A stretch of 45,901 bases of DNA from Escherichia phage vB_EcoS_Zar3M: the sequence record NC_073065.1; one strand, given 5' to 3'. The translations under genes were made by a program, and so were the position numbers. The notes below the pieces were generated by a model that was not told the DNA's origin, did not search any database, and saw nothing but the letters and a program-made list of their open reading frames with translations. This document shows positions 1 to 45,901 of the stretch, one piece after another. How positions within the stretch are numbered: position 1 is the first letter of the stretch; the number at the start of each line of letters is the position of its first letter.

Positions 1-101
1 CAGCAGATAGCGATCAACTTTTTCATGCGCGTGATTAATATTGGTTGCATTCGGCCTGGCACCCTGCTATTTTGGTTGCACACCAACATGAGGACTGAAC
101 A

Positions 102-407
102 ATGAAAGCGGTTATCTGGAATTACGCAATGTCTGTGGCTAAGCTGTACGAAGCAAAACACACAAACGGCAACGCAGACGACGCGCGCCAGGCTGTCATC
201 CTGGCCCAGCAGGGAATCATGAACGCGTTAGACAATATGTTTGCCAGCCTGGACGAACTGGAGCCGCTGCGCGTGGCAATCCAGGACTACGCGCTTGCAT
301 TTGCCCGTGAGCGCCTGGCGTATCGCTTCGGGATCGGTGAGACGGCTGTGACGAACATCGCCCGGATTAAAGCCCAGCGCGAACTATTCGCCCAGCTTGC
401 TAAATAA
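102..407 (+). CDS. hypothetical protein (101 aa)
   Basis: Intact ORF with ATG start ~25 nt downstream of two ATTGGTTGCA motifs (41-49, 72-80); protein-like composition; no recognisable motif. Confidence 0.45.
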   Translation: MKAVIWNYAMSVAKLYEAKHTNGNADDARQAVILAQQGIMNALDNMFASLDELEPLRVAIQDYALAFARERLAYRFGIGETAVTNIARIKAQRELFAQLAK

Positions 408-416
408 GGGGTCAAA

Positions 417-686
417 ATGGGGCGTAGACGAGCAAAACAGCTTTCGTGGCGTATCCCACTGCATTGCATACGAATATGGGCTAAGAATGCGAATGCGGGG
501 GATTCTGTGTACTGGTGCTATCGCGACGACGTAAAGCCGTTGACGCAGACTCGCTACTTGCACCAGTTCGCAGCACAACACGATTTCAGGGTGCGGACTT
601 CCTTGCAACCAATGGGGATCCGTATTACATTACGCCGGAAGCCCGCCATTGAGCGGGTAGGCAAACACTGGAGACTGAGCAAATGA
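417..686 (+). CDS. hypothetical basic protein (89 aa)
   Basis: ORF with AAGGGG Shine-Dalgarno ahead of ATG; Arg/Lys-rich; function unknown. Confidence 0.4.
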   Translation: MGRRRAKQLSWRIPLHCIRIWAKNANAGDSVYWCYRDDVKPLTQTRYLHQFAAQHDFRVRTSLQPMGIRITLRRKPAIERVGKHWRLSK

Positions 687-835
687 CACCAATGCAAAGA
701 GCACTAATGGCGGGATTCTCGCAGAAGTTTATTTCAGTAGACGCCTGCATAGCTGATTATGAGATGGACAGCATCGCTACGGTATGCGATGGCGACTATA
801 AGACTGTTGACGAGATTGAGGAGACTGAGCAATGA
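683..835 (+). CDS. small hypothetical protein (50 aa)
   Basis: Unlisted short ORF; ATGA start/stop overlaps with both neighbours (683 and 832), same GGAGACTGAGCAA context before each start. Confidence 0.3.
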   Translation: MTPMQRALMAGFSQKFISVDACIADYEMDSIATVCDGDYKTVDEIEETEQ

Positions 836-1386
836 AATTACTATTCCGCCGCAAATCAGACGGCAAAATCCTTAGACCAATACAGACCCTTGTGGCACAC
901 GTCCGCTTGCACCACGCCGCGAGTGATCGGGTTTGGTGGGCAGTGAAGGGCAAAGTGCCGGAGAAATACGATATTGTCACGCATGATATCGAGCGCGGCG
1001 ATGTGCTGCGTGATATTCGCGACGGGCAGTTGTGGATCGTCGAGTATGTCGGGCTTCATGGCCTGCGTATGAAAACCGCAAGGATGCTCGCCGGTATGAC
1101 TTACTTCGGCCTTGTCAACTACGAGCGAGTAGGCCGCAAATACTGCATTCGTGACCGCCAGCCGCATGCGCGCGTGGAGTTCCGCAAGTCGCAGCCCGCC
1201 TATGCCACCTACGACGCGAGCAAAGTTATGGATCCGATCCGCCAGGCGACGCATGAGATTATTAATCGCTTCGATGCCGTGACGAACGCACAGCGCCAGG
1301 CGCGGGAATACGGCGTCGGGTTTATCCGTGTCGAACCAGACGGCAGCATGAAGGCCATCGACCCGCGCTCGGTGATTCTGAAATGA
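832..1386 (+). CDS. hypothetical protein (184 aa)
   Basis: ORF coupled to upstream gene by ATGA overlap; antisense ORF 856..1632 has non-protein-like composition. Confidence 0.5.
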   Translation: MKLLFRRKSDGKILRPIQTLVAHVRLHHAASDRVWWAVKGKVPEKYDIVTHDIERGDVLRDIRDGQLWIVEYVGLHGLRMKTARMLAGMTYFGLVNYERVGRKYCIRDRQPHARVEFRKSQPAYATYDASKVMDPIRQATHEIINRFDAVTNAQRQAREYGVGFIRVEPDGSMKAIDPRSVILK

Positions 1387-1507
1387 ATAAATGCATTNGT
1401 GATATGCTTCAGCATAACCGCTTTGAGATAGGCGGTCGGGTGTTTCGCAATTACTTCGTGGCGCGTGCATGGGCGCGCCATATTGGCAAACCAGAGGGGG
1501 CAATACG

Positions 1508-1795
1508 ATGCTACACGATTTGATATATTGGTTTGGATTGGCCAGTTGGCTATGCTTGGTCACGGCAGGGCTTGGCGCGATATGGGTATTCCTGATTTGG
1601 CCAGCGGTGGAAGCCGCCAGCATTACCCGCATGACGTTTCAGATATACAAGCGCCGTGGCATCACGGAGCACCCGACCAGGTTGCGCATGTGGTGGCTAT
1701 GGTATCGGGATATGATAGGGGGCAGGATGTTCGAGGCCGTCCGGTCGACGGGATGGGAGTGGAAAGGCGTCGGCAAGTGGTCCATTTTCGATTAA
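1508..1795 (+). CDS. small membrane protein (95 aa)
   Basis: Internal ATG at 1508 preceded by GAGGGGG; N-terminal hydrophobic stretch LIYWFGLASWLCLVTAGLGAIWVFLIW predicts a TM helix. Confidence 0.4.
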   Translation: MLHDLIYWFGLASWLCLVTAGLGAIWVFLIWPAVEAASITRMTFQIYKRRGITEHPTRLRMWWLWYRDMIGGRMFEAVRSTGWEWKGVGKWSIFD

Positions 1796-1812
1796 TTATG
1801 CAAGCGTGATAT

Positions 1813-1847
1813 AGTCCCAGTGAGCTAAAACTTACTGGGACTTTTTT
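1813..1847 (+). terminator. intrinsic terminator-like hairpin abutting holin start
   Basis: AGTCCCAGT-12 nt loop-ACTGGGACT (9-bp stem) followed by TTTTTT, then ATG at 1848. Confidence 0.5.
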
Positions 1848-2138
1848 ATGGATAAGATAAACGAGTGGCTATTTGCCATCNCATNTNTGGNTGGCGGCTT
1901 NGTNGGCGCNCNCATTCNTGGNGNGGCNACGAAAGGGCCNCNAAACTTNGTTTTATATATCGTGGTNGGCTTCCTGTGCGCCATATTTGGTGCGCCAGCT
2001 ATCGCCGAGTGGGCTGGCTTATCTGGCGAGCGCACTGTCGCCGGTTTGGGCTTCGTAACTGCAATCTTCTGGATGCCAATAGCCGCCCGGATCAGGGAGA
2101 CTATTGAGTCGTTCCGACTTCCGGGGGGCGCAAAATGA
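1848..2138 (+). CDS. putative holin
   Basis: Small protein with hydrophobic segments (VLYIV.GFLCAIFGAPAIAEW, GLGFVTAIFWMPIAA) and charged C-terminus, directly upstream of endolysin; contains n-masked bases. Confidence 0.5.
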   Translation: MDKINEWLFAIXXXXGGXXGXXIXXXXTKGXXNXVLYIVXGFLCAIFGAPAIAEWAGLSGERTVAGLGFVTAIFWMPIAARIRETIESFRLPGGAK

Positions 2139-2380
2139 TTATCTCCGTCCTGTTGTTTGTTATCATAGGGGCTTCGTCCCTGTTTAACGTGTATGCGCCG
2201 TCCGTCCAGGATGGCATTTTAGGCCGGGTGTTATATCTGCTAACGGCGATGATCTGCGTTATCGGATTGTTGCAAACGGGAGACGTATCAGACACCACCT
2301 GGACCGCGTTAATCTGGCTGTTTGCATTGCGCACGCTGCGTAATGCTGTTTTGAATGGGGTAAAACATGCGATTCAGTGA
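2135..2380 (+). CDS. small membrane protein (second holin/antiholin candidate)
   Basis: 81 aa, 2-3 predicted TM segments (MIISVLLFVIIGASSLF, VLYLLTAMICVIGLL, ALIWLFAL); ATGA overlap with holin and overlaps endolysin start. Confidence 0.45.
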   Translation: MIISVLLFVIIGASSLFNVYAPSVQDGILGRVLYLLTAMICVIGLLQTGDVSDTTWTALIWLFALRTLRNAVLNGVKHAIQ

Positions 2381-2858
2381 CAACGGTCTACGATTTACGG
2401 CAGCATGGGAGACGTTCAGCCCGATGCCGTATTTCGCGACTAAGAAAGAGCAGGCCCGCGGCCTGTACACCTGGGGTTATGGTCACACCGGAACTAACCC
2501 GCCTCGAAGCATTACCCGCGCGGAAGCGCTGGAGCTACTCAAGCGTGACGTGGCGTATGCTGAGAACTGGGTGAACAAGTACGCACATCCGAGCATCAAC
2601 CAGGCGCAATTCGACGCGCTGGTGGACCTGGTAATCAATGCGGGTCAGGGTCCGATCGTACCGGACCATATCGCTAATGACTTCGATGATGCAGTGCGAC
2701 TGGGCGACTGGGCGAAGGTCCGTGCTACTCTGCCGCAGTTCCGCAAGCAAGGCGGGGAAGTGCTTAAGGGTCTGGTCCGTCGAGCAATCGGCAGACAAGC
2801 GCTATTCGATGGTAAGCAGTGGGACGTTGCCGAGAAGATCGGACGTAACGCAGCATAA
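2367..2858 (+). CDS. endolysin, lysozyme (glycoside hydrolase family 24-like)
   Basis: N-terminal GLRFTAAWE(T)FSPMPY with catalytic Glu context and TWGYGHTG, typical of phage T4/lambda-type lysozymes; located in lysis cluster. Confidence 0.8.
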   Translation: MRFSDNGLRFTAAWETFSPMPYFATKKEQARGLYTWGYGHTGTNPPRSITRAEALELLKRDVAYAENWVNKYAHPSINQAQFDALVDLVINAGQGPIVPDHIANDFDDAVRLGDWAKVRATLPQFRKQGGEVLKGLVRRAIGRQALFDGKQWDVAEKIGRNAA

Positions 2859-2874
2859 TACGGGGTAACACAGT

Positions 2875-3288
2875 ATGTTAAAAAGTATTCTTGATCATAA
2901 CGCCGACGCGCTCGCCGCGCTGGCTAAAACCGAAGACCCAGGCGCACGCGCTATTGTAGCGGATACGATCAGCCATGCGGGGGTATTCGACGCGAAGCTG
3001 CCTAGCCCGCCGGAAAGTNANCCGGTGACAAGCGCCACCGTAACCATCACACCGGAATCCGCCGCAGTTGGTGCGAAGGCCACCGCTTCGGTTGAGGTCC
3101 AGCCACCCGACGCGACTAACAAGGCCGGGAAGTGGGTGTCGTCGAATCCCGCCTGCGCGGCAATCGATCAGACTACCGGCGAAATCACAGCCCAAACGGC
3201 GGGTAGCGCCCACATCTTTTGGGTGGCCTCAGATGGTAGCGGGGCGATGGCGTCCGCCATCTTCACCGTAACGGGGGCGGAAGAATAA
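2875..3288 (+). CDS. bacterial Ig-like (Big_2-type) domain protein
   Basis: Ser/Thr/Ala-rich beta-type sequence ...VTITPESAAVGAKATASVEVQPPDATNKAGKWVSSNPACAAIDQTTGEITAQTAGSAHIF... resembling Big_2 domains; no TM or lipobox. Confidence 0.45.
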   Translation: MLKSILDHNADALAALAKTEDPGARAIVADTISHAGVFDAKLPSPPESXPVTSATVTITPESAAVGAKATASVEVQPPDATNKAGKWVSSNPACAAIDQTTGEITAQTAGSAHIFWVASDGSGAMASAIFTVTGAEE

Positions 3289-3384
3289 ATCTACCACCGC
3301 GGTTAATTCCGGGCTTTTTATTGCTTGACTTGCAACCAACATAGAGGCCATACTGCGACCAATCAACGAGAGGAGTAGTAAACT

Positions 3385-3465
3385 ATGGCACGTAATGATA
3401 TTTGGGTTTTGGCGATCTGGACCACCGCAGCATTCATTGGCATGGTTATTTGCGAATTGCTATAA
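3385..3465 (+). CDS. small hydrophobic peptide (26 aa) upstream of phosphoesterase
   Basis: Unlisted ORF MARNDIWVLAIWTTAAFIGMVICELL with strong GAGGAG RBS; followed by GGGACCG...CGGTCCC hairpin (3479-3506). Confidence 0.3.
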   Translation: MARNDIWVLAIWTTAAFIGMVICELL

Positions 3466-3526
3466 CCCGCCACAATAGGGACCGTGGTATATTGTCCTCG
3501 GTCCCATAATCAGGAAGTGGATTAAT

Positions 3527-4669
3527 ATGCACCCGCAAACTAAAATCACCGACGAGCAATTGATCGCCGAGTTGCAATCCGGCNCNNCCNCGAAANANAT
3601 TGCGAANAANTANGGTNTTTCCCNCCNAAATGTCTACATGCNAAAANCCCNCCTGTCGAANAAAGGTNTTGGTCNCGGNAANGANGCCGTAANCCGNAAG
3701 CGNGTTGCNGNNGGNTTNGGNGTTAAGNGTGTCNCCNCCCTGGNGNGNGGAAANGGNGAAGAGGTCATGTNGNGGGTTATCACTGAGCAGGACAAGGAGC
3801 GCCAGCTTGAGGCAATGCGCGCCGTTGTCGAGGGTATGAACAGCGAAATCAAACCGGCAGCACCCGTAAGCGCCCCGCCGGTCCCGATCCATGCGCTCGA
3901 CCTACTCAACCTGTACACCGTGTCCGACTTCCACCTGGGCATGTTGGCCTGGGGCGAGGAGACTGGCGAAGACTGGGATATGGCGATTGCCGAAGACCTG
4001 TTCTACCGCTGGTTTGTCGAAGCCTTCGCACGCGCACCGGACGCAGGCACTGCCGTAATTAATATCCTCGGTGATATGGCCCACTTTGATAGCCTCGATG
4101 CCGTCACTCCCGCCAGCGGTCACGTACTGGACGCGGATACCCGCTACCAGAAACTGGTCCGATACATGATTCGCATGGTGCGCAACGTGGTAGACCTGGC
4201 GCTGCAGAAACACCACAAAGTCAAACTGCTAATCGTCCAGGGGAATCATGACGAGTCGGGCATGATTTGGCTGGCTGAAATGTTCCATACTCTGTACGAG
4301 AACGAGCCACGCGTCGATGTGGATACGTCCCCGGACGTATACAAAATGGTGCAGCACGGCAAGACCACGCTGTTCTTCCACCACGGGCACAAAGCGCGCT
4401 TCGATGCCATCGAAACCGTCATGATTTCAAAATTCAGACAGGCTTTCGGGTCCAGCGAGTACAGCTACGCGCATGTAGGCCACTTGCACCACCAGAAGAT
4501 TGTAGAATCCCGCAACATGATTGTTGAACAACACCGGACCCTCGCAGCGAAAGACGCATATGCCAGCCGCGGCGGTTGGATGTCCGGTCGTAGTGCCAAC
4601 GTAATCACCTATAGCGCCAACTACGGCGAAGTAGCGCGCCTGACCATTAGCCCGGAAATGTTGAAATGA
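3527..4669 (+). CDS. metallophosphoesterase (calcineurin-like) with N-terminal HTH-like extension
   Basis: Calcineurin-type motif series DFHLG, GDMAH, QGNHDE, HHGH, GHLHH; N-terminal ~60 aa (ITDEQLIAELQSG...) looks like a helix-turn-helix; n-masked patch 3586-3775. Confidence 0.7.
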   Translation: MHPQTKITDEQLIAELQSGXXXKXIAXXXGXSXXNVYMXKXXLSXKGXGXXXXAVXXKXVXXXXXVKXVXXLXXGXXEEVMXXVITEQDKERQLEAMRAVVEGMNSEIKPAAPVSAPPVPIHALDLLNLYTVSDFHLGMLAWGEETGEDWDMAIAEDLFYRWFVEAFARAPDAGTAVINILGDMAHFDSLDAVTPASGHVLDADTRYQKLVRYMIRMVRNVVDLALQKHHKVKLLIVQGNHDESGMIWLAEMFHTLYENEPRVDVDTSPDVYKMVQHGKTTLFFHHGHKARFDAIETVMISKFRQAFGSSEYSYAHVGHLHHQKIVESRNMIVEQHRTLAAKDAYASRGGWMSGRSANVITYSANYGEVARLTISPEMLK

Positions 4670-4923
4670 TTAGACAAGTATTCATGAGCACGCAGGCGGA
4701 CCGCCTGAAGGAACTACGCAAACAACTGGAAGGATTGCGCCGATTCGAACGAACGGCAGCGGCAATCGGCATGTCTATCAGCGAGCGGATCGAGATACTA
4801 TCGCAAATACGCTACACAGAAGGCGCTATACGCGAAGTAGAAAGCATGTTAACCGATACTACGGTCGCGCCGTTTAACCCTCCTAGCCCGCCGATTTGGT
4901 GGGCTTTTTTGTGCCTGTTATAA
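4666..4923 (+). CDS. hypothetical protein (85 aa)
   Basis: ORF starting by ATGA overlap with phosphoesterase stop; alternative start at internal Met (MSTQADRL...); predicted helical. Confidence 0.4.
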   Translation: MIRQVFMSTQADRLKELRKQLEGLRRFERTAAAIGMSISERIEILSQIRYTEGAIREVESMLTDTTVAPFNPPSPPIWWAFLCLL

Positions 4924-4993
4924 TCCCCTTAGATGGCAGGGCCGTCTCCTATGTTGCCGATGGTCGGCGCATATGCACAAAAGGGCTTATATC

Positions 4994-5545
4994 ATGGCAG
5001 AAATCAAAGTTAAGGGCCGTCGCGCTAAACTGGACGGACGAGTAGCAGTTACCCCGCGCCGTAAACCAGGCGAGCAAACAGAACATACCAATCTCGGGCC
5101 GGAGATCGAATACGGCAAGCGCCGCAGAGGTGGCAAATGTGGACGCCCTACCGACTACCGTTCCGTGTATTGTGACCAACTTCGACGCTATTTCGCCGAT
5201 GCCGTAGCCTGGCAAGTTAACTACTCCGACAAGGGTGCTGCGCAAGTAATTCCCCGCAACATGATGCCTACCTTTGGTCGCTTCGCCGCAAAGATTGGCG
5301 TAGGCGTCGCATGCCTTTATCGCTGGGCGCGCGCACATGAGGAGTTCGCCGAGGCAATGGCTGACGCTATGGAGCTACAGAAAACCTTCCTGATGGAAGC
5401 TGGCGGCGTGACCATCGCGGCGGGCTTCGCTACCTTCCTGCTTAAAGCCAACCACGGCGTCCGGGACGATGTACCGCTGGATGACGACGAAGATGATAAC
5501 GGCGACGTCGTTGTGGAACCTACCGGCAAAGGTCAGGGTGATTAA
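4994..5545 (+). CDS. terminase small subunit (putative)
   Basis: Directly upstream of and overlapping terminase large subunit (TAATG); basic N-terminus, HTH-like segment RFAAKIGVGVACLYRWARAHEEF, acidic C-terminal tail. Confidence 0.55.
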   Translation: MAEIKVKGRRAKLDGRVAVTPRRKPGEQTEHTNLGPEIEYGKRRRGGKCGRPTDYRSVYCDQLRRYFADAVAWQVNYSDKGAAQVIPRNMMPTFGRFAAKIGVGVACLYRWARAHEEFAEAMADAMELQKTFLMEAGGVTIAAGFATFLLKANHGVRDDVPLDDDEDDNGDVVVEPTGKGQGD

Positions 5546-6930
5546 TGCGTAACTATGCGGCAGAACATCGCGCCCTTGAACGAGCGATCGCAAAGCGAAA
5601 CAGACCGCCGCGCCCGACACGCGTTGCGCAGGCCGTCCGCCTTTACCAGCCTGATTGCCTTCCGCACCAGGTGGAACTACTGCGCGACACGAAGACTAAA
5701 ATCATCGGCCTGTGTTCCGGCTTCGGTGGCGGTAAGTCATGGGTCGCGGCGAGAAAGGTCATCCAGCTTTTAACACTAAACCCCGGTCATGATGGCATCG
5801 TAACAGAACCGACTATTCCCCTCCTGGTTAAAATCATGTACCCGGAATTGGAAAAGGCATTCGACGAGGCGGGCTTCAGGNGGAAGTTTAACAAGCAGGA
5901 CAAGATTTATAGCGTGCTGGTGAAAGGCAAGTGGACGCGCGTAATCTGTGAGTCAATGGAAAACTACACCCGCCTAATCGGGGTCAACGCCGCGNGGNTT
6001 GTTGCCGATGAGTTNGATACCACNAAACAAGACGTCGCAATGGNGGCTTACCACAAATTGCTTGGTNGTCTGNGTGCTGGNTTGGTGCGCCAGTTCGTCA
6101 TCGTGTCCACGCCTGAAGGCTTCCGGGCGATGTATCAGATTTTCGAAGTGGAGAAGGATAGCCAAAAACGTTTGATCCGGGCGAAGACTACCGATAATCA
6201 CCACTTACCGGCAGACTTTATCGACACTCTGCGCAGCCAGTACCCTGCTAACCTGATTGATGCGTACCTGAACGGTATGTTTGTCAACCTTACGTCGGGC
6301 GCGGTATACAAGATGTTCAATCGTGAGGAGAACGCCAGCACCGAAGAAGTGCAGCCGGAAGACACGCTGATTATCGGGATGGACTTTAACGTCACGAAAA
6401 TGGCGGCGGTCGTGTACGTCAGACGGCAGCGCATCACCGAAAACAAGGAGTTCCGCGACGAGATTCACGCAGTGGATGAATTCGTGGACCTGTTCGATAC
6501 CCCGGCTATGATTGAGGCGATCGAGGAGCGCTACCCCGATCATTGTGCTGCCGGTCGGGTCGTCGTTTACCCGGATAGCAGTGGCAAGTCTCGTAAGACT
6601 GTTAACGCATCGTCGTCCGATATAGCGCAACTGGAAGACGCAGGCTTCGAGGTGGAATACGACAGCGTTAACCCACCTGTGAAAGACCGATTGATCGCGA
6701 TGAATACGATGATGTGCAACTCGAAGGGCGTGCGCCAGTATTTTGTCAACCTGGATAAATGCCCTACACTAGCGAAATGTCTGGAACAGCAGGTTTACGA
6801 CCTGAAGAAAGGCGAGCCGGATAAAACCGCCGGTGTGGACCACATGAACGATGCCGCGGGTTATCCAATTGCGCACCTGTTCCCAGTGATTCGTCCGATC
6901 GCCGTTGTTCCAACTGTAGACTTCTACTAA
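5545..6930 (+). CDS. terminase large subunit
   Basis: Walker A GFGGGKS, Walker B-like VADE, C-terminal nuclease-type region; position between small subunit and portal. Confidence 0.85.
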   Translation: MRNYAAEHRALERAIAKRNRPPRPTRVAQAVRLYQPDCLPHQVELLRDTKTKIIGLCSGFGGGKSWVAARKVIQLLTLNPGHDGIVTEPTIPLLVKIMYPELEKAFDEAGFRXKFNKQDKIYSVLVKGKWTRVICESMENYTRLIGVNAAXXVADEXDTXKQDVAMXAYHKLLGXLXAXLVRQFVIVSTPEGFRAMYQIFEVEKDSQKRLIRAKTTDNHHLPADFIDTLRSQYPANLIDAYLNGMFVNLTSGAVYKMFNREENASTEEVQPEDTLIIGMDFNVTKMAAVVYVRRQRITENKEFRDEIHAVDEFVDLFDTPAMIEAIEERYPDHCAAGRVVVYPDSSGKSRKTVNASSSDIAQLEDAGFEVEYDSVNPPVKDRLIAMNTMMCNSKGVRQYFVNLDKCPTLAKCLEQQVYDLKKGEPDKTAGVDHMNDAAGYPIAHLFPVIRPIAVVPTVDFY

Positions 6931-6940
6931 GGAAACGACC

Positions 6941-8461
6941 ATGACCGTTAACGTTGACAACCAGCACCCGCTCTATGCGCGCATCGCGCCCGAGTGGAAA
7001 ATGATCCGTGACTGTGTAGCGGGGGAGCGCGCCGTTAAGGCGTGCGGCCCCTTATACCTGCCACACCCAGCCAGTGGCGACAACACTGACCCGAAATCAC
7101 GGGCGCGGTATAAGGCGTACAAGCAACGCGCTGTATTCCTGAACGCCACCGCCCGCACACTTAACGCGCTGTTAGGCGTTGCCTTTGCTAAACCGGTGAG
7201 TCTTGACCTTTCCGGGGCGATGGCTGACCTGATTGACGACGTAGACGGCAGCGGTATGCCGCTGCCGCAACTCCTGCGCGGTGCTATGTCTGAAGTTCTG
7301 CAATCAGGCCGTGCGGGCTTTATGGTCGACTACGACCGTCAGGCGCATTTTGATGAACTGGGTAACGTAGTGCCGCAGACAGCCGCCGAGATGGCGTCAC
7401 ACCGCCCGCTTATCCGCCTGTACACGGCAGAACAGATCATCAACTGGCGGCAGACCCACGGCGTCGATACGCTAATTGTGCTGAAGGAAACGGACGAAAT
7501 CAGCACTGAAGACCCGGACGACTTCGCAAACCACGAAGTAACAATCTGGACCGAGCTTCGCATGATTAACGGTGCAGCACACGCCCGCCGCTGGTACTAC
7601 AACGCCGACACGTCCGAGGTGCAAATGGACTTGCCGCGTGGATTCACCCGCACCGACCTGGTGCCGCTGGTGGATGCTACCGGTAAGGCGCTGACACAAC
7701 TTCCGTTTTGCTGGTGTGGCGCGGTGGACAACAACGCAACGCCAGACGCCGCTCCGCTGGCAGATATCGCATCCATCAACATTAAGCACTACAACGCCGA
7801 AGCGGACGTCGCCGAGATTGCGCACATCGTGGGCCAACCTACCCTGGTAGCAACTGGCTTGACTCAATCATGGGCGGACAAAAACCTGAAAGGCGGCATC
7901 GCGCTCGGAGCGACTAAGGGCGTTATTCTGGGTCAGAACATGGACGCTAAACTGATTCAGGCCGAGGAGCGCAACTTGTCGGTCGCACTGTGTGAGCGAC
8001 GCGAATTGCAAATGGCTAAACTTGGCGCGGCCCTGGTCGAGAAGGGGACCGCACCTAAGACGGCAACCGAGGCGGCCTATGATGCGCAGACTGATAACAG
8101 TATCCTGTCGCTTATTGCCGGTAACGTTGAGAAGGCTTTCAACCGCGCGTTGCAAATTGTCCAACTATTCACGGGCGACACCGCCGACCAGCGCGTAACG
8201 CTGAATAAGTTCTACACAGAAATCACGGTTGATGCGCAGCTTATGACCGCGATGATGTCGGGTGTGCAGACTGGCACGGTCCGCCTGGCGGATTTCATCA
8301 AGTGGATGATGGCGCAGGGCGTCATCGACGACTCGCAAACCGTCGAGCAGGTGGAAGACGAATTGCGAAATCAGAATCCATTGCCTCAAATGTCCCCCGA
8401 TGCGGTAGAATCTACCGAAGAAGACCCGGACAAGGTAGCGGACAATGGCGAAGACAATTAA
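6941..8461 (+). CDS. portal protein
   Basis: 506-aa protein immediately after terminase, acidic C-terminus; portal-like size and position. Confidence 0.75.
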   Translation: MTVNVDNQHPLYARIAPEWKMIRDCVAGERAVKACGPLYLPHPASGDNTDPKSRARYKAYKQRAVFLNATARTLNALLGVAFAKPVSLDLSGAMADLIDDVDGSGMPLPQLLRGAMSEVLQSGRAGFMVDYDRQAHFDELGNVVPQTAAEMASHRPLIRLYTAEQIINWRQTHGVDTLIVLKETDEISTEDPDDFANHEVTIWTELRMINGAAHARRWYYNADTSEVQMDLPRGFTRTDLVPLVDATGKALTQLPFCWCGAVDNNATPDAAPLADIASINIKHYNAEADVAEIAHIVGQPTLVATGLTQSWADKNLKGGIALGATKGVILGQNMDAKLIQAEERNLSVALCERRELQMAKLGAALVEKGTAPKTATEAAYDAQTDNSILSLIAGNVEKAFNRALQIVQLFTGDTADQRVTLNKFYTEITVDAQLMTAMMSGVQTGTVRLADFIKWMMAQGVIDDSQTVEQVEDELRNQNPLPQMSPDAVESTEEDPDKVADNGEDN

Positions 8462-9548
8462 TCAATATATGGCGGATCGCATGATCCGCCGTCACATCTT
8501 CACCCAGCGCCTGAGCAATGACCAGGCGCGGAGGGTGCTGGCTATGTGGGAGAAGTTCCGGCCCGCTTTACTGGGTAAGTTGACCGAGTTACTTGATGGG
8601 AAAAAGTCCATGAGCAACAAGGCACTTACCACACTTTTAACGCAACTCGACAAGACCGTCAAAACGGAACTGCGCACCGAGTTTAAGGCGCTGGCTGAAA
8701 GCCTTCAGGAGTTCGCCGACACCGAGGCTGATTATCTTGCCGATACATTAACGGCGGCGATCCAGCCCGCGGTCGCCGTGCCGGCTGTCGAGGTGGTGGG
8801 TATTGTGACCGGCGCGCAGATCGCAGCGACTGCAATGAAAAACCCGTTCCAGGGTAATACGATGATGCAATGGCCTGACTCACTTTCCGAGTGGACCCGG
8901 ACGCAGATCGGCAATCAGGTGCGCGCTGGATTCATCCAGGGCAAGCCGACGATGGAAATTATTGCGGACGTGAGGCGCGCGCTCGGCGGTCGTAGTGCGC
9001 AAGCAATCTCAAGCGTTGTTAAGTCCGCGGTCAACCACTATGCGGCGACCGCCCGCGAATTAATGGTAAAAGCTAATGACGATATTCTCGAAGGTCGCCA
9101 ATGGTTGGCTACATTGGACACGCATACTTCTCCCATGTGCCAGCTACGCGATCGCCTGTTTTATCCGGTTGATGTTACTCCAGACACCAAAGGCAAGCGC
9201 GGCGGGAAAGTGGTGGCGGGATCACAATATGGCGCTGGTCCGGGCAAGCTGCATTATTGCTGCCGTTCGACGGAGACGTGGAAAGTCAAAGGTATGGAAG
9301 ATTGGCCCAGTGGTAAGCGTCCGGCACTGAAGGCTGACGCAGGCAGATTGCTGAGTGAGCAGGTCGACGCGCAGACTGATTTCTTCTCATGGGTGCAGCG
9401 CCAGCCGCGCCATATTCTGGAGGAACTATATGGGGTGCAGCGCGCAGACCAGATTATGCGAGGCGTGAAAGTGCCGAAGATGTTCACCGATACGGGCGAA
9501 CTAATGACTATTGCGCAGCTTAAAAACAGGGGGCTATGGCGTGATTAA
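8445..9548 (+). CDS. head morphogenesis protein (Mu F / SPP1 gp7-like minor head protein)
   Basis: 367 aa following portal with overlapping start; conserved-looking segment ...WLATLDTHTSPMCQLRD... typical of Mu F-like proteins. Confidence 0.7.
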   Translation: MAKTINQYMADRMIRRHIFTQRLSNDQARRVLAMWEKFRPALLGKLTELLDGKKSMSNKALTTLLTQLDKTVKTELRTEFKALAESLQEFADTEADYLADTLTAAIQPAVAVPAVEVVGIVTGAQIAATAMKNPFQGNTMMQWPDSLSEWTRTQIGNQVRAGFIQGKPTMEIIADVRRALGGRSAQAISSVVKSAVNHYAATARELMVKANDDILEGRQWLATLDTHTSPMCQLRDRLFYPVDVTPDTKGKRGGKVVAGSQYGAGPGKLHYCCRSTETWKVKGMEDWPSGKRPALKADAGRLLSEQVDAQTDFFSWVQRQPRHILEELYGVQRADQIMRGVKVPKMFTDTGELMTIAQLKNRGLWRD

Positions 9549-9870
9549 ATACGCGGCGATCGGACTGGTTATAGGTCTGGCAGTTGGATTCTGGCAGGGT
9601 GATTCCTACCGCGCAGGCGTAGTGGNGGNGGNGGCGCAANAAGNGCAAGCCCAANCCCAACGGCAGCAAANTAAAGTTGTGGAGCGCTCCGTGCAGGCCG
9701 AACAGGCCCGCGACGTGGAATACCGGACTATCACGAAAGAGGTTGTTAAATATGTTACGCGCCCTAACCGCCCTGATTGTAGTTTTGATGCTGAGCGCGT
9801 GCGGATCAAGCAGCGTGCCGTTGATGCCGCTAACGGAGTCGGCACTGCGACCGCCGTGCAAGTTCGATAA
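9541..9870 (+). CDS. i-spanin (Rz-like)
   Basis: GTG start after ACAGGGGG; N-terminal TM (IKYAAIGLVIGLAVGFW) followed by charged coiled-coil-like periplasmic region; contains an embedded +1-frame lipoprotein gene. Confidence 0.55.
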   Translation: MIKYAAIGLVIGLAVGFWQGDSYRAGVVXXXAQXXQAQXQRQQXKVVERSVQAEQARDVEYRTITKEVVKYVTRPNRPDCSFDAERVRIKQRAVDAANGVGTATAVQVR

Positions 9871-9982
9871 CCCGTCTGCGGACCCCGACGAAGATTTGAT
9901 GATTGACGTGAAAAATATGGAATGCGGGGCGAAGCTGAGGGCGCAAGTGCTGGATTTGCAGAAAATAATTCTGGGGCCGTGA
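9752..9982 (+). CDS. o-spanin (Rz1-like outer-membrane lipoprotein)
   Basis: ATG inside Rz in another frame; signal peptide plus lipobox LSAC (MLRALTALIVVLMLSACGSS), Pro-rich mature part; extends past Rz stop. Confidence 0.55.
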   Translation: MLRALTALIVVLMLSACGSSSVPLMPLTESALRPPCKFDNPSADPDEDLMIDVKNMECGAKLRAQVLDLQKIILGP

Positions 9983-9997
9983 TGGCCCCCTTTTATT
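9974..9997. terminator. bidirectional intrinsic terminator
   Basis: GGGGCC-GTGAT-GGCCCC followed by TTTTATT on + strand and AT-rich tail on - strand; lies between convergent Rz1 (+) and 9996..10760 (-). Confidence 0.6.
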
Positions 9998-10760
9998 AGC
10001 GCGGAATACCGCAGATTTCGTTTAACGTCTTCACGTCCAGCGCCACCGCCGTGGACTTCGGCTTATCCGGGTATGGAATAAACTGTTCAACTTCAGGCCA
10101 CGCCTTGATCAGCTTCTTATCGGTATTGTGCATATCAAGCACGCCGGTAACGGTTAGTTTGAACGCGTCATACTTAGCACGCAACTCACGTCGGGCATTG
10201 TCGTTACGGTCCAGGCGCTTGCAGAAATCATGATCCGCCGGGAAATCCGCACGACAGCGCGGCTTATAGATCGGCAGCGCTTTCCCATCCTCGTCCACTT
10301 CGCACACAGAAGCCAGCATTACTTCTTCGAACCCAGGTACAATATCGCCGAGATCGGGAGATAGCTTATTCATGTATTTATATTCCCAGTATCCGCGATG
10401 TACTCGGTATTGTCGTCCGTCACCGCTCAATGACAGTGTGCGCACATTTCCGCCTGCGTTGATTTCGAAAGTGGCGTCGTAAACGCTGCCGATGCCTTTT
10501 GGGCGGTCAGCGTTATAACTATACGTCGCCTTGTTGGTGTATACGCTTACTCCGTACATCTGCGACGGGTCGTCGCCGATTGCTTTAATGCGCGCGAGTA
10601 GCTCGGCGAAAGTGCGAATGCCTTCCGGCATACAGTCCAGCGTAATGGCGTACGCCAGGTCGCGCGAGTCCATCATGATGGATTTGGCTTCGGTCGCGAT
10701 TTCATGGTCGCGCAGGATGTTAGCCAGGATCAGGTTTTTAATGTCTTTTGTCAGTCTCAT
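9996..10760 (-). CDS. hypothetical protein (254 aa), reverse-strand moron gene
   Basis: Intact ORF on opposite strand inside late structural operon; protein-like composition; no motif I can name. Confidence 0.5.
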   Translation of the reverse strand: MRLTKDIKNLILANILRDHEIATEAKSIMMDSRDLAYAITLDCMPEGIRTFAELLARIKAIGDDPSQMYGVSVYTNKATYSYNADRPKGIGSVYDATFEINAGGNVRTLSLSGDGRQYRVHRGYWEYKYMNKLSPDLGDIVPGFEEVMLASVCEVDEDGKALPIYKPRCRADFPADHDFCKRLDRNDNARRELRAKYDAFKLTVTGVLDMHNTDKKLIKAWPEVEQFIPYPDKPKSTAVALDVKTLNEICGIPR

Positions 10761-10803
10761 TTTTGTGTCCTCGTTGTTGGGGCTTTCGCCCCGTTTGGTT
10801 TAG

Positions 10804-11211
10804 TTAAAGTGCTTCTAGAATCTCGTAAAACTTATTTGCCAGCGCTTGGCGGCGTTCGAATTTTTCAGTGATAACCAATTCCGGGCGGTTAAATAGCTTT
10901 GCGTGGGTGTTCCAATTGAGGATTTCCGTTTCCATTATTTTCTTCCGGTTGTAGTCGGTGTTTTTGATGCTAAATTCCTTGATAGCGTCATTAAGAAAAT
11001 CAGTCATACACTCAACGTCTGTTCTCTTAACTTCGAACGTACGGGCCTCGATTGGGCTATTTGTGCGAAGTACGACGACTCCGCCGTGGTAGGTGTCGAC
11101 TACCATATACTTATAAGTCACCCCATCCCACTCCGGATCGAAAGGGCGCCCAAATACGTCGTCGGCTTTCCACACTTTCTGGTACGGTGTTTCTTTGATT
11201 AATGTTGGCAT
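10804..11211 (-). CDS. hypothetical protein (135 aa), reverse-strand moron gene
   Basis: Intact ORF with ATG at 11211 preceded by AAGGAAAAACAAAATG; upstream promoter-like element containing ATTGGTTGCAC-TATATT. Confidence 0.5.
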   Translation of the reverse strand: MPTLIKETPYQKVWKADDVFGRPFDPEWDGVTYKYMVVDTYHGGVVVLRTNSPIEARTFEVKRTDVECMTDFLNDAIKEFSIKNTDYNRKKIMETEILNWNTHAKLFNRPELVITEKFERRQALANKFYEILEAL

Positions 11212-11212
11212 T

Positions 11213-11300
11213 TTGTTTTTCCTTCATGTCTCTGTTGGTGTGCAACCAATATAGTGCAACCAATACGCGGATTGCAAGCGAATTTTGCGATTATTTTTAT
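11213..11300 (-). promoter_or_regulatory. promoter-like element with tandem ATTGGTTGCAC motifs and conserved 40-bp box
   Basis: On - strand reads CTTGCAA-N8-ATTGGTTGCAC-TATATT-ATTGGTTGCACACC; shares ATAGTGCAACCAAT and TGCAAG(C/T)GAATTTTGC with 30281-30320. Confidence 0.4.
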
Positions 11301-11367
11301 CGCTGATAATATTAGAAGCGTGAAGTCGAGCGGGTGGCCTGCTCTGCCACAATCCCAGGGGGATAGC

Positions 11368-12072
11368 ATGAAACTTACTAAAGCAGAATATGACGCGTTG
11401 CCGGAAGGTATGAAGGCGCTTTTTGTTGCCGATGGCGACGGGTATAAATCAACGTTCATGACCGCAGAAGAAGTACAGGCGGAAATCAAGGGTCTGAAAG
11501 ACAACAACGCTAAGCTGGTGAGCGAGAAGAAAGCANAAGCNGAACCCCNCCCNNAAGGGGNGNGCCTNGNNAAANANAAANAGGAAGCCNCCNCNCNCAA
11601 AAACGGNGACCTCGAAGCGATCGATAAGTCCTGGAAGGATAAGTTTGCGAAACACGAAGCAGATACATCGGGAAAAATCGAAGCCTACCGCAAGCAGATC
11701 CACGACCTAACCATCGGCAGCGCTGCCAAAGACCTGGCATCGAAGCTATTCGGTAAGAATGCGGGAATAATGCAACGTCACGTTATGGATCGCCTCACTC
11801 TGGAGGACGGCGAAGACGGCAGCTTGAAAGTGCGTGTCTTGCAGGATGGCAAACCGTCCGCGCTGACTATGGAAGAGCTTGAAAAAGAGTTCCGTAATAA
11901 CGCCGATTTTGCATCCGTTCTGGCTGGCACGCCAGCCGGTGGCGCGCCTAGCAAACCGACGCAGGTTGTCGAAGATGTGAAGTCGAAAATCACTATGGGC
12001 CATAGCTTCGGTATCACTGACCTTACGAAACAGGCGGGGGATATCATCGCGAAGATGGGCGACGACGAGTAA
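11368..12072 (+). CDS. scaffolding protein (putative)
   Basis: ATG at 11368 with GGGGGA RBS; charged, helical, low-complexity protein immediately upstream of major capsid gene. Confidence 0.55.
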   Translation: MKLTKAEYDALPEGMKALFVADGDGYKSTFMTAEEVQAEIKGLKDNNAKLVSEKKAXXEPXXXGXXXXKXKXEAXXXKNXDLEAIDKSWKDKFAKHEADTSGKIEAYRKQIHDLTIGSAAKDLASKLFGKNAGIMQRHVMDRLTLEDGEDGSLKVRVLQDGKPSALTMEELEKEFRNNADFASVLAGTPAGGAPSKPTQVVEDVKSKITMGHSFGITDLTKQAGDIIAKMGDDE

Positions 12073-12076
12073 GCAG

Positions 12077-12104
12077 ATCGCCCGCGAAAGCGGGCGATTT
12101 TGCT
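12077..12104 (+). terminator. intrinsic terminator after scaffold gene
   Basis: ATCGCCCGC-GAAA-GCGGGCGAT followed by TTTTGCT. Confidence 0.5.
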
Positions 12105-12169
12105 AGCGCGGAAATCTAAGGTAACATTAACGTCACTGGGCGAATGCTCACAACTCAAAGGATTTCGAT

Positions 12170-13270
12170 ATGTCTTTAACAGTGTTCCAGCGTAAACTCG
12201 TTACCGCGGTTACGCAAATGATCCCCGACAACCTGAACGTTTTCAACNCCNCCNCCAANGGCGCTGTTGTTCTCGGTACTGGTGAAGTGCTGAAGGATGT
12301 TATTGAGAAAATGTCCGTAGGCTTGATCGCCAACCTCGTTACCGACCGTAACGCCTACGCCCCTGTCGGCACTCCGGCAACCGCGAAAGTGCTGGCGCGT
12401 ATGCTGACCAACTCGGTTAACCTGTCCGCGAAAGTGGGTCCGGTGGCAATCACTAAGGCTATGATGGCTAAGATCGAAACCAACGTTAACAGCGTTGCGG
12501 CTGAGATTGCGGCACAGGCTACTCAAGCGATTATGCTGCACTACCTAAAAGCGGGTATCGGTGCGGGTAAAGCGGCGATCGAAAGCAACGCAGCAGCAAA
12601 ATACACCCAACCGGCGCGCGTNGATGGCGTTGGCGGTCGTACCTTCCCGACCCTGGCAGACTTCCCGCTGGCGGCTTCTAAGTTCGGCGATCAGGCGTCT
12701 TTGATTAAGTCCTGGTTTATGGACGGCGTTACCTGGGCAAACTTCATTGCGTACCAGGCGCTCCCTTCCGCTGAACAGGTATTCGCAATTGGCGATCTCC
12801 AGGTAATGGGCGATGGCCTGGGCCGTCGCTTCATTATCTCCGATGCCGCTGCCGATGCTATGGGTGCTGGTAACATGCTGGGTCTGGTCCCTGGCGCGGT
12901 TGCAGTCACCACCAACGGCCTCGATATGCTGGCGCAGGAGAAAGGCGGTAACGAGAACATCGAACGCTGGTGGCAGGGCGAGTTCGACTTCAACGTGGCT
13001 GTTAAAGGCTACCGTCTGAAGGCGTCCGCTCGTACCCCGATCGAAGGCGTCCGCTCGTTCAAGCTGGACGATATCACCACTTCCGCTAACTGGGAACTGG
13101 ACCAGGGCCAGGTAGACAACGCACCGGCAACCGTTCAGGATGTTGGCGCTGTTGGTGATGGCGATACTAAAGGCCGTCGTAAGACCCAGGCCGCACAGGC
13201 AGTGCCTACCCGTCACATCAAGGAAACCGCTGGCGTACTGGTTACGCTGACGGCGACCACAGCGTCCTGA
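12170..13270 (+). CDS. major capsid protein
   Basis: 366-aa Ala/Gly/Val-rich protein with strong RBS, followed by a strong terminator; position after scaffold. Confidence 0.75.
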   Translation: MSLTVFQRKLVTAVTQMIPDNLNVFNXXXXGAVVLGTGEVLKDVIEKMSVGLIANLVTDRNAYAPVGTPATAKVLARMLTNSVNLSAKVGPVAITKAMMAKIETNVNSVAAEIAAQATQAIMLHYLKAGIGAGKAAIESNAAAKYTQPARXDGVGGRTFPTLADFPLAASKFGDQASLIKSWFMDGVTWANFIAYQALPSAEQVFAIGDLQVMGDGLGRRFIISDAAADAMGAGNMLGLVPGAVAVTTNGLDMLAQEKGGNENIERWWQGEFDFNVAVKGYRLKASARTPIEGVRSFKLDDITTSANWELDQGQVDNAPATVQDVGAVGDGDTKGRRKTQAAQAVPTRHIKETAGVLVTLTATTAS

Positions 13271-13288
13271 TCTACGCACATCCCAAAT

Positions 13289-13314
13289 GGGCGGGCTTAT
13301 GCCCGCCTTTTTTA
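13289..13314 (+). terminator. intrinsic terminator after major capsid gene
   Basis: GGGCGGGC-TTAT-GCCCGCC followed by TTTTTTA. Confidence 0.6.
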
Positions 13315-13328
13315 TAGGAGCAAATAAG

Positions 13329-13829
13329 ATGTATGGCGACCCGCAAACCTTTGTTGTTTATGCCGCTGCGCGAGGCGTTGAAATTACGCTAGGCGACGCA
13401 ACGCGACACCTTACCATTGTTAATGACTTCCTTAACGGCANCNNCNGGANCGGNGAACAAGCGGACCCGACCGGAATTGACGCATGGCCCCGCGTCAACT
13501 ACCCGTCAGACGGTAAGCCGGTGCAAAACACGCTTACTGAAGATTTGGCAGTAGTTCCCGCTGGGCAAATCGTAGACTTTGCATCAATCCCCGTTGCCGT
13601 TGAGCAAGCTGTTTACCGGCTGGCGATGTTGGTGGCGGATGAGATCGATATTTCTCCGGTCGGCGATGGTAAAGAGACTATTCGCGAAACGGTCGGCCCG
13701 ATCACGATGGAATATGACCCGGCGTCGATTGGTAGCGGGGTGTCATTCCCATGGTGGGATGGCTTGTTAGGCCACTGGGTTGATTCAGGCGGCAACGCAG
13801 CGGGTAATTTTGACGTATACAGGGGGTAA
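13329..13829 (+). CDS. head-tail connector/adaptor protein (putative)
   Basis: ATG at 13329 preceded by AGGAG; position between capsid and tail genes; assignment by synteny only. Confidence 0.4.
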   Translation: MYGDPQTFVVYAAARGVEITLGDATRHLTIVNDFLNGXXXXXEQADPTGIDAWPRVNYPSDGKPVQNTLTEDLAVVPAGQIVDFASIPVAVEQAVYRLAMLVADEIDISPVGDGKETIRETVGPITMEYDPASIGSGVSFPWWDGLLGHWVDSGGNAAGNFDVYRG

Positions 13830-13830
13830 T

Positions 13831-13956
13831 ATGAATCCTGCATTACTCGCAGCTATTATCGCTGCAAATACTAAACAGCCGACGGAACAACCAGTACCAC
13901 CGGAGCCAGAACCAGTACCACCGGCACAGGAGAGCGAAGAAGATGGCAGGCTTTAA
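13831..13956 (+). CDS. small Pro/Glu-rich hypothetical protein (41 aa)
   Basis: Unlisted ORF with AGGGGG RBS, overlaps start of next gene. Confidence 0.25.
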   Translation: MNPALLAAIIAANTKQPTEQPVPPEPEPVPPAQESEEDGRL

Positions 13957-14296
13957 TTACGCAGGATTAAAGCGGAAAGTGAATCCGCTGATTAAAAAAT
14001 TCGGCATGACCGTTACGGTTACGCGTCCGGGATCGGTTGACCGTGTAGACGGCGACGAAGTGGTGATCCCGCCAACGTCGTTTGACGTCATCGGTCTTCG
14101 CGAGGAGTACAAGCCGAGCGAGATCGACGGAACGCGTATCGTTGCCGGTGATGTGAAGTTTTTATGTCGGGCGGTTGAGCAATTGCGGGTGGGCGACCTG
14201 GTTAACCTGAACGGCACTGACTACCGGGTCGTCAACCCAAACCCACTGCAACCGGCTGGCACTACCATGCTGTTTCAACTACAGCTAAGGGGCTAA
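13943..14296 (+). CDS. head-tail joining protein (putative)
   Basis: 117 aa, position in neck module; synteny-based. Confidence 0.45.
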   Translation: MAGFNYAGLKRKVNPLIKKFGMTVTVTRPGSVDRVDGDEVVIPPTSFDVIGLREEYKPSEIDGTRIVAGDVKFLCRAVEQLRVGDLVNLNGTDYRVVNPNPLQPAGTTMLFQLQLRG

Positions 14297-14297
14297 C

Positions 14298-14891
14298 ATG
14301 GCTGAAGTCTACTCATTCGCCGCCACTATTGCTACGTGGGTGGATAAGACGAAGGAGAACAACGATAAGGCGGTGCGGGCGTACGGGATGCAAATACTCG
14401 GACGCCTTATTGAGATCTCCCCGGTGGGCGACCCTCGCCGGTGGAAGATTAACAAGGATTATGCAANGGCCCNCCAGCACGCGAANAAGGTGAACNCCGC
14501 ACAGCNCCNCAAGAATGGNGGCAAACTGAAGCGCGGGCAGAAGAAGCNCGCCAGTGTGCTCATCTCATTCAAGACTAAAAACGGCAACGTCACGTTCCGA
14601 CAGCGTGGCTGGGCTGCGAAGAATTACACCGGCGGACGCTTCCGGGGAAACTGGCAGGTTACGTTCGACAGCCCGGCTGTCGGCGCTATTGACCGCGTGG
14701 ACAAGGCCGGAACGGCAACATTAGCCGCGGGGCGTGAAGTGCTGGCGCATTACGATTCCGGGGAATACGGGTCGATCTGGTTTACTAACAATGTGCCGTA
14801 TGCGCAGCGACTTGAGTATGGCTGGAGTAAACAAGCGCCTGCGGGGATTGTTCGCGTCGTAGCGGCAGAAATTAATTCGAAGGTGAAATGA
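14298..14891 (+). CDS. neck/tail completion protein (putative)
   Basis: 197 aa in head-tail joining module; coupled to next gene by ATGATG overlap. Confidence 0.45.
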   Translation: MAEVYSFAATIATWVDKTKENNDKAVRAYGMQILGRLIEISPVGDPRRWKINKDYAXAXQHAXKVNXAQXXKNXGKLKRGQKKXASVLISFKTKNGNVTFRQRGWAAKNYTGGRFRGNWQVTFDSPAVGAIDRVDKAGTATLAAGREVLAHYDSGEYGSIWFTNNVPYAQRLEYGWSKQAPAGIVRVVAAEINSKVK

Positions 14892-15313
14892 TGAGCAATA
14901 CTCTAATCCGCAAGGCGCTTAACAGCGTTGTAGAAGAATTATCGGTAAGCCTGAGCACTAACCAGCGCCCGATAAAGGTTAACTGGGAGAACGTGAGNGG
15001 CGNCCACNCCAACGGCAGCGGTGTCTACCTGGAACCGTACCTGCTTCCGGCCCCGACCCAGTTTGTGGGCTTCCAGCAGAAGGGCCGGGTCTATGCTGGC
15101 GTTTATCAGGTTGCCGTCGTGTTCCCAGCGGGAACTGGAACACAGTACGCTAGCGAACTGGCGGACGCTATCGCGACGTCGGATAAGTGGCTGGAGGTAA
15201 AGATTTCCGGCGCTGCATTCCAGCTTCAGGACGCGCCCTATACCAGTTCAGTGGTTGAGGATGTTGATCGTGCCCGCATCGTGGTCACAGTCCCCTACAC
15301 CTGTTGCGCCTGA
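14888..15313 (+). CDS. tail terminator-like protein (putative)
   Basis: 141 aa immediately upstream of major tail protein; synteny-based. Confidence 0.45.
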   Translation: MMSNTLIRKALNSVVEELSVSLSTNQRPIKVNWENVXGXHXNGSGVYLEPYLLPAPTQFVGFQQKGRVYAGVYQVAVVFPAGTGTQYASELADAIATSDKWLEVKISGAAFQLQDAPYTSSVVEDVDRARIVVTVPYTCCA

Positions 15314-15373
15314 TTTGGCGCAATTCTATGCGTGCGGTATCATTAATCCGTATATCTAAACAGGAGCGTCATT

Positions 15374-16099
15374 ATGGGTTATCAACTTCCTAACGGGTCC
15401 AGCGTCCAGATTGGGTCCGTACTGGGCAGCGGCATCGCTGTTACGGCAGCTACCAACGCCGCCGCGTCTATCTCTGACCTTACGAAAGGTTGCGTTATCA
15501 CCTGCGCGGCGTCTCATGGCCTGAAAGTTGGCGACGTGGTAATGTTCACTAAAACNCCGTGGGNCCGNGCGCTGAACCNCGCGTTCNTNGNGGGNAAAGN
15601 GGCTACCAACNACGTTNCGCTGGNGCGCTTCGACACCTCGGACGNGACCAAGTATCCTACTGGNGCGTTTGGGGNNGGCNCTTCGGGNGAAGTGGTGAAG
15701 GTGTCGAGCTTTATCGACTTCCCTTTCATTACTAACGTTGCCGTATCCGGTGGTGATCAGCAGACGACCACCTTCCAGCCGTTACAGGTGAACACCGCAA
15801 TCAGTCTGAACACCACGAAAAACCCGTTTGTTCAGACTTACACCTTCNCCCNCGACGAANAANACCCNATCCGCCCAANCCTGGAANACCNGGACGGCAC
15901 ACANAAAACCNCTGTGATTAAGTTCNCNAACCCGGCNGCGGNAAGNGGCAAAGGNGAGATCCGTATTTACCCGGNGAAGGTATCTTTCCAGAAGATTCCG
16001 TCCGCTGAAGTAAACAACGTGGAAACGGTACAAGCCACCCTGACCATGCAGTCTGATATGGTTATCTACCGTAAGGATCTGGTCGAGGCATTGTCTTGA
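15374..16099 (+). CDS. major tail (tube) protein
   Basis: 241-aa Ser/Thr/Val-rich beta-type protein, strong RBS, followed by terminator and G/GT chaperone genes. Confidence 0.7.
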   Translation: MGYQLPNGSSVQIGSVLGSGIAVTAATNAAASISDLTKGCVITCAASHGLKVGDVVMFTKXPWXXALNXAFXXXKXATNXVXLXRFDTSDXTKYPTXAFGXGXSXEVVKVSSFIDFPFITNVAVSGGDQQTTTFQPLQVNTAISLNTTKNPFVQTYTFXXDEXXXIRPXLEXXDGTXKTXVIKFXNPXAXXGKXEIRIYPXKVSFQKIPSAEVNNVETVQATLTMQSDMVIYRKDLVEALS

Positions 16100-16129
16100 T
16101 TTGGTCGCTTAAGTAGCGAGTGATAATAT

Positions 16130-16154
16130 GGGGCCAGCACGGCCCCTTTTTATT
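16130..16154 (+). terminator. intrinsic terminator after major tail gene
   Basis: GGGGCC-AGCAC-GGCCCC followed by TTTTTATT. Confidence 0.6.
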
Positions 16155-16167
16155 GGAGAATACCACA

Positions 16168-16530
16168 ATGGCTAAAGCACCNCTCTTCACACTTNNCCCN
16201 AANCCAACCTTTAAGCNGCCGNTTGNGANCCCNCNCCCNGGNGAGAANNAACCCGGNAANATNACTTTTACCGNCCGCCACCGCCCGATCGACGAGTTTT
16301 CGCAGACCATGCAGGACACTGAACGAAAGCTATCGGAATATGACGACAATGACCCGGACGGCTTTAACGTTATGGTCGAGGCCATCATGCACGTCGCAGA
16401 AGGCTGGAATCTGCCGGACGAATTTAACGCGGAGAACGTCCGCCGCCTGGTGGTCAACTATCCACGCGCGTTCGGTGTGTTCCACACGNCGTACTATCTC
16501 GAACTGANGGGGTTGNGNGAAAAAAATTAA
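16168..16530 (+). CDS. tail assembly chaperone G
   Basis: Position between major tail and tape measure genes; ends in A-rich slippery run GAAAAAAATTAA (16519-16530). Confidence 0.6.
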   Translation: MAKAXLFTLXXXPTFKXPXXXXXXXEXXPXXXTFTXRHRPIDEFSQTMQDTERKLSEYDDNDPDGFNVMVEAIMHVAEGWNLPDEFNAENVRRLVVNYPRAFGVFHTXYYLELXGLXEKN

Positions 16531-16844
16531 TTGNGGNGGNGCGACNCTTTTNTGGCCCNCCNCCNCCCNCCNAANATTTAGCCNCAAGTTTNTGGGGNGN
16601 GGCCCCCGAAGATGTTTGTCCNCCTGTTGCACTATGGCCCGACAACGCGAAGATAGTCGCAGTCTTCACAGATTGCTCCACGCAATGGCGCACCGGATTT
16701 GGTGGCGCATACGGCATCGACTACGGCATGCTGGAGTGGTTATTTAAGATGCACGGTATCGAAAACGAGCAGCGCGCGTTTAAAGATATCAAGCTGATGG
16801 AACGAATCGCGCTTGATGAGATGGCGCAGCAGAACCCAGCATAG
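16168..16844 (+). CDS. tail assembly chaperone GT (predicted -1 frameshift fusion product)
   Basis: Slippery A_AAA_AAT at 16521-16527; the -1 frame reads ...EDVCPPVALWPDNAKIVAVFTDCSTQWRTGFGGAYGIDYGMLEWLFKMHG... (gpT-like motif) to TAG at 16842-16844; segment is heavily n-masked. Confidence 0.5.
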
Positions 16845-16846
16845 TG

Positions 16847-17160
16847 AAGNGGGACGTCTCCCTTTTTCCCGCCCTNCAAAACTNCATACCTNCTCAATTC
16901 CNCTGCATAAACNCAAAACGGGNCAGGNGGGNCNNCCCNCTTTNTCCCNCCCCNCAAATGCGCATACCTATGCAGTTTTAATGCATAAAGTAAGCGGGAC
17001 AGAAAGCGGGACAGAAAANNGGGGGGAAAAAGNGGGANAGCACCCCGTCCCCGCCAGTGCTGCCGCGGTTTTCAGCCGATCGGGACAGGCGGGACAACCC
17101 CCAGTNTTTCANACTAGACGGGGGTCAACGGCCCCCCTCGTNTGAGACTGAANAAGGTTT
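16847..17160. repeat. iteron-rich non-coding element, copy A (GCGGGACA octamers plus conserved stem-loop)
   Basis: At least 5 direct GCGGGACA-type boxes (16994, 17006, 17032 masked, 17080 variant, 17089), inverted CGTCCCCGC, stem-loop AGACGGGGG...CCCCCCTCGT flanked by CAGTCT/AGACTG; about 35 bp nearly identical to 45620-45655. Confidence 0.6.
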
Positions 17161-17218
17161 GTTTTAAAATCGCTGATACAATATCCATCGGCAACTGCAT
17201 AAAAAAGGGGACTGCATA

Positions 17219-19861
17219 ATGGCAGATCAAGCGGCAGGCATCACGCTGAAGGCTGATGTTGCACAAATCAGAACGGCAAATACTGTGCTGGACTCCTTCG
17301 CACAGAAATCCGAGAACACAGAAAACAAGGTTAAGAAATTAAACGACACCCTCGGCAAATCCAAAAAGGTGACGAGTGACGCCGCGGGCGGAATGGAGAA
17401 GCTCGCGACTGAATCGCAGCGCGCAGCCGATGGNANGACAAAACAGGNGCGNCTTGCCAACAGGTTAGGCATGTCGACCAAAAACCTGGGCTTTGCCTCG
17501 CGTAACGCCGCATTCCAGTTACAGGATATCGCAGTTACGCTTGAGATGGGGATGCCTGTTCACCGCGTCATGCTTCAGCAGTTACCGCAGCTAACTGGGG
17601 CGTTCGGCGGACTGGGTAACACGCTGCGTTTTGTTGCGGGCTTCCTCGGCCCAGTAGGGGTCGGCCTTGCCGCCGTAACGGCAACGTTAGGCGTGGGCGT
17701 GGCAATTACGTCCCGCGCGGAGAACCAGATCGCCNCGCTTAACAAGACGCTGGCACTTTCCGGTAACATTTCCGGCCTGACGGCAAACCAGATCCTGGTG
17801 CTATCTGAGAACGCCGNGCGCNNGGGNGGGNNGTTCCGCAANANGNGNGACACAANCCNGGCGNNGGNGGNGGNGGGTGTGAAAGNGGGNGGNGACTTCG
17901 GCGCACTGGNGAAAGTGGTGAATGACTTTGCGAAGGTGTCCAGCCAGCCGATCGAGGATGTGGTCGCGGCGGTGGCGAAGCTGTCAACCGACCCGGTAGG
18001 CGGCTTGCGAGCATTGGCTGATAAGTATCACGTCGTAAACGAAGCGCAGATCCAGCAGGTGCAGTCGCTTGTGGATATGGGTCGCGAGACAGACGCGGTT
18101 GCGTTGGCTAACAAAACCGCCGCAGCGTCGTTTACGACTATGACCAACGATATTAAGTCCAACATGGGTACGCTTGAGCGTTCGATGAACGTAGTCACAT
18201 CGGCAGCGAAATCCATGTGGGATGCCATCCTGGATGTTGGACGCGCGCAGTCCTCGAATGAGTCCGAGATGAAAGCGCGTGAGTCATTGCAGCGACTGAC
18301 CACGGCTTACTATGCCGAGATGAAAGCGGTAAACGCTGCCGGTGGGGTGATGACCGAAGCGCAGAAAGCGCGTATTAACATGCTTTACAGCGAACTGGTC
18401 GCCCAGGAGAAGGTGGTGGCGTCGCTCACCCTGCGCAACCGTGCCGAGCGGGACAACNCCCGCCCCNGGGAANAAGNNNNAAAGGNGAANGAANAGGCAA
18501 ACCNCACCGCCCGCNNCCNCGCCGCGTTTGNGAAGGAGTACGCAACCAACGCGAAGCGGCGAGCCGACGAGATCGCCCGCCTCAATTTGCTGAATAAGCG
18601 CGGTGTTATTAACGAGAAAGAGCTTGCCGAGGCGGTGAAGCAGGTAAACGAGCGTTACAAAGACCCCGCCCCGAAGAAGGCCGCCGCTGTTCGAGTCGAT
18701 GCCGGGCTGAAAATGCTGGAAGTCGCGCGAAGCGAATTAGCCCAGCTTCGTGAGTCTGGAAAGCAGATCGAAGCCAACTCTTCGACGCAGACCCGCACGC
18801 AACGCGCGCAAGCGGCCCTTAACAAGCTGATTGCCGACAACGAGCAGTTAATCGCTGCGAGCAAAGAAAGGGCGCTGACGGCAGCAGAGAAGCAGCAAAT
18901 GGTCGGGTTCGGAGGCGTTAAATCTGTACGCGAGCAGATCGTCGAAGAAGCCAAATTGCTGGACGCGAAAGAGAAGCAGGTCAAGGCGCACGCGCAGATC
19001 GACGCCTTCGTTAAGAACCAGAACGCCGAGCTAAAAGCCACCGCGGCGGGCTATGCGCTTTCCACTCGCGAAGCGGCTAACCTGCGCGAAGAATTGCAGC
19101 TAATTGACCGCCTTAAGCGGGTGGGCGCTAGTGATACCGATATTGATCTGGCGGTGTCTAAGCTGCGCGAAGTGCAGGAAGCACAGACCGGTGCTAACGC
19201 CTCGCTATGGGATGGATTAAGCCGCGGGCTTAAGGATAGCGTTGATGAAATGGGTAACGGCTATACGCAGATGGCGTCACTAACAAAATTCACGTTCGGC
19301 GCTATGCAGGACACGATGAACGAGTTTTTCGAGACTGGCAAGCTGAACGCAAAGGATATGGTTAAGTCCATCCTGAGCGAATTAATCAAGCTGGCTACAT
19401 CGCAGGCGTTCAAGTCCATCGTTAGCGCTTTNGGNGGNGNNGGNGGAAAAAANGGNTTNTTNGGNGNTNTNTTNNCCNGCCNGACTAANAANGNGGNNGG
19501 NGGNGNGNNCGNNGGGGGNAATCTCGCGGCCTNTTNGGGGNAAGTGGTAAGCCNNCCTNCCTTTTTNNGTTNCGGNGTCCNGGNGTTCGCTAAGGGTGCT
19601 GGATTGATGGGGGAGGCTGGACCCGAGGCCATCATGCCGCTGAAGCGCGGGCCAGACGGTAAACTGGGAGTTGCCGCTGCCGGTGGGGTCGGTGGGATGA
19701 TTGTAACGACCAACGTTAATATGGGTACCGGTAAGACGGATACCAGTGTGAGCGGACCGGACCCACGCACCGCGCAGGCGTTCGGAAAGCAAATCACCGA
19801 GTCGGTCAAGGCCGAGATTGTGAAGGCGACGAAACCGGGTGGTGTACTTTACAAACNATGA
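17219..19861 (+). CDS. tape measure protein
   Basis: 880-aa helical Ala/Gln/Lys-rich protein with Gly-rich hydrophobic C-terminal region; downstream of G/GT. Confidence 0.85.
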   Translation: MADQAAGITLKADVAQIRTANTVLDSFAQKSENTENKVKKLNDTLGKSKKVTSDAAGGMEKLATESQRAADXXTKQXXLANRLGMSTKNLGFASRNAAFQLQDIAVTLEMGMPVHRVMLQQLPQLTGAFGGLGNTLRFVAGFLGPVGVGLAAVTATLGVGVAITSRAENQIAXLNKTLALSGNISGLTANQILVLSENAXRXXGXFRXXXDTXXAXXXXGVKXXXDFGALXKVVNDFAKVSSQPIEDVVAAVAKLSTDPVGGLRALADKYHVVNEAQIQQVQSLVDMGRETDAVALANKTAAASFTTMTNDIKSNMGTLERSMNVVTSAAKSMWDAILDVGRAQSSNESEMKARESLQRLTTAYYAEMKAVNAAGGVMTEAQKARINMLYSELVAQEKVVASLTLRNRAERDNXRPXEXXXKXXEXANXTARXXAAFXKEYATNAKRRADEIARLNLLNKRGVINEKELAEAVKQVNERYKDPAPKKAAAVRVDAGLKMLEVARSELAQLRESGKQIEANSSTQTRTQRAQAALNKLIADNEQLIAASKERALTAAEKQQMVGFGGVKSVREQIVEEAKLLDAKEKQVKAHAQIDAFVKNQNAELKATAAGYALSTREAANLREELQLIDRLKRVGASDTDIDLAVSKLREVQEAQTGANASLWDGLSRGLKDSVDEMGNGYTQMASLTKFTFGAMQDTMNEFFETGKLNAKDMVKSILSELIKLATSQAFKSIVSAXXXXXGKXXXXXXXXXXXTXXXXXXXXXGXNLAAXXGXVVSXPXFXXXXVXXFAKGAGLMGEAGPEAIMPLKRGPDGKLGVAAAGGVGGMIVTTNVNMGTGKTDTSVSGPDPRTAQAFGKQITESVKAEIVKATKPGGVLYKX

Positions 19862-19865
19862 TAAA

Positions 19866-19896
19866 ATGGCCCTCACTACAACGTGGGGGCTTTTTT
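19866..19896 (+). terminator. terminator-like hairpin between tape measure and tail tip genes
   Basis: GGCCC-N12-GGGGC stem followed by TTTTTT, immediately before ATG at 19897. Confidence 0.4.
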
Positions 19897-20496
19897 ATGT
19901 CACAAGGCACAATCACTCTAACGAACGGAAGTAAGACCGTCACGGGCGCGGGAACGGCGTTCCTGAGCGAGATCGGGAAGGTCCGCGTATTTACCCGCAT
20001 CGACGGCAACGACTACACCGGAAAAATTGCGGCATTCAACTCTGACACTGTCATCACCCTGGCTGATAACTGGGCAGGCCCGACAAAAGCCGGTGCGGCT
20101 TATGAGCTAATCNAAGCGCACNACCCNCGGNNAAGCGAANGGCCTTATTNCTGGCANATGCAATTGCAAGGCGGNGGAGACGTGCAGTTGGCTTTCCGGN
20201 CCGNGGAATTGCAATTTGGTAATGGTTACGGTCANAACATCGCTGACGGCCCGAACGCCGAAACGAAACAGTTCCCCGTGCAATTCATCGGACTGACTAC
20301 TGACAAGTGGTGCGACCCTAAACTGGTTTACAACTTCCTTCGCGGGCACTTCGTCAAGCCGTTTGTCGTCACCGCGCCGGATGGCGAAACAGGTTTATTC
20401 GTGGTCGAGCGTTCGAGCTTGTCGTACACAGACAACGGGCATAACACGGCAACGGTGTCCGCCACCCTTAAGACTGCTATTGGATTCGTAAGATGA
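19897..20496 (+). CDS. minor tail protein (gpM-like position) with fibre-like N-terminal domain
   Basis: First gene after tape measure; N-terminus MSQGTITLTNGSKTVTGAGTAF resembles the N-terminus of tail fibre 27312..29135 (MAAGTLSVTNNSKAVVGVGTTF). Confidence 0.5.
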   Translation: MSQGTITLTNGSKTVTGAGTAFLSEIGKVRVFTRIDGNDYTGKIAAFNSDTVITLADNWAGPTKAGAAYELIXAHXXRXSEXPYXWXMQLQGXGDVQLAFRXXELQFGNGYGXNIADGPNAETKQFPVQFIGLTTDKWCDPKLVYNFLRGHFVKPFVVTAPDGETGLFVVERSSLSYTDNGHNTATVSATLKTAIGFVR

Positions 20497-21281
20497 ATAA
20501 ACTATATCGTGAGGCGACGCGCTTTGACCCATCGGGCCGCGTTCGCCTGATTCACATTGACGCGCAGGACGTGGAGCCTGGCGACGGCGCGATCGGCGCG
20601 GGCCATCACTATTTTCACTACTGCTTTATCCCGCACACTGCCGAAGATATTGCCNCNGNGGGNGGNGNNGNGNANAANNNAAAACCNAAANCCNTNTTNT
20701 TNGGNGGGNNGGNGTTNNAATTTTGGCCCTTNNATNTNTCCNGCCTTAACTTCNCCNCANCAACGGCANCANAACCNCAGCTAACCATCGTTGATATTGG
20801 CGGCATAATCACCCGGNTGTCGCTGAATCACGACCAGCTACTGGGCGCGAAGGTTGAGATCATTGATACGTTCGCGAAGTTCCTGGATAACGGATCGGAC
20901 CCAGACCCAACGCAAAAACGTGTCCAGGAGTATTACATAGACTCACAGGTAGGGCGCAATCCGGGCAAGCAGATCACCTTCGCGCTATCCTCCCCCGCGG
21001 ATATGGAGGGGCAAGTAGTACCACGCCGCCAGATCATGAACATGTGCGAATGGGCGCTCAATGGGAAGTACGCCAGCGGTGACGGTTGCACATGGAACCT
21101 TGCGCAGCCCGGAATCAAGTATTACGACGAGCGCGGAAACGAAGTCATCTCGATGACTATGGACCGATGCGGTGGATGCTTGTCGGACTGCTATCTTCGT
21201 TTTGGACAAGGTCTTGCGGATCCAAAAGCCGCAGTGTTGGACTTCGGCGGTTTTCCTGGGTCGAAATTGATTAAGGGGTAG
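20493..21281 (+). CDS. minor tail protein L (lambda gpL-like)
   Basis: Cys-rich C-terminal half (CEWALNG...GDGCTW...CGGCLSDCYLRF...FGGFPG) typical of gpL family; ATGA coupling. Confidence 0.7.
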   Translation: MNKLYREATRFDPSGRVRLIHIDAQDVEPGDGAIGAGHHYFHYCFIPHTAEDIAXXXXXXXXXKXKXXXXXGXXXXFWPXXXSXLNFXXXTAXXXQLTIVDIGGIITRXSLNHDQLLGAKVEIIDTFAKFLDNGSDPDPTQKRVQEYYIDSQVGRNPGKQITFALSSPADMEGQVVPRRQIMNMCEWALNGKYASGDGCTWNLAQPGIKYYDERGNEVISMTMDRCGGCLSDCYLRFGQGLADPKAAVLDFGGFPGSKLIKG

Positions 21282-21283
21282 TC

Positions 21284-22024
21284 ATGTTGACGAAAAAGGT
21301 TAAAAGTGATATCGCCNCACACGTTGCGGCATGTNTGCCGGAANAANCCNGNGGGNNGGTNGTCNTGGGGGGNCGNAAGNAAGTNTTCANCCCGTGCCNG
21401 AACGTCTTCGAAGACCCGACCGGCGTGCGCTCGCGCAAAGACGCTTTCACGATTAGTGATATGGCCTGGATGGATGCCGAGGATATGGGCGACGTCGTGC
21501 GTGTAGTCCACTCGCACCCAGGTCAGCGCGAGTTAACCCCGTCGTTGGGCGACGTTAACGGATGCAACGGCAGCGGCGTCGTCTGGACCATCACTAACGA
21601 ATATGGCGACTTTATCGAGATCGACCCGGAAGACCCGCCGCTGGTGGGTCGCAGATTTGTTCTCGGAATTACGGATTGTTATGGCCTCGTTATGGACTGG
21701 CATAAAAAGCAGGGCGTAAACCTGCCAGACTTCCGCGTACCGTACAACTGGTGGGAGACAGGCGAAAACCTGTATATGGACAATTGGTATGGAGCGGGCT
21801 TCCGGGAGTGTGCGGAGAATACGCCAGGGGCGATGGTCATCATGCAGATTAGCGCGCCAGTGCCTAACCATGCCGGAATCTACCTTCCGGGCAACCAACT
21901 ACTACACCATATCTACGGCAGCCTGTCGAGCGTGATCCCCTTCCGGGCAGGATTTTTCCGCGACAATGTGGTTAAATGGGTACGACATAAAGACCTACCG
22001 GGGAATATCACAGAATGGCAATGA
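21284..22024 (+). CDS. tail protein K (lambda gpK-like; JAB/MPN plus NlpC/P60 domains)
   Basis: JAMM-type VHSHP motif and NlpC/P60-type Cys in GITDCYGLV; position between L and I. Confidence 0.75.
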   Translation: MLTKKVKSDIAXHVAACXPEXXXGXXVXGXXKXXFXPCXNVFEDPTGVRSRKDAFTISDMAWMDAEDMGDVVRVVHSHPGQRELTPSLGDVNGCNGSGVVWTITNEYGDFIEIDPEDPPLVGRRFVLGITDCYGLVMDWHKKQGVNLPDFRVPYNWWETGENLYMDNWYGAGFRECAENTPGAMVIMQISAPVPNHAGIYLPGNQLLHHIYGSLSSVIPFRAGFFRDNVVKWVRHKDLPGNITEWQ

Positions 22025-22632
22025 CCACATTTAAATTGTACGGCGTCTTAGGACGTCGTTTTGGTAAAGTGCATAAGCTGGATTGCTTCACACCGGGCGA
22101 GGGTATCACCGGCCTGTGCGTTAAGTTACCCGGCTTACAGGACTTTCTAATGTCGGCCCACCTGGACAACATGATGTTCAAAGTGCGCAAGGGCAATCAC
22201 ACCATGACCGGCTATGATGAGCTGGGCGNGTTCCACGGCGACCGCGTAGTGACCATCNCNCCGGTTATGNNGGGNGNAAAAAGNGGNNNGGGCCAATTNN
22301 TGGGGGGGGNNGNGNTNGNGGNGGGGNNGTTNTNCGCCCCNGCNCTTGCNCCCCCCCCTTTTGGGGNTTNGGNNGCAACNGCNNCCNCTNTCGGTNCGGN
22401 GACGTTTTCGTTCGGCATGTCGCTTGCGATGGGCGGTGCTATGCAATTACTGTCGCCACAACCGAAAGGATTGCAGACCCGGCAGGACGTGGATAACAAA
22501 GCGTCGTACGCGTTCGGCGGACCGGTAAACACAACCGCGCAAGGCACGGCACTTGGTGTATTATGGGGCGAGCGTGAGATCGGCGGCGCTATTATTTCCG
22601 CCGGAATCGTAACCGAGGACTTGAACGAATGA
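22015..22632 (+). CDS. tail assembly protein I (lambda gpI-like)
   Basis: Position between K and J; N-terminal TTFKLYGVLGRRFGKVHKLD ubiquitin-like region; Gly-rich n-masked centre. Confidence 0.6.
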   Translation: MAMTTFKLYGVLGRRFGKVHKLDCFTPGEGITGLCVKLPGLQDFLMSAHLDNMMFKVRKGNHTMTGYDELGXFHGDRVVTIXPVMXXXKXXXGQXXGGXXXXXGXXXAXXLXPPPFGXXXAXXXXXGXXTFSFGMSLAMGGAMQLLSPQPKGLQTRQDVDNKASYAFGGPVNTTAQGTALGVLWGEREIGGAIISAGIVTEDLNE

Positions 22633-25600
22633 CGATTATCTACGACGTCACAGGGCATAAAGGCGGNGGCGGCAAACAGCACACCCCGCAGGAAACGCCG
22701 GANANCCNGCNTTCCCTGGCTAAAANCCGCATNTTGCTTGCGCNNGGGGNNGGGGAATTCGAAAGTATTACCNGCGCCNGCGAATTGNGGCNGNGTGTAT
22801 ACCTGGNCGGCACGCCGANCCAGAACGCCGACCTGTCTGAAAACTTCCCNGGCGCGCGCGTGGAGTTCCGCCCCGGTACACAGCACCAGGATGTGATCCA
22901 CGGATTTTCAGCGGTGGAAAGTGAGCAATCCGTCGGCGTAAAACTGGAAAACGGCACGCCGTGGGTGCGCCAGATTAACGACACCAGTCTTGACGCCGTG
23001 CGCATTCGTGTTGGTATCCCGGCCCTGTACACCAACGAAGATAATGGCGACCTGGTGGGCGGGCGCATCGACTATAAAATCGTTGTGTACACAGATAACG
23101 CCGACCCGCGCGAGTTCAACTTCGCTGCCGTTGGTAAAACAATGTCGCTGTATGAGCGCGACCACCGCATCGAATTACCGCCGAACGTGAACACCGGCTG
23201 GCGCGTGGAAGTGCACCGCACAACGGCAGATTCCACATCGGCGAAAGTGGTGAACGATATCCGGGTGCAATCAATCACTGAGATTATCGACGCCCGCCTG
23301 CGCTACCCGCAAACCGCGCTGTTGTTCGTGGAGTTCGACGCTAAAGCGTTCCAGAACATCCCGCGCGTATCCATTAAGTGCAAAGGCCGCAAAGTGCTGG
23401 TCCCGAACAACTACGATCCGATCAACCATACCTATTCGGGCGACTGGGATGGCACGTTTAAACGCGCGTGGACGGATAACCCTGCGTGGCACTGGTACGA
23501 TATTTGTATTACGGAGCGCTTCGGCCTCGGTCGCCGGATCAAACCGCAAATGCTGAACCGGTACGCGCTCTACCAGATTGCGAAGCGCTGCGATCAACTG
23601 GTCAGCGACGGCAACGGCGGGCAGGAAATACGATTTAAGAATGATATGTACATCCAGTCGCAGACAGACGCCTGGACCGTGCTTAAGGATTTAGCAGCTA
23701 TCTTTGCCGGTATGACCTGGTGGGGCAACCAGATGTTGAATATCGTAAGTGACCAGCCGGTCGCAGCGGTATCGCACACTATCACCAACGCCTCGGTTAT
23801 TGATGGCAGATTCGACTACGCGTCAGGGAGCCAGAAAACTCGCTATTCCACGTTCGCGGTAGCATACGGCAACCCTAAGAACCACTACGACGATGCCATC
23901 GCAACGGGACAGCGTGTCGAACTGGTACGCCGCCATAAGATTAACCGTCTGGATATTACGGCGATCGGCTGTACGCGTGAATCAGAAGCGCAACGCCGGG
24001 GGCACTGGGCGCTAATCTCCAACCAGCTTGACCAGCAAGTTAGCTTTAAGGTTGGCATGGAAGGACTATTCTTTATTCCTGGTAGTGTAGTCGCGATCGC
24101 CGATACAAACATTTCTGGCGGCTTCGAGACACGCGGCGGTCGCCTGTTGTCGGACCCCGGCACGCGTACCGTGCTTAACACGGACAGCGAAATCACGTTC
24201 CNCCCAGGTGATAAATTCCTGGTACGCACCGATAGCGGTAATGTGGAGACTCGCGAGATCGCCAGCGTCAACGGCAACAAGGTTACGCTAAAAACCGCAC
24301 TGGACGCCGACCCGATTCCAGACCAGCCGTTTTGCGTTGATGGCGACGATATCCAGTTGCAGAAGTTCCGCATAACCGACCTGGAATATGACGACTCTAC
24401 CAGCACTTTTTCGGTGCGCGGGATCGAGTACAACGACAGCAAGTATGATGCCGTTGATAATGGCGCGCGCCTTGATCCGGGTATCTTCACGCAAGTGCCA
24501 GACGGTGTAATGAAGGGGCCAGAGTCCGTGACCATCACTCCGTCGCAGATTTCATCGCAAGGCCAGCTAATCACCAACGTGGATATTGTTTTCCCGCCGG
24601 TGAAAGATGCCGTGGTGTATGAAATACAGTGGCGACGCACCAGCTTGCAGAATATGGCGGTCCAGTGGGGAAACGACTGGGTAAACATCCCCCGCACGGC
24701 ATCGAACGGCGCTCACATCCCTAACGTGTTCTCCGGTAACTACCAGGCACGCGTCCGCGCGATCGGTATGGGCGAGATTTCGTCCCCGTGGGTGTCGTCC
24801 GCTATCACGCCGGTGGAAGGTCGTCTCGGCGGTCTTAACGCNCCTATCNTCNCCAACGCGNTTTNGGGCCNCCNCCAAATTTTNTGGAAGNGGNGCCANA
24901 ANAACNCCNCGNNGGATATTTCGTACACCGAGCTTGAGGTCCGCAAGACGGGTGAAACGGAATGGAAGTTCCTAACCAACGTCCCATACCCCGGGTCGGA
25001 GTATGCGCAAACGTCGCTGGAGTTCGGCATCTATCAGCAGTTGCGCGCCCGTGTCGCGGATAAAATCGGCAACCTGTCGGACTGGTCGGCCCCGTTTGAG
25101 GGGCAGGTGAGTGACAAAGTTGACGAGTATATGAAGGGGCTTGATGACGCGTTCTTGACTTCCGAGGATGGTAAACACTTCCAGGAAGCAATAGACACGA
25201 TCCCGCAGGGTATTTACGAGGCGATGCTCACCGACGCGCAGCAATTGTTCAACGCCCGCGCNGAGTATAAAGGGATTTATGCGGAAATAACGGTGGCATA
25301 TAACGTGGCGGCGGACGCCCACAAGGCGGTCGCGCAACTTGAGACGTTGATCGGCACTCGTCTTGACGATGCAGAAGCGTCGATCCACACGTTGCAGACC
25401 GCGCAAAGCACGCATGAACAAGCGTTCGCCCAGTATCAACAAACGGTTGCCGCTAAGTTCGGGGAGCAGGAATCNGCNATNCAGCAGGTGCAAACGGCAA
25501 CGGCAGACGTAGCGGGCGCGCTGGCGGAGTACAAGACCCAGGTCGCGGCACAGTTCGGTCAGCAGTCCGCCGCTATCGAGCAGAAGATGACGTCCACGTT

Positions 25601-26051
25601 TAACCATGCCGGTGGCAACGCCACATACCGCCTTAAGGCTGGCGTGACGTATAACGGGACTTACTACGATGCCGGTATGCAGCTTTCAGTTGTTGCGGAA
25701 GGTGGCGAGGTTAAATCCCGCATCGCGTTCAAGGCGGACCAGTTCTACATCATGCACCCATCTAACGGGTCGCTTTCGTCCGCGTTTATCGTGGACGGCG
25801 GCGCGGTGTATATTGACACGGCACGCATCAAGGACGCGACTATCAACTTCGCGCAGATCACGGACACGCTGCAATCGAATAACTATGACGGCTACTCGCG
25901 TGGCTGGCGCTTAGGGAAAGACGGAACGTTTATCAACCTGGGAACCGGTAACGGTGGCGGGGCGATGAAAATGACGAATGACACAATCAGCGTAAAGGAT
26001 TCTAACGGAGTTTTGCGAGTTCAGATTGGTAAAATCACGGGGGGTTGGTGA
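22629..26051 (+). CDS. host specificity / tip attachment protein J
   Basis: 1140-aa protein after gpI with ATGA coupling; size, position and beta-rich sequence as in lambda J-type central fibre proteins. Confidence 0.8.
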   Translation: MTIIYDVTGHKGXGGKQHTPQETPXXXXSLAKXRXLLAXGXGEFESITXAXELXXXVYLXGTPXQNADLSENFXGARVEFRPGTQHQDVIHGFSAVESEQSVGVKLENGTPWVRQINDTSLDAVRIRVGIPALYTNEDNGDLVGGRIDYKIVVYTDNADPREFNFAAVGKTMSLYERDHRIELPPNVNTGWRVEVHRTTADSTSAKVVNDIRVQSITEIIDARLRYPQTALLFVEFDAKAFQNIPRVSIKCKGRKVLVPNNYDPINHTYSGDWDGTFKRAWTDNPAWHWYDICITERFGLGRRIKPQMLNRYALYQIAKRCDQLVSDGNGGQEIRFKNDMYIQSQTDAWTVLKDLAAIFAGMTWWGNQMLNIVSDQPVAAVSHTITNASVIDGRFDYASGSQKTRYSTFAVAYGNPKNHYDDAIATGQRVELVRRHKINRLDITAIGCTRESEAQRRGHWALISNQLDQQVSFKVGMEGLFFIPGSVVAIADTNISGGFETRGGRLLSDPGTRTVLNTDSEITFXPGDKFLVRTDSGNVETREIASVNGNKVTLKTALDADPIPDQPFCVDGDDIQLQKFRITDLEYDDSTSTFSVRGIEYNDSKYDAVDNGARLDPGIFTQVPDGVMKGPESVTITPSQISSQGQLITNVDIVFPPVKDAVVYEIQWRRTSLQNMAVQWGNDWVNIPRTASNGAHIPNVFSGNYQARVRAIGMGEISSPWVSSAITPVEGRLGGLNXPIXXNAXXGXXQIXWKXXXXNXXXDISYTELEVRKTGETEWKFLTNVPYPGSEYAQTSLEFGIYQQLRARVADKIGNLSDWSAPFEGQVSDKVDEYMKGLDDAFLTSEDGKHFQEAIDTIPQGIYEAMLTDAQQLFNARXEYKGIYAEITVAYNVAADAHKAVAQLETLIGTRLDDAEASIHTLQTAQSTHEQAFAQYQQTVAAKFGEQEXXXQQVQTATADVAGALAEYKTQVAAQFGQQSAAIEQKMTSTFNHAGGNATYRLKAGVTYNGTYYDAGMQLSVVAEGGEVKSRIAFKADQFYIMHPSNGSLSSAFIVDGGAVYIDTARIKDATINFAQITDTLQSNNYDGYSRGWRLGKDGTFINLGTGNGGGAMKMTNDTISVKDSNGVLRVQIGKITGGW

Positions 26052-26054
26052 TAT

Positions 26055-26076
26055 AGGGGCTTCGGCCCCTTCTATT
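26055..26076. terminator. bidirectional terminator between J (+) and reverse operon (-)
   Basis: AGGGGC-TTCG-GCCCCT hairpin with T-rich tail; flanked by convergent stops. Confidence 0.5.
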
Positions 26077-26689
26077 AATCGTATTTAGCCGCATCTATTG
26101 CGAGTATGGATGGTGAATAATAAACGCCGAGCGGCCCTGGTGTGTGGGCGACTTGCTTAGATATCGAATAAATGCTTGTTCCGGATGCGCCGGATTGTGA
26201 TTCATAAATCGCGTGCCCACCAATCTGAGGGGTGGGAACCGAGTTTATTGCCGTTTGTTGTGGCGATACGGCACATGTATACCCCAGATTAACATCAAAA
26301 GACAGACCATTTATCGGTATTTGGTGGGCCTCCAGCGGCAGCATTTTCCCGTGGTACACCATATTCCCAGCAGAATTATAGAATGCGATCCCGTAGTCTC
26401 CTGGCGGGGTAACCATATCACTAAAAGCATAAACCTTAATCCATCCGGGATTGTCGGTCTTGTCTAGCCGGAGCGCATGGTAACCCCCGTTATTTATGTG
26501 AGAGAATGCGGTGTACGCTCGCCCGCCCATCCTCACAAAGAAAAAGCACACGCGATCGAATGGTATTGGCGTTGTAAAAACAGAACCGCTATACACCCCC
26601 ATATCACCGCGACTTATTAAATTAACAGGCGTAAAATCCGGGCTTAACCAAATGGACCCATCCGGCTTTGTGATCTGCATTCCGTACAT
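26075..26689 (-). CDS. hypothetical protein (204 aa), Gly/Tyr/Ser-rich
   Basis: Intact ORF; ATG one nt after upstream stop (TAAcATG); third gene of reverse-strand lipoprotein operon. Confidence 0.45.
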   Translation of the reverse strand: MYGMQITKPDGSIWLSPDFTPVNLISRGDMGVYSGSVFTTPIPFDRVCFFFVRMGGRAYTAFSHINNGGYHALRLDKTDNPGWIKVYAFSDMVTPPGDYGIAFYNSAGNMVYHGKMLPLEAHQIPINGLSFDVNLGYTCAVSPQQTAINSVPTPQIGGHAIYESQSGASGTSIYSISKQVAHTPGPLGVYYSPSILAIDAAKYD

Positions 26690-26690
26690 G

Positions 26691-26969
26691 TTACCCCCAA
26701 TACGTATATATAAATCTTGATTCGCCAGCGTTAAAGCCGCTCCAGGAGACAGTGTTGTCGCTTACGGATATTGATGGCGCACCCCAAGATGTGCCGTTCC
26801 AGGTATGCGTACCAACGTAACCTGCCTTTAAACTTTTCCCCGGCGGACGGTTGTGATACGTCTTGCTCCCGGATGGTTGTGTGAATTTGTCAAGAAAAAA
26901 AACCGGCGTTAACAGGCCTGTGACGTCACGACCATGTTCGTCATAAATCGCGTACCCATAGTTACTCAT
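26691..26969 (-). CDS. hypothetical protein (92 aa)
   Basis: ATG at 26969 preceded by GGAG; 8-nt ATGAGTAA overlap with lipoprotein gene stop. Confidence 0.4.
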   Translation of the reverse strand: MSNYGYAIYDEHGRDVTGLLTPVFFLDKFTQPSGSKTYHNRPPGKSLKAGYVGTHTWNGTSWGAPSISVSDNTVSWSGFNAGESRFIYTYWG

Positions 26970-27231
26970 TTCTACACTCCACAATTTCAAATTTATCTTC
27001 GCTTTGCCATCTGTGAACGAAAGTTACAAATTTCTGTGATGGGGCTACTCGGTATTGTTTTTCGCCAAATCGGTTTTCACGCACCGCGTTTAGTTTAACA
27101 GGGTAGCTATCGTTTACGGGGAATGTTTTAACCGCATATTGGCCTACGCAATCGATAGCCTTGTAGTTGCCGTCTGGCGATGCGGAGCAACCGGACAAAA
27201 GAACCGCACAAATCATAATTAAAGTTTTCAT
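26962..27231 (-). CDS. small outer-membrane lipoprotein (Cor/Llp-like superinfection exclusion candidate)
   Basis: ATG at 27231 with AGGAG RBS; signal peptide plus lipobox MKTLIMICAVLLSGCSASP; divergent from tail fibre gene. Confidence 0.55.
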   Translation of the reverse strand: MKTLIMICAVLLSGCSASPDGNYKAIDCVGQYAVKTFPVNDSYPVKLNAVRENRFGEKQYRVAPSQKFVTFVHRWQSEDKFEIVECRNE

Positions 27232-27311
27232 GGTATCATCTCCTATATTTGGTTGAGTTTTAGTATTACACCGCTCGATCAAGAATGCAACCAATTTACG
27301 AGGATTTAGCT

Positions 27312-29135
27312 ATGGCAGCGGGCACACTATCCGTAACGAATAACAGCAAGGCGGTTGTAGGGGTCGGGACAACGTTTACCGCGTTTAACGCTGGCGACTT
27401 CTTAACGCTGGTGGTAGGGCAAGTCCCCTACACCGTAGCAATCGCGTCCGTTGAAAGCGAAACCGCGCTTACGCTGGTGTTACCGTTCGACGGCCCAACG
27501 GCAACCGGCCTTGCGTGGGATGGCGTTAAGCGCGATACCATGTCACTGGCGACGATGGGCGTAACCGTACAGGCACAGAAAGCATTGCGCTTGATGCTTG
27601 CAGATGAAAACAACTGGCGTGCAATCTTCGGCGACGCTGAAGAAATAACCGTGACGTTGCCTAACGGGCAGGTAATGCAGGGTATGTCATGGGGATATCT
27701 GTCGCAGTTGATGAAACAGGTCGACCCAGTTGAGATGCGCAACCTGCAACAGCAAGCCGCCGCATCTGAAGCAGCCGCGCAGGGATACCGGAACGAGGCC
27801 GAAGGCTTCAAGACCGAGACGGCGGGCATTCGCGACGCCACCAATCAGATTAAGGCGGATACGCAGGCGATCCACGACGCCACTAATACCATCAAGACGC
27901 AGACTGACCTGATTAAGACTGATACTCAGGCCATCAAGGACCAGACGAACCAGATCAAGACTGACACCGGCGTTATTCGTGACGAAGCCAATATGGCGAA
28001 GACTGACGCGCAGGCCGCCAGCGCTGCCGCGCAGGGATTTCGCGATCAGGCCGAAGAATGGGCGCAAAGCGTAAACCCCGACAATCTGCTAACCAAATCC
28101 GGCAACCTCGCCGGGCTTGCGGACAAAAGTGCGTCGTGGGCTAACCTTATGCCGTCAGGACCGCTTCGCGTAGGTGCGGACCCCGTAAACACCCTGGACG
28201 CTGCGACTAAAGGGTGGGTGTGGCGCGGTCTTGATGACGTGGGGCTTTGGGGTTTACGCAATAACTACGCTTCAGAACCCGCAGGGGGTGCAGAAGTATA
28301 CGGCGGGCGCTTTGACTCCTCTGTGAACGTCGCAGGGACCGAAAAATACAGAATGTCGATACAGCTTCAGGGGCGTAATAACGTAGACGCCTGGACACGT
28401 TTGGCGACCGCTGACGTCCGCAGCATGGCGAACGCGGCGACGTGGGACTTTAAATATGATGGCAAGATTATTTTCAATAAGGGATTGAGTCCATCGTCCA
28501 CCTCGGCGTCGCCAGGTAATACCTACGTAACCCTTGCGAATACATGGATGGACAGCCAATACTCGGGACACGTCGGCTTTGTTGGAGGCGGGGCGGGGAC
28601 GAGTGGTGGCGGGTGGCGTAACTTTATTTCGTTCGGCGCGCTGATCCACCCGCCCACCGGTAACTCGCACCCCCATGCTATGATTGCGCAGGTCTTTGAT
28701 TATGATTTGGCGTCCGGGACACAGCCTAACGGCGATAGCGTTCGAAACACTACATTCAACCCCGAAGCATACGATATCACCTTCGGCAACAACTTAGGGA
28801 CTGTTAACTATATTTTCGCAAAGTCCCCGGTATCCGATAGGGCGCTGAAGCATGATATCGCCCGGATCGATACTCAAGTTGCGTACGATAACGTTATGAC
28901 TATGGAGTACTCGTCCTTTGTTTATAACTACGACAAAAAAGAGACGGTTAGACGTGGTTTTATCGCGCAGCAGTTGGAAGAGATCGACCCGCAGTATGTC
29001 CGCAAGTACACCAACGCAACCGGTAAAGAGTTTCTGGCATTAGATGAAAACGTCCTACTACTTGACCTAATCGCGACTGTTCAGCATTTGGCGGCGAAGG
29101 TTGAGGCGTTAGAAAGTAAGTTAGCGGAGAAATGA
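27312..29135 (+). CDS. tail fibre protein with C-terminal intramolecular chaperone (peptidase S74-like) domain
   Basis: ATG at 27312 with AGGA RBS; coiled-coil heptad-like repeats (IKADTQAIHDATNTIKTQTDLIKTDTQAIKDQTNQIKTDTGVIRDEANMAKTDAQ); C-terminus DRALKHDIARIDTQVAYDNVMTMEYSSFVYNY...GFIAQQLEEIDPQYV typical of auto-cleaving chaperone domains. Confidence 0.75.
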   Translation: MAAGTLSVTNNSKAVVGVGTTFTAFNAGDFLTLVVGQVPYTVAIASVESETALTLVLPFDGPTATGLAWDGVKRDTMSLATMGVTVQAQKALRLMLADENNWRAIFGDAEEITVTLPNGQVMQGMSWGYLSQLMKQVDPVEMRNLQQQAAASEAAAQGYRNEAEGFKTETAGIRDATNQIKADTQAIHDATNTIKTQTDLIKTDTQAIKDQTNQIKTDTGVIRDEANMAKTDAQAASAAAQGFRDQAEEWAQSVNPDNLLTKSGNLAGLADKSASWANLMPSGPLRVGADPVNTLDAATKGWVWRGLDDVGLWGLRNNYASEPAGGAEVYGGRFDSSVNVAGTEKYRMSIQLQGRNNVDAWTRLATADVRSMANAATWDFKYDGKIIFNKGLSPSSTSASPGNTYVTLANTWMDSQYSGHVGFVGGGAGTSGGGWRNFISFGALIHPPTGNSHPHAMIAQVFDYDLASGTQPNGDSVRNTTFNPEAYDITFGNNLGTVNYIFAKSPVSDRALKHDIARIDTQVAYDNVMTMEYSSFVYNYDKKETVRRGFIAQQLEEIDPQYVRKYTNATGKEFLALDENVLLLDLIATVQHLAAKVEALESKLAEK

Positions 29136-29140
29136 GAATA

Positions 29141-29164
29141 AGGGGCCATACGGCCCCTTTTTTA
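29141..29164. terminator. bidirectional intrinsic terminator between late (+) and replication (-) operons
   Basis: AGGGGCC-ATAC-GGCCCCT followed by TTTTTT; convergent stops on both sides. Confidence 0.65.
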
Positions 29165-29737
29165 GTTTGAGTTTTCCCAGTCCATTTTGCGCCGCACCAG
29201 CGGGCTTTCAAAGTATTCCTTGCCCTCAACTTCCACCAAAGGCCAGTCGTTCACAATCACGTACGGCTCCGCGATATCCTCAATCACGCCGTGCGCGCTT
29301 TGCGGCCCTAACGACACACCAACCAGGATAACCCCGGCAACTCGACGAGTGAGATACTCGCGAGCGCAACGTGCCTCAACCAGCCCCCTACGGATGCCGC
29401 TGGTGGCCTTAACCTCGTACGCCCAAACGGCATCAATCATATGTTCCCGGAAGTCGGGACCAGACTTTACCTTGCGTTTGCCGACCATGATAATATCGCC
29501 GCGGTCGATAGTGTTAGCGCTAAACAGGCCGGTACGCATTAGCAAACCTTGAGGGATACAGCTACGCCCGCCCGCCTGCCCTTCTAGGTACATGCCCGCA
29601 AACATCTCACCCAGCACACCTACAAGGCGGCTTTGTTTGCACGCGTCAGACTTTAAGCGCCACTGTTCAAACTCTATGCTTGCGATCATTGCTGCGAGGT
29701 GGAATTGTTTACCGGTTATTTCATATTCGCCGTACAT
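29162..29737 (-). CDS. hypothetical protein, possible PD-(D/E)XK nuclease
   Basis: GPDF...(18 aa)...YEVKA resembles a PD-(D/E)xK core; weak assignment. Confidence 0.35.
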   Translation of the reverse strand: MYGEYEITGKQFHLAAMIASIEFEQWRLKSDACKQSRLVGVLGEMFAGMYLEGQAGGRSCIPQGLLMRTGLFSANTIDRGDIIMVGKRKVKSGPDFREHMIDAVWAYEVKATSGIRRGLVEARCAREYLTRRVAGVILVGVSLGPQSAHGVIEDIAEPYVIVNDWPLVEVEGKEYFESPLVRRKMDWENSN

Positions 29738-29778
29738 TGTGAATCCCTCATTGATGCGGGCCGAAGCCCGCGATTAAA

Positions 29779-30231
29779 TTATTTAAGTGCGCCAGTCACC
29801 AGTGTTTTTTCCATGTTGCGGAAATCTTCCGGCGTCATGAGGATTTTGGACCCATCTTCGCCGGTGAGCACGACCATAGGCCGGGCGTCTTGATCTGCGG
29901 TGGGGCAACCTTTGAGGCTTTCAAACTGTTCTGCCGTTGTGTCGATCTGAATCTCGTCATGCACGGGCATGTAAGACTCGCCCAGCAGGGAGGCATACGC
30001 CACCAGGTCCACGATGTTATCTTCCTGGTGCTTACGGTGCTGTCGCACCAGCTTCAGGCAGATCAGGAAGGTCCAGGCTTCTTGCTCGGTCAGGTCGCGA
30101 CCGGTAAGCGCGTTAAACACGGCAGCGATTTGCTTAGCGCTGCGTTCCTCTTTCGCGTTGTCATAGCCGTTTTCTTTTCCGCGCTGTTCCATAGTGGTGG
30201 CGGCGTTTTTGCAGTATTCGTATGCTTTCAT
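29779..30231 (-). CDS. hypothetical protein (150 aa), all-alpha acidic
   Basis: Intact ORF with AAAAAGGAAAACACCATG start context; upstream promoter-like box with palindrome GCAACCAATTTATTGGCTGC. Confidence 0.45.
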   Translation of the reverse strand: MKAYEYCKNAATTMEQRGKENGYDNAKEERSAKQIAAVFNALTGRDLTEQEAWTFLICLKLVRQHRKHQEDNIVDLVAYASLLGESYMPVHDEIQIDTTAEQFESLKGCPTADQDARPMVVLTGEDGSKILMTPEDFRNMEKTLVTGALK

Positions 30232-30294
30232 GGTGTTTTCCTTTTTCGGGGAGGCCGTATTGCCTCCCTGCGCGTTAACTATAGTGCAACCAAT

Positions 30295-30765
30295 TTATTG
30301 GCTGCAAGTGAATTTTGCAACGTTTATTGCGTAAATATTCGGGACCAGATCNNTGNNCGCCCGACGAATTGCCGCGATGTTCTTCTCGCAATCTTCAATG
30401 ATGACCAGTTCCGACACGTCCGCATAGCAGACCATTTTGAACACGGCGCACGCCTTAAACTCAGGCGGTGGGGTGTCGTCCAGCATGTGGCGCATAAACA
30501 ACCGACCGACAGGGAAGACCTCCAGTTGCTCGGCGGTAGTCTCCCAGCATTCTCGCTGCCGGTTTGTCAGATACGCGATCTCGAAGCCTTGCTCTTTATA
30601 CATGCTCAACAGCGGCAGCATATCCATGTTAAGGTCTTCGCGTACGTGCGCTTTGTGCCACTTCGCCCAAAATGTTGATTTGGTTTTTATACCTGGAACC
30701 AGGTCGGCGCGTGCATCACTCGAACCATTAATAACGCCATCAAGATCACAAATCAGTAGTTTTAT
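30295..30765 (-). CDS. HAD-superfamily hydrolase (phosphatase/nucleotidase-like), non-ATG start
   Basis: HAD motif I KLLICDLDGVI lies 46 codons upstream of the first ATG (30627); motif II IAYLTNRQ, motif IV-like IIEDCEKN; only in-frame start is ATA at 30763-30765 overlapping the upstream TAA. Confidence 0.5.
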   Translation of the reverse strand: MKLLICDLDGVINGSSDARADLVPGIKTKSTFWAKWHKAHVREDLNMDMLPLLSMYKEQGFEIAYLTNRQRECWETTAEQLEVFPVGRLFMRHMLDDTPPPEFKACAVFKMVCYADVSELVIIEDCEKNIAAIRRAXXDLVPNIYAINVAKFTCSQ

Positions 30766-30986
30766 TGTAAGCTCTCAATAAGGGTGTATCGGACGCTGCG
30801 CGCGGAAAACTTGTTACACACAAGATGCCAACGGGCGGTTATGACCAGCCAGCCGGTAAGATCCAGGCCCAGGATATATTCTGGACGTGACACGCGCTTC
30901 ACACGATCGCGGCGCGGGTCGATGTTATAGTCTATTTGCATTCGGACTACTACCGCAGGGTCGCGGTTAACGATTAAGATATTCAT
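30762..30986 (-). CDS. hypothetical protein (74 aa)
   Basis: Intact ORF between Dam and HAD genes; overlaps both. Confidence 0.4.
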   Translation of the reverse strand: MNILIVNRDPAVVVRMQIDYNIDPRRDRVKRVSRPEYILGLDLTGWLVITARWHLVCNKFSARSVRYTLIESLQ

Positions 30987-31452
30987 GTAGTACTCCTTCG
31001 CTCATTATTTCAATTCGTGCGCTGCCGATTGGCGGCGCTTCGTCAAAGATTATCAATTGCTGGCACTTGTTATTGCTCGGCCCGACTTCACCGGTGACAG
31101 CGTGTATAAATCTAATCCGCCAGTCCAGAAGAATTATCAGGTTTGCCGCCTTCCGGGCCAGCTTCGCCCACTTCGTCGACGTGTCCTGATTCAGTAGCAT
31201 GACAGTCTGGCGTCCGTGCGCCGCGCATTCCACCCACGGCAGCGGATCGGAATACGGCGGGTTGCACCACTTCCACCCTTTCAACTCTGCCCAGTCCACA
31301 TCAAGCGCGCTGTGCTCTGCCGTGAAGTAACGCGGTAGCAGATGATTGGCGTCGCTTGCCGCCATATCGTAACGGAATCGGTACTTCCGACGAAGCGGTT
31401 TAAATAAAGCTGGCGGCGTGCGCCAGCTATCTTTTTGCTTATTCTTCTGCAT
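30967..31452 (-). CDS. DNA N6-adenine methyltransferase (phage Dam-type)
   Basis: N-terminal WRTPPALF, DMAASDANHL and NPPY catalytic motif (WCNPPYSD), matching the small phage T1-type Dam family. Confidence 0.7.
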   Translation of the reverse strand: MQKNKQKDSWRTPPALFKPLRRKYRFRYDMAASDANHLLPRYFTAEHSALDVDWAELKGWKWCNPPYSDPLPWVECAAHGRQTVMLLNQDTSTKWAKLARKAANLIILLDWRIRFIHAVTGEVGPSNNKCQQLIIFDEAPPIGSARIEIMSEGVLHEYLNR

Positions 31453-31903
31453 GACCTGGATCTATCGCATAAAGTGGACTCTTATTGCCGGTTTTCATAA
31501 CGCGCTGGACGCGCTTTGACTCCTCGGCGCTCAGTTGGCGCGCATTCGTGTATAACCTGCCGTTTGTATGTATGCGCCACGCTATCAGCACCAGATCTTT
31601 CCGGTCGATCTTAGACTGGCGGCCCTTCGGTCGCACGTACGCCTCGGCCCGTTTGCAATGCTCGCGCAGACCTTCGGCAGTGATGCGGTTTAGTTGAACG
31701 GTGGTTGTGTACCCGGTGCGCTGCATAATACCCATCAACTCATACAGCAGTTCGAAGCGCTCCTCTAATTCCTTGCGCGCCTTCTCCTCGCCTTCATATC
31801 GCGCATGATAGGTGTCTGCCAGCGCGCTAACACGTTCGGCCTGTTCTCGGGCTTCGAGGCATTGCGCGGCCCAGTATGCTTTNTCGAAAAATAATGATCT
31901 CAT
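31439..31903 (-). CDS. hypothetical protein (154 aa)
   Basis: Listed ORF begins at TTG; likely true start is ATG at 31903 (GGAGACGACACATG). Helical, charged protein. Confidence 0.45.
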   Translation of the reverse strand: MRSLFFXKAYWAAQCLEAREQAERVSALADTYHARYEGEEKARKELEERFELLYELMGIMQRTGYTTTVQLNRITAEGLREHCKRAEAYVRPKGRQSKIDRKDLVLIAWRIHTNGRLYTNARQLSAEESKRVQRVMKTGNKSPLYAIDPGHAEE

Positions 31904-31990
31904 CGTGTCGTCTCCAGGTATTAAAAAAGGGCGTCCAAACCGGACACCCTCAATATAACGCAACCAATATGATTATGCAACCAATTTACG
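31904..31990 (-). promoter_or_regulatory. promoter-like region with two ATTGGTTGC motifs
   Basis: On - strand: CGTAAATTGGTTGCATAATCATATTGGTTGCGTTATATT then RBS; shares 17/18 nt (ATGCAACCAATTTACGA) with 27285-27302. Confidence 0.4.
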
Positions 31991-32303
31991 AATAAAAGTT
32001 CGGGTCGCGTGCGACGTCTACCAGGTAAAGGTTACTTATGCGGTTGCCGTAGTGCCCTGGAGTGCGCTGGCGGCACACAACGGCGAAGCCGGGAGGGATT
32101 GTATTGCCCGTCTCAATAATCCACGCGACGCGTGCGCCAGACAGCGTCTTTCCGTTGCATTCGATACGTGTTCCGCCATCGGCAGTATTGATGTTGCCAA
32201 TCTTGCAGCCGGTGGACTTCAGACGGATGACGCCGGTTTTGCTGTCGTAGGTGAATAGCTGGTTAGTCATTGCGACCGAAAAGTCGATGGCTTCGAATGT
32301 CAT
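31986..32303 (-). CDS. HNH endonuclease-like protein (intact copy)
   Basis: Pattern LFTYDSKTG...GKTLSGARVAWIIETG..IPPG...NRISNLYLV resembles HNH_3-type phage endonucleases, though the canonical DH dyad is not obvious; ATGA overlap with methyltransferase. Confidence 0.45.
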   Translation of the reverse strand: MTFEAIDFSVAMTNQLFTYDSKTGVIRLKSTGCKIGNINTADGGTRIECNGKTLSGARVAWIIETGNTIPPGFAVVCRQRTPGHYGNRISNLYLVDVARDPNFYS

Positions 32304-32995
32304 TTTAAATTTTCCTCGTTAACCGCTATCGCGAAGCCGCGCGGAGTGAGCGACCGGATTAATTTTGTGCGGGCTGATTTGCCTCCGAGGCGACTATACT
32401 GCTTCGAGTACCCTTTTTCAACGAAAACAGGTCTCTTCTCTGGCATACGGAAGCCGTTGCCGGTCCATAAGCAGGTCAGCTTCGGATATGAATCGCGAGC
32501 GTTGATGTATTCCGGGAAGAGCGGGTGTACGTCATCCTCCGGCAGATATCCCCCATACTCCCACGGGTCGAATGAGTGATCCGGCTTGCGCCACTGGGTG
32601 GAAAGCACACTGCGCGGATTCTCAATCATATATGGCACTTCAAAGAAGTCACCTAAGTAAGCGGCAATCTTCGCGGNGCGCACCGCCTTAAGCTGAAAGG
32701 CAGGGTCTTTAGCACGCTTGCGAGGGAAAGCGGGTGCACCGCTCACTGCCAGATCCGTACACGGCGGGAATGCATAAATGATATCCGGCGTGCCGAAATC
32801 ACCATTCATCGCGCGGTCCACGAAGTCCAGATCGATAAACTCATTACGATATCGGATACCGCGCCCATAAATCCGGTAGTCCAGGTACGAGCCGTGATCG
32901 GCTTCGGAGTAGTTGAAGCAATAACACTTATGCCCCATCTCGGCAGCACGCTCAATCATCAAGCCGCTGCCGTCGAATAATGACCAGATAATCAT
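32300..32995 (-). CDS. DNA (cytosine-5)-methyltransferase-like protein, copy 1
   Basis: Motif I-like SLFDGSG, PC motif AFPPCTDLAVSG, ENV-like MIENP; 231 aa (short for a C5-MTase). Confidence 0.6.
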   Translation of the reverse strand: MIIWSLFDGSGLMIERAAEMGHKCYCFNYSEADHGSYLDYRIYGRGIRYRNEFIDLDFVDRAMNGDFGTPDIIYAFPPCTDLAVSGAPAFPRKRAKDPAFQLKAVRXAKIAAYLGDFFEVPYMIENPRSVLSTQWRKPDHSFDPWEYGGYLPEDDVHPLFPEYINARDSYPKLTCLWTGNGFRMPEKRPVFVEKGYSKQYSRLGGKSARTKLIRSLTPRGFAIAVNEENLK

Positions 32996-33264
32996 ATGCG
33001 CGCCTTTTTAGCTTTCATGTATTCCATCAAGTCGTCCTGGATATCTCGCTTACTGTCTCGACGCTCTGCGACCAGTTCATCCAGTGTGCCGCGCGCCTGG
33101 ATAATGTAGACGAATACCGGACGAGGGTGTCCGGCTTGCATCTGGCGAACTGGCCCGATACGTTCAACTGCCCGTCTCAATAATCCACGCGACGCGTGCG
33201 CCAGACAGCGTCTTTCCGTTGCATTCGATACGTGTTCCGCCATCGGCAGTATTGATGTTGCCAA
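32992..33264 (-). pseudogene. helicase 3' fragment (duplication-derived ORF)
   Basis: C-terminal 57 aa identical to helicase C-terminus (ERIGPVRQMQAGHPRPVFVYIIQARG...KAKKARI); N-terminal part is out-of-frame junction sequence. Confidence 0.5.
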
Positions 33265-33367
33265 TCTTGCAGCCGGTGGACTTCAGACGGATGACGCCGG
33301 TTTTGCTGTCGTAGGTGAATAGCTGGTTAGTCATTGCGACCGAAAAGTCGATGGCTTCGAATGTCAT
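33164..33367 (-). pseudogene. truncated HNH endonuclease-like gene (duplication-derived)
   Basis: First 66 aa identical to 31986..32303, truncated at the duplication junction and lacking the NRISNL region. Confidence 0.5.
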
Positions 33368-34059
33368 TTTAAATTTTCCTCGTTAACCGCTATCGCGAAG
33401 CCGCGCGGAGTGAGCGACCGGATTAATTTTGTGCGGGCTGATTTGCCTCCGAGGCGACTATACTGCTTCGAGTACCCTTTTTCAACGAAAACAGGTCTCT
33501 TCTCTGGCATACGGAAGCCGTTGCCGGTCCATAAGCAGGTCAGCTTCGGATATGAATCGCGAGCGTTGATGTATTCCGGGAAGAGCGGGTGTACGTCATC
33601 CTCCGGCAGATATCCCCCATACTCCCACGGGTCGAATGAGTGATCCGGCTTGCGCCACTGGGTGGAAAGCACACTGCGCGGATTCTCAATCATATATGGC
33701 ACTTCAAAGAAGTCACCTAAGTAAGCGGCAATCTTCGCGGNGCGCACCGCCTTAAGCTGAAAGGCAGGGTCTTTAGCACGCTTGCGAGGGAAAGCGGGTG
33801 CACCGCTCACTGCCAGATCCGTACACGGCGGGAATGCATAAATGATATCCGGCGTGCCGAAATCACCATTCATCGCGCGGTCCACGAAGTCCAGATCGAT
33901 AAACTCATTACGATATCGGATACCGCGCCCATAAATCCGGTAGTCCAGGTACGAGCCGTGATCGGCTTCGGAGTAGTTGAAGCAATAACACTTATGCCCC
34001 ATCTCGGCAGCACGCTCAATCATCAAGCCGCTGCCGTCGAATAATGACCAGATAATCAT
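33364..34059 (-). CDS. DNA (cytosine-5)-methyltransferase-like protein, copy 2
   Basis: Identical to 32300..32995; ATGA overlap with full-length helicase stop. Confidence 0.6.
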   Translation of the reverse strand: MIIWSLFDGSGLMIERAAEMGHKCYCFNYSEADHGSYLDYRIYGRGIRYRNEFIDLDFVDRAMNGDFGTPDIIYAFPPCTDLAVSGAPAFPRKRAKDPAFQLKAVRXAKIAAYLGDFFEVPYMIENPRSVLSTQWRKPDHSFDPWEYGGYLPEDDVHPLFPEYINARDSYPKLTCLWTGNGFRMPEKRPVFVEKGYSKQYSRLGGKSARTKLIRSLTPRGFAIAVNEENLK

Positions 34060-35480
34060 ATGCGCGCCTTTTTAGCTTTCATGTATTCCATCAAGTCGTC
34101 CTGGATATCTCGCTTACTGTCTCGACGCTCTGCGACCAGTTCATCCAGTGTGCCGCGCGCCTGGATAATGTAGACGAATACCGGACGAGGGTGTCCGGCT
34201 TGCATCTGGCGAACTGGCCCGATACGTTCAACGATCTGCGAAAAGTGCTCAAAGTTCCAGGTATCGGNGAAGATTGCCNGGNGNTGTCCTCCGTCCTGCA
34301 AGTTAAGGCCGTGGCCTGCCGATGCCGGGTGTGCAAACATGATGGGGATCTCGCCTCTGTTCCACGCTTCCATATCCTTATTGCCCTGCTTACCTTTACC
34401 CAACGCAACGCCGTGCGGAAATTTCTTCTTAAGACGTGCCAGGTCATGCTTGTACTGATACGCAACGAGCAACGGCGCACCGTTCAACTCCTCCACGATA
34501 CTTTCCAGCGCGTCCAGCTTCGCGTCGTGAATCTTCACCCACTCGTCGGTCCGTTCGCCGTCTTCGTCCACCTTATACACGGCACCGGACGCAAGCTGAA
34601 GGCACTTGATGGTCTTCGACGCAGCGTTCGCCGCCTCTACGGTCCCGCTTTCCAGTTCTGCAAATAGCTCCGCTTCAAACTGATCGTAAATCTTGCGGGC
34701 TTTCTTCGGCAGGTCCACAACAACCGGCGTATAGATTGGCTTGTCGCATCCGAAGTATTCAGCCGCGTCAACGGTTAGTGATACGTCAGACAGGCGTTGT
34801 TGTATTTCTTTCTCGGAGTTCTTTAGCGGAGCGTGCTGCATCGTGAAGCTGCCAGGCTTAACAGGCTTGCTAATGAACCAGCGATCGGTGAATGCCTTAT
34901 AGCTACTGCCGAGGCGTTCGCCACCGTCGACAAACCACGTCTGACCCCATAAGTCTTTCAGCCCGTTTGGTGCTGGTGTGCCTGTAAGGTTAATCCAGCG
35001 CTTGACGTGTTTATGTGCAATCGCTGCCAGTGCGCGGGCGCGCTTGCTCCCCTGCTTGCTACGATAGCCTTTCAGCTTAGTCGATTCATCGGCAACAACG
35101 ACCGTAAAGGGCCACGCATCGCCGTAATATTCGACCAGCCACTCGACCACATCGTAGTTAACACAAACCACGTTAGCGTCGCTATCAAGCGCGGCAATAC
35201 GGTCCTTCTCCGGTCCGGTGCCGTCTACGACCAGCAGGGNTGAGAACCNCCATTTCTCCTGTTCCGGGGGCCATGTACCCGACGCAACACGCAGCGGGGC
35301 CAGCACCAGTACGCGGTCCTCATGATGGGACAGGATGCCAGTCTGGAACATTTTGTTCAGCGCCCACATTGTCGCGCCGGTTTTACCCGACCCCATTGTC
35401 GCCCAGATATTGCATCGCTTATGCTTGAGGATGAACGCGGTAATCAACTTCTGATATTCGCGGCGTCGGAATCGTGCCAT
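34056..35480 (-). CDS. SNF2/DEAD-like superfamily 2 helicase
   Basis: Walker A MGSGKTG, DEAH-like VVVADEST, C-terminal helicase domain; likely start is ATG at 35480 (MARFRRREYQ), not the upstream listed start. Confidence 0.75.
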   Translation of the reverse strand: MARFRRREYQKLITAFILKHKRCNIWATMGSGKTGATMWALNKMFQTGILSHHEDRVLVLAPLRVASGTWPPEQEKWXFSXLLVVDGTGPEKDRIAALDSDANVVCVNYDVVEWLVEYYGDAWPFTVVVADESTKLKGYRSKQGSKRARALAAIAHKHVKRWINLTGTPAPNGLKDLWGQTWFVDGGERLGSSYKAFTDRWFISKPVKPGSFTMQHAPLKNSEKEIQQRLSDVSLTVDAAEYFGCDKPIYTPVVVDLPKKARKIYDQFEAELFAELESGTVEAANAASKTIKCLQLASGAVYKVDEDGERTDEWVKIHDAKLDALESIVEELNGAPLLVAYQYKHDLARLKKKFPHGVALGKGKQGNKDMEAWNRGEIPIMFAHPASAGHGLNLQDGGXXXAIFXDTWNFEHFSQIVERIGPVRQMQAGHPRPVFVYIIQARGTLDELVAERRDSKRDIQDDLMEYMKAKKARI

Positions 35481-35484
35481 GTCT

Positions 35485-35703
35485 TTATTCCGCCTTTTTC
35501 CAGACTTCGGTTTCACTGTTCCAGTTCCTTTTTGTGGCGTCGTAGTTGGTGGCGTGTCCGATGTGGACACCGGTAGCCCGGAAGCTCTTAAATTTTTGCC
35601 AGCACACCGTCAACGGCAGCGGATCATTCATGCCCGCGATAAACCATACGCGATCGCCCGGTTTACATTCGCCCAGCTTGGTGAGTCGGTAATGTTCTTT
35701 CAT
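35485..35703 (-). CDS. hypothetical protein (72 aa)
   Basis: ATG with GGGAGA RBS right after a terminator-like hairpin; stop 5 nt before helicase start. Confidence 0.4.
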   Translation of the reverse strand: MKEHYRLTKLGECKPGDRVWFIAGMNDPLPLTVCWQKFKSFRATGVHIGHATNYDATKRNWNSETEVWKKAE

Positions 35704-35721
35704 CGTCATGTCTCCCAAAAA

Positions 35722-35745
35722 TGGCGGGACAAGCCCGCCGTATTA
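35722..35745 (-). terminator. terminator-like hairpin (- strand)
   Basis: On - strand GGCGGGC-TTGT-CCCGCC followed by ATTTTT, just after the stop of 35747..35920. Confidence 0.4.
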
Positions 35746-35746
35746 A

Positions 35747-35920
35747 TTATTTTTGTTCTGCACGGTAGCGGCGCTGCCGTTCGCGCTCTTTCTTATTGCG
35801 GCACGATTTGCACTCTGCCCGATACCCGTCTGGACTGCGCGCAGTCTTACCGGTGTATTTGTGGAACTGGGATAGCGGCTTTACACAGCCGCAATTACTA
35901 CAACGTTTTTCTTCAATCAT
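35747..35920 (-). CDS. small zinc-ribbon protein (57 aa)
   Basis: ATG at 35920 with AGGA RBS; Cys4 pattern CSNCGC...CKSC and basic C-terminus; the longer listed ORF has a hydrophobic non-coding-like N-extension. Confidence 0.4.
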   Translation of the reverse strand: MIEEKRCSNCGCVKPLSQFHKYTGKTARSPDGYRAECKSCRNKKERERQRRYRAEQK

Positions 35921-35960
35921 CTCTAAAATCCTCGATATGGCTAACCGGCACACTATACCG

Positions 35961-36239
35961 TTATGCGACCAATTCAGCAACCAATAAATCGCAGTCGGAT
36001 ATGTTGTCGATAACGCGAACGTCAGCACCGCGGCGGGCCATTCGCTCATGTTCACGTACCTGGTGCGGCTTCGGTTTTCCTCCGGGGCGCTTCACTTCGA
36101 CGAACACTATTTTGCCGTTGATGATAATAATCAGGTCGGGCGCACCCGCGCGCCCCTCCCATGCCAGTTTGCGGCAGAATCCGCCTACCTCTTTCACCCG
36201 TCGCTTCAGGTGACTTTGAATCTTGCCCTCTGGTGTCAT
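35961..36239 (-). CDS. VRR-NUC domain nuclease
   Basis: Motif GAPDLIIIINGKIVFVEVKRPGG (PD...E-V-K); start at 36239 or at 36311 overlapping polymerase 3' end. Confidence 0.6.
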   Translation of the reverse strand: MTPEGKIQSHLKRRVKEVGGFCRKLAWEGRAGAPDLIIIINGKIVFVEVKRPGGKPKPHQVREHERMARRGADVRVIDNISDCDLLVAELVA

Positions 36240-36270
36240 AATCTTATTCCCGTCAAAAGCAACATTTCCG

Positions 36271-38562
36271 TTACTTGCGGTAGCGATACATGCAATCGCC
36301 TTCGGCGGCAAGTGGGAAGCCTTTCGCCCATACAGGCAGGTCGCACATCAGCGCGCAAAGCTCCTCGGTCGTGTAGTCGTCGGTGTCGGGCACTTCTGTG
36401 ATCAATTCATCATGCACCGACAGGACGATTTCATACCCCGCAGCTTCAACGCCGGGCATGGACCATGCGAGAATATCGCGACACAACGCCTGCACTATGT
36501 TCTCCGTAAGTTTGCCGCCGTAGGTATACTGGAAGCCCCACTGGCGCGTCGTCTGATTCTCGCCCTGGTATTTGATGCGGGTGCTGGTACGCTTCTTGCC
36601 GGTGTCTTCGTCAATCTCGGTCGTGACAGACAGTGCGATGCCTGGGTAGCTCATGATGCGCCCTGACGGCAACTCAATTTTAAGCCACCACCCTGCCGCG
36701 TTCGGGTCGTCGCGCTCCTCNTCAAAGGTNGGGTNGTGCTTCGCCTTCGTACGGACAATNTTGNGCGCTTTCCTGCCGNCCGGGCGAACGTTCGCGCCAG
36801 CCCAGTATGCTTTGCCCGGATTGCGGATTGCACACAACACCGCGTCCTCAAGCTCGGCCCAAAAGGCTACCGTCATCGGGTGAGCCTCACGCCACATACG
36901 TTTGATCGCGTCACAAGTAAGCCATACGTTTTTCGGCAGTATGTAAGTAGGGCGCTCGTCCTTCTTGCCCGGCTTCGGCGGGCGCTTCGCTTCGTTAATG
37001 CGGGCGTACTCATAACCACGTTTCGCCGCCGCCCAAATGTGATCCGGGAACGTGCCTTTCATCACGTCCNCCATAGTGTAAAGGTCGAGGCCCAGGTTTT
37101 TAGCGAACTGCAAGAACGCCGCGACACCNCCNCCATAGCCCAGTCCCAATTCNCNCGCCTTACCGATCTGGCGCAAGTCTTTGCGGTTGGCTTTAATGTA
37201 GTCCGGGTCCAGGCCGAACATCTTACCGGCAGTCTCACAATAGATATCGCGACCGGCCTTAAACACCATGAGCGCTGTTTTCTCGCCAGCGATCCAGGCA
37301 AGGCCACGCCCTTCCACGTTGGAGTAGTCCGCTACGACAAACTTCTTACCCTTCGCCGGAATAATGCACCCGCGAACGGTCGAGGCTGTTAGCTTAGATA
37401 TGTCATACGCCCAGTGCGCTGTCCCGCGTAACAGGGAGTTTATGCCGTTGGTAAGCATGTGCGACCTGACCCAGAAAGAGACGTCGCTTTCGCCTTCGCG
37501 GCGCTTAATCTTACCTTCGTGGTCGTCGCTATACTCGCCGCGTGCCAGGTTTTGAGGCTGGAAGCCTTTACCGGCCCAGCGTAGCGTGCGCTTTGCGCCG
37601 CCATACTGAAGACACCCACGACGGCGACCATCGGCAGACAGCCCATTAACGAGCGGATTGTATTTAGTCGATGCCGTTGATGACGCGCCGAGGCGCATTT
37701 CGATAAGCGCTTTGCCTTCGTCTGGGAAGTCCGGGTCTTCAAGCAGGTCGTTTAGCGTGGATTTCTGCGCGTTGTGTATCGTGAATGCTGGCGCAATATC
37801 ACGCAGGATTGGCAGGAAGTCATTGCCAGTCAGCTTACCGCCAAATCGCTCCCAGGCTTCTTCCTTCAATTCTTCCTTATGCGCCTGCACCGCTTTGATC
37901 GCGGCGTTCGCCAGGTCAACGTCCACATAGAAGCCGCGGTCGTTGATCAACTGGTCGATAAGCAGGATTTCATCTTCCTTCGGAGTATTACCCCAGTCCG
38001 GTATGCGCCAGTAGACTTCACGCATTGCGATAATATCCAGCGCGGCATATCGCAAAAATTTGGCCCATTCTTCCGGGTGAGTCTCGCGGGNGTAGCGGCG
38101 GATTTTGTAGGTCTTAGGGGTAGGCTTACAGAACCGTTTAATCAGCGCCTTGCCTGCCTTATCCTTCGCGTGCTCTGCGTCAACGCCCAGCACCTGACAT
38201 TGCATATCGAGGCTGCCCGGCAGCGCGTGCCGAAAGGCCATAATCATGGTATCTTCGATCTGGCTTACCGGCAGGTCGATTCCCCACTTCTCACGGATAA
38301 CCAGGCGGTCAAACAGGAGGCCGTTAGCCATCACTATTTTTGCTTTNTTGCGGGATACATGGCGGAGCGCCTTGCGCAGTTCACGCGGCATTGTGGGGGA
38401 TTCAGTGCAATCCCATGTCTGCACGCGGCCCTCGTCGATGGCGTATGTGCAAATCATAATCTCGGTGGTTGGGTGCTCTGAGTAGGCGTACGCCCCAACT
38501 TTCTTCAGGTCCACCCCGCTAAATGTCTCGGTGTCGAGAAACAGGCGTTCGAAGTCTTTCAT
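36271..38562 (-). CDS. DNA polymerase I (family A) with 3'-5' exonuclease domain
   Basis: N-terminal Exo I motif FLDTETFSG; 763 aa with family A polymerase-like C-terminal half; n-masked patches inside. Confidence 0.9.
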   Translation of the reverse strand: MKDFERLFLDTETFSGVDLKKVGAYAYSEHPTTEIMICTYAIDEGRVQTWDCTESPTMPRELRKALRHVSRXKAKIVMANGLLFDRLVIREKWGIDLPVSQIEDTMIMAFRHALPGSLDMQCQVLGVDAEHAKDKAGKALIKRFCKPTPKTYKIRRYXRETHPEEWAKFLRYAALDIIAMREVYWRIPDWGNTPKEDEILLIDQLINDRGFYVDVDLANAAIKAVQAHKEELKEEAWERFGGKLTGNDFLPILRDIAPAFTIHNAQKSTLNDLLEDPDFPDEGKALIEMRLGASSTASTKYNPLVNGLSADGRRRGCLQYGGAKRTLRWAGKGFQPQNLARGEYSDDHEGKIKRREGESDVSFWVRSHMLTNGINSLLRGTAHWAYDISKLTASTVRGCIIPAKGKKFVVADYSNVEGRGLAWIAGEKTALMVFKAGRDIYCETAGKMFGLDPDYIKANRKDLRQIGKAXELGLGYXXGVAAFLQFAKNLGLDLYTMXDVMKGTFPDHIWAAAKRGYEYARINEAKRPPKPGKKDERPTYILPKNVWLTCDAIKRMWREAHPMTVAFWAELEDAVLCAIRNPGKAYWAGANVRPXGRKAXXIVRTKAKHXXTFXEERDDPNAAGWWLKIELPSGRIMSYPGIALSVTTEIDEDTGKKRTSTRIKYQGENQTTRQWGFQYTYGGKLTENIVQALCRDILAWSMPGVEAAGYEIVLSVHDELITEVPDTDDYTTEELCALMCDLPVWAKGFPLAAEGDCMYRYRK

Positions 38563-38729
38563 TGCTTTATCCTCACTACGGCGTCAGCGCTGCCGATCAT
38601 GGAGAAGATGCCGTCGGACAGGGCGATTTCTTCGCCGTTGTTGCGAATCTCGGCAACTGTGAAATATTCCCCCAGTAGCTTGGACCATACTTGCATTCCG
38701 ACTTTTACTTCGCTGGCTTTAATACGCAT
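38559..38729 (-). CDS. small hypothetical protein (56 aa)
   Basis: Unlisted ORF with AGGA RBS after terminator; ATGA overlap with polymerase start. Confidence 0.3.
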   Translation of the reverse strand: MRIKASEVKVGMQVWSKLLGEYFTVAEIRNNGEEIALSDGIFSMIGSADAVVRIKQ

Positions 38730-38741
38730 TTTTCATTGTCC

Positions 38742-38769
38742 TATTAAAAAGCCCGCATTAAGCGGGCTT
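38742..38769 (-). terminator. intrinsic terminator (- strand) after DUF2815 gene
   Basis: On - strand AAGCCCGC-TTAAT-GCGGGCTT followed by TTTTTAATAG. Confidence 0.55.
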
Positions 38770-38787
38770 GAATAGTGGGCTTTGCCC

Positions 38788-39573
38788 TTAACGGCGGCGA
38801 CGTTTACGTGGTGCTTCGTCTTCGTCGTCTTCGTCCTCATCTTCGTCATCGCGGGNCTTGCGGCGTTTGCGAGGTTTTTCATCTTCCTCATCGTNGTCGT
38901 CATCGCGGGGCTTGGATTTCTTGGACTTGCGCGGCTTGTCATCCTCATCATCGTCATCACGACGTTTTGACTTCTTAGCCTTGCGCGGTGCTTCGTCTTC
39001 GTCGTCGTTGTCCAGGTCTTCGTCGGAACATGAAGACCCGCCACCTCCGAAGGCTTCGCCGTCTTCACGGAATCGCAGACCCAGCAAGCCCGCCCCGAGT
39101 CCCTTGCCGTTGGTATTGTTCCACGCCCAAATATCAAGTGACACGTTGCAATAACAACCGGAGTAGATCTCCTGGCCTTCGATCTCGTCGCCTTCTACGG
39201 TCAGACCTTGTTCAGTCTGCTTCTCGCCGAGTGACGTTTGAATGATAGGCTGTTTGAACGATTTGGCGTTGATATACAACATGCCTTCGAATTCTTCGGT
39301 AACTTCATCGCGCTCGTCGCCGTCGCGAACTGCACATTCCTTAGAATCCTGGGCGTAGTGGCGGTCCATCCACTTATCGGCATTCTTCTCAGATTTCAGC
39401 TTGTCGGTGAGCACTGCACGCGCTGCCGCTTCCACTTTGTCCACCTGCGGATCTTCTTTATCAAGAAGAATCACGGCACGGTATGCCGGTTTTTGTCCAT
39501 CCTGTTTAGGGGTATCACGTTCCCAAATTTTCAGGAAGCATACGCGCACATTTTTCAGGTTGNCTTTANCCAT
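38788..39573 (-). CDS. DUF2815-type phage SSB-like protein with charged repeat C-terminal tail
   Basis: N-terminal region resembles DUF2815 proteins found beside DUF2800 and PolA in phage replication modules; C-terminal ~90 aa alternate acidic runs with KPRKSKKSK-type basic blocks. Confidence 0.55.
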   Translation of the reverse strand: MXKXNLKNVRVCFLKIWERDTPKQDGQKPAYRAVILLDKEDPQVDKVEAAARAVLTDKLKSEKNADKWMDRHYAQDSKECAVRDGDERDEVTEEFEGMLYINAKSFKQPIIQTSLGEKQTEQGLTVEGDEIEGQEIYSGCYCNVSLDIWAWNNTNGKGLGAGLLGLRFREDGEAFGGGGSSCSDEDLDNDDEDEAPRKAKKSKRRDDDDEDDKPRKSKKSKPRDDDXDEEDEKPRKRRKXRDDEDEDEDDEDEAPRKRRRR

Positions 39574-39663
39574 TTTCCAATTCCTCNTTTTCACATNTNT
39601 NGGGGTTNTTNTGNGCCNCCCCNNCCGGCTTGGTTNNCAATTTACTTGGTTGCGCCTGAGCGG

Positions 39664-39906
39664 TCAAGCATTTTCATTAAAAAGATTTCTGGTAACGTAG
39701 TTGGTGGTGTTNTCNNNCCNNCTTAACGGNGGGNGGNCNCCATGTCTCGCGATCCACGCCACGGCAATGGTGCTGTAACCATCGTCCAGCCATTGGGTTG
39801 GATGACGAATCATCCAGGCCACCATTAAGACGCCTTGCACGCAATGCAGGATAAAGCCCAGCGCGCCGAGCAAAAACATCAATAAGATTGCGAATACTTT
39901 ATTCAT
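39664..39906 (-). CDS. small membrane protein (80 aa)
   Basis: Two hydrophobic segments (VFAILLMFLLGALGFIL, VLMVAWMI); start overlaps DUF2800 stop by 8 nt (ATGAATAA); n-masked 3' end. Confidence 0.35.
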   Translation of the reverse strand: MNKVFAILLMFLLGALGFILHCVQGVLMVAWMIRHPTQWLDDGYSTIAVAWIARHXXXXPLXXXXNTTNYVTRNLFNENA

Positions 39907-41329
39907 TGCTTAAGTCCTCGTCAGTAGCTACAGACCACGCAGGGCGCGGGTCGTCGATGGGTGCTAATACCGGTTTAGCGGGTGCGCGCGTGATTTTATC
40001 ACACAACTTTGCCCACACTTTCGGCTTCTCGTCCTTCAATACCTTCTCGGCATCAGTAGGGCTGAGTAATGTTTCTTTGTACATCACGTCGCGCTTGATC
40101 CGGGCCTTCGTGAAGATCTCAATCACTTCGCTCTCGTCCGCCCACTTGCGGATTCCTTCCTTACCGGCAACCATCTTGAGGCCCAGCGATTCNCCATCAC
40201 CCNCCATTACGGCCTTNAACNCCGCGGNCNCGANAGCCTTGNTNTGNTGGCGCNTTGNGNCAANACCTTCANAANCCTTNCGCNGTTCCNCCNCNCCCAN
40301 NGCNCNGGGGGGGNCTTTTTTTTTNCCCCNCTCCCCNCGNGGNNCCCCTTTGGGGGNTNNGGGGGCCATNTTGNGGNCGTGATTGGCGCATTCTTCCTCT
40401 GTCGAAATACTCACGTCGTCGCCCAGGTCTTCGTCTGTTGCCGTTGGTGGGGCCATAGTGTCGATTGCAGCCTTAGCGCGGGCGCTACACTGATCCGCAA
40501 ATCTGCACCATTGACACGCATCAACGCTCGGTCGGAAGTCGGCACGGGTGAGTCCCTTTTTGCCGCGGTCGTACGCTTCCAGGGCGGCGATAGCACGCTT
40601 GGACGCAAACTTCGCGAATATCTCCAGGGCTTCTACCGAAATATCCCACTCCGACGCCCCGCCGCAATACGGCTGGAAGATAACCAGGCGCACGGTCGTA
40701 ATGTCGTACATAGTTTTCAGCTTGCGCAGCAGGCCCAGCGCATACAACATAAGCTGTTTGTTTTCTTTCGCCTCGACCTTATGCCGCCCCGTCTTCAGGT
40801 CGCCAACAATCAGCATGTACGTGCCGTCGGTCTTCTTCATGACCATGACCATATCCGCAGTGCCGAACGTCTTAACCCGGTTGCCGTCGATCTCGAAGCC
40901 AGAGTGTAGGACGCGGGTAAGATCGGCGCGCATCTCAAGCTGAACAAACTCCGCCACTTCGAGGAGCGGTCGCCAGTGGTCGATGTATGCGTCGCACTGT
41001 TTCACCATGTCGTCGTTGACCAGCACGCCGCCTTTCGGTGCTTTCGGGTGCGCCTTCACCGGCCCCTTACCTTCGTTCTCGACGTAACACCCTTTGTACG
41101 TCTTCGCGGTTATCAGCTTTTCACCGGCGATAATGCGGTTGAGCACGACTTCAGATACAGTGTGCATACTCGTACCGTTAATCGCCGCTTGCCCGGATTC
41201 GTTCGGGATACCTTGTTCTACCACCAGGGCGGCTGGGCAACCCATCCATTTTTTAGCACCGGATGGGCCGAGTAATGAATGCTCCGTGTTGCTACCGGAT
41301 TGCGTTTTACGTTTTGGTTTAATCGCCAT
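39899..41329 (-). CDS. DUF2800-type PD-(D/E)XK nuclease (Cas4-like, Cys cluster)
   Basis: N-terminal LLGPSGAKKWMGCPAA and C-terminal CQWCRFADQC Cys cluster, as in Cas4/RecB-like phage exonucleases. Confidence 0.65.
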   Translation of the reverse strand: MAIKPKRKTQSGSNTEHSLLGPSGAKKWMGCPAALVVEQGIPNESGQAAINGTSMHTVSEVVLNRIIAGEKLITAKTYKGCYVENEGKGPVKAHPKAPKGGVLVNDDMVKQCDAYIDHWRPLLEVAEFVQLEMRADLTRVLHSGFEIDGNRVKTFGTADMVMVMKKTDGTYMLIVGDLKTGRHKVEAKENKQLMLYALGLLRKLKTMYDITTVRLVIFQPYCGGASEWDISVEALEIFAKFASKRAIAALEAYDRGKKGLTRADFRPSVDACQWCRFADQCSARAKAAIDTMAPPTATDEDLGDDVSISTEEECANHXXXMAPXXPKGXXXGEXXKKKXPPXXXXXXEXXKXXEGXXXXRXXXKAXXXAXXKAVMXGDXESLGLKMVAGKEGIRKWADESEVIEIFTKARIKRDVMYKETLLSPTDAEKVLKDEKPKVWAKLCDKITRAPAKPVLAPIDDPRPAWSVATDEDLSNE

Positions 41330-41517
41330 TATTCCACCCTTGAAAATTGAGCAATGTAATAGTCGTGTTTAACATTGGCCCGCTTCGCGGCTTCGTTCAT
41401 GGTAGCCGCCAGTCCTCGAGCTTGCATCCAGCAGCAATTCCAGTTTTGATTCATAACAATTTCTGGTTGCTCGTCGCCGGTAATACGGCAACGAAATAAA
41501 ACAAAGAATATAGCCAT
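41329..41517 (-). CDS. hypothetical protein (62 aa)
   Basis: Short ORF in operon context; stop overlaps DUF2800 start. Confidence 0.3.
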   Translation of the reverse strand: MAIFFVLFRCRITGDEQPEIVMNQNWNCCWMQARGLAATMNEAAKRANVKHDYYIAQFSRVE

Positions 41518-41769
41518 TTATTTTGTCTCCCAGCGGTCAATTGTTTTTGCTTCGGATGCAACTGCGAAGCGAACATATTCCAGATTGGAATCCGCCCAAA
41601 TATAAAAGTCGGGGTTAGTAAAGGTGGTGCGCTTAATTTGCGCGGGGGTGTTACGGCGTTTATCTATTACGGCAACGCGTGACTGAAAGCTGCCGATGCG
41701 TTCGAATAGCCAATAGTACGGGCGCTGGTCGCGGGAGTCCACCGCCTCGATTAGCGTGAAGCGTGCCAT
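41518..41769 (-). CDS. hypothetical protein (83 aa)
   Basis: ORF with AGAGGACGAGACAATG start context immediately after a terminator. Confidence 0.4.
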   Translation of the reverse strand: MARFTLIEAVDSRDQRPYYWLFERIGSFQSRVAVIDKRRNTPAQIKRTTFTNPDFYIWADSNLEYVRFAVASEAKTIDRWETK

Positions 41770-41782
41770 TGTCTCGTCCTCT

Positions 41783-41809
41783 AAAAATAGGCCCGCAGAT
41801 TAGCGGGCC
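41783..41809 (-). terminator. intrinsic terminator (- strand)
   Basis: On - strand GGCCCGC-TAATCT-GCGGGCC followed by TATTTTT. Confidence 0.5.
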
Positions 41810-41817
41810 GGAATATA

Positions 41818-41943
41818 TTAATCTTCACCGCCGAGTTGTCTATAAACCTCGTCCGGGTCGTCGCCTCTTTCTTCGCAGAAGGCGGTGAACGCCGCCCAAT
41901 TTTCTGCTATGAAATCGAGCATGATTCTCATTTCATAGTCCAT
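41818..41943 (-). CDS. small acidic hypothetical protein (41 aa)
   Basis: Unlisted ORF MDYEMRIMLDFIAENWAAFTAFCEERGDDPDEVYRQLGGED between acidic repeat protein and terminator. Confidence 0.25.
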   Translation of the reverse strand: MDYEMRIMLDFIAENWAAFTAFCEERGDDPDEVYRQLGGED

Positions 41944-41947
41944 GATA

Positions 41948-42463
41948 TTAATCTTCCAGTTCGAAATAGGTTTCGACGATTTCTTTTAGCTCTTTGTGGA
42001 AGTCTTCGACGTCGTCATCTTCCAGCTTGGCGATTGATTTGATCTCGAACGATTCCAGCAGGTCGTCGAATTCGTCGTTCGCATCGTCGTCATCACCACC
42101 GGCGATAATCGCGGCATACTGTTTGATTTCGTCGCGCATCTCCGCCAGCGGATCGGCATCTTTCTTACCTTTGCCTTTCGCCGGTGCTTTCTTAGACTTA
42201 GCCGGTTTTTCGTCTTCGGCATCGTCGTCGTCATCTTCTACGACTTCTTTTTTAGCCTTACCTTTCGCCGGTGCTTTTTTAGCTTTAGCCGGTTTTTCGT
42301 CTTCGGCGTCATCGTCGTCATCTTCGACAACTTCTTTTTTGGCCTTAGACGGCTTCTTGTCTTCCTGTTTACCAACGGCAGCGCCAACGGTTTCATAATG
42401 CTTTGCAATGGTTTCCAGTGCTACTACGCCGCGAGTGATCAGGTTTACGATTTGCTCAAACAT
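41948..42463 (-). CDS. highly charged tandem-repeat protein (171 aa)
   Basis: ATG at 42463 with GGAGATATACATG; contains a 2x tandem repeat KKEVVEDDDDDAEDEKPAK(A/S)KKAPAKGK (DNA direct repeat about 60 bp at 42200-42330) plus acidic C-terminal region. Confidence 0.5.
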   Translation of the reverse strand: MFEQIVNLITRGVVALETIAKHYETVGAAVGKQEDKKPSKAKKEVVEDDDDDAEDEKPAKAKKAPAKGKAKKEVVEDDDDDAEDEKPAKSKKAPAKGKGKKDADPLAEMRDEIKQYAAIIAGGDDDDANDEFDDLLESFEIKSIAKLEDDDVEDFHKELKEIVETYFELED

Positions 42464-42699
42464 GGTATATCTCCGATTGGTTAAGTTTAGGTGTCGGCAG
42501 TTAACTTCGTCGGTGGCCTTAACATATTGCCAGGTTACGCGTTCTCCCGTTCGGGTAGTGGACCTGGTTATATAATCACGGTTGGGAATCCTGACACTTC
42601 GATCCGGCCCCTGCGTTGCCCCTCTCCAGTTTGCGTCCTGCATCCTGTCGACGGAGTGAATGATAGATTGGTTGGAGGAGGGGTGTCAACAACTAATTT

Positions 42700-42734
42700 C
42701 AAAAAAAAAAGCGCCGAGGCAAAATGCGACGGCG
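42700..42734 (-). terminator. intrinsic terminator (- strand) inside the divergent control region
   Basis: On - strand GCGCCG-N12-CGGCGC followed by T10 (plus-strand A10 at 42701-42710); no - strand gene lies upstream. Confidence 0.5.
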
Positions 42735-42754
42735 CTAACCAATAAGAGACAATG

Positions 42755-42795
42755 AGACGGGAATTATTATTACACGCGTGCGCGACCGTTTCAAT
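42755..42795 (-). promoter_or_regulatory. sigma70-like promoter (- strand) firing into the terminator at 42700-42734
   Basis: On - strand TTGAAA-N17-AATAAT; predicted start about 50-60 nt upstream of the T10 tract. Confidence 0.35.
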
Positions 42796-42805
42796 ATCCA
42801 AAGGA

Positions 42806-42834
42806 TTTGACACCGTGCAGTTTTGGGTGTAGTT
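42806..42834 (+). promoter_or_regulatory. sigma70-like promoter for regulator/primase operon
   Basis: Perfect -35 TTGACA (42806-42811), 17-nt spacer, weak -10 TAGTTT; about 30 nt upstream of ATG at 42867. Confidence 0.4.
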
Positions 42835-42866
42835 TCGTTGGTCATTAACCAACTGAGGGCTGAATT

Positions 42867-43196
42867 ATGAATATCAAAGAAGCAATTGAAGTGTTATCTA
42901 ATGCAATCCGCGGCGAAGCGGGTAAATCCTGGTATTACACAAATGCGGTGGATACTCTGTTATTTGAAGTCGTCCGATTACGCAGTGCTGAGAAGGAGTT
43001 ACGCGCGAAGCTGGAACTACTCAATGGTACGGCAGCCAGCAAGCTGCAAAAGCANAATGAAGAAATGGAAGAATACAAAAAGCAGGTTATCCGTTTGCGC
43101 GACGAAGGGAAATCATGGGCGATGATTGCAGAGCTAACCGGAATTAATCAGAGCACCGTGCGATCCTGGGTACGCAATAATAAAACCTCTAAGTAA
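42867..43196 (+). CDS. helix-turn-helix DNA-binding regulator (109 aa)
   Basis: C-terminal HTH-like GKSWAMIAELTGINQSTVRSWVRNN; N-terminal coiled-coil-like region; first gene of + operon. Confidence 0.5.
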   Translation: MNIKEAIEVLSNAIRGEAGKSWYYTNAVDTLLFEVVRLRSAEKELRAKLELLNGTAASKLQKXNEEMEEYKKQVIRLRDEGKSWAMIAELTGINQSTVRSWVRNNKTSK

Positions 43197-43206
43197 GGNA
43201 ACGGCA

Positions 43207-45471
43207 ATGNGCTTAATTAAATTCGCAGTAANACGACCCGCTAAAAAAGGNGAAAAAGCCAGGGCGGAAAANTTCCAGATGACTACCGATGAGTTTTTCG
43301 AATTTATCAACGATGCGAAAGAAATCTCCTCGGTGCATATCAACAAGACGGAAGATAAAGCGGAGTATGCGCGCCGCAAGCGTAAGGCCGATGGCATTGT
43401 GGCTTATACCAGTGATGGGCTGCGCCGCAAGACCAGTGCCGTGGATCGCTCGATCCTGTTCTTCGATATGAACCGTACCGACACCCGCACCTTGCGCCGC
43501 TGCCGTAAGGCGTTCATCGACGCGGGTCTTGAACACGTATTTCACACCACCACCGGCGACCGCCACCCGCTGAAGGGCGGCACGCGTTGCGCCCGTTTCC
43601 TGGTGCTAACGGATAAGCCCGTACCGGCGGAAGACCTGGGCCGCGTACAGTATGCACTATTACACCAACTCGGCCTGTCAGATGTGGACTTCGATGATTG
43701 CACGAAAGACACAAACCGCCTTATGTACCTGCCTCACCNGCAATCGGTTGTTAAGTGTCACTACGGCAAACGTGCCCGCGTCCGTCGTCTGATTCGCCTG
43801 GCGGATAAGCNGGGNGNGGAAAAAGAGGAAGTACGCCGCGAATTAACCCAGGGCGATGACGGCGTGGNGGACGGCATTNTGGNTTGGTGNTTCCAGGNAG
43901 GATTCGAACCGCTGTCGTCCGGTCGTGGTTATGAAGTGCCGTGCCCGAACGAACACCTGCACAGTGGTGAAGGGTCCACCGCTATCATGGTCAAGGATGG
44001 CGAGATCCGTTTCAAGTGTATGCACACTGGCAACGAGTGTTGCTCGGAACTGAACAGACACCAGCACCTGGCGCTACGTCTTATCGGGATACCGGACCAC
44101 CTGAACGTCGAACCACACAACATGTCTCGTAAGCAAATCGCCGCCATTCTCCCCGGACTGGACGACGAGGAAGTGGAATCGTGCTATGCGCATATAGTTG
44201 ATGCGGTCGGTGACGGCGACGAGTACGGCGTATGTACCGACGCGGACCTGGATAACGAACCGGTCGCACTGTTCAGTAAGCACGACCCGATCATCGAGGG
44301 GTTGATTAACTTCAAATCGACCTGGTATATGGCTGGCGAATCGAACATCGGTAAATCGTTCTACGTGCTGGGCCAAATGGGTGCGGTTGCCNCGGGGATT
44401 CCGTTCGGNGGTGCGAAGGTCGTCCAGTCTCATTGCTTCTATTTCGACGCGGAAGGTGGTGAAGCCTCCAACCAGCGTAAGGAAGCATTGCAGATCAAAT
44501 ATGAGCACGACCTGGACAAGCTGCACATTATCGATCTGCAATCACGCGGCTGGGATATCACCAGCAAATCCGGCTTGCGTGAAGTTATCAGCTTCATCAA
44601 CCGCACCGCTAACGGCGAACCGGTTGGCCTGGTGGCCTTCGACTCCCTCAACCAGACTGTTGCGTTGCGGTCCGCCGATGCTAAACCGTTCGACGAGAAC
44701 AACGCCAGCGATATGGGTGAAGTGGTCAAAGCGCTGAAGGCCATTGCGGAAAAGACCGGCGGCAGTGCTGGCGTCATCCACCACCCGGCGAAGGGCGCAA
44801 ACGGCAGCAGATCCCCCCGCGGGTCCGGCGCGCTGCATGGTGCTGTTGATTCTGCGTTCTTCCTTGAGCAACCGGACGACAACCAGCCGGGCCAGTTGAA
44901 CCTGTATCACGAAAAGGCACGTAACGGCATCAAGCAAGCGCCGCGCGGCTTCGTCCTGCTCAAGTGCAAGGTTAAGGNGGATCTCCGCAAGNCCGAAGCG
45001 TTCGAAGCCCNCCAGTCCNCCNGCACCGGGCCGGACTTTGGCGACGTCGTTGCCGGTTGGGACGTCAAGCCAATTGCCTCCACGCCACGCGACGAGACTC
45101 TTTACCTCGTNCCGGTCGCCCTGGCNCCGTTCNCTNTTGAGNNGGNGAAGGCCGNGGGNAAANNAGCCGTTAANNAANAAAANNCCNCNGGACCNCGCAA
45201 NNAGAAANANAAAGTGCTTTATGCGGCACTGGAAAAACTGATGGAAGATAACCCGGACCATACCGGATTCAGTAAATCGGCAATTGTCCGCCAGGCTGGG
45301 CTTGCGAAAGGGGGCACATCGACGAAGGCAATAGACGATATGGTGGAGCGCGGCGTGCTAGGTTTTTATACAGATCCGCACACTGGGGCCATCTATGGGT
45401 CGTCGAATATCGTCATCAAAACAAATATACCCATCACGCTTTCGGCGACCGATGATGATTTAAAAGATTAA
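43207..45471 (+). CDS. primase-helicase (primase-like N-terminal domain, zinc-binding region, P-loop RecA/DnaB-like ATPase)
   Basis: Cys/His cluster CPNEHLH...CMHTGNEC; Walker A GESNIGKS and Walker B-like LVAFDS; N-terminal domain has phage/plasmid primase-like features; several n-masked patches. Confidence 0.7.
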   Translation: MXLIKFAVXRPAKKXEKARAEXFQMTTDEFFEFINDAKEISSVHINKTEDKAEYARRKRKADGIVAYTSDGLRRKTSAVDRSILFFDMNRTDTRTLRRCRKAFIDAGLEHVFHTTTGDRHPLKGGTRCARFLVLTDKPVPAEDLGRVQYALLHQLGLSDVDFDDCTKDTNRLMYLPHXQSVVKCHYGKRARVRRLIRLADKXXXEKEEVRRELTQGDDGVXDGIXXWXFQXGFEPLSSGRGYEVPCPNEHLHSGEGSTAIMVKDGEIRFKCMHTGNECCSELNRHQHLALRLIGIPDHLNVEPHNMSRKQIAAILPGLDDEEVESCYAHIVDAVGDGDEYGVCTDADLDNEPVALFSKHDPIIEGLINFKSTWYMAGESNIGKSFYVLGQMGAVAXGIPFXGAKVVQSHCFYFDAEGGEASNQRKEALQIKYEHDLDKLHIIDLQSRGWDITSKSGLREVISFINRTANGEPVGLVAFDSLNQTVALRSADAKPFDENNASDMGEVVKALKAIAEKTGGSAGVIHHPAKGANGSRSPRGSGALHGAVDSAFFLEQPDDNQPGQLNLYHEKARNGIKQAPRGFVLLKCKVKXDLRKXEAFEAXQSXXTGPDFGDVVAGWDVKPIASTPRDETLYLXPVALXPFXXEXXKAXXKXAVXXXXXXGXRXXKXKVLYAALEKLMEDNPDHTGFSKSAIVRQAGLAKGGTSTKAIDDMVERGVLGFYTDPHTGAIYGSSNIVIKTNIPITLSATDDDLKD

Positions 45472-45546
45472 TTTGTGCGCGCATTGGTTGCCGATTTGGG
45501 AATTCCGATATGATTAAAAGATTAATTTGTGCGCGCATTGGTTGCC
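45457..45546. repeat. two ~35-bp direct repeats each containing ATTGGTTGCC
   Basis: TGATT(T)AAAAGATTAATTTGTGCGCGCATTGGTTGCC at 45457-45490 (overlapping primase stop) and 45510-45546; third ATTGGTTGCC at 45572-45581. Confidence 0.6.
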
Positions 45547-45619
45547 ATTTTTAGTGTTTTTATCTGGTCGTATTGGTTGCCGTGTAGTGTGTATATAATG
45601 AATAGTTATGCAATAAAAC

Positions 45620-45790
45620 TGCATAAAGTGAGCGGGACAGAAAGCGGGACAAACAAGGGGCGGGACAAAGCGGGACAGCGCCCCCGTCCCGCCCCGGATG
45701 GCGCGGCCTAGAGAGGAGCGGGACAGCGGGACAAAACCCCAGTCTTTCAGACTAGACGGGGGTCGATGGCCCCCCTCGTCTGAGACTGAA
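45620..45790. repeat. iteron-rich non-coding element, copy B (GCGGGACA octamers plus conserved stem-loop)
   Basis: Six direct GCGGGACA boxes (45632, 45644, 45660, 45670, 45718, 45726) and inverted CGTCCCGC (45685-45692); stem-loop CAGTCTTTCAGACTAGACGGGGGTCGATGGCCCCCCTCGTCTGAGACTG; homologous to 16980-17156. Confidence 0.65.
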
Positions 45791-45901
45791 TAAAATCCGG
45801 GGATTGCAAATTACACGGNAGCATNACGCGAAGTGCGGTCGCGGATGAACTAGGCAACCAATGCAAACCGCATTACGCTGAGTGAAAAATGCGGTTTGCA
45901 G

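Follow-up and report, generated by a model that had tools for sequence, protein, structure and literature searches.

Gene organization of the tail tip region

The window analyzed in this study, the whole stretch of 45,901 nucleotides, derives from a Dhillonvirus that is a near relative of Escherichia phage PTXU06. Directly 3' of the tape measure gene (17219-19861), a gene at 19897..20496 encodes a gpM-type distal tail protein (Dit) of 199 aa, which matched phrog_9922 over its full length; the gene of a gpL-type hub protein follows (20493..21281; PF05100). The Dit gene and all features located below are on the + strand. Two components were distinguished in Dit: an N-terminal β-barrel module of approximately 73 residues (19897..20115) and a gpM domain with the tail-tube fold of ring-forming proteins (residues 80-199; 20134..20493). 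The second was identified by PF05939 (Phage_min_tail) and by its homology to plain Dits. The PF05939 match covered residues 85-193 with an E-value of 1.7e-9 and a score of 38.5 bits, slightly under the cut-off of 39; the shortfall coincided with masked X residues, and the unmasked orthologues (P0006-P0009) carry PF05939. One of these, P0008, matched PDB chain 23gd_B ("Distal tail protein gp20") with an E-value of 4.9e-121. This chain is Dit gp20 of phage Oekolampad (Bas18) and is 100% identical to the Oekolampad Dit; with its 199 aa and the same module and gpM architecture, it is the solved counterpart of the window protein.

The closest plain Dits (P0010-13) comprise 122-123 aa, start at WPYYW and lack the module, and their sequences are 56-63% identical to the ring domain of the window Dit. 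Likewise, lambda gpM, N15 gp17 and the T1 Dit (plain PF05939 proteins of 109-117 aa) share the gene position and the ring domain with the window Dit, but not its N-terminal module. In the AlphaFold2 (AF2) model, residues 1-73 of Dit showed a confident fold, separate from the gpM domain and joined to it directly by a 6-residue linker, with none of the stem helix seen in the fiber. The gpM half was poorly modeled (pLDDT 31-70) because the alignment was shallow, and a Foldseek search with this model, poor in its gpM half, returned nothing significant in fold libraries that extend to April 2026 and do not include 23gd and 25ve. We infer that, specifically in this genus, the module was fused to the N-terminus of a gpM-type Dit that is ordinary in all other respects.

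The gene at 27312..29135 encodes the side (lateral) tail fiber; the protein matched phrog_1980 over its full length, and related records name it tail fiber or lateral tail fiber. The N-terminal β-barrel module (residues 1-73; 27312..27530), a paralogue of the Dit module, is followed by the remainder of the conserved anchor (27531..27761), in which AF2 placed a stem helix at residues 74-105 and, within residues 106-150, a hairpin (strands 111-115 and 121-125) and two helices (127-135 and 139-149). A repetitive, coiled-coil-like shaft (27762..28097), recognized from the sequence and from breakpoints, holds most of the exchange boundaries. In its distal half, the protein is similar to a T5-type L-shaped tail fiber, and it ends in an S74 intramolecular chaperone (28833..29132). 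PF13884 matched residues 508-563 with an E-value of 2.3e-11 and 44.2 bits (cut-off 22). This domain, which contains the motif SDRALK (Ser508/Lys513), is predicted to be cleaved off, and its region aligned to the C-terminal end of the T5-type L-shaped fiber chain 8hqz_d. An earlier note on this DNA, made from the letters and the reading frames, had described a short fiber with a terminal S74 auto-chaperone and no obvious enzymatic domain, and this description was correct, as were its coordinates for both genes. Its length of 616 aa had been counted from an upstream ATG at 27285; from 27312, the protein has 607 aa. The start codons at 19897 (MSQGT...) and 27312 (MAAGT...) are consistent with about 130 homologues in which the module begins at residue 1, and that of Dit also agrees with the 199-aa chain of the solved Oekolampad Dit.

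Dit and the side fiber share a seven-stranded β-barrel

BLASTP aligned residues 1-70 of Dit and the fiber with 38% identity and an E-value of 4e-8, from which we set the shared unit at approximately 73 residues (1-73 in both proteins). The Smith-Waterman score was 107, compared with 27.4±5.1 for 5000 shuffled sequences, none of which reached 107; chance similarity of the two N-termini was thereby ruled out. The remaining open reading frames of the window scored 46 or less. Additionally, each protein matched the PHROG family of the other (phrog_9922 and phrog_1980), and AF2 predicted the same pattern of seven strands in both modules, with pLDDT values of 88-98 in Dit and approximately 95 in the fiber. 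The relationship proposed in the earlier note on the basis of about 25 residues is thus significant by pairwise and profile alignment and extends over nearly three times that length, and its reading as a common module was borne out, since the same domain of about 73 residues is present in both proteins.

The two copies differ in constraint. The fiber module is 79-97% identical among Dhillonviruses and residues 74-140 are 85-97% identical; the segment after the module is also conserved in N-terminal homologues of the fiber. The dN/dS ratio was 0.085 for the fiber module and 0.027 for the stem (residues 74-130), compared with 0.144, the highest value, for the Dit module and 0.031 for the gpM domain.

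The module belongs to a large family with two kinds of solved structures

An exhaustive representative search placed the module in a family of 4087 clusters at E≤1e-3, and we regard it as one ancient domain. Its members are usually located at the extreme N-terminus of side fibers from phages, prophages and F-type tailocins; in 129 of the 155 matching proteins whose sequences were inspected, a module copy begins within the first 15 residues. A combination of the module and gpM was confined to a single family cluster, that of the Dhillonviruses. Proteins with the module in tandem repeats were also present, in clusters with uninformative names. No Pfam or NCBIfam model matched the module even at E≤10. 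A word-indexed homologue search with the 72-aa module as the query yielded no matches, and longer queries retrieved close relatives only. A curated model for these approximately 4000 clusters at 50% identity would help to annotate both the fiber genes and the attachment ends of fibers in phages, prophages and tailocins.

The module profiles matched only two kinds of PDB chains, 23gd_B and 25ve_A. The latter is an F2-pyocin side fiber, of which residues 5-71 were matched by profile A2 (E-value of 1.5e-12) and profile A3 (E-value of 2.9e-10). Both window copies fall within the profile family that matches the N-terminal domain of PyoF13. These matches unite two structures that were solved separately, that of the Dhillonvirus Dit (23gd) and that of the F-pyocin fiber anchor (25ve/25vj), in one domain family.

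The window fiber is comparable to the F-type pyocin side fibers (PyoF13 / PA0643 / PA0646; PDB 25ve and 25vj), trimers that begin at their extreme N-terminus with the homologous barrel, also followed by a helix. The AF2 model of fiber residues 1-150, a barrel with a long helix, resembles the OB domain and stem of PyoF13. Beyond the module, no sequence similarity between PyoF13 and the fiber was detectable in the stem, and the distal parts differ as well: the pyocin fiber has an R-pyocin-like tip and separate chaperones, whereas the window fiber combines a T5-type tip and an S74 auto-chaperone.

We also compared the window Dit with other decorated ("evolved") Dits, namely T5 pb9 (4jmq) and the phage Chi Dit (8vjh_B). 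An appended globular domain is common to all of them; in the window Dit, however, the extra domain is N-terminal, is homologous to a fiber anchor and is attached to a minimal Dit of the lambda gpM type. No sequence similarity between the Dit module and T5 pb9 was detected. The particle-binding domain and neck helix of tailspike depolymerases (AP22 gp54, 4y9v; phi297, 4ru5; K64-1 S2-4, 9k4a) are similar only at the level of the fold, and these proteins are enzymatic spikes of other tail types, unlike the window fiber. The case is one of ordinary, though neat, domain shuffling, and no new mechanism is revealed.

The side fiber probably docks on the gpJ shaft

Three independent cryo-EM studies placed the fiber barrel domain on the coiled coil of the central fiber (PMC13455828; PMC12874032; 10.64898/2026.02.24.707460). 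In the F-type pyocins, the gpJ-like central fiber, and not Dit, is clamped at its coiled-coil shaft by the barrels and stem helices (PMC13455828; PMC12874032), and neighboring barrels together make up a pseudo-hexameric ring (PMC13455828). One barrel per trimer is peripheral and unbound (PMC13455828; 10.64898/2026.02.24.707460). The pyocin tail tip is lambda-like, with a hub homologous to the gpL of the window and a central fiber homologous to its gpJ; for the latter, the E-value was 3.3e-214, with 2.7e-17 for the C-terminal part. Since the hub and the central fiber both have these counterparts, we infer the same docking here.

According to the pyocin model, the barrel and the stem helix of approximately 30 residues would form the end of the fiber that is held by the virion. 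In the solved F-type pyocins, the shaft of the central fiber is gripped by three fiber trimers, each of which contributes two barrels to a pseudo-six-fold ring and lays its stem helices against the shaft. In the window, the fiber would thus dock on the gpJ-like central fiber, at residues ~830-990 of its coiled-coil shaft, rather than on Dit; the putative docking site, taken from the pyocin homology, covers residues ~827-990 (25107..25598). A G-containing motif, IDTIPQGI (25191-25214), is a candidate kink in this shaft. The gpJ proteins of N15 and S107 share with that of the window both an acidic shaft start and the G-containing motif. Conservation along gpJ was flat (0.89-1.0) up to residue 1080 and singled out no docking site, and the Bil preprint does not state the location of side-fiber attachment. 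The attachment to a gpJ-like protein is solved for the pyocin fiber, whereas that of the window fiber is proposed from homology; no solved structure includes a Dhillonvirus side fiber, and a PDB search with the N-terminal anchor of the fiber matched Dit 23gd_B and no other chain.

The 23gd structure contains two Dit gp20 chains per gpJ chain. No paper describing 23gd was found in our literature search, and the Oekolampad LptDE paper is confined to the receptor-binding protein. If the ring consists of six Dit subunits, as it does in other phages, each tail would display six copies of the module. The Dit copy would most likely decorate the periphery of the tail tip as an exchangeable element, similar to the OB-like domain of T5 pb9 and to the decoration of the phage Chi Dit; it might add weak surface adhesion or a collar, which is our conjecture, and it would not be required for fiber attachment. 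We assign a probability of roughly 60% to this combined reading, in which the fiber is anchored on the gpJ shaft, the Dit copy is a peripheral decoration that the fiber does not need, and exchanges occur distal to the anchor.

The fiber appears to be independent of the Dit copy

The shared domain might instead mean that six Dit-borne barrels serve as a docking platform for the side fibers, whose barrels would bind homotypically and extend the ring around Dit. Both partners carry the same domain, and a contact between the Dit and fiber barrels is physically plausible because the pyocin barrels associate with each other in the pseudo-hexameric ring (PMC13455828). Moreover, Ur-lambda and T5 have side fibers that are anchored at the level of Dit (as summarized in PMC13455828), the fused Dit was found in 155 of 155 full-length GenBank Dhillonvirus matches, and both copies were present in each of the 18 Dhillonviruses compared, one of which was the window. 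However, the comparison with other phages makes this platform improbable. N15 and Salmonella phage S107 have fibers with the same module that work with plain Dits of 115 aa. Three metagenomic Dhillonviruses (L022-L024) have a module-less Dit of 123 aa, while their fiber residues 1-181 are 97% identical to those of the window and their tape measure protein and gpJ are each 95% identical. The two copies showed no co-variation among Dhillonviruses; for example, L019 is 67% identical to the window in the Dit module, compared with 95% in the fiber module and 97% in the stem, and selection constrains the Dit module less than the other segments. Furthermore, no PDB chain, including those of 23gd, holds the N-terminus of the window fiber, and the homologous pyocin fibers dock on the central fiber.

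The fibers of N15 and S107, the sister phages L022-L024, the lack of co-variation and the DNA identity of only 56% between the two module copies all argue that the fiber is independent of the Dit copy. The idea of common attachment in the earlier note is therefore upheld for the fiber copy, to which the solved side fibers of F-type pyocins are homologous (PMC13455828, PMC12874032), and not for a joint system of Dit and fiber, given the module-less Dits of N15, S107 and the sister Dhillonviruses. The gpL of L022-L024 contains an insertion of approximately 155 aa that is absent from the window gpL (in L022, gpL comprises 415 aa and the insertion falls between window residues 53 and 59). This insertion could in principle replace the role of the Dit module.

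A less probable variant is that the Dit ring provides a second homotypic docking station, acting either as a switch between stowed and deployed fibers or as the seat of a second fiber set. If this were true, the module would act as "Velcro", a ring-forming domain of general use that cellular surface proteins also carry as tandem arrays. We consider it more doubtful still that the Dit module works as a device for regulation or stowing, which would transiently hold retracted fibers or their third, peripheral barrel, or would mimic the anchor during the assembly of the tail tip. The peripheral unbound barrel of each pyocin trimer (PMC13455828; 10.64898/2026.02.24.707460) would suit such a device, and the Dit module, being under purifying selection at its dN/dS of 0.144, evidently does something. 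Against this, the fibers in the pyocin structures attach to the shaft at a point well below Dit, and sister phages manage without the module.

Fiber exchange occurs distal to the conserved anchor

The earlier note had also suggested that the fiber gene was acquired by recombination at the module, and the distal parts of the fiber are indeed mosaic among Dhillonviruses (24-53% identity), in sharp contrast to the conserved module and stem. We compared the fiber with those of 17 other Dhillonviruses and found all breakpoints at residues 130-296 and never within residues 1-73; fiber swapping is thus distal to a conserved anchor of 130 residues and not inside the module. In the window, the DNA sequences of the two module copies are 56.5% identical and agree in at most 8 consecutive nt, which makes recombination between them unlikely. 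Within any single genome, the two modules are 27-42% identical in protein sequence, whereas the Dit module is 44-52% identical to the modules of N15- and Citrobacter-type fibers. Because it is closer to these than to the module of its own fiber, its capture is considered old, and we rejected the possibility that the two copies had recombined recently. The claim that the module is a recombination joint, at which the fiber gene or the Dit extension was recently gained and which acts as a hot spot for fiber swapping, is already largely refuted by these observations and retains a very small probability.

For the engineering of host range in Dhillonviruses, our data suggest that fiber residues 1-130 should be retained and the distal part exchanged. 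They also point to the Dit module, and to the gpL insertion as its alternative, as sites that would tolerate display or deletion.

Tail-tip gene order in the window

The window is a Dhillonvirus genome, almost complete. Megablast comparison of window 19000-30000 with Escherichia phage vB_EcoS_PTXU06 revealed 100% coverage and 94.5% identity, a value that falls short of full identity, at least in part, because of the 577 N bases scattered over the whole sequence and densest at 15-23 kb. These bases give rise to X residues in the translations (for example at Dit residues 74-115), and the PF05939 score of Dit, which is slightly below the Pfam cut-off, coincides with them. The tail-tip genes lie on the plus strand and are arranged as in lambda: the tape measure (17219-19861), the gpM-like ORF encoding the distal tail protein, Dit (19897-20496), gpL (20493-21281), gpK (21284-22024), gpI (22015-22632) and gpJ (22629-26051). 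The fibre gene (27312-29135, plus strand) is located downstream of three minus-strand genes, namely an N15 gp23-like gene (phrog_425; 26075-26689), an N15 gp22-like gene (phrog_557; 26691-26990) and a Cor-like gene (26962-27294).

An in-frame ATG at 19858, which overlaps the tape measure gene at its end, would extend Dit by 13 residues, and this or a still earlier start is used in some database entries (P0006, 212 aa; P0007, 218 aa). Both a solved Dit chain and the module family argue for 19897 as the start.

Dit and the side fibre share an N-terminal domain

Residues 1-70 of the gpM-like protein and of the fibre showed 38% identity (BLASTP, E=4e-8). Smith-Waterman alignment of the 73-residue N-termini of both proteins scored 107, while 5000 shuffles gave 27.4±5.1 and never reached 107; no other ORF in the window scored above 46. 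In PHROG comparisons, the gpM-like N-terminus matched that of several tail-fibre PHROGs, and phrog_9922, the Dit family, was matched by the fibre. These results indicated that the similarity is real and extends over an entire unit of about 73 residues; the relationship proposed in the earlier note thus held up in pairwise alignment, while its length of about 25 residues was too short. The shared N-terminus is an ancient, genuine domain.

AlphaFold2 predicted the same seven-strand barrel in both copies (pLDDT 88-98 for Dit residues 1-73 and about 95 for the fibre), followed in the fibre by a long helix (residues 74-105) and, after a hairpin, two short helices. Neither Pfam nor NCBIfam contains a model for this module. 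A two-sequence profile searched against 1.84 billion representatives retrieved 4087 clusters at E<=1e-3. Among the 155 matches examined, 129 were fibre-like proteins with a copy that began at residue 15 or earlier; about 25 were metagenomic proteins of very large size, in which up to 10-13 copies stand in tandem alongside PKD, NHL, SdrD_B or Peptidase_C25 domains. These tandem-module proteins (P0014-P0018, P0024 and P0033-P0042) have 1000-2900 aa, are not fibre-like and repeat a barrel unit of about 70 residues. The combination of module and gpM domain was found in the Dhillonvirus cluster only. Recognition of this large, so far uncurated domain family is the most useful by-product of the analysis.

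The PDB was searched with a 44-sequence module profile, which matched two kinds of chain. One, the 199-aa chain 23gd_B, is deposited as 'Distal tail protein gp20' and matches the Dit of BASEL phage Oekolampad at 100% identity, showing that the structure of a Dit orthologue is already solved; hub gp21 and J-like gp24 are also part of this entry. The other was 25ve_A, an 'F2-pyocin side fiber', with the match (E=1.5e-12) at residues 5-71. The N-terminal anchor of the fibre itself was present in no PDB chain, 23gd included. Decorated Dits and fibre anchors are both known kinds, and the present case is a variant of them.

The fibre probably does not need the Dit-borne copy

Four lines of evidence say that the fibre does not need the module copy on Dit. 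In N15 and Salmonella phage S107, the tail-tip gene set of the window and a module-bearing fibre occur together with a plain Dit of 115 aa. Among module-less Dits, the closest (P0010-13; 122-123 aa, 56-63% identical) begin precisely at the WPYYW motif, which comes after the module in the window. One of them, P0011, is encoded by the metagenomic contigs L022, L023 and L024, all of them genuine Dhillonviruses: L022 is identical to the window at 94% in the tail tube, 95% in the tape measure, 97% in gpK, 95% in gpJ and 97% in fibre residues 1-181. In all three, Dit has 123 aa without the module and gpL has 415 aa with an insertion of about 155 residues (L022 10001-11609), so a nearly unchanged fibre N-terminus functions with either decoration state. 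The insertion is about 40% identical to one in the gpL-type minor tail protein gene of Klebsiella siphophages, and this variant was seen in none of the GenBank Dhillonviruses in the collection.

Across 18 Dhillonviruses, window included, identity to the window was 79-97% for the fibre module and 85-97% for the stem behind it (from residue 74), whereas the Dit module was more variable (67-94%). The two copies varied independently, as is evident from genome L019, with 67% in the Dit module, 95% in the fibre module and 97% in the stem. Pooled over the 17 non-window genomes, dN/dS was 0.144 for the Dit module, 0.085 for the fibre module, 0.031 for the Dit gpM domain and 0.027 for the stem; purifying selection acts on each of these segments and is weakest on the Dit module.

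The common attachment module suggested earlier is supported for one copy and not for the other. The fibre copy would be the end anchoring the fibre to the virion, with the gpJ shaft, judging by homology, as the most likely structure for it to grip; the Dit copy would be a genus-specific, exchangeable decoration on a gpM-type ring. Alternatively, the Dit-borne barrels could form a docking platform for the side fibres. This keeps some weight because the barrels self-associate in pyocins, but the fibres of N15, S107 and L022-L024 function with module-less Dits, and we consider such a platform unlikely.

Fibre exchange occurs behind the anchor

The idea that the fibre gene was acquired by recombination at the module was not borne out. 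At the DNA level, the window's two modules are 56.5% identical, with no identical run longer than 8 bases, and the protein identity between the copies of any one genome is 27-42%. The Dit module is nearer (44-52%) to fibre modules of the N15 and Citrobacter-prophage types than to that of its own fibre, so the capture is an old one. Fibre mosaicism is strong: beyond residue 140, identity is only 24-53% in every genome except one. The exchange boundaries fall between residues 130 and 296, on the distal side of the conserved anchor and never within the module.

The interval between gpJ and the fibre (26075-27294) also differs among genomes; in L020, L021 and L022, a DUF6453 protein and a small lipoprotein replace the three genes of the window. 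The last 60 or so residues of gpJ (25869-26048) co-vary with this minus-strand cassette: those of the window align with N15 and T1 gpJ, and those of HK578 and Ioannina with S107 gpJ.

Distal part of the fibre

Fibre residues of about 151-262 form a repetitive, coiled-coil-like shaft. Apart from the module, the whole-fibre PDB search matched only 8hqz_d, a T5-type L-shaped tail fibre chain, and through the distal part alone (residues 216-402 and 507-606, E=2.4e-14); three segments of the distal half (27957-29132) align to it, the S74 chaperone among them. The C-terminal S74-type auto-chaperone noted earlier was confirmed by a PF13884 match at residues 508-563, with SDRALK at Ser508/Lys513; Ser508, at window 28833, is the predicted cleavage serine. 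The lack of an enzymatic domain is consistent with a T5-type, auto-chaperoned, putatively glycan-binding fibre tip. In Teewinot (P0002, 246 aa) and Maverick (P0003, 171 aa), the first fibre gene codes for scarcely more than the conserved anchor, which suggests split, two-gene fibres or truncations in some Dhillonviruses.

Follow-up and report, generated by a model that had tools for sequence, protein, structure and literature searches.

A candidate BtuB-type receptor-specificity cassette directly after the gpJ homologue of Escherichia phage vB_EcoS_Zar3M

Three minus-strand genes between two tail fibre genes

The window analysed here is the whole 45,901-nucleotide stretch of Escherichia phage vB_EcoS_Zar3M (NC_073065.1), of which the region under study is 99.8% identical to MK373789, the Dhillonvirus Escherichia phage vB_EcoS_PTXU06. 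Directly after the gene for the gpJ-like central tail fibre, which ends at 26051, comes a cassette of three minus-strand genes (26075-27231), with the lateral tail fibre gene on its far side. The features referred to throughout are as follows.

22629-26051, plus strand: gpJ-like central tail fibre, 1140 aa (MK373789 annotation, COG4733)
26056-26069: GC-rich hairpin GGGGC-TTCG-GCCCC, between the convergent stops of gpJ (26049-26051) and of the 204-aa gene (26075-26077)
26072-27187: receptor-specificity cassette exchanged relative to the FhuA-type phage JLBYU60, comprising the 204-aa gene, the 92-aa gene and the mature lipoprotein (pairwise blastn)
26075-26689, minus strand: gene for a 204-aa protein, phrog_425 (open reading frame, profile match)
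26691-26969, minus strand: gene for a 92-aa protein, phrog_557 (open reading frame, profile match)
26962-27231, minus strand: gene for an 89-aa lipoprotein (open reading frame, lipobox, hydrophobic N-terminus)
27190-27231, minus strand: signal peptide with lipobox of the lipoprotein, followed by the Cys15 codon (27187-27189) and the mature part, Cys15-Glu89, 75 aa
27232-27311: divergent control region of 80 bp, holding the ATTGGTTGCA motif and a candidate minus-strand promoter (from sequence)
27312-29135, plus strand: lateral tail fibre with C-terminal intramolecular chaperone (phrog_1980, 1.4e-123; Peptidase_S74, 2.3e-11)

The original prediction had described a divergent lipoprotein operon next to the tail fibre gene, and much of that description holds. 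The 89-aa lipoprotein with its lipobox LLSGC is present; 80 bp lie between its ATG (27231) and the plus-strand fibre ATG (27312), and this divergent arrangement does contain the ATTGGTTGCA motif. The genes are tightly coupled, with an 8-nt overlap between lipoprotein stop and 92-aa start (ATGAGTAA) and a single nucleotide separating the end of the 92-aa gene from the 204-aa ATG. Both downstream genes are indeed Gly/Tyr/Ser-rich, these residues making up 32.6% of the 92-aa and 27.0% of the 204-aa protein versus 15.7% of the lipoprotein. As for the neighbouring gene, the operon does adjoin the lateral fibre, but the more relevant neighbour is the gpJ-like fibre on the other side, the presumed carrier of the receptor-binding protein (RBP). 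The operon's functional partner is gpJ, and the divergently transcribed lateral fibre is a neighbour outside the cassette.

Within the control region, ATTGGTTGCA lies on the minus strand at 27286-27295, and 55 nt separate it from the lipoprotein start downstream. The window contains 8 exact copies, and 20 when up to one mismatch is allowed, against 3.15 expected; none of 100 shuffles reached 20. Reading by eye, we find a candidate minus-strand promoter consisting of TTGCAT (27285-27290), a 17-nt spacer and TGtAATACT with its -10 hexamer at 27262-27267; AGGAG precedes the lipoprotein ATG. An automatic promoter and terminator scan made no convincing call either in the 80-bp region or beyond the end of the operon. 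The hairpin at 26056-26069, likewise read by eye, is a candidate bidirectional terminator that the scan left uncalled because its T tract is weak.

An exchangeable locus and its likely receptor

Pairwise blastn comparisons locate the junctions of the cassette. Homology to FhuA-type JLBYU60 stops at 26071 and resumes at 27188, and homology to LptD-type Oekolampad stops at 25924 and resumes at 27183. One edge follows closely on the gpJ stop codon and the other coincides with the lipobox Cys codon, and what is swapped between receptor types is exactly the two proposed RBP genes plus the mature lipoprotein. The 5' part of the lateral fibre gene is kept in JLBYU60 and Oekolampad regardless of receptor allele (again by pairwise blastn), and the last ~45 residues of gpJ (about 25917-26048) are common to FhuA- and BtuB-type phages but not to LptD-type Oekolampad. 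The locus behaves, in other words, as an exchangeable allele flanked by conserved sequence. Among 152 matching records, the only Dhillonvirus carriers of the BtuB-type allele are PTXU06 and BEK2-2; KarlJaspers, a member of the Drexlerviridae, shows 77% DNA identity over 25959-27153 (blastn).

Loci of this kind have been described before. In Drexlerviridae and Dhillonvirus, RBP loci downstream of gpJ, together with their cognate exclusion genes, match receptor specificity (Maffei 2021, PMC8594841), and the locus considered here is the "bona fide RBP locus downstream of gpJ" of that study. The PTXU06 locus has already been drawn in S2B Fig of Humolli 2025 (PMC11990801), where the Dhillonvirus colour key includes BtuB. 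The three genes are an already described swappable host-receptor module of small coliphages; the observation is real, and it is largely known.

With regard to the receptor itself, KarlJaspers (Bas06, bas06_0024-0026) and FritzSarasin (Bas04, bas04_0023-0025) are both BtuB-dependent, and their BtuB-type locus consists of these three genes too, identically ordered and oriented and directly after gpJ. Identities for the 204-aa protein (full length), the 92-aa protein and the lipoprotein are 84, 81 and 79% to Bas06 and 61, 72 and 53% to Bas04. The host genome here is a Dhillonvirus, whereas Bas06 and Bas04 are Drexlerviridae; the lipoprotein carries the Dhillonvirus signal peptide instead of the Drexlerviridae BtuB-type one (MKKLIAV...), and the downstream neighbour is the lateral fibre where Bas06 and Bas04 have recombination genes. 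A 2026 preprint ties one locus-encoded family to BtuB, with a criterion of >30% identity and >99% coverage. Judged by homology, the terminal receptor is most likely BtuB, the TonB-dependent transporter for vitamin B12, and not FhuA as it is for llp and cor.

A module just as described might still use another outer-membrane protein, its specificity having shifted since the split from the KarlJaspers allele. The RBP differs from that of KarlJaspers at 16% of residues, and PTXU06 receptor data are found neither in a literature search nor in the BASEL 2025 paper or the FhuA study. Homologues of the pair also occur in Stx-converting podophages as 933W L0126/L0127 (VT2-Sakai H0142/H0143), small and large in the same order at 55% and 42% identity, in a short-tailed virion and followed by lom rather than by a small lipoprotein gene. 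These podophages are not known to use BtuB, so that family membership alone does not fix the receptor. On the other hand, FritzSarasin (at 61%) and KarlJaspers (at 84%) are alike in their BtuB dependence and the window protein lies well inside that range, while published locus-to-receptor matching is without exception among the small siphoviruses tested (PMC8594841; 2026 preprint). We regard a different receptor as unlikely.

The 92-aa and 204-aa proteins

The original prediction had treated the two downstream genes as being of unknown function. Their products nonetheless have significant full-length profile matches, the 92-aa protein to phrog_557 (1.1e-18) and the 204-aa protein to phrog_425 (2.8e-47), and are close homologues of the two proteins encoded beside gpJ whose presence goes with BtuB dependence in Drexlerviridae. 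The small gene lies directly upstream of the large one, in the same order as in JLBYU60 and VT2-Sakai. A Pfam search returned nothing for any of the three proteins, and PDB sequence searches gave chance-level matches only. In a fold search, an AF2 model of the 204-aa protein (pLDDT 88.9) has as its best match the solved RBP of Oekolampad, whose fold it may share; the next match scores 6.1. That solved RBP is encoded at the same locus in a sister phage. By sequence, the comparison of the pair with the Oekolampad RBP yields an hhalign probability below 1%, a BLASTP E of 4.7 and different PHROGs (1265 versus 425 and 557).

Elsewhere, both kinds of protein are joined in single chains of ~310-325 aa, which resemble the 92-aa protein at the N-terminus and the 204-aa protein at the C-terminus (hhalign 95%, E 2.5e-8). 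One such fused protein, P0190, matches phrog_557 at residues 19-74 and phrog_425 at residues 94-312; its gene immediately follows that of a gpJ homologue and precedes that of a Peptidase_S74 fibre, with no lipoprotein nearby. Within the 204-aa family the N-terminal 24 residues are the best conserved part, and in the AF2 model they are disordered, as would be expected of a docking segment. We propose that the two proteins act as one unit, with the 92-aa protein as the tail-proximal or adaptor half of a split RBP and the 204-aa protein as its distal, receptor-binding half and predicted BtuB binder. On these homologies and the model, the pair is most likely the receptor-binding protein itself. 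The T1 cryo-EM paper leaves the distal gpJ tip unresolved (PMC11945409) and is consequently silent for or against incorporation of the pair into the virion.

Might all three genes instead form a receptor-masking operon, in which the 92-aa and 204-aa proteins are envelope-associated exclusion accessories and gpJ itself binds the receptor? The pair is, after all, co-transcribed and coupled with the lipoprotein, and it has been proposed that the two 'membrane' proteins of the T1 cor cassette could be exclusion components (PMC13164509). However, both proteins lack a signal peptide, a lipobox and any hydrophobic or membrane segment (top 19-residue hydropathy means of 0.55 and 1.00), and the model of the 204-aa protein resembles a solved phage RBP. 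The fused version, moreover, follows gpJ without a lipoprotein nearby, and Stx phages have the pair without one. The name 'membrane protein' is itself a poor guide, as the verified RBP of Oekolampad bears the same label (phrog_1265), which marks such PHROG names as legacy labels. An exclusion role for the pair strikes us as improbable. At this locus, the PHROG labels 'outer membrane protein', 'membrane associated protein' and 'Cor' mislead genome annotation.

Two further roles were considered and rejected: that of a chaperone for the lateral fibre, since the fibre has its own Peptidase_S74 domain and the fibre gene is kept whichever cassette is present, and that of envelope or 'moron' proteins, as the PHROG names imply, because export signals are absent.

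The proposed split RBP can be set against two other arrangements. In the LptD-type locus of Oekolampad (bas18_0025, RBP; bas18_0026, superinfection exclusion (SE) lipoprotein) and Rtp (Rtp44, Rtp45), the RBP is a single chain of 321 aa rather than 92 + 204 aa, there is no detectable sequence similarity, the gpJ C-terminus differs, and the receptor is LptDE, not a TonB-dependent transporter. The FhuA-type cor cassette (T1, phi80, N15, HK022; JLBYU60 gp25-gp27) has the same PHROGs 557 and 425 plus a small lipoprotein, and the same C-terminal ~45 residues of gpJ. Its pair, however, is on the plus strand, convergent with cor, and identities to the window proteins are only 24% (92-aa) and 21% (204-aa).

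The lipoprotein and the proposed mode of action

The lipoprotein begins with MKTLIMICAVLLSGC and has a lipobox L-S-G-C, with Cys15 and a Ser at +2; its N-terminus is hydrophobic (top 19-residue Kyte-Doolittle mean of 1.47, at residue 1). The signal peptide is identical in the window (BtuB-type), in JLBYU60 Cor (FhuA-type) and in the Oekolampad SE lipoprotein (LptD-type), whereas the mature parts differ. This has consequences for homology searches. The full-length lipoprotein matches the Cor profile phrog_1119 at 2.8e-7, but the match is due to the signal peptide and disappears once that peptide is removed, the mature part giving no phrog_1119 match at E up to 10. The controls behave accordingly: the mature Cor of JLBYU60 (57 aa) matches at 9.7e-18 and the mature lipoprotein of KarlJaspers at only 0.028, while the unrelated Oekolampad lipoprotein also matches Cor, through residues 1-30 alone. 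Similarly, a profile search finds Llp (8a60_B, PDB 8A60 chain B) at E 1, through the signal peptide only. The mature domain belongs to a family different from Cor.

By position the lipoprotein corresponds to Cor, Llp and Rtp45. It stands exactly where FhuA-type Dhillonviruses have Cor and where LptD-type Oekolampad has its exclusion lipoprotein. Beyond BEK2-2 (93% identity), close homologues (52-79%) are found in Drexlerviridae records that also carry a BtuB-type RBP. By analogy, the lipoprotein is most likely a BtuB-specific superinfection exclusion protein, a candidate for blocking after infection the same receptor that the RBP would use. The original idea of a Cor/Llp-like receptor-masking lipoprotein thus survives as a credible candidate, given the Cor slot and the shared signal peptide, but not as a claim of homology to Cor or Llp in the mature part. 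Because the RBP is BtuB-type, exclusion of FhuA phages is not expected.

The T5 pair oad (pb5) and llp likewise places an RBP gene beside a small lipoprotein gene whose product blocks a TonB-dependent receptor from the periplasm, although the T5 RBP family is unrelated and the window lipoprotein has no significant match to Llp. In T5, oad and llp are separate transcription units. Llp jams FhuA from the periplasm (PMC9586334), and Rtp45 binds LptDE from the periplasm. In Llp, of 61 aa, a Cys11-Cys58 disulfide links the termini (PMC9586334); the 75-aa mature lipoprotein has a similar pattern in Cys14 and Cys72, which, with Cys1, are invariant in an alignment of six sequences and may form an equivalent bond. 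The AF2 model of the mature lipoprotein (pLDDT 41, from a 6-sequence alignment) is too poor for fold comparison with Llp or Rtp45.

A weak relative of the lipoprotein occurs in Proteus phage 3H10_20 (E 8e-4) among early genes, with no adjoining RBP.

If the larger genes encode the RBP, the lipoprotein could in principle still be something else: an unrelated outer-membrane lipoprotein (moron), an o-spanin-like lysis component or an assembly factor. The poor structure model and the lack of a significant Cor or Llp match in the mature domain leave room for such a reading, as does the setting of the Proteus relative away from any RBP. Against this, the lipoprotein is exchanged along with the RBP genes at a junction that coincides exactly with the lipobox, it occupies an exclusion lipoprotein slot behind the same signal peptide as in the Cor and LptD types, and its close homologues travel with BtuB-type RBPs. 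We consider a function outside exclusion very improbable; the o-spanin variant in particular was rejected, there being no i-spanin partner and no lysis genes nearby.

Taken together, the region is probably a BtuB-type allele of the receptor-specificity cassette, made up of a split BtuB-binding RBP and its cognate exclusion lipoprotein. What the analysis establishes is how the genes are laid out, their homologies, a fold match, the existence of fused proteins and where recombination has cut. For virion location, BtuB binding, exclusion activity and its mechanism, we infer the following course. A single minus-strand transcript from the 80-bp region would encode the lipoprotein, the 92-aa and the 204-aa protein in that order. 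The latter two would be made in the cytoplasm as virion components, the 92-aa chain lying tail-proximally and the 204-aa beta-sandwich protein binding the terminal receptor, most likely BtuB. After export and lipidation at Cys15, the lipoprotein would, given its Ser at +2, be directed to the outer membrane's inner leaflet, where it may bind the receptor's periplasmic face and so prevent RBP binding. As a result, superinfecting BtuB-dependent phages would be excluded and progeny would not be lost on cell debris.

A bolder reading, which we offer tentatively and hold to be somewhat less than evenly balanced, is that the FhuA-, BtuB- and LptD-type locus proteins, so far called unrelated, are one ancient beta-sandwich RBP lineage, found split (92 + 204 aa), fused (~320 aa) and as L0126/L0127 of Stx podophages. 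The small chain or N-terminal domain would then be a universal gpJ-tip adaptor, and the window lipoprotein the first of a new, non-Cor family of BtuB-jamming proteins.

The choice of outer-membrane protein used by the phage is set by this cassette, and so, probably, is the range of phages that an infected cell goes on to exclude. As a compact 1.1-kb unit with clean junctions, it is a practical handle for re-targeting small siphoviruses, and its exchange explains jumps in receptor use between phage families. A complex of BtuB with the lipoprotein would bear on the generality of T5 Llp-style periplasmic jamming of TonB-dependent transporters.

The lipoprotein locus and its motif

Between the genes for the gpJ-like central tail fibre and the lateral tail fibre lie three minus-strand genes:

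22629-26051, plus strand: gpJ-like central tail fibre gene
26056-26069: hairpin GGGGC-TTCG-GCCCC between the convergent stops of the gpJ and 204-aa genes
26075-26689, minus strand: gene for a 204-aa protein
26691-26969, minus strand: gene for a 92-aa protein
26962-27231, minus strand: gene for an 89-aa lipoprotein
27312-29135, plus strand: lateral tail fibre gene, with a C-terminal Peptidase_S74 domain

The three form a compact unit, with the lipoprotein gene first, two coupled genes for a proposed receptor-binding protein (RBP) after it, a motif-bearing 80 bp before and the hairpin behind. The original prediction had described a lipoprotein gene divergent from the tail fibre gene and followed by two translationally coupled, Gly/Tyr/Ser-rich genes, and every detail of this observation is confirmed: the 89-aa product begins MKTLIMICAVLLSGC, with a hydrophobic N-terminus, lipobox LSGC and Ser at +2; the divergent intergenic region measures 80 bp and carries ATTGGTTGCA at 27286-27295 on the minus strand; the lipoprotein gene overlaps the 92-aa gene by 8 nt, which is separated from the 204-aa gene by a 1-nt gap; and Gly, Tyr and Ser together make up 32.6% (92-aa) and 27.0% (204-aa) of residues.

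Scanning the window, we find ATTGGTTGCA strongly over-represented, with 20 sites at no more than one mismatch against 3.15 expected (eight exact). Sites lie at 40-49, 71-80, 604-613, 3331-3363, 11241-11264 and 27286-27295, and at 30285-30306, 31959-31985, 35964-35985, 45483-45581 and 45853-45862, mostly in intergenic sequence upstream of gene starts and often as tandem pairs 12-35 nt apart. The motif may serve as a promoter or operator specific to the phage.

An exchanged cassette of probable receptor specificity

The system is of a known kind, and a published figure already shows the copy in this phage, both being covered by earlier work on RBP loci. In Drexlerviridae, Dhillonvirus, Nonagvirus and Seuratvirus, the "bona fide RBP loci" that come straight after gpJ correspond in every case to the known receptor and are often swapped by horizontal exchange (Maffei et al. 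2021, PMC8594841); a later comparison, covering the loci from Dhillonvirus isolates and from PTXU06, has BtuB in its receptor colour key (Humolli et al. 2025, PMC11990801). A 2026 preprint confirmed the hypervariable locus and tied one family encoded there to BtuB, supported by AlphaFold3 RBP-receptor models (Bas06 among them), and noted one or two accessory proteins. For the LptD-type allele structures have been solved: the RBP of Oekolampad (Bas18) sits on the extracellular face of LptDE and lipoprotein Rtp45 on the periplasmic face, where it blocks RBP binding. For the BtuB-type proteins the roles are predicted. What we add is the split versus fused RBP, the junction at the lipobox and the finding that the Cor label is an artefact of the signal peptide.

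Positions 25500-29500 are virtually identical, at the same coordinates, to Escherichia phage vB_EcoS_PTXU06 (MK373789, Dhillonvirus), with 99.8% identity over 25900-27500. Outside this segment the two phages differ: the flanks diverge by about 7% (20900-32500 compared with MK373789), 182 of the 203 differences in gpJ fall at codon position 3, and the window contains 577 scattered N. Only three differences lie inside the three-gene locus, all at stop or start codons (26076, TGA to TAA; 26691, TAG to TAA; 26969, GTG to ATG, which also alters lipoprotein residue 88).

Among 152 matching phage records, only PTXU06 and BEK2-2 (both Dhillonvirus) share the allele at the DNA level, and most of the remaining Dhillonvirus records match in the flanks only. 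Outside the genus, the closest relatives belong to the Drexlerviridae: KarlJaspers (Bas06) shows 77% identity in DNA and 84%, 81% and 79% in the 204-aa protein, 92-aa protein and lipoprotein, the corresponding protein values for FritzSarasin (Bas04) being 61%, 72% and 53%. The terminal receptor of both, by experiment, is BtuB (supplementary table, PMC8594841). Five 49,946-bp 'Campylobacter phage' records (MG065643, MG065649, MG065657, MG065680, MG065681) also carry a BtuB-type locus, which shares 77% identity with the window and is of a kind characteristic of coliphage Hanrivervirus; their host labels look doubtful.

In pairwise blastn, homology to the FhuA-type Dhillonvirus JLBYU60 stops at 26071 and restarts at 27188, at the lipobox Cys codon (27187-27189), while homology to Oekolampad stops at 25924 and restarts at 27183. 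Between receptor types the exchanged unit thus comprises the two RBP genes and the mature lipoprotein, and because homology resumes at the lipobox the window lipoprotein, JLBYU60 Cor and the Oekolampad exclusion lipoprotein all have the same signal peptide, MKTLIMICAVLLSGC. Judged from these alignments, such a pattern would be expected if the lipoprotein were specific for the receptor of its RBP.

A probable receptor-binding protein in two halves

The two genes had been called unknown, which does not hold: they belong to phrog_425 (204 aa, E 2.8e-47) and phrog_557 (92 aa, E 1.1e-18) and are homologous to the pair in BtuB-dependent KarlJaspers and FritzSarasin. A Pfam search of the three proteins gave no match. 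[quoted passage not shown]

For the 204-aa protein AF2 gives a confident model (pLDDT 88.9, pTM 0.84, 71-sequence alignment) that is all-beta and disordered at residues 1-20 only. The model's tentative match to the Oekolampad RBP fold was missed by Foldseek against the PDB (best E 0.024), and sequence comparisons detected no similarity to that RBP; in BFVD, Foldseek found the fold at TM 0.5-0.66 among uncharacterised proteins from a wide range of phage types. Conservation in the family peaks at the first 24 residues and a C-terminal I...YD, and this N-terminal stretch, the part AF2 cannot place, fits a docking segment. The last ~45 gpJ residues are common to phages of the BtuB and FhuA types, both of which have the 557/425 pair, but differ in LptD-type Oekolampad.

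The 92-aa protein is itself similar to about the first 89 residues of proteins in the 204-aa family (hhalign probability 71%, E 3.7e-5). A YG-x-x-I...G...TP motif opens both, and the Oekolampad RBP has a similar N-terminus, which suggests a duplicated docking module.

An exhaustive profile search returned 204-aa family members of ~310-325 aa in which the match begins near residue 100; over their N-terminal ~100 residues they show homology to proteins of the 92-aa type (hhalign probability 95%, E 2.5e-8). In one, P0190, phrog_557 matches residues 19-74 and phrog_425 residues 94-312, and its gene directly follows a gpJ homologue and precedes a Peptidase_S74 fibre. On the strength of these fusions, the 92-aa and 204-aa proteins are two halves of a chain that is single elsewhere; together they total 296 aa, about the size of the Oekolampad RBP (321 aa). 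The P0190 gene (322 aa) lies at 1228-2196 of a metagenomic prophage-like contig, with UmuD- and UmuC-like genes beyond it and no adjoining lipoprotein.

The interpretation of the original prediction is right in part. A role of the pair as exclusion accessories has been suggested for T1 (PMC13164509), but here the pair lacks export signals, the 204-aa model tentatively matches an RBP fold, fusions exist and the pair occurs without the lipoprotein, so that we regard it as unlikely.

Stx-converting podophages carry a homologous pair, H0142/H0143 (933W L0126/L0127), 55% and 42% identical to the 92-aa and 204-aa proteins; in VT2-Sakai it occupies 4768-5618, corresponding to window 26075-26969, just upstream of lom and without an adjacent small lipoprotein. 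Possibly the pair serves these podophages as a distal RBP that has gone unrecognised. At 42% identity such relatives make the family broader than BtuB; a terminal receptor other than BtuB is nevertheless improbable for the present phage.

The lipoprotein and its proposed receptor blocking

The lipoprotein matches phrog_1119, named Cor superinfection exclusion protein (E 2.8e-7), and the source of this match is its signal peptide. Searched alone against PHROGs, the mature lipoprotein gives no phrog_1119 match, only phrog_27799 (E 0.0017), whereas mature JLBYU60 Cor scores 9.7e-18 against phrog_1119; the unrelated Oekolampad exclusion lipoprotein matches Cor through residues 1-30 only. Invariant Cys14 and Cys72 of the mature lipoprotein resemble the termini-linking Cys11-Cys58 of Llp, the exclusion lipoprotein of phage T5. 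The AF2 model is too poor for use (pLDDT 41), and those who solved the Rtp45 and Llp structures likewise found predictions of these proteins inaccurate (Llp: PMC9586334).

We infer that the 92-aa and 204-aa proteins would assemble at the tip of gpJ and attach to BtuB, and that the lipoprotein, once lipidated and delivered to the outer membrane, would bind BtuB from the periplasm and stop RBP binding; another role for it is very unlikely. Since BtuB, like FhuA, is a TonB-dependent transporter, Llp-like jamming of its plug is plausible by analogy. Blocking BtuB would keep BtuB-dependent phages out of the infected cell and shield the progeny from debris.

Follow-up and report, generated by a model that had tools for sequence, protein, structure and literature searches.

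The ATA codon that opens the phosphatase gene of the Escherichia phage vB_EcoS_Zar3M sequence (NC_073065.1) is probably a side effect of a non-biological step, editing or processing, that altered gene boundaries in a consensus scaffolded on a reference, and not a feature of a living phage's translation. The whole stretch analysed, which is 45,901 bases long and is here called the window, is chimeric sequence on a reference scaffold and does not represent a natural or de novo genome. Isolated substitutions in its reference-derived parts are placed non-randomly, on start and stop codons, and at the junction that carries the ATA all relatives have ATGA. On the sequences compared, the start codon is not novel biology, being a normal ATG in every natural relative, and the phosphatase gene is an ordinary, widely conserved accessory gene of Dhillonvirus, to which the window belongs.

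A phosphatase frame that opens with ATA

The preliminary description of the window, made without a reference sequence, had reported that the HAD nucleophile motif of this gene lies ahead of its first ATG and that the expected start is an ATA overlapping the TAA of the gene upstream. Both statements were borne out by reading the minus strand from 30765 (ATA AAA CTA CTG ATT TGT GAT CTT GAT GGC GTT, translated as IKLLICDLDGV), and the first of them by the listing of open reading frames as well. The features of the gene and its start region are given below, with Escherichia phage vB_EcoS_PTXU06 (MK373789.1; NC_073064), here PTXU06, as the reference phage, whose annotation places the phosphatase CDS (QBQ80478.1) at exactly the same coordinates.

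30295-30765, minus strand: full-length frame of 156 codons, predicted gene for a stand-alone HAD (T4 Pnkp-type) 3'-phosphatase
30763-30765, minus strand: ATA codon in place of the invariant ATG start
30739-30747, minus strand: HAD motif I, codons 7-9 (GAT CTT GAT), D7-x-D9, nucleophile and general acid/base
30625-30627, minus strand: codon 47, the first in-frame ATG; a product begun here would have 110 aa and no motif I
30772-30776, minus strand: intact GAGAG Shine-Dalgarno-like element, 6 nt upstream of the ATA
30762-30764, minus strand: TAA stop of the upstream 74-aa gene; TGA in PTXU06 and all relatives
30762-30986, minus strand: upstream 74-aa gene (phrog_10685), ending CAA TAA
30352-30357: NNCANN, with four ambiguous bases (30352, 30353, 30356 and 30357) inside the phosphatase gene

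In the phosphatase frame, the open reading frame listing contained no ATG, GTG or TTG between the upstream in-frame stop and codon 47. That stop lies 4 codons 5' of the ATA, with only E-L-T preceding the ATA. The 110-aa form begins after D7 and D9 and contains neither, which upheld the earlier claim that a product started at the first ATG would lack the catalytic nucleophile. The four Ns leave two codons of the gene unreadable.

The base at issue, 30763, is T on the plus strand and A on the coding strand. The ATA and the upstream TAA share positions 30764-30763 as an ATAA overlap, and because the corresponding overlap elsewhere is ATGA, a single G-to-A change at 30763 converts TGA to TAA and ATG to ATA at once. 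In natural relatives the 74-aa gene is translationally coupled to the phosphatase gene through this ATGA overlap, and GAGAG or GAGGA is found at equal spacing.

Two other ways of producing a longer protein were considered and rejected. Initiation at the near-cognate codons CTG (codon 4) or ATT (codon 5) would cost the protein the greater part of strand 1, and neither codon serves as a start in relatives. A programmed -1 frameshift fusing the 74-aa ORF to the phosphatase would call for a slippery heptamer of the form X XXY YYZ, and none was present at the junction (AGC TTA CAA TAA AAC); the fusion is also contradicted by the relatives, where two separate genes are annotated with an ATGA overlap.

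The repaired protein resembles Pnkp-type 3'-phosphatases

For protein comparisons, Met was restored at position 1, giving a protein of 156 aa. It matched PHROG 415, 'polynucleotide kinase', over its whole length (E=3.4e-35). In an alignment of 14 homologues down to 42% identity, M1, K2, L3, I5, C6, D7, L8, D9, G10 and V11 were invariant, and the ATA of the window aligned exactly with the invariant M1 of every one of them. The comparison with orthologs that the preliminary description had proposed thus found the upstream motif present and invariant, and the start to be ATG.

The protein belongs to the HAD superfamily, with all four motifs and the fold in place. Motif I, hhhhDxDx(T/V), is represented by KLLICD7LD9GV, which forms strand E2-7 in the structural model; motif II by YL(T/S)NR, with Thr or Ser at 67; motif III by the invariant K104; and motif IV by (E/D)D at 124-125, where D125 is invariant. 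The model was an AlphaFold2 prediction of a homologue (P0002) that is 96% identical to the repaired window protein, and it reached a pLDDT of 87.2 and a pTM of 0.82. It has a Rossmann-like alpha/beta core, and 32 of 32 Foldseek matches in the PDB with E<=1e-3 were HAD-fold proteins. The top four ranks of this fold search were taken by chains of Pnkp1 (4xru, 4xrp) and T4 Pnkp, followed by other HAD phosphatases, and superposition on the phosphatase domain of T4 Pnkp (5uj0_A) gave TM scores of 0.71/0.77 with an rmsd of 3.0. Bacterial Pnkp1 (4xrp) was also first in a sequence-profile search of the PDB (E=0.0013).

Sequence comparison and the model together suggest that the protein is most like the 3'-phosphatase domain of Pnkp, and we predict a stand-alone 3'-phosphatase of the T4 Pnkp type. 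In T4 Pnkp (PDB 5uj0, 2ia5, 1rpz) and in the bacterial Pnkp1 of the Pnkp1/Rnl/Hen1 RNA-repair complex (4xrp, 4xru), the DxD acyl-phosphatase motif likewise stands at the extreme N-terminus of the domain. The window protein differs from both in standing alone at 156 aa with no kinase domain and in having DLDGV as motif I and not DxDGT, and it shares only 17-22% sequence identity with the solved Pnkp-type structures. A second likeness was to the Class C (HAD IIIB) acid phosphatases (PF03767; PDB 2i33), in the form of a weak profile similarity over residues 4-101 that includes motif I and a WxxW-type cap segment. The Pfam match to PF03767 (Acid_phosphat_B) scored 23.6 bits (E=4.3e-5), below the gathering threshold of 27 bits, and some homologues have a precomputed match to this family. 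Compared with Class C acid phosphatases, the window protein is far shorter, and it lacks the features of a signal peptide or lipoprotein.

Relatives have ATGA at the junction

About 150 phage records match the phosphatase region. The junction reads ATGA in PTXU06, PaulFeyerabend and SECphi18 and at 14 IMG/VR loci, and 33 relatives plus CEC_Kaz_2018, projected onto PTXU06 coordinates, all have the ATG/TGA base at 30763. Full-length database homologues all begin MKL, the largest cluster having 440 members. The ATA allele itself was sought in several ways: a metagenome scan permitting ATA or ATG found ATG in 11 of 11 contigs and ATA in none; a pattern scan of viral contigs that allowed any third base matched one contig, which has ATG; a blastn search of 50,697 phage records with the 51-mer around the ATA found no match at 100%; and a look-up for proteins exactly identical to the 74-aa upstream product of the window returned no record.

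Since ATGA occurs in every relative, it is the ancestral and universal state, and the ATA is unique to the window. The proposal that one G-to-A change in an ancestral ATGA had kept the upstream stop while destroying the start therefore proved right, with G at this position in PTXU06, CEC_Kaz_2018 and the other relatives. ATGA stop/start overlaps are a feature of phage operons, and the junction of the 74-aa and phosphatase genes is such an overlap in all natural Dhillonvirus relatives. At least 11 other ATGA junctions are intact in the window, where this junction alone has become ATAA, its stop kept and its start lost.

The same comparison bears on the idea of functional non-canonical initiation, in which ribosomes would re-initiate on AUA after the upstream UAA and make active phosphatase at a reduced, possibly tuned, level. 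The intact GAGAG element with its 6-nt spacing and the preserved stop/start geometry of termination-reinitiation coupling would suit such a mechanism. Near-cognate AUN starts behind a Shine-Dalgarno element are also known from infC and pcnB of E. coli, both of which start with AUU. The AUU start of infC serves the autoregulation of IF3. These two genes are the only confirmed non-canonical starts in E. coli; the efficiency of AUA, AUC, AUU and CUG as start codons there is ~1-2% that of AUG in vivo (Hecht et al., bioRxiv 10.1101/063800). In vitro, once its initiation region had been optimised, an mRNA with AUA showed the same behaviour as its AUG counterpart (He et al., PMC5499595).

However, the expected expression in the cell would be only ~1-2% of the ATG level, and no non-AUG/GUG/UUG start is conserved among orthologues: ATG was found in all projected relatives, at the 14 IMG/VR loci and in the 11 contigs, and an ATG or Met start in all 34 relatives and the database homologues. 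In contrast to infC and pcnB, the ATA is limited to one low-quality sequence and occurs in no relative; the sequence is of poor provenance, and the change belongs to the set of boundary edits described below. As an evolved feature, non-canonical initiation, one of the readings first offered, has no comparative support, and we consider it highly improbable. Still harder to credit is the specific case in which the AUAA is real and full-length Pnkp-type phosphatase continues to be made by re-initiation on AUA; if true, it would be a case from nature in which translational coupling sustains an AUA start.

The window is anchored to a single reference

Comparison with PTXU06 (45,904 bases) showed how the window is built. 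The two have identical coordinates with zero internal indels, and the window differs by 2326 substitutions (~5% divergence) and by single Ns scattered over 577 positions. A de novo genome would be expected to have indels when compared with relatives, and to vary independently of the coordinates of any one reference; the window shows neither feature. About 93% of the 2326 substitutions are alleles of CEC_Kaz_2018 (MK728541.1, hereafter Kaz), and 163 are not. Identity to Kaz is 99-100% in most 1-kb bins of the window and 100.0% across the small-terminase gene (4994-5545). Plain PTXU06 sequence stands in the window wherever Kaz and PTXU06 diverge by more than ~10% or Kaz has no corresponding segment; such PTXU06-derived blocks make up ~9.9 kb (9909 bases). 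The substitutions are overwhelmingly synonymous, and none of the 63 PTXU06 CDS has acquired a premature stop or lost its stop. Simulated or random synonymous recoding was rejected as a source, since ~93% of the substitutions are exact Kaz alleles.

PTXU06 also contains a perfect tandem duplication of 1064 bp (32105-33168 and 33169-34232), which the window keeps. In the window, the 91 differences from PTXU06 found in one copy recur identically in the other, the outcome to be expected if a single-copy genome had been mapped onto a duplicated reference. The duplication covers part of an HNH-like gene and a Dcm-like methyltransferase gene, and Kaz annotates a single such Dcm-like methyltransferase gene. 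The duplication may be an assembly artefact of PTXU06 itself.

Base calling in the window was poor. Its Ns fall on naturally polymorphic sites no more than expected (22% against a background of 19%), and N clusters also occur at 3584-3773. At 22300-22420, bases are smeared into runs of G or C (GGGGGGGG, CCCCCCCC) where the relatives are mixed. Ns and smeared runs of this sort are typical of consensus calling at low quality or low coverage. For the CEC_KAZ_2018 genome, Genome Detective and Geneious were used to analyse early nanopore data (PMC6728635), which suggests a workflow of that style as a possible origin for such a consensus. Clusters of G/C swaps were also seen at 11546-11559, 22304-22357 and 40312-40362, resembling the cluster at 3295-3299 described below, and might represent hairpin or inversion-type variation, or misalignment.

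Around the phosphatase start, the window alternates between the two sources, informative sites being those at which Kaz differs from PTXU06.

29779-29940: PTXU06-type block
29941-30357: Kaz-type block, 30 of 30 informative sites
30352-30357: Ns at the junction of Kaz-type and PTXU06-type sequence
30358-30967: PTXU06-type block, 63 of 63 informative sites
From 30968: Kaz-type sequence resumes

Within 30358-30967, position 30763 is the sole difference from PTXU06. Because the switch between blocks falls inside the gene, the phosphatase gene is itself chimeric, and its start codon lies in reference-derived sequence.

Isolated changes in reference-derived sequence fall on start and stop codons

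The 9909 bases of reference-derived blocks contain 10 differences from PTXU06. Three are clustered and private (A to C, G to C and C to G at 3295-3299, in a terminator hairpin), and lie at the edge of a hairpin that PTXU06 annotates at 3297-3314. The other seven are isolated C-to-T changes on the plus strand.

26076, 26691, 26969, 30763, 30968, 35961 and 36271: isolated plus-strand C-to-T changes, each a coding-strand G-to-A in a start or stop codon of a minus-strand gene

The seven comprise three conversions of TGA to TAA, three of TAG to TAA and one of GTG to ATG. Start and stop bases account for 1.17% of the reference-derived blocks, so seven of seven on these boundaries has a probability of ~3e-14 by chance. 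Among the minus-strand genes of these blocks, all six non-TAA stops and the only GTG start were converted. The excess extends to the genome as a whole, where 10 of 100 private SNPs (substitutions absent from PTXU06, Kaz and the other relatives) fall on start or stop bases against 0.8 expected (p = 7e-9). Changes at 30295 and 31440 were also listed among the private start/stop changes in minus-strand genes.

Start codons follow the pattern too. All six GTG or TTG starts of PTXU06 read ATG in the window, and 62 of its 63 CDS start with ATG. At 2424 and 16728, GTG is kept by Kaz and by five other relatives, which are all that cover these sites, and at 26969 it is kept by the one relative covering the site; at 14298, 16981 and 30986, ATG occurs naturally in Kaz or other relatives. 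Two of the stop edits also alter proteins through gene overlaps: the change at 30968 produces a private D7N in the 74-aa protein, and that at 31440 a private E5K in the Dam-like methyltransferase.

Several sources for these edits were rejected. Natural alleles were excluded since most of the edited bases are absent from relatives: in the projected set, the window base at 26076, 26969, 30763, 30968 and 31440 was found in no relative, and those at 26691, 35961 and 36271 in one relative each. Sequencing error specific to a methylation motif or k-mer did not fit either, the edit contexts sharing no motif beyond the start or stop codon. Nor had there been a universal recoding of all stops to TAA, with 24 TGA and 2 TAG stops still in the window.

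That base calling or consensus building went wrong at random at 30763, independently of the other changes, and merely happened to strike the last position of a start codon is very unlikely in the light of these counts. The window does have 577 Ns, smeared homopolymers and four Ns in the phosphatase gene itself, and the nanopore origin of the related CEC_KAZ_2018 genome points the same way, but random error would not be expected to place seven of seven changes on start or stop codons, each one a G-to-A on the coding strand in the direction of ATG or TAA, nor to leave all 63 CDS without a premature stop.

The start could instead have been destroyed by a real and recent G-to-A mutation that left the upstream gene unharmed, making the phosphatase gene a null or strongly hypomorphic allele, that is, a young pseudogene. 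The remaining phosphatase frame is intact and identical to PTXU06, which fits a very recent event, and the other 62 CDS have no premature stop, lost stop or lost start, indicating that the substitutions in the window are for the most part genuine alleles, not noise. The gene also appears dispensable enough for disrupted copies to be found in public data: a frameshift or truncation disrupts P0005 and P0008, and P0011 begins at the internal Met that corresponds to codon 47 of the window. A mutation of this kind, however, leaves unexplained both the set of seven start/stop edits in reference-derived sequence (p ~3e-14) and the private D7N and E5K changes that accompany neighbouring conversions of stops to TAA, and the change occurs in no relative or metagenomic contig. 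We therefore regard a genuine start-loss mutation as unlikely. In the databases, one 90-aa homologue ('MAG TPA: Polynucleotide kinase') begins at Met47, the start that a gene caller would choose here.

A construction artefact as the probable source of the ATA

The non-random placement of the edits leads us to infer that they are non-biological and that the ATA arose in the construction of the sequence. Reads or contigs of a Kaz-like Dhillonvirus would have been placed on PTXU06 coordinates, their alleles being used wherever they could be placed and PTXU06 bases being retained elsewhere. Isolated coding-strand G-to-A edits would then have been overlaid, confined to the start and stop codons of genes on the minus strand and bringing these codons to canonical form (ATG in place of GTG, and TAA in place of TGA or TAG). 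On this account, the edit at 30763 would be the conversion of the 74-aa gene's stop from TGA to TAA, with ATG to ATA as collateral; D7N (30968) and E5K (31440) are the same collateral damage from stop-to-TAA edits in overlaps. The real gene would have an ATG start, ordinary Shine-Dalgarno-dependent coupled initiation and a 156-aa product, as in every relative.

Two points weigh against a construction artefact. First, truncated and frameshifted copies exist in nature, so a genuine loss-of-function allele would be unsurprising. Second, the editing is irregular: reference-derived blocks retain three unedited TGA stops on the plus strand, private changes at 14890 (TAA to TGA) and 16844 (TAA to TAG) run away from TAA, and five other minus-strand ATGA overlaps keep their TGA, all of them in blocks of CEC_Kaz_2018 alleles.

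The preliminary description had left three readings side by side, namely non-canonical initiation, an inactivating mutation and a base-call error. Artefact as a class is the one favoured here, in the form of processing at gene boundaries and not of the random base-call error then envisaged. The set of boundary edits could not have been seen by a reader without a reference sequence.

The practical value of the finding is as a warning that the window is chimeric, contains 577 Ns and carries unnatural start and stop edits. Its single-base oddities, including the lost start, its unusual stop usage, the private amino-acid changes in overlaps and its uniform ATG starts, should not be taken as biology without the reads. 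More generally, where genes overlap, an edit to the stop codon of one can silently destroy the start of its neighbour.

Gene neighbourhood

The phosphatase gene lies within a conserved block of minus-strand genes at 29162-31903, with the following neighbours.

29779-30231, minus strand: DUF6378 protein, 'nucleotide modification associated' in one record
30967-31452, minus strand: Dam-like methyltransferase
31439-31903, minus strand: phrog_10530 protein, 'DNA ligase, no evidence' in some records

The block may be a module for the end-repair or modification of nucleic acids.

Follow-up and report, generated by a model that had tools for sequence, protein, structure and literature searches.

The window (the whole 45,901-nucleotide stretch analysed here) carries an exact tandem repeat of 1,064 bp that it has inherited from another sequence record. 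Judging from its alignments, the window is a reference-anchored, substitution-only consensus laid onto the genome of Escherichia phage vB_EcoS_PTXU06 (MK373789.1, genus Dhillonvirus), and the duplication came with that scaffold. In PTXU06 itself, the repeat is most likely an assembly overlap, not biology. A preliminary description had offered the alternatives of a recent duplication and an assembly artefact; the second of these is favored and the first less so, by a route through the PTXU06 scaffold that is invisible in the sequence alone.

Self-comparison of the window confirmed that the perfect tandem duplication previously noticed at 32105-34232 is real in the sequence: Positions 32105-33168 equal 33169-34232 with 0 mismatches over 1,064 positions, including the lone N of each copy, which lies at the same offset (32677 in copy 1 and 33741 in copy 2). 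An exact repeat of this length cannot arise by chance. Since the period-1064 identity stops at the unit edges and extends not one base further on either side (T at 32104 vs. C at 33168 before the unit; G at 34233 vs. T at 33169 after it), the joint has 0 bp of microhomology. The copies are strictly tandem, and the breakpoints are arbitrary, falling inside two genes (HNH-like and helicase). An Rfam scan of the whole window matched no family. The structural features are as follows:

1-45901, plus strand: whole window, a gapless substitution-only projection on PTXU06 coordinates 1-45901 (blastn)
32105-33168, unstranded: copy 1 of the 1,064-bp unit, identical to 33169-34232; same coordinates and exact duplication in MK373789.1
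33169-34232, unstranded: second copy of the 1,064-bp unit, differing from PTXU06 at the 91 offsets also seen in copy 1
33149-33188, unstranded: novel joint 33168/33169, where the helicase 3′ end meets mid-gene sequence of the HNH-like gene with 0-bp microhomology

The ORFs of the duplicated region are all on the minus strand. The gene content proposed earlier (two identical methyltransferase-like genes, a truncated copy of the HNH-like gene, and a stray helicase 3′ fragment) is borne out in full by the ORF list:

31986-32303, minus strand: complete HNH-like gene, 105 aa (PTXU06_00045), with the 3′ third beyond the unit
32300-32995, minus strand: methyltransferase-like gene copy 1, 231 aa (PTXU06_00046; PHROG 757)
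32992-33168, minus strand: stray helicase 3′ fragment, 177 nt (the last 58 codons and stop), overlapping the start of methyltransferase copy 1
33164-33367, minus strand: truncated HNH-like ORF, 67 aa (PTXU06_00047), crossing the joint by 5 nt
33364-34059, minus strand: methyltransferase-like gene copy 2, 231 aa, identical to copy 1 (PTXU06_00048)
34056-35480, minus strand: intact SNF2-type helicase (Pfam SNF2-rel_dom, PHROG 62), its last 177 nt within the unit

In both methyltransferase-like copies the upstream context is preserved, as is the 4-nt overlap of start and stop with a helicase 3′ end; the duplication costs no intact gene. The gene labels given previously are acceptable but soft. 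For the 231-aa protein, the sole match is to PHROG 757, "DNA methyltransferase" (E = 1e-81); Pfam (E up to 10) and NCBIfam (E up to 0.01) returned nothing, and a search of PDB sequences (E up to 1) brought up no methyltransferase. FDGSG, PPC, and ENP motifs can be seen by eye in its translation, and relatives annotate the gene as a Dcm-like C5 methyltransferase. None of the curated models or solved structures searched gave a significant C5-methyltransferase match, and the C5 cytosine label for this enzyme is putative. The HNH-like protein matches PHROG 99, "HNH endonuclease," partially (E = 4.5e-16), with a sub-threshold match to Pfam HNH_3 (E = 0.066).

A single blastn alignment pairs positions 1-45901 of the window with 1-45901 of PTXU06; it has 0 gaps and contains 2,326 substitutions and 577 N. 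The PTXU06 record (also NC_073064.1; Korf et al. 2019, PMC6563267) has the same exact 1,064-bp duplication at 32105-34232; the two lengths are within 3 bases of each other and all ORF coordinates are equal, and the two differ at the substituted and N positions and by no indel. In contrast, a comparison of PTXU06 with phage CEC_Kaz_2018 (MK728541.1) requires 21-26 gap openings across ~9 kb that include 30000-38000, and indels would therefore be expected in a natural relative as divergent as the window.

The window's bases come closest to those of CEC_Kaz_2018 (96-97% identity, N counted as mismatch), which has the same gene order of helicase, methyltransferase-like, and HNH-like genes. Unlike the window, it has one copy of the unit, and its indels with respect to PTXU06 are missing from the window. 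We compared the three sequences base by base and indel by indel over 30000-38000, relying elsewhere on BLAST summaries. In this interval, 315 of the 345 window substitutions relative to PTXU06 match the CEC_Kaz_2018 base, while all seven internal indel events (3, 2, 6, 6, 1, 6, and 32 nt) side with PTXU06. Runs identical to PTXU06 (26970-29940, the longest at 2,971 bp; 9982-11253; and 41395-42654) alternate with stretches that are 5-10% divergent. The tail-fibre gene of the window equals that of PTXU06 exactly, although CEC_Kaz_2018 differs there at many positions. The N are single positions and occur in clusters. Within the repeat, the 91 offsets at which copy 1 differs from PTXU06 are also those of copy 2 (8.6% divergence). 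The window thus combines all four marks of a reference-anchored consensus: collinearity without indels, foreign substitutions together with the reference's indels, reference-identical blocks with N, and equal calls in the repeats.

The sequence comparisons show how this transfer ran. Bases of one or more CEC_Kaz_2018-like Dhillonviruses were written onto PTXU06 coordinates (MK373789.1 / NC_073064.1); substitutions and N alone were transferred, leaving indels and structure as in the reference, and stretches with no usable data remained reference-identical. Because the reference has the unit twice, identical data went onto each copy, giving each the 91 shared changes and the shared N. This accounts for the identical N in both copies, which had been read as compatible with either a duplication or an artefact. 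Because it is a gapless, substitution-only projection onto PTXU06, the window has no independent word on the structure of the locus. CEC_Kaz_2018 has a 6-nt insertion in the HNH-like gene, and the DNA behind the window is predicted to have one unit, an HNH-like gene of 324 nt that includes this insertion, and numerous indels with respect to PTXU06.

We regard it as very improbable that the phage population behind the window carried a duplication of its own, either as an older repeat homogenised by gene conversion or as a close descendant of PTXU06. Copies that are mutually identical yet 8.6% different from PTXU06 would be in keeping with such an origin; however, zero indels over 45.9 kb at 5% substitution divergence would be unnatural in the mosaic genus Dhillonvirus, the window's bases track a single-copy phage, and the same breakpoints with 91 parallel changes would demand complete concerted evolution. 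The distribution of the joint also argues against it. Among 171 matching phage records (a 200-bp junction query of 50,697 phage records), only PTXU06 has the joint uninterrupted; CEC_Kaz_2018, WFI, and WF5505 have a single copy of the unit each. Degenerate patterns for the window and PTXU06 variants of the joint gave zero matches in viral, metagenome, and genome contig collections, and the 67-aa junction ORF has no exact match among recorded products. Homologues of this ORF fall into five clusters, every one of them full-length at 107-111 aa.

The comparison with close relatives, which had been suggested as a check on a real duplication, thus leaves PTXU06 as the sole carrier: The joint is in no other Dhillonvirus record or contig. 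In this analysis, the ideas of methyltransferase dosage and of imprecise HNH-mediated homing are unsupported. Limited space for redundant DNA in the phage head is itself a weak argument for this genus, whose genomes assemble as circles; packaging is headful with terminal redundancy (PMC9022532, PMC13348001), which would accommodate 1 kb more.

The question of origin accordingly passes to PTXU06. Circumstantial evidence leads us to think that its duplication is probably an untrimmed contig-end overlap turned internal by rotation. The ends of a contig from a circular or circularly permuted genome would share an untrimmed 1,064-bp self-overlap; were the contig then cut at a new start and the old ends joined with the overlap kept, an internal perfect tandem repeat would presumably result. 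The true PTXU06 genome would in that case have a single methyltransferase-like gene and a length of 44,840 bp, a value that does fall inside the range of most of the listed Dhillonvirus record lengths. The study that reported PTXU06 assembled its genomes with HGAP3 or SPAdes and then re-linearised or re-arranged contigs (PMC6563267), and when circular molecules are assembled with HGAP, the contig ends routinely overlap each other and need trimming by hand (e.g., PMC4358379). The start of the PTXU06 record was demonstrably reset after assembly: PTXU06, WF5505, and WFI share an identical homologous start base, and no listed record from before 2019 begins there. Three marks of an overlap artefact are found here, namely exact tandem copies with arbitrary breakpoints, a genus that assembles as circles together with a reset record start, and a joint absent from independent genomes. 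The PTXU06 record annotates the repeated genes as separate CDS, uncommented, and the paper neither reports nor discusses the repeat (the string "duplicat" is absent from it; PMC6563267). Table S4 lists a length of 42,321 bp against the 45,904 bp of the record; we rejected the idea that this reflects another assembly version, since the CDS lengths sum to 42,324, which points to a slip in the table.

Several observations run against an end overlap. The sequencing platform used for PTXU06 is unstated in the paper and its supplement, and the authors report coverage checks on final genomes (PMC6563267). WFI and G29-2, from the same study and scanned in full, have no long internal direct repeats, so a systematic pipeline fault is not supported; in WF5505, 2,026 bp are repeated exactly at the termini, with the unit single internally. 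A SPAdes contig at k = 55 would yield an overlap of 55 bp, not 1,064 bp, and PacBio long reads, if used, would also resolve a genuine duplication correctly. A headful packager is, moreover, physically able to hold the extra 1 kb.

A real and very recent 1,064-bp tandem duplication, formed in PTXU06 by illegitimate recombination during propagation or in nature and merely inherited by the window, is the main alternative, and one we consider unlikely. Equally unlikely is what it implies for gene content, two methyltransferase-like copies that would both be predicted to be functional. The exactness of the copies is what a recent event predicts, and the retention of upstream context and 4-nt overlap by both methyltransferase copies, with every intact gene kept, would fit it as well. 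So would the latitude of headful packaging, the inspection of coverage by the authors, the lack of such repeats in the other genomes of the study, the recorded length of WF5505 (45,056 bp plus its 2,026-bp terminal repeat), and the variability within Dhillonvirus of the interval that separates the helicase and HNH-like genes. On the other side, the duplication is unique in 171 records and missing from three contig collections, its joint has no microhomology, it passed without comment from the authors, and the record was re-linearised, the operation by which an end overlap takes on this very pattern. Neither independent occurrence nor descendants with the same joint, either of which would mark a genuine duplication, were found. 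It seems doubtful, by the same token, that PTXU06 is a snapshot of dosage adaptation against host restriction, in which a fresh, homology-independent 1,064-bp duplication would have doubled an orphan C5-methyltransferase-like gene at a genus-variable locus.

With an end overlap as the preferred explanation, the finding is mainly a caution on reference-derived sequences. The RefSeq species exemplar NC_073064.1 probably includes 1,064 bp of redundant sequence along with two spurious CDS. Read-mapping products built on it, of which the window is an example, inherit the repeat together with a spurious extra methyltransferase gene and spurious gene fragments; such sequences would lead to wrong gene counts, pangenome analyses, and claims of methyltransferase dosage. 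Were the duplication true, it would be a modest case of recent gene amplification in a lytic coliphage.

Genuine tandem duplications in phages have classical examples in T4 and lambda stocks; junction-spanning molecules are expected for them, and many of their joints use short homologies. The repeat in the window resembles these in being a head-to-tail repeat of ~1 kb with whole genes, within the packaging limit. It differs at the joint, where many genuine duplications have short homologies and the window has none. The other known system is the untrimmed self-overlap of circular contigs from HGAP and other long-read assemblies. From this the present case differs in that other genomes scanned from the PTXU06 study are clean. 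The shared features are an exact and strictly tandem repeat, arbitrary breakpoints within genes, a joint with no microhomology, a genome of a kind that assembles into a circle, and a re-linearised record.

The two copies of the 1,064-bp unit, at 32105-33168 and 33169-34232, agree at 1,064 of 1,064 positions when compared base by base, and a repeat finder concurs. The lone N of the unit sits at 32677 in copy 1 and at 33741 in copy 2. The joint (33168|33169) has no microhomology: period-1064 identity ends exactly at the unit boundaries. The preliminary description of an exact tandem duplication, and of the genes it carries, is accurate (0 mismatches; ORFs listed below).

Coding features at the repeat, in transcription order
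34056-35480, minus strand: SNF2-type helicase, intact
33364-34059, minus strand: methyltransferase-like gene, copy 2
33164-33367, minus strand: truncated HNH-like ORF (67 aa) crossing the joint
32992-33168, minus strand: stray helicase 3' end (177 nt)
32300-32995, minus strand: methyltransferase-like gene, copy 1
31986-32303, minus strand: full HNH-like gene (105 aa)

Similarity search assigns the region to the genus Dhillonvirus and finds one record that matches it in a single piece at the same coordinates: Escherichia phage vB_EcoS_PTXU06 (MK373789.1/NC_073064.1; 45,904 bp), whose annotated ORF coordinates are those of the window. The whole sequences form one alignment, 1-45901 to 1-45901, with 0 gaps, 2,326 substitutions, and 577 N; stretches identical to PTXU06 (e.g., 26970-29940, 9982-11253, and 41395-42654) interleave with stretches that are 5-10% divergent. 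In a three-way comparison confined to 30000-38000, with one repeat copy taken out, the window has the base of the Dhillonvirus CEC_Kaz_2018 (MK728541.1) at 315 of the 345 positions where it departs from PTXU06, and on this comparison its substitutions are real natural variation. At all seven internal indel events between the two phages in this interval (3, 2, 6, 6, 1, 6, and 32 nt), the window agrees with PTXU06. The HNH-like gene, for example, has the CEC_Kaz_2018 base at nearly every substitution, yet lacks the 6-nt insertion of that phage. Across the structural genes, window and CEC_Kaz_2018 are 96.6% identical, with ~365 N scored as mismatches, and the tail-fibre gene (27312-29135) equals that of PTXU06, though CEC_Kaz_2018 departs there at many positions.

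Natural relatives of similar divergence show 21-26 gap openings per 9 kb, i.e., dozens of indels. Set against these, the gapless alignment, the CEC_Kaz_2018 bases, and the PTXU06 indel states indicate that the window is a reference-anchored, substitution-only consensus. Bases of one or more CEC_Kaz-like phages were put onto PTXU06 coordinates, ambiguous positions became N, and reference sequence was kept where nothing transferred, the tail-fibre gene included. The 577 N are isolated positions grouped in patches (e.g., 1881-1967, 3584-3773, 19432-19584, and 40193-40377), and 21 of the 23 in 30000-38000 fall where PTXU06 and CEC_Kaz_2018 have the same base; this placement points less to low coverage than to source data containing a mixed population or a third variant.

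In PTXU06 the same coordinates hold the same 1,064-bp duplication, likewise exact, and both window copies depart from the PTXU06 sequence at the same 91 offsets. The same data laid on both reference copies would give the same 91 changes and the same N, which explains the shared N; in nature, complete concerted evolution would be needed. The closest source of bases, CEC_Kaz_2018, has just one copy each of the helicase, methyltransferase-like, and HNH-like genes. Since the structure of such a consensus is that of its reference, the window cannot serve as independent evidence that the duplication exists. We hold with high confidence that it was inherited from the PTXU06 scaffold, and consider it very unlikely that the sample from which the window derives carries it independently.

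Comparison with close relatives yields no second carrier. Of 171 phage records matching a junction query, PTXU06 alone has the joint uninterrupted, and WFI and WF5505 (MK373790.1), the two sister Dhillonviruses described together with it (Korf et al. 2019, PMC6563267), have one copy of the unit each. Patterns spanning both sequence variants of the joint found no match in viral, metagenome, or genome contig collections. No product on record is identical to that of the 67-aa junction ORF, and its homologue search returned full-length proteins and no truncated form.

Korf et al. (2019) nowhere mention the duplication, and neither paper nor supplement gives the sequencing platform for PTXU06. Assembly was by HGAP3 (PacBio) or SPAdes at k=55, and single contigs were linearised at recognised ends or else arranged after related phages (PMC6563267). 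PTXU06, WF5505, and WFI start at the identical homologous base, which none of the pre-2019 records among the matches listed uses; it follows that the PTXU06 contig was opened at a new point and closed across its original ends. Dhillonvirus genomes assemble as circles, with headful packaging from a pac site predicted (PMC9022532, PMC13348001), and when HGAP assembles a circular molecule, the two ends of the contig typically overlap and have to be trimmed manually (e.g., PMC4358379). Joining untrimmed ends and then rotating the sequence would make the overlap internal and yield exactly the pattern observed: a perfect tandem repeat, arbitrary breakpoints within genes, and no microhomology. Without one copy, PTXU06 measures 44,840 bp, inside the range of most Dhillonvirus record lengths among the matches listed.

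Most likely, then, the PTXU06 duplication is an untrimmed contig-end overlap made internal by re-linearisation, a reading we regard as probable rather than secure. Against it, SPAdes would leave an overlap of 55 bp instead of 1,064 bp; PacBio, if used, would have resolved a true duplication too; the authors state that coverage was inspected; and scans of WFI and G29-2, a further genome of the study, found no such repeats. A genuine recent duplication, for which a headful packager could carry the extra kilobase, is less likely, given a joint limited to PTXU06 among the records matched. Of the two origins offered in the preliminary description, recent event or artefact, the artefact is thus favoured by this joint and the re-linearised record. 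Its ideas of methyltransferase dosage and HNH-mediated homing are unsupported, and its argument from limited head space does not apply, because the WF5505 record combines 45,056 bp of unique sequence with a terminal repeat of 2,026 bp. The case is a warning that a false duplication is probably being passed on through a RefSeq exemplar.

Other records show irregularities of their own. The WF5505 repeat is exact (1-2026 and 45057-47082) and may reflect the first headful from pac, the genus being reported elsewhere as headful/pac, or an assembly overlap left in place. Escherichia phage P-GXEC-L2P5 (PQ843332.1), a Dhillonvirus record of 88,607 bp, roughly double the usual length in the genus, has two places for a single-copy query and probably represents a concatemer assembly that was submitted as one genome. 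Table S4 of Korf et al. (2019) enters VAH1, a 124-kb T5-like phage, as a Dhillonvirus; its 42,321 bp for PTXU06 is no real size conflict, matching the summed CDS lengths (42,324).

The duplicated gene encodes a 231-aa protein that matches PHROG 757, "DNA methyltransferase" (1e-81), and is annotated as Dcm-like in relatives; searches of Pfam, NCBIfam, and PDB sequences gave no match for it, and FDGSG, PPC, and ENP motifs are visible in its translation. The 105-aa protein matches PHROG 99 in its middle part alone and Pfam HNH_3 under threshold, so any catalytic activity of this HNH-like protein is putative. A 154-aa "hypothetical protein" adjoining the Dam gene (31439-31903, minus strand) matches PHROG 10530, "DNA ligase," over its full length (1e-85) and is very short for a ligase; relatives label it ligase or Cro/C1-type repressor. 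The interval from the helicase 3' end to the HNH-like gene (32105-33168) is a variable locus in Dhillonvirus, and the differing spacing of its flanks marks the methyltransferase-like gene as an accessory cassette.

Spacing of the same two flanks
EP23 and Dru_SM5: 380 bp, no methyltransferase gene
Teewinot, Opt212, and Shigella phage 1b: ~560 bp
PS2: 704 bp
PTXU06: 1,064 bp

The window also holds an 87-bp tandem repeat (two copies, 86% identity, 42154-42327) within a minus-strand CDS (41948-42463), which would encode a repeated acidic/lysine-rich segment. A conserved element of ~190 bp occurs twice per Dhillonvirus genome, with 77-85% identity between copies.

Positions of the ~190-bp element
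Window and PTXU06: 16964-17155 (A) and 45602-45793 (B)
WF5505: 17453-17629 and 44751-44927
WFI: 16949-17126 and 45230-45407

Copy A separates the tail-chaperone gene from the tape-measure gene and overlaps a doubtful annotated CDS, and copy B lies 111 bp ahead of the record end/start point common to the three Korf genomes. The element has no Rfam match. It holds six to seven iterations of CGGGACA, after which comes a GC-rich hairpin (AGACGGGGGTCAACGGCCCCCCTCGTCT); 10 of the 17 CGGGACA matches in the window fall inside its two copies, with 6.4 expected genome-wide. In its sequence the element looks like iterons, making it a candidate pac site, origin, or regulator-binding site.

Follow-up and report, generated by a model that had tools for sequence, protein, structure and literature searches.

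The minus-strand open reading frame at 42463..41948 of the window (the whole 45,901-nt stretch of DNA analysed, from Escherichia phage vB_EcoS_Zar3M, NC_073065.1) is a genuine gene, core in Dhillonvirus, and the tandem repeat within it is a duplication of a single linker unit. Its 171-aa product belongs to a family of fixed architecture, with a hydrophobic N-terminal helix, a charged disordered linker and an acidic three-helix C-terminal domain (C-domain). The repeat is no more than a variable spacer, the conserved and likely functional parts being the N-terminal helix and the folded C-domain. The reading preferred here, a tentative one with a probability of roughly 0.4, is that the protein is a stoichiometric DNA-associated adaptor of the replication and recombination module. 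Features of the gene and its product are as follows.

41948..42463, minus strand: coding sequence of the 171-aa protein, from the open reading frame list (stop codon at 41948-41950).
42470-42474, minus strand: Shine-Dalgarno sequence GGAGA, 6 nt 5' of the ATG at 42463, read from the sequence.
42383..42463, minus strand: N-terminal amphipathic helix, residues 1-27 (MFEQIVNLITRGVVALETIAKHYETVG), from AlphaFold2 and conservation.
42152..42382, minus strand: disordered polyampholyte linker, residues 28-104, pLDDT about 40 and no secondary structure.
41951..42151, minus strand: acidic C-terminal three-helix domain, residues 105-171, ending ...TYFELED, from AlphaFold2.
42159-42347: tandem DNA repeat, period 87 nt, 2.2 copies (Tandem Repeats Finder score 294).

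Translation of the open reading frame agreed with the protein sequence quoted in an earlier note on this DNA, which had been made from the letters alone, and the product was 100% identical to PTXU06_00061 (QBQ80498.1) of Dhillonvirus phage vB_EcoS_PTXU06. Family members in other genera use the same start Met. Some GenBank records begin the frame earlier, giving 231 aa, which was taken as an over-extension because the other-genus relatives begin at the same Met as the 171-aa form. The net charge of the whole protein is -22, and its description in the earlier note as highly charged therefore holds for a real gene. The window contains 577 scattered N and is collinear with PTXU06, to which it is 100% identical at 41500-42654, with flanking DNA 4-10% different. 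It thus resembles a reference-guided consensus, and the repeat copy number of the sampled phage may come from the reference used.

Structure prediction and disorder analysis, suggested earlier as a check, placed a disordered linker between an N-terminal helix and a folded acidic domain. AlphaFold2 was run with two different alignments, with agreeing results: a helix at residues 2-27, an unstructured segment at 28-104 and a three-helix domain at 105-167. The N-terminal helix is very hydrophobic (about five of every seven positions, with polar residues at a period of 7) and was modelled with low confidence (pLDDT about 50-57), undocked from the C-domain; a run with a deeper alignment still gave no docking onto that domain. 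It is nearly invariant in Dhillonvirus and has a conserved form in other genera, MLxKFLALLERFVVAHELIAANS. We take it as a putative self-association or docking helix.

Units of the linker consist of an acidic run, EVVEDDDDDAEDE, and a K/A/P-rich basic run, KPAKxKKAPAKGKxKK, and KPAKAKKAPAKGKAKK blocks and EVVEDDDDDAEDE blocks take turns along the disordered chain. Net charge of the linker is 0 (22 K/R and 22 D/E), with strong segregation of charge (kappa about 0.47, z = 6.5 vs shuffles). Across 101 Dhillonvirus clusters, in which linker length is 19-83 aa, net charge is -0.13 +/- 2.9. A single acidic-plus-basic unit lies just ahead of the C-domain in nearly all family members; six Dhillonvirus clusters keep the basic block alone, and the acidic block is missing in P0082 and P0094, apparently complete genomes of about 44 kb.

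The three C-terminal helices were predicted with a pLDDT of about 90, and their acidic positions are conserved family-wide (GD-D..D.FDDLLEEY...DEDV). Residues 102-171 carry a net charge of -21, so that the C-terminus is acidic as had been claimed, in the form of a folded three-helix domain instead of a mere tail. Both terminal modules are >90% invariant in Dhillonvirus. Three candidate motifs were rejected by eye: an EF-hand for the GGDDDDANDEFDDL loop, whose pattern does not fit; a beta-clamp motif (QL[SD]LF) at the N-terminus, which also does not fit; and an SSB-type tip, which the C-terminus does not resemble.

A separate repeat search returned two 87-nt copies at 86% identity, corresponding to a duplicated 29-aa unit of the linker. 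A direct repeat of about 60 bp had been proposed; the repeat is present, and its period by Tandem Repeats Finder is 87 bp. With the two units aligned in register, 10 of 87 nt differ, comprising 8 synonymous and 2 non-synonymous codon differences. An assembly artefact was ruled out for the repeat, because artefact copies would be identical and because unit number varies between independent genomes, which hold 1, 2 or 3. Copy-number comparison among related phages gave 0, 1, 2 or 3 units overall, for instance 0 in P0098, 1 in P0018, 2 in the window and 3 in SM_A2. Differences between relatives consist of entire units (0-3 acidic blocks) or of short indels that keep the frame, with a frameshift within the repeat in 3 of 105 clusters. 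These patterns fit slippage or unequal recombination, in keeping with the earlier suggestion that the repeat is prone to slippage. Unit number and small indels are thus free to vary, and the N- and C-terminal modules are strongly constrained.

The protein gave a full-length match to phrog_3127 (E = 3.7e-54; residues 1-171 aligned with positions 1-178 of a 178-position profile), and Guernseyvirinae members matched the profile as well, so that PHROG 3127 takes in both branches. The family comprises >1,000 sequence clusters across Dhillonvirus, Guernseyvirinae and metagenomic phages; 105 clusters were recovered by a homologue search with the 171-aa protein, and the Guernseyvirinae-type branch holds 1,042. 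The gene is present in at least 153 Dhillonvirus genomes. Profile searching yielded 41 representatives at 50% identity, of 31-267 aa (full-length members about 90-270 aa), among which the C-domain forms the C-terminus of every complete sequence and the N-terminal helix is found in most full-length members. A second homologue search, with a C-domain alignment as the query, added little. Homologues include Sodalis phage SO-1 gp46, Jerseyvirus vB_SenS-Ent1 gp41, K1ind1 ORF34, Edwardsiella phage eiAU gp46 and the '13.88 kDa late protein' (Q9T1Z8) of Salmonella phage MB78. They share the full-length HMM match, the N-terminal helix, the charged linker, the acidic C-domain and a site upstream of a DUF2800 nuclease gene and the DNA polymerase A gene. 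In the Dhillonvirus branch the basic blocks are K/A/P-rich and the acid/base unit is often duplicated, whereas other branches carry KPKRKPR or AT-hook-like KRGRK blocks.

The function field of PHROG 3127 is empty, and some members bear the '13.88 kDa late protein' label. A literature search for 'phrog_3127' found nothing, and one for the label found genome announcements only; it could not be traced to data and is an inherited name. Searches of Pfam, NCBIfam and PADLOC with the 171-aa protein and its distant members brought up no family that reached or approached threshold. A C-domain profile run over PDB sequences hit nothing but de novo designed helical bundles, a likeness of composition and not of homology. 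The family is therefore without a Pfam entry or a structural relative among the searches run. Identity with two described Dhillonvirus proteins, of anti-defence or trigger type, was excluded. Anti-Tmn ORF35 differs in C-terminal fold, linker and distribution, having a C-terminal beta-sheet and a 12-aa linker and being missing from some Dhillonviruses (PMC11846954). Ksap1 differs in length and gene position, at 74 aa and between methyltransferase and phosphatase genes (PMC11564622).

Features of the surrounding locus are as follows.

41818..41943, minus strand: 41-aa acidic open reading frame, phrog_15754 (E = 1e-24), from the open reading frame list and annotated in PTXU06 and jat.
41790..41809, minus strand: intrinsic terminator, 7 G-C pairs followed by a T run, from a scan and the PTXU06 annotation (-17.2 kcal/mol).
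38788..39030, minus strand: C-terminal tail of the DUF2815 (Enc34-type) SSB, within the coding sequence at 38788-39573.
38751-38767: second terminator, after the SSB gene.
42660..42689, minus strand: putative sigma-70 promoter-like site, TTGACA-18-TATCAT (11/12), from a consensus scan, implying a 5' UTR of about 190 nt.
42766-42794: second promoter-like site, TTGAAA-17-TG-AATAAT, from a consensus scan.

At all six loci examined (Dhillonvirus PTXU06/jat/EE09, Jerseyvirus Ent1, phiEap-2, Serratia phage Tsm2, Kagunavirus K1ind1 and metagenomic contig L008), the gene lies upstream of, and is usually first in, a block encoding the DUF2800 PD-(D/E)XK nuclease, in most cases the DUF2815 SSB, and DNA polymerase A. 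The position is kept even on contig L008, which is otherwise unrelated and whose family member is 31% identical. The order in the window is a promoter-like site, a leader of ~190 nt, the gene, a strong terminator, the nuclease and SSB genes, the second terminator and the polymerase gene. The 41-aa open reading frame is co-transcribed with the 171-aa gene and sits between it and the first terminator, at which this short leading transcription unit ends before the nuclease, SSB and polymerase genes. Placement of the gene at the head of the replication operon, as first proposed, was thus essentially correct, with the qualification that a strong terminator parts it and the 41-aa frame from the genes downstream. 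In Jerseyvirus Ent1 a corresponding terminator stands after the ortholog, so that the order of gene then terminator is found in both genera with annotated terminators (Dhillonvirus and Jerseyvirus). Having one terminator behind the 171-aa gene and another behind the SSB gene is in line with graded expression, in which stoichiometric proteins exceed enzymes. The promoter-like sites are consensus matches only, in a number no higher than the shuffled expectation. The leader (42464-42655) shows no excess of structure over shuffled sequence (z = +0.96), an Rfam scan returned sub-threshold noise only, and the divergent intergenic region has no notable iterons. A neighbouring gene is named 'nuclease inhibitor gamma' in some records; by Pfam its product is a helix-turn-helix protein only.

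Expression data were available for EE09, in which CDS56 is the ortholog of the 171-aa protein. Only four phage proteins were picked up in infected cells at 25 min, and CDS56 and the DUF2815 SSB (CDS61) were two of them (PMC10673088). The protein ranks with the most abundant phage products of the infected cell. In the cell-free EE09 lysate, which is not a purified-virion preparation, 24 proteins were found, including 16 of 17 annotated structural proteins, and CDS56 was absent (PMC10673088). On this evidence, identity with a known structural component was rejected.

The DUF2815 protein is a gp2.5-type SSB (PMC5686142), and its OB-fold part matches Pfam PF10991 (E = 1.1e-30). Its tail has four units, each an acidic run followed by (A/K)PRK and a basic run, and ends in RKRRRR; charge segregation is stronger than in the 171-aa linker (kappa about 0.58, z = 10.3 vs shuffles, against z = 6.5). 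The alternation of acidic and basic runs reported for this tail is therefore borne out, and the proposed echo of the linker in it recurs, with similar units, in Jerseyvirus Ent1, phiEap-2 and Serratia phage Tsm2. Both proteins carry acid/base units in Dhillonvirus, phiEap-2, Ent1 and Tsm2, in numbers that vary independently. An obligatory pairing with the tail was rejected, because K1ind1 encodes the family protein and DUF2815 was not found anywhere in its genome. On contig L008 the SSB tail is classical and purely acidic, and the family gene is still present.

SSB tails such as those of T7 gp2.5, E. coli SSB and Enc34 ORF6 share with the 171-aa protein an acidic interaction module, a flexible tether and a place in the replication module. 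The likeness is limited: the 171-aa protein lacks an OB fold (its model is all-helical or disordered, with no match to PF10991 or SSB), and its acidic module is folded and ends ...YFELED, with no terminal aromatic or hydrophobic residue. Nor are the DUF2815 tails typical in Dhillonvirus, Jerseyvirus and Tsm2: their acid blocks alternate with arginine blocks, and they end in basic residues.

An adaptor or DNA-associated role linked to the module is favoured by the core status of the gene, its near-invariant ends, its position kept in distant phages and the AT-hook-like replacements of its basic blocks. In the mechanism proposed, the protein would act in stoichiometric amounts as an adaptor or hub serving the replication and recombination machinery. 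The N-terminal helix would self-associate or dock on a partner, giving multivalency. The histone H1-like K/A/P-rich blocks (AT-hook-like KRGRP in distant members) would make low-specificity DNA contacts, which the adjacent acidic blocks would temper, and the acidic C-domain would bind a basic surface of a partner. Candidate partners are the polymerase, the primase-helicase, the DUF2800 nuclease, the arginine-rich SSB tail and a host DNA-binding protein. The number of repeat copies would do no more than adjust the flexible arm in reach and valency.

DNA binding by the basic blocks is suggested by composition and motifs. AT-hook-like KRGR(P/K) occurs at the basic-block position in P0105, P0134, P0136, P0140 and P0145-P0147, and twice in Tsm2; the 171-aa Dhillonvirus protein has no RGR core, and the Pfam AT_hook model matched 2 of 44 family members, below threshold. 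In HMGA, repeated basic AT-hooks are accompanied by a flanking acidic region, and in CarD H1-like K/A/P domains can replace them (PMC2919716); AT-hook and H1-like versions appear interchangeable inside PHROG 3127 in the same way. The protein resembles HMGA, the C-terminal domain of myxobacterial CarD and histone H1 tails in its repeated basic blocks beside an acidic region, its disorder and its abundance. It is not homologous to them and differs in that its acidic part includes a folded three-helix domain, its acidic and basic blocks alternate and it has no RGRP core; the architectural or adaptor role is a feature of those proteins and is putative here. Several points weigh against the adaptor reading. 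A net charge of -22 makes strong DNA binding doubtful if the acidic parts are not occupied by something else, the N-terminal helix is a low-confidence prediction, and RecBCD inhibitors (lambda Gam, T7 gp5.9) just as typically show conserved linkage to a nuclease/annealase module.

That linkage is shared with a second explanation, a live alternative although a less probable one, in which the protein is a DNA-mimic decoy. Here the acidic three-helix domain, perhaps made multivalent by the N-terminal helix, would imitate nucleic acid and sequester a host DNA-binding protein; RecBCD would be the most plausible target, on the model of lambda Gam and T7 gp5.9, with a restriction enzyme or a nucleoid protein such as H-NS as further candidates. 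The lambda gam gene adjoins exo/bet, and T7 gene 5.9 lies between genes 5 and 6. Gam, gp5.9 and T7 Ocr are, like the 171-aa protein, small, very acidic, abundant, helical phage proteins, and the genes of the first two adjoin recombination or nuclease genes, as does the 171-aa gene, which is always linked to the PD-(D/E)XK nuclease gene and in most lineages also to a gp2.5-type SSB/annealase gene. A strongly negative C-domain with family-wide conserved acidic positions is consistent with mimicry, and abundance in infected cells is expected of a stoichiometric inhibitor. With the 'gamma' neighbour a helix-turn-helix protein, no other RecBCD inhibitor was found in the examined part of the window. 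Against a decoy of the anti-restriction kind, such genes are usually accessory and fast-evolving, unlike this core gene. The known mimics are also not known to have a long lysine-rich disordered linker, which the 171-aa protein does have, and no sequence or fold relationship was detected to Ocr, ArdA, Gam or gp5.9.

A third explanation, which we consider improbable, makes use of the linker and is drawn by analogy. An oligomeric core with flexible acidic/basic arms would form, together with the SSB tail, a multivalent coacervate on DNA, an electrostatic scaffold in which replication and recombination proteins would be concentrated and repeat copy number would set valency. Nucleophosmin (NPM1) has a comparable layout, with an oligomerisation module, a disordered region in which acidic and basic tracts alternate and a three-helix bundle at the C-terminus, and its partners bear multivalent arginine-rich motifs. 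The likeness is one of layout only, not homology; NPM1 has a pentameric beta-sandwich at its core and, at its C-terminus, a basic bundle that binds nucleic acid. In its fullest form, to which we give the same low weight, a phage-encoded nucleophosmin-like scaffold, the SSB arginine-motif tail and DNA would form a condensate organising the replication and recombination factory in a large group of siphoviruses, with repeat number as an evolvable valency dial. Strong charge segregation in both proteins, the detection of both among just four phage proteins in infected cells, the independently varying acid/base units of both in Dhillonvirus, phiEap-2, Ent1 and Tsm2, and a linker that is net-neutral at any length are all consistent with it. 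The case is built on composition and analogy, and it is weakened by K1ind1, which lacks DUF2815, by L008, which retains the family gene beside a purely acidic SSB tail, and by the P0082 and P0094 variants without the acidic block.

A transcription regulator or antiterminator, by analogy with lambda N, is very unlikely. The protein would be made from the first gene after an early promoter, upstream of terminators needing read-through if the recombination and replication genes are to be expressed, and the layout of promoter-like site, leader, gene and successive terminators (the gene-terminator order being shared with Ent1) is compatible with this, as is the largely disordered state of the protein, which lambda N shares. 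The protein is nevertheless strongly acidic and has no arginine-rich RNA-binding motif, its leader shows neither excess structure nor an Rfam match, its abundance suits a stoichiometric binder more than a regulator, and graded expression explains the terminators equally well. A virion or assembly component can practically be dismissed: a single GenBank record, vB_EcoS-UDS3lw, names the ortholog a prohead core or scaffolding protein, and some scaffolds are charged and partly disordered, but the gene lies in the replication module, distant from the head genes, CDS56 is not in the EE09 lysate set in which nearly all structural proteins appear, and PHROG 3127 carries no functional assignment.

Many Guernseyvirinae and related phages are investigated for therapeutic use against E. 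coli and Salmonella. Assembly and annotation errors are likely to arise at the repeat; database copies of the gene include frameshifts, 60-aa N-terminal over-extensions and one 'prohead core protein' label. The natural variants with 0-3 units offer a ready series for relating disordered-linker length and valency to function. If the decoy explanation were true, the family would be a new class of inhibitor. Naming a partner for this widespread protein, which leads the nuclease-SSB-polymerase module across many enterobacterial phages, would fill a gap in the understanding of the common Enc34/gp2.5-type replication-recombination module.

The window is a Dhillonvirus genome (HK578/SO-1-like E. coli siphovirus) and is matched collinearly, coordinate for coordinate, by Escherichia phage vB_EcoS_PTXU06 (MK373789), with zero indels and with 577 N scattered through the window. 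From 41500 to 42654 there is no difference from PTXU06 and the flanking DNA differs by 4-10%, so that the window has the appearance of a consensus that was reference-guided or drawn from a mixed population. N-dense patches (e.g. 1881-1967, 3584-3773, about 40150-40330 and about 45000-45250) coincide with segments of the DUF2800 nuclease and the primase-helicase that are charged and variable. Features of the window considered here were:

42463..41948, minus strand: 171-aa ORF (PTXU06_00061, 'hypothetical protein' in the PTXU06 annotation)
41818-41943, minus strand: conserved acidic 41-aa ORF (phrog_15754; MDYEMRIMLDFIAENWAAFTAFCEERGDDPDEVYRQLGGED), between the gene and the terminator
42867-43196, plus strand: 109-aa protein
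39899-41329, minus strand: DUF2800 nuclease
[quoted passage not shown]

A ribosome-binding site (GGAGA) lies 6 nt upstream of the 171-aa ORF and, because family homologs of other genera start at the same Met, the longer 231-aa form given in some records (e.g. EE09_56) is an over-extension. Public annotation of the gene is inconsistent: several records begin it 60 codons early (231-239 aa), annotation-problem entries among the cluster representatives are P0001, P0055, P0066, P0069 and P0073, including a few metagenomic copies frameshifted within the repeat, and one record (vB_EcoS-UDS3lw, database match H60) carries the label 'prohead core protein'. The 171-aa and 41-aa ORFs share the 12-nt terminal string GAAGATTAATAT as a direct repeat (41815-41826 and 41945-41956).

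The direct repeat described in the earlier note was recovered by two repeat-search methods, with a period of 87 bp in place of the proposed 60 bp or so: Tandem Repeats Finder placed 2.2 copies of an 87-nt period at 42159-42347 (score 294), and a second search found two 87-nt copies with 86% identity. Each unit encodes 29 aa, KKEVVEDDDDDAEDEKPAK(A/S)KKAPAKGK(A/G). Aligned in register, the two units show 10 mismatches over 87 nt; of the codon changes that result, 8 are synonymous and 2 non-synonymous. This rules out the assembly artefact that the earlier note had allowed for and means that the duplication is old and that purifying selection has preserved it at the protein level. Within phage SM_A2, the three units differ from one another at just 1-4 nt, a sign of recent expansion. 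The comparison of copy number among related phages that the note had proposed was carried out by searching 5.8 billion proteins for homologs, which yielded 105 clusters, all Dhillonvirus-like. Among these, the two ends of the protein (30 residues at the N-terminus and 70 at the C-terminus) are more than 90% invariant, and the linker between them varies from 19 to 83 residues, falling mainly into two size classes (37-54 and 62-83); its net charge stays near zero at any length (-0.13 +/- 2.9), and three clusters carry a frameshift inside the repeat. Acidic blocks per linker numbered none in 6, one in 41 and two in 54 of 101 clusters, and three in SM_A2. Duplication of the linker unit is thus tolerated at 0-3 copies, and on this pattern of conservation the repeat belongs to the variable spacer, with the conserved information at the two ends of the protein.

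AlphaFold2, run with two different alignments, returned the same picture from both:

residues 2-27: helix, undocked from the rest (pLDDT about 50-57)
residues 28-104: no structure (pLDDT about 40)
residues 105-167: compact three-helix domain (pLDDT about 90)

The acidity of the C-terminus, also remarked on earlier, was borne out (net charge -21 for residues 102-171), but the region is predicted to be this folded domain (C-domain) and not a tail. The linker contains 22 basic and 22 acidic residues (net charge 0), and its charge segregation greatly exceeds that of shuffled sequences (kappa about 0.47, z = 6.5). Hydrophobicity is unusually high in the N-terminal helix, with polar residues of the family consensus MLDKFLALLERFVVAHELIAANS only at 3-4, 10-11 and 16-17. 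Such heptad spacing, in which about five positions in seven are apolar, suggests that the helix is buried in an oligomer or a partner protein. The ortholog in Escherichia phage KS_S9 (locus L003, 601-1230) has a 37-residue tandem duplication (KDADPLAEMRDEIKQYAAIIAGGDDDDANDEFDDLLD) inside the C-domain, and two complete C-domains occur in three distant family representatives (P0110, P0114 and P0115).

A C-domain profile searched against 1.84 billion representatives (E <= 0.001) found only 41 (31-267 aa; full-length members about 90-270 aa), with the domain at the extreme C-terminus of every complete sequence; most full-length members share the N-terminal helix and charged linker. The Guernseyvirinae-type branch alone comprises 1,042 clusters at 90% identity, and tblastn members came from Jerseyvirus, Kagunavirus, phiEap-2, and Hafnia (Enc34-like), Edwardsiella and Serratia phages. 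In nearly all members one acidic run plus basic run directly precedes the C-domain (basic run only in 6 Dhillonvirus clusters); distant members have an AT-hook-like KRGR(P/K) motif as their basic run, and in Serratia phage Tsm2 a unit of this kind is independently duplicated. The family is already catalogued: PHROG 3127 (function unknown) spans both branches, remoter members fall in other function-unknown PHROGs, and a frequent label, '13.88 kDa late protein', is taken from Salmonella phage MB78. Pfam, NCBIfam and PADLOC hold no family for the protein, and it is neither anti-Tmn nor Ksap1, the two characterised small Dhillonvirus proteins.

At each of the six loci examined, the genes for the DUF2800 nuclease and DNA polymerase A lie downstream of the family gene, which in most of these loci opens the block:

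Dhillonvirus: primase-helicase and helix-turn-helix genes, divergent; family gene, 41-aa ORF, terminator, 83 aa, 62 aa, DUF2800 PD-(D/E)XK nuclease, 80 aa, DUF2815 SSB, terminator, 56 aa, DNA polymerase A
Jerseyvirus Ent1: as in Dhillonvirus, terminator directly 3' of the family gene
phiEap-2: as in Dhillonvirus
Serratia phage Tsm2: as in Dhillonvirus
Metagenomic contig L008 (member 31% identical): RHH regulator, divergent; family gene, small ORF, DUF2800, DUF2815, further genes, polymerase A, SNF2 helicase
Kagunavirus K1ind1: family gene, small ORF, ProQ-C-like, DUF2800, polymerase A

K1ind1 retains the family gene, nuclease, polymerase and primase-helicase, with a ProQ-C-terminal-like ORF within the module instead of the SSB; tblastn of its whole genome gave no DUF2815 match (best E = 0.95). 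The constant neighbours are therefore nuclease, polymerase and primase-helicase, and the SSB is not among them. Terminators after the family and SSB genes fit graded expression, with stoichiometric proteins in excess over enzymes. The leader RNA was not unusually structured and had no Rfam match. The 109-aa protein bears the GenBank labels 'DNA recombination nuclease inhibitor gamma', 'transposase' and 'resolvase'; the one domain that Pfam recognises in it is a C-terminal helix-turn-helix (HTH_23 / Sigma70_r4_2), so the Gam label appears unfounded, and the protein probably serves as a small regulator, its transcription diverging from that of the family gene. A Cas4-like cysteine cluster (C...CQWCRFADQC) is present in the DUF2800 nuclease; after it come a charged segment that varies (ARRAKRGKKEA... 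in PTXU06) and a C-terminal extension that is conserved and outside Pfam coverage. The Ent1 polymerase (Salmonella phage vB_SenS-Ent1; locus L005, 8940-12038) is annotated with an intein, and the polymerase in the window is without one.

The resemblance proposed earlier between the 171-aa protein and the DUF2815 tail is real and recurs across genera. The Dhillonvirus tail has four units of acidic run, xPRK and basic residues, ends in RKRRRR, and is very strongly charge-segregated (kappa 0.58, z = 10.3); the SSBs of Ent1 (L005, 8256-8882), phiEap-2 (L006, 6519-7199) and Tsm2 (L009, 7407-8132) carry one, two and three such units, respectively. The tails of these gp2.5/Enc34-type SSBs of Dhillonvirus, Jerseyvirus, phiEap-2 and Tsm2 thus alternate acidic and arginine/lysine blocks (1-4 units, basic cluster at the end), unlike the purely acidic tail described for Enc34 ORF6 and T7 gp2.5; the L008 homolog has the classical, purely acidic form. 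Acid/arginine tails are atypical for gp2.5-type SSBs, and may alter autoregulation or partner binding.

In cells infected with Dhillonvirus EE09, proteomics at 25 min detected only CDS29, CDS40, CDS56 and CDS61 among phage proteins (PMC10673088); CDS56 is the ortholog of the 171-aa protein and CDS61 the DUF2815 SSB. The cell-free lysate yielded 24 proteins, including 16 of 17 annotated structural proteins, and CDS56 was absent (PMC10673088). The family protein is therefore abundant and non-structural, contradicting the 'prohead core protein' label.

It is thus established that the protein is core and abundant, is not part of the virion and keeps a fixed place at the start of the nuclease-polymerase module; its predicted build has three parts, a hydrophobic helix, a linker in which acidic and basic blocks alternate, and an acidic three-helix domain. 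We tentatively read it (probability about 0.4) as an adaptor or hub that associates with DNA and serves the replication/recombination machinery in stoichiometric amounts. In this reading the N-terminal helix would mediate self-association or docking, basic linker blocks would contact DNA with low specificity, the acidic C-domain would bind a basic surface of a partner, and unit number would tune reach and valency. By analogy with Gam or gp5.9, the protein could instead be a DNA-mimic decoy, such as a RecBCD inhibitor, which we consider possible but doubtful. An electrostatic condensate scaffold formed together with the SSB tail is unlikely, and an N-like transcription factor very improbable. 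A structural protein, the identity that the earlier note had named as fatal to its proposal, can practically be dismissed, the ortholog being missing from the EE09 lysate set (PMC10673088). The earlier observation stands as corrected for period and fold, and its functional interpretation is partly supported. HMGA proteins are defined by repeated basic AT-hooks beside an acidic region, for which H1-like K/A/P domains substitute in CarD (PMC2919716); the family protein is like these in composition and layout, without homology. Its architecture is a variation on known charged adaptor/mimic themes, not a categorically new system.

What the first reader, a model, noticed from the sequence alone, without database searches (positions are those of the whole stretch)
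42700..42866. Promoter-terminator pair on the minus strand within the divergent control region (short transcript or attenuator)
A sigma70-like promoter (TTGAAA-N17-AATAAT, minus strand, about 42755-42795) points directly into a strong intrinsic terminator (stem plus T10, 42700-42734) with no gene between them. The predicted product is a 50-60 nt RNA, as with lambda PR'/tR' and its 6S RNA. This could be an antitermination-controlled entry into the minus-strand replication operon, or a small regulatory RNA antisense to the opposite transcripts.
Basis: inference. Interest (0 to 1): 0.5.

Follow-up and report, generated by a model that had tools for sequence, protein, structure and literature searches.

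The report
Orphan small-RNA gene in coliphage control region
A strong bacterial-type promoter that runs straight into a strong terminator is really there and is conserved in every known phage of this genus, so it most likely makes a roughly 57-nucleotide regulatory RNA rather than acting as a gate into the replication genes.

Summary
The window is a Dhillonvirus, an HK578-like virulent coliphage whose coordinates match phage PTXU06. On the minus strand, TTGAAA-N17-TGT-AATAAT (42794..42766) is followed by a 7-bp GC stem and U10 (42736..42701). No conserved ORF lies between them, and the predicted RNA is about 57 nt.

The unit appears to be in all 153 Dhillonvirus records. Both hexamers are invariant and the discriminator varies. 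The transcribed 22-23 nt, starting at the predicted +1, have no substitutions. The stem shows two double compensatory changes.

The lambda PR'/tR' reading fails:
- A near-consensus second promoter (42689..42660) starts 11 bp after the U-tract.
- No Q/N-like protein family was found.
- The genes downstream are early replication genes.

The RNA is also not cis-antisense here, because the rightward promoter diverges from it.

Best reading: a stand-alone, oop-like small RNA gene that acts in trans. Its seed is complementary to the Shine-Dalgarno regions of both flanking first genes, but that support is weak. Distant relatives of the primase carry an analogous opposite-strand unit immediately upstream of the primase start codon.

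Separately, the leader after the second promoter is a roughly 160-nt structured RNA. It has 21 covarying pairs, has no Rfam 15 match and occurs in several phage genera.

The parts
42789..42794 (-). P1 -35 hexamer, TTGAAA
   Evidence: Found. Invariant in 20 unique Dhillonvirus sequences.
42766..42774 (-). P1 extended -10, TGT-AATAAT, with a 17-bp spacer to the -35
   Evidence: Found. The hexamer is invariant.
42759..42765 (-). Discriminator between the -10 and the predicted start. This is the only poorly conserved stretch of the unit.
   Evidence: All 7 columns vary and mean pairwise identity is 0.72.
42701..42758 (-). Predicted small RNA of about 57 nt: GUCUCAUUGUCUCUUAUUGGUU, then the terminator hairpin, then the U tail
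   Evidence: The start is inferred from promoter geometry and the end from the terminator. There is no experimental support.
42737..42758 (-). Single-stranded 5' part, the candidate seed. It contains two GUCUC repeats and AUUGGUU.
   Evidence: Predicted unpaired. No substitutions in 20 unique sequences. Only two indel events: a 1-nt deletion in the LM40P1 clade and a 5-nt duplication in Opt212.
42710..42736 (-). Terminator hairpin t1: 7-bp stem, 13-nt loop with a small inner stem
   Evidence: Fold of -17 kcal/mol, z = -3.0. The stem changes from AGCGCCG/CGGCGCU to AUCCCCG/CGGGGAU in L007/L036, L052 and L053, which is two pairs changed on both sides. Annotated as a terminator in the CS16 and WF5505 records.
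42701..42710 (-). U10 tail, which is 8-13 U in relatives. On the DNA it is also the A/T-rich tract just upstream of the P2 -35.
   Evidence: The UP-element role is inference.
42660..42689 (-). P2, TTGACA-N18-TATCAT: the operon's own promoter. In relatives its spacer carries a GCAACCAAT operator-like site; the window has CCAACCAAT.
   Evidence: 11 of 12 matches. Conserved. Annotated as a promoter in the HK578 record. Motif data.
42470..42484 (-). Candidate target site UUAACCAAUCGGAGA, covering the Shine-Dalgarno of gp61 (start codon at 42463)
   Evidence: A 14-nt inverted repeat with the seed. My hand count gives 14 of 15 positions pairing. Predicted duplex of -18.0 kcal/mol, ranked 6 of 63 start regions, shuffled-seed p = 0.0045.
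42846..42861 (+). Candidate target site UUAACCAAC-N-GAGGG in the roughly 24-nt 5' UTR of gp62
   Evidence: Ranked 3 of 63 in PTXU06, shuffled-seed p = 0.013. Absent from HK578, which carries a different gene there.
42808..42836 (+). Divergent rightward promoter, TTGACA-N17-TAGTTT, for the gp62 (HTH) and primase-helicase operon
   Evidence: Read from the sequence. Conserved. The equivalent site in HK578 is annotated as a promoter.
42493..42652 (-). Context, not part of the unit: the structured leader RNA at the 5' end of P2 transcripts
   Evidence: Covariance-model hit of 149.9 bits, E = 8e-37. 21 of 42 pairs change on both sides.

Best explanation
The pair is a self-contained early transcription unit, in effect a small-RNA gene.

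**Predicted from sequence and conservation, with no transcript data.** Host sigma70 RNA polymerase should start at about 42758 and stop at the intrinsic terminator about 57 nt later. The product would have an unstructured, pyrimidine-rich 5' part of 22-23 nt, a GC hairpin and a long U tail. That is the usual build of an enterobacterial Hfq-binding small RNA.

**Position.** The unit sits beside the replication module and points away from the primase operon, as the lambda oop RNA does. In this genus nothing is transcribed opposite to it.

**Inferred.** The RNA acts in trans through its invariant 5' part. The best candidate targets are the ribosome-binding regions of gp61 and gp62, the first genes of the two divergent early operons. 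Pairing there would dampen early translation as the RNA accumulates. Host mRNAs could not be examined.

**Side effects of the terminator.** It keeps P1 transcription from running over P2. It also places a T-rich tract where an UP element for P2 would lie.
For: - **Promoter and terminator quality:**
- **Present across the genus:** 153 records carry the unit and 153 carry the primase, with the same organism breakdown.
- **Conservation follows the RNA, not only the DNA signals.** The hexamers are invariant and all 7 discriminator columns vary. The transcribed 5' part has no substitutions from the predicted +1 onward. By comparison, mean pairwise identity is 0.77-0.86 in neighbouring non-coding stretches.
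- **The stem is kept by compensation:** two pairs changed on both sides in one clade.
- **No coding potential:**
- **No alternative fold** competes with the terminator.
- **Seed complementarity:** a 14-nt inverted repeat with the gp61 Shine-Dalgarno region. The two neighbouring start regions rank 6 and 3 of 63. Shuffled seeds reach those energies in 0.45% and 1.3% of trials, and both together in 0 of 2000.
- **An analogous unit in relatives:** all ten distant relatives of the primase carry an opposite-strand terminator unit of 66-84 nt immediately upstream of the primase start codon. A promoter scoring 8-10 of 12 was found in nine of them.
Against: - There are no transcript data. No transcript map of a Dhillonvirus turned up in the paper library.
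- The target prediction is weak:
  - Scanned genome-wide, many sites pair as well or better.
  - HK578 keeps the RNA but lacks the gp62 site.
  - In the LM40P1 clade the changes in the seed and in the gp61 site are not compensatory. The cognate duplex is -13.3 kcal/mol against -18.0 in the main clade.
- The shared TAACCAA core resembles a DNA motif, GCAACCAA, found 20 times against 1.4 expected and mostly at promoters. Part of the conservation could therefore be operator DNA.
- The whole genus is only 2-10% divergent, so invariance over 23 nt is suggestive rather than decisive.
- The compensatory stem changes come from a single clade, so they may reflect very few events.
Confidence: 0.5

Rival explanations
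1. A DNA-level control element rather than an RNA gene. On this view P1 and its terminator serve the neighbouring promoters or the replication module. P1 could be a back-to-back partner of the rightward promoter, with coupling through supercoiling or polymerase recruitment. The AACCAA sites at P1 (+15 to +22), in the P2 spacer and at the rightward +3 to +11 would be operators for a phage regulator such as gp62. Alternatively, transcription here could activate a nearby origin, as has been argued for lambda pO. The RNA itself would be a by-product.
For: - GCAACCAA occurs 20 times against 1.4 expected. By my reading of the site positions against the PTXU06 gene table, most sites are intergenic and lie in promoter spacers or just after -10 elements, including P2.
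- gp62 is a small HTH protein.
- The unit keeps its place beside the primase across relatives even though its sequence is not conserved.
- The local minimum of cumulative GC skew lies at about 42-43 kb.
- A review states that pO matters for lambda replication control (PMC12197685).
Against: - An operator explains 7-9 bp, not an invariant 22-23 nt that begins exactly at the predicted +1.
- A by-product RNA would not need a stem maintained by compensatory changes, although termination itself would need one.
- No iterons or clustered repeats typical of an origin were found in 42440-42900.
- GC skew in phages largely follows the direction of transcription.
Confidence: 0.2
2. An attenuator, or antitermination-controlled entry. 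P1 transcripts stop at t1 until a phage factor lets them read through into the leftward operon. A simpler version is that leaky read-through gives basal expression once P2 is repressed.
For: - P1, t1 and the operon are collinear.
- The leftward operon contains further intrinsic terminators at 41790-41809, 38751-38767, 35723-35739 and 31929-31949, so read-through matters somewhere.
- P2 carries an operator-like site and may be shut off later.
Against: - P2 lies immediately after t1 and is a better match to consensus than P1.
- No Q, N or other known antiterminator family was found.
- No competing antiterminator fold exists, and there is no conserved leader peptide.
- By my reading of the sequence, the early transcribed region has no -10-like pause element.
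- Read-through does not explain why the 5' part of the transcript is invariant.
Confidence: 0.1
3. A vestige. The unit would be an oop-like or PRM-like unit inherited from a temperate ancestor. It is still transcribed but no longer has a function, and it is retained because it overlaps the signals of P2 and the rightward promoter.
For: - Relatives with Cro/CI-type HTH genes carry an analogous unit in an oop-like position.
- In Dhillonvirus it has lost any antisense partner.
Against: - It is universally retained, with invariant hexamers, an invariant transcribed part and a compensated stem, across 153 genomes.
- Those same genomes readily gain and lose the neighbouring 150-nt leader element.
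Confidence: 0.1
4. A cis-antisense RNA against rightward transcripts.
For: This holds by position for the analogous units in L039-L048. There they lie inside the rightward operon, between an upstream gene (an HTH gene in the four loci tested) and the primase.
Against: In this window the rightward promoter is upstream of P1 and divergent from it. No plus-strand gene or promoter lies to the left. The RNA therefore overlaps no known opposite transcript.
Confidence: 0.03

Closest known systems
Lambda oop RNA (pO-tO, 77 nt)
   Same: A short transcript from a host-type promoter, ended by an intrinsic terminator. It lies beside the replication genes and is transcribed away from them. The analogous units in L039-L048 sit between a regulator-type gene and the replication gene, as oop does (PMC12197685).
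   Different: oop overlaps the 3' end of cII and acts as its antisense. The Dhillonvirus RNA overlaps nothing. No sequence similarity was found, and Dhillonviruses are virulent.
Lambda 6S RNA and StxS (pR'-tR' short transcripts)
   Same: A constitutive promoter runs into a nearby terminator. StxS is listed in the review as a 74-nt trans-acting phage RNA (PMC12197685). From my own knowledge, it is the prematurely terminated pR' transcript and binds Hfq.
   Different: Those units gate the late operon through Q. Here there is no Q-like gene, a separate promoter follows the terminator, and the downstream genes are early.
Hfq-dependent trans-acting phage small RNAs (lambda PreS, VP882 VpdS, DicF, AgvB, AsxR)
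   Same: Sizes of 50-90 nt, an independent promoter, a terminator hairpin with a U tail, and a conserved single-stranded seed (PMC12197685; bioRxiv 10.1101/2024.10.31.621285, listed).
   Different: Those examples all come from temperate phages or prophages and have tested targets. This one is from a strictly virulent genus and nothing about it has been tested. It has no homologue in 5,426 E. coli genomes, and the 17-mer scan of species-representative genomes gave only chance matches.
HK022 put RNAs and other leader RNAs at early promoters (comparison for the neighbouring leader RNA only)
   Same: A structured RNA at the very 5' end of an early phage transcript, upstream of an operon that contains terminators. 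The put comparison rests on my own knowledge.
   Different: put is about 70 nt with two stem-loops. This RNA is about 160 nt and multi-branched. Congeners that lack it keep the same downstream terminator, so it is not required for read-through.

Membership tests
Q-dependent late-gene antitermination unit (lambda pR'-tR') | A constitutive sigma70 promoter followed within about 200 nt by an intrinsic terminator, giving a short RNA | tested here: met
   The predicted RNA is about 57 nt.
Q-dependent late-gene antitermination unit (lambda pR'-tR') | A Q-family antiterminator gene, normally just upstream of the promoter | tested here: not met
   No antiterminator family among 10 + 37 proteins scanned against Pfam. 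The gene upstream is a divergent HTH gene. A novel antiterminator cannot be excluded.
Q-dependent late-gene antitermination unit (lambda pR'-tR') | A -10-like, sigma-dependent pause element in the initially transcribed region | tested here: not met
   By my reading of the sequence, GUCUCAUUGUCUCUUAUUGGUUAG contains no TAnnnT hexamer. This is a pattern check only.
Q-dependent late-gene antitermination unit (lambda pR'-tR') | Downstream genes depend on read-through and have no promoter of their own | tested here: not met
   P2 (11 of 12 matches) starts 11 bp after the U-tract and is conserved. Homologous leader RNAs in other genera are each preceded by a -10-like hexamer.
oop-type RNA of lambdoid phages | A short, terminator-ended transcript beside the replication genes and on the opposite strand | tested here: met
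   An analogous terminator unit is present in all 10 distant relatives, with a good promoter match in 9.
oop-type RNA of lambdoid phages | Overlaps, and is antisense to, the upstream regulator gene or its mRNA | tested here: not met
   There is no opposite transcript in this window. The condition is met by position in L039-L048.
oop-type RNA of lambdoid phages | Sequence or structure homology to oop | tested here: inconclusive
   No Rfam family matched at E up to 10 beyond terminator-only noise. I did not compare directly with a lambda sequence.
Hfq-binding trans-acting small RNA | Own promoter, and a Rho-independent terminator with a U tail of at least 6-7 nt | tested here: met
   The tail is 8-13 U.
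Hfq-binding trans-acting small RNA | A conserved single-stranded seed | tested here: met
   Predicted unpaired. No substitutions in 20 unique sequences.
Hfq-binding trans-acting small RNA | A U/A-rich stretch just 5' of the terminator hairpin | tested here: met
   UCUUAUUGGUU directly precedes the stem. That this forms part of the Hfq module is from general knowledge.
Hfq-binding trans-acting small RNA | Binds Hfq or ProQ and regulates an mRNA by pairing | not testable with these tools
   Only predicted pairing to the gp61 and gp62 start regions is available. The host transcriptome was not available.
Transcription attenuator (riboswitch or leader-peptide type) | An alternative structure competing with the terminator, or a conserved leader ORF | tested here: not met
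   The minimum-energy and centroid folds show only the terminator hairpin. The ORFs are broken by indels.

The most novel reading that the evidence does not exclude
A strictly virulent coliphage genus encodes a trans-acting small RNA descended from a cis-antisense, oop-like RNA of its temperate-type relatives. The RNA now pairs with the ribosome-binding sites of the first genes of both divergent early operons, and possibly with host mRNAs, to time the shut-down of early expression. It would work beside a second, previously unclassified structured leader RNA that moves horizontally between phage genera.
Probability: 0.15. Interest if true: 0.7.

Novelty: new member of a known kind. Interest (0 to 1): 0.45.

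Why it matters
Almost all characterised phage small RNAs come from temperate phages and prophages (PMC12197685). Dhillonviruses are virulent, and papers on them in the library frame them as therapy candidates, so a genus-wide small-RNA gene at the centre of their early control region would extend RNA-based regulation to lytic phages. It would also give a small, easily mutated handle on early gene timing.

The comparison with distant primase relatives suggests that a short opposite-strand transcript next to the replication module is a recurrent design. That makes the old question of what oop-type units do testable in new systems.

The neighbouring leader RNA is a well-supported structured RNA family of unknown function.

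Tried and rejected
- **Rfam.** Searches of the region, and of four other loci carrying the leader RNA, found no family. The weak hits (ncS54, STnc480, GcvB 3' end) match only the generic terminator.
- **Homologues of the small RNA outside the genus.** None in 5,426 E. coli genomes. A 17-mer scan of species-representative genomes gave 28 hits, none of which carries the flanking hairpin and U-tract. By my estimate about 70 chance hits were expected, so these are chance matches.
- **Coding potential.** The 36-aa minus-strand and 26-aa plus-strand ORFs are rejected because relatives carry 1-nt indels inside them.
- **Genome-wide duplex scan.** It did not discriminate. The neighbouring sites are not among the top 25 of about 27,000 windows. 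The test was then restricted to the 63 annotated start regions.
- **Co-evolution of seed and gp61 site in the LM40P1 clade.** Not supported.
- **A loose pattern scan for more leader RNAs.** It returned only noise. The covariance model found nothing in 100 of those loci.
- **tRNA or tmRNA.** None found.
- **Literature.** No transcript map of a Dhillonvirus was found. The large catalogue of candidate phage RNAs (PMC10690425) could not be checked because its supplements are not held.
- **Leader RNA as a put-like antiterminator.** Weakened, because congeners without the leader keep the same downstream terminator.

Full report
**What the window is.** The 451 bp around the finding match 191 phage records. 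The full-length matches are Dhillonviruses, which are HK578/SSL-2009a-like virulent coliphages. Coordinates coincide with Escherichia phage vB_EcoS_PTXU06 (NC_073064, 45,904 bp), whose gene table I used. The window differs from it by scattered substitutions and 577 N. Within the unit only 42765 and 42785 differ, and neither lies in a hexamer, the transcribed part or the stem.

**Observation.**
- On the minus strand, TTGAAA (42794-42789), a 17-bp spacer and TGT-AATAAT (42774-42766) form a 10-of-12 promoter with an extended -10 TG.
- About 22 nt after the predicted start (G42758) comes a hairpin. Its stem pairs 42736-42730 with 42716-42710, and U10 follows (42710-42701).
- The fold is -17 kcal/mol with z = -3.0.
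- The simple terminator scan missed it because the loop is 13 nt.
- Promoter-like patterns alone are no more frequent than in shuffles.
- The A10/T10 run is the longest homopolymer in the genome. Only four runs of 7 or more exist, and this one is adjacent to the most stable hairpin scored beside such a run.
- The predicted product is about 57 nt.

**Conservation.**
- The 171-bp region is found in 153 phage records. The 5' part of the primase gene is found in 153 records with an identical breakdown by organism and host. The unit therefore appears to be present in every Dhillonvirus in the collection.
- It is at least as conserved as the primase coding sequence. Seventy-eight of 153 records are at least 95% identical for the unit, against 14 of 153 for the primase segment.
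- In 20 unique sequences both P1 hexamers are invariant, while all seven discriminator positions between the -10 and the predicted start vary.
- From the predicted +1 onward, the 22-23 nt GTCTCATTGTCTCTTATTGGTTA show no substitution. There is one 1-nt deletion (LM40P1 clade) and one 5-nt duplication (Opt212).
- In the LM40P1 clade the stem changes from AGCGCCG/CGGCGCT to ATCCCCG/CGGGGAT. Two pairs are changed on both sides and pairing is kept.
- The U-tract varies from 8 to 13.
- The two short ORFs that overlap the region are broken by 1-nt indels in relatives.
- GenBank records already annotate pieces of this by pattern: three promoters in HK578 and the terminator in CS16 and WF5505. I found no description of the unit as an RNA gene.

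**Surroundings.**
- Eleven base pairs after the U-tract begins a second leftward promoter, P2. It is TTGACA-N18-TATCAT (42689-42660), matches 11 of 12 positions and is conserved.
- P2 drives a long leftward operon, gp61 to gp39, from 42463 down to about 29162. It includes a PD-(D/E)XK nuclease, a Gp2.5/Enc34-like ssDNA-binding protein and the DNA polymerase.
- To the right, a divergent promoter, TTGACA-N17-TAGTTT (42808-42836), drives gp62 and the primase-helicase. gp62 is 109 aa with a C-terminal HTH.
- The predicted P1 and rightward start sites are about 85 bp apart and point away from each other.

- Antitermination-controlled entry is unlikely:
  - P2 gives the operon its own entry.
  - Pfam finds no Q, N or other antiterminator family in 47 non-structural proteins.
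  - The early transcript has no TAnnnT pause element, by my reading of the sequence.
  - No fold competes with the terminator.
  - The downstream genes are early genes.
- Cis-antisense action is excluded in this window, because no opposite-strand transcript is expected to cross 42700-42760.

**What it most likely is.** It has the features of a stand-alone small-RNA gene:
- a strong host-type promoter;
- an invariant unstructured 5' part that starts at +1;
- a U/A-rich stretch before a GC hairpin;
- a long U tail.

This is the standard build of enterobacterial Hfq-dependent small RNAs (general knowledge). The RNA is specific to the genus. It has no relative in 5,426 E. coli genomes. The 28 17-mer matches in species-representative genomes all lack the flanking hairpin and U-tract, so they are chance matches. 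No Rfam family matched.

**Candidate targets.**
- The seed GUCUCUUAUUGGUUA pairs at 14 of 15 positions with UAACCAAUCGGAGAU, by my hand count. That sequence covers the Shine-Dalgarno of gp61. The repeat finder reports the same pair as a 14-nt inverted repeat.
- The short 5' UTR of gp62 carries UUAACCAAC followed by its Shine-Dalgarno.
- Among the 63 annotated start regions of PTXU06 these two rank 6th and 3rd. Shuffled seeds do as well in 0.45% and 1.3% of trials, and never for both at once in 2000 trials.
- This is suggestive only:
  - A scan of the whole genome finds many equal or better duplexes.
  - HK578 has a different gene and UTR in place of gp62.
  - The changes in the LM40P1 clade are not compensatory.
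- The AACCAA core is also part of a DNA motif. GCAACCAA occurs 20 times against 1.4 expected. By my reading of the site positions against the gene table, most copies are intergenic and sit in promoter spacers or just after -10 elements, including the P2 spacer. It looks like the operator of a phage regulator, with gp62 as the obvious candidate.
- That supports a rival reading in which part of the conservation is at the DNA level.

**A comparative lead.**
- Ten IMG/VR contigs encode primase-helicases 37-45% identical to this one.
- Each has a gap of about 125 nt between an upstream same-strand ORF and the primase start codon. That ORF was a Cro/CI-type HTH protein in the four loci where a match was found (L039's HTH gene lies one ORF further upstream; the L047 ORF gave no match).
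- In every contig the gap holds a GC hairpin with a T6-T10 tract on the opposite strand. In nine, a sigma70-like promoter scoring 8-10 of 12 lies 66-84 nt upstream of the tract. In the tenth (L048) I saw only a weaker TTGATT-N17-TTTAAT by eye.
- The sequences cannot be aligned to the Dhillonvirus RNA, but the design and its orientation relative to the primase are the same.
- The position matches that of lambda oop, between cII and O (PMC12197685). In those relatives the RNA would be antisense to the rightward polycistronic mRNA.
- In Dhillonvirus the unit lies outside the rightward operon. Either it acts in trans or the act of transcription next to the replication module is what matters.

**Verdict.**
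- The lambda PR'/tR' interpretation is not supported.
- The small-RNA interpretation is supported in modified form: trans-acting, oop-like in position.
- I put 0.5 on a functional small-RNA gene and 0.2 on a mainly DNA-level role. I put 0.1 each on attenuation or read-through and on a vestige, and 0.03 on cis-antisense action.
- It is a new member of a known kind.

**Noticed next door.**
- The first 160 nt or so of P2 transcripts (42652-42493, minus strand) form a multi-branched structured RNA.
- It is at least 99% identical in 73 Dhillonvirus records. It is cleanly absent, as an indel of about 150 nt, from a minority: WF5505, YD-2008.s, Envy, LM40P1 and others.
- Homologues occur in Drexlerviridae (Motto, JLBYU07, slyngel, KMI8), Murrayvirus, Sortsnevirus, Alux-21, Serratia MQ-4 and Enterobacter Arya.
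- In the eight such loci I examined, it lies between genes on its own strand. In the five whose sequence I read, a -10-like hexamer lies just upstream. The downstream genes in seven of them fall in different families of unknown function.
- On a plain MAFFT alignment, 96.7% of cells pair, against 30-44% when partners are slid. Fifteen of 32 pairs change on both sides, against 2-5 when slid.
- After realignment to a covariance model, 21 of 42 pairs do so, including the closing helix.
- It matches no Rfam 15 family and is absent from E. coli genomes.
- Its function is unknown. Patchy presence within a genus and high identity between genera point to a mobile accessory module.

Noticed in passing
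window 42493-42652, minus strand (also L019-L023, L049-L051, L059, L060, L063, L066, L069, L071, L073, L076): A structured RNA of about 160 nt at the 5' end of P2 transcripts. It has 21 of 42 base pairs with compensatory changes and long invariant junctions (GGAGAG, CAACGCAGGGGC, GGAUUCCCAACCGUGA, AGAACGC, CGACGAAG). It occurs in about 170 phage records across Dhillonvirus, Drexlerviridae, Murrayvirus, Sortsnevirus and others. It has no Rfam 15 match and is absent from E. coli genomes. Function unknown. It may be among the unnamed candidates of PMC10690425, which I could not check.
   Followed up: yes
L004 (WF5505), L007, L010 (YD-2008.s), L013 (Envy), L016, L052, L053, compared with window 42490-42640: The leader RNA is a presence/absence polymorphism within the genus. 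A minority of Dhillonviruses have about 20 unrelated nt in its place, with identical flanks and the same downstream terminator. That suggests a mobile accessory module.
   Followed up: partly
PTXU06 (L079) coordinates, equal to window coordinates within a few bp: 48, 605, 3332, 11242, 11256, 27287, 30286/30305, 31960, 31977, 35977, 39637, 39653, 42675, 45491, 45545, 45580, 45854: GCAACCAA(T) occurs 20 times against 1.4 expected. Most copies are intergenic, often in tandem or as a palindrome (GCAACCAACCTATTGGTTGC at 30286). They typically lie in the 3' half of promoter spacers (TTGAC-N8/9-GCAACCAAY, then the -10) or just after a -10. This is probably the operator of a phage regulator, and the HTH protein gp62 is a candidate.
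   Followed up: partly
L039-L048, positions about 1864-1990 (opposite strand to the primase gene, which starts at 2001): All ten distant relatives of the primase-helicase carry a terminator hairpin with a T-tract on the opposite strand, immediately upstream of the primase start codon. Nine have a good sigma70-like promoter 66-84 nt upstream of it. The upstream same-strand gene was a Cro/CI-type HTH gene in the four loci where a match was found. The arrangement is oop-like.
   Followed up: partly
L054 (Opt212) and L007/L036, L052, L053: These are the only natural variants of the small RNA's 5' part. Opt212 has a 5-nt duplication (TTGTC). The LM40P1 clade has a 1-nt deletion in AUUGGUUA together with the compensated stem change. 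They would be useful natural mutants.
   Followed up: no
L003 (HK578), 1918-2346: HK578 has a different, 142-aa gene with an unrelated 5' UTR in the place of gp62. P1, t1 and P2 are unchanged.
   Followed up: no
window 41790-41842, minus strand: A promoter-like site, TAGACA-N16-TAATAT (41842..41815), ends 6 nt before the stem of a strong internal terminator (41809-41790). This lies between gp60 and gp59 of the leftward operon. The arrangement is unexplained.
   Followed up: no
window 41948-42463 and 38788-39573, minus strand; whole window: gp61 and the C-terminus of the Gp2.5-like ssDNA-binding protein carry alternating acidic and lysine-rich repeats (the jat record marks a repeat region in the gp61 homologue). 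The window also contains 577 N, clustered for example around 39570-39700 and 40250-40400, and differs from PTXU06 by scattered substitutions.
   Followed up: no
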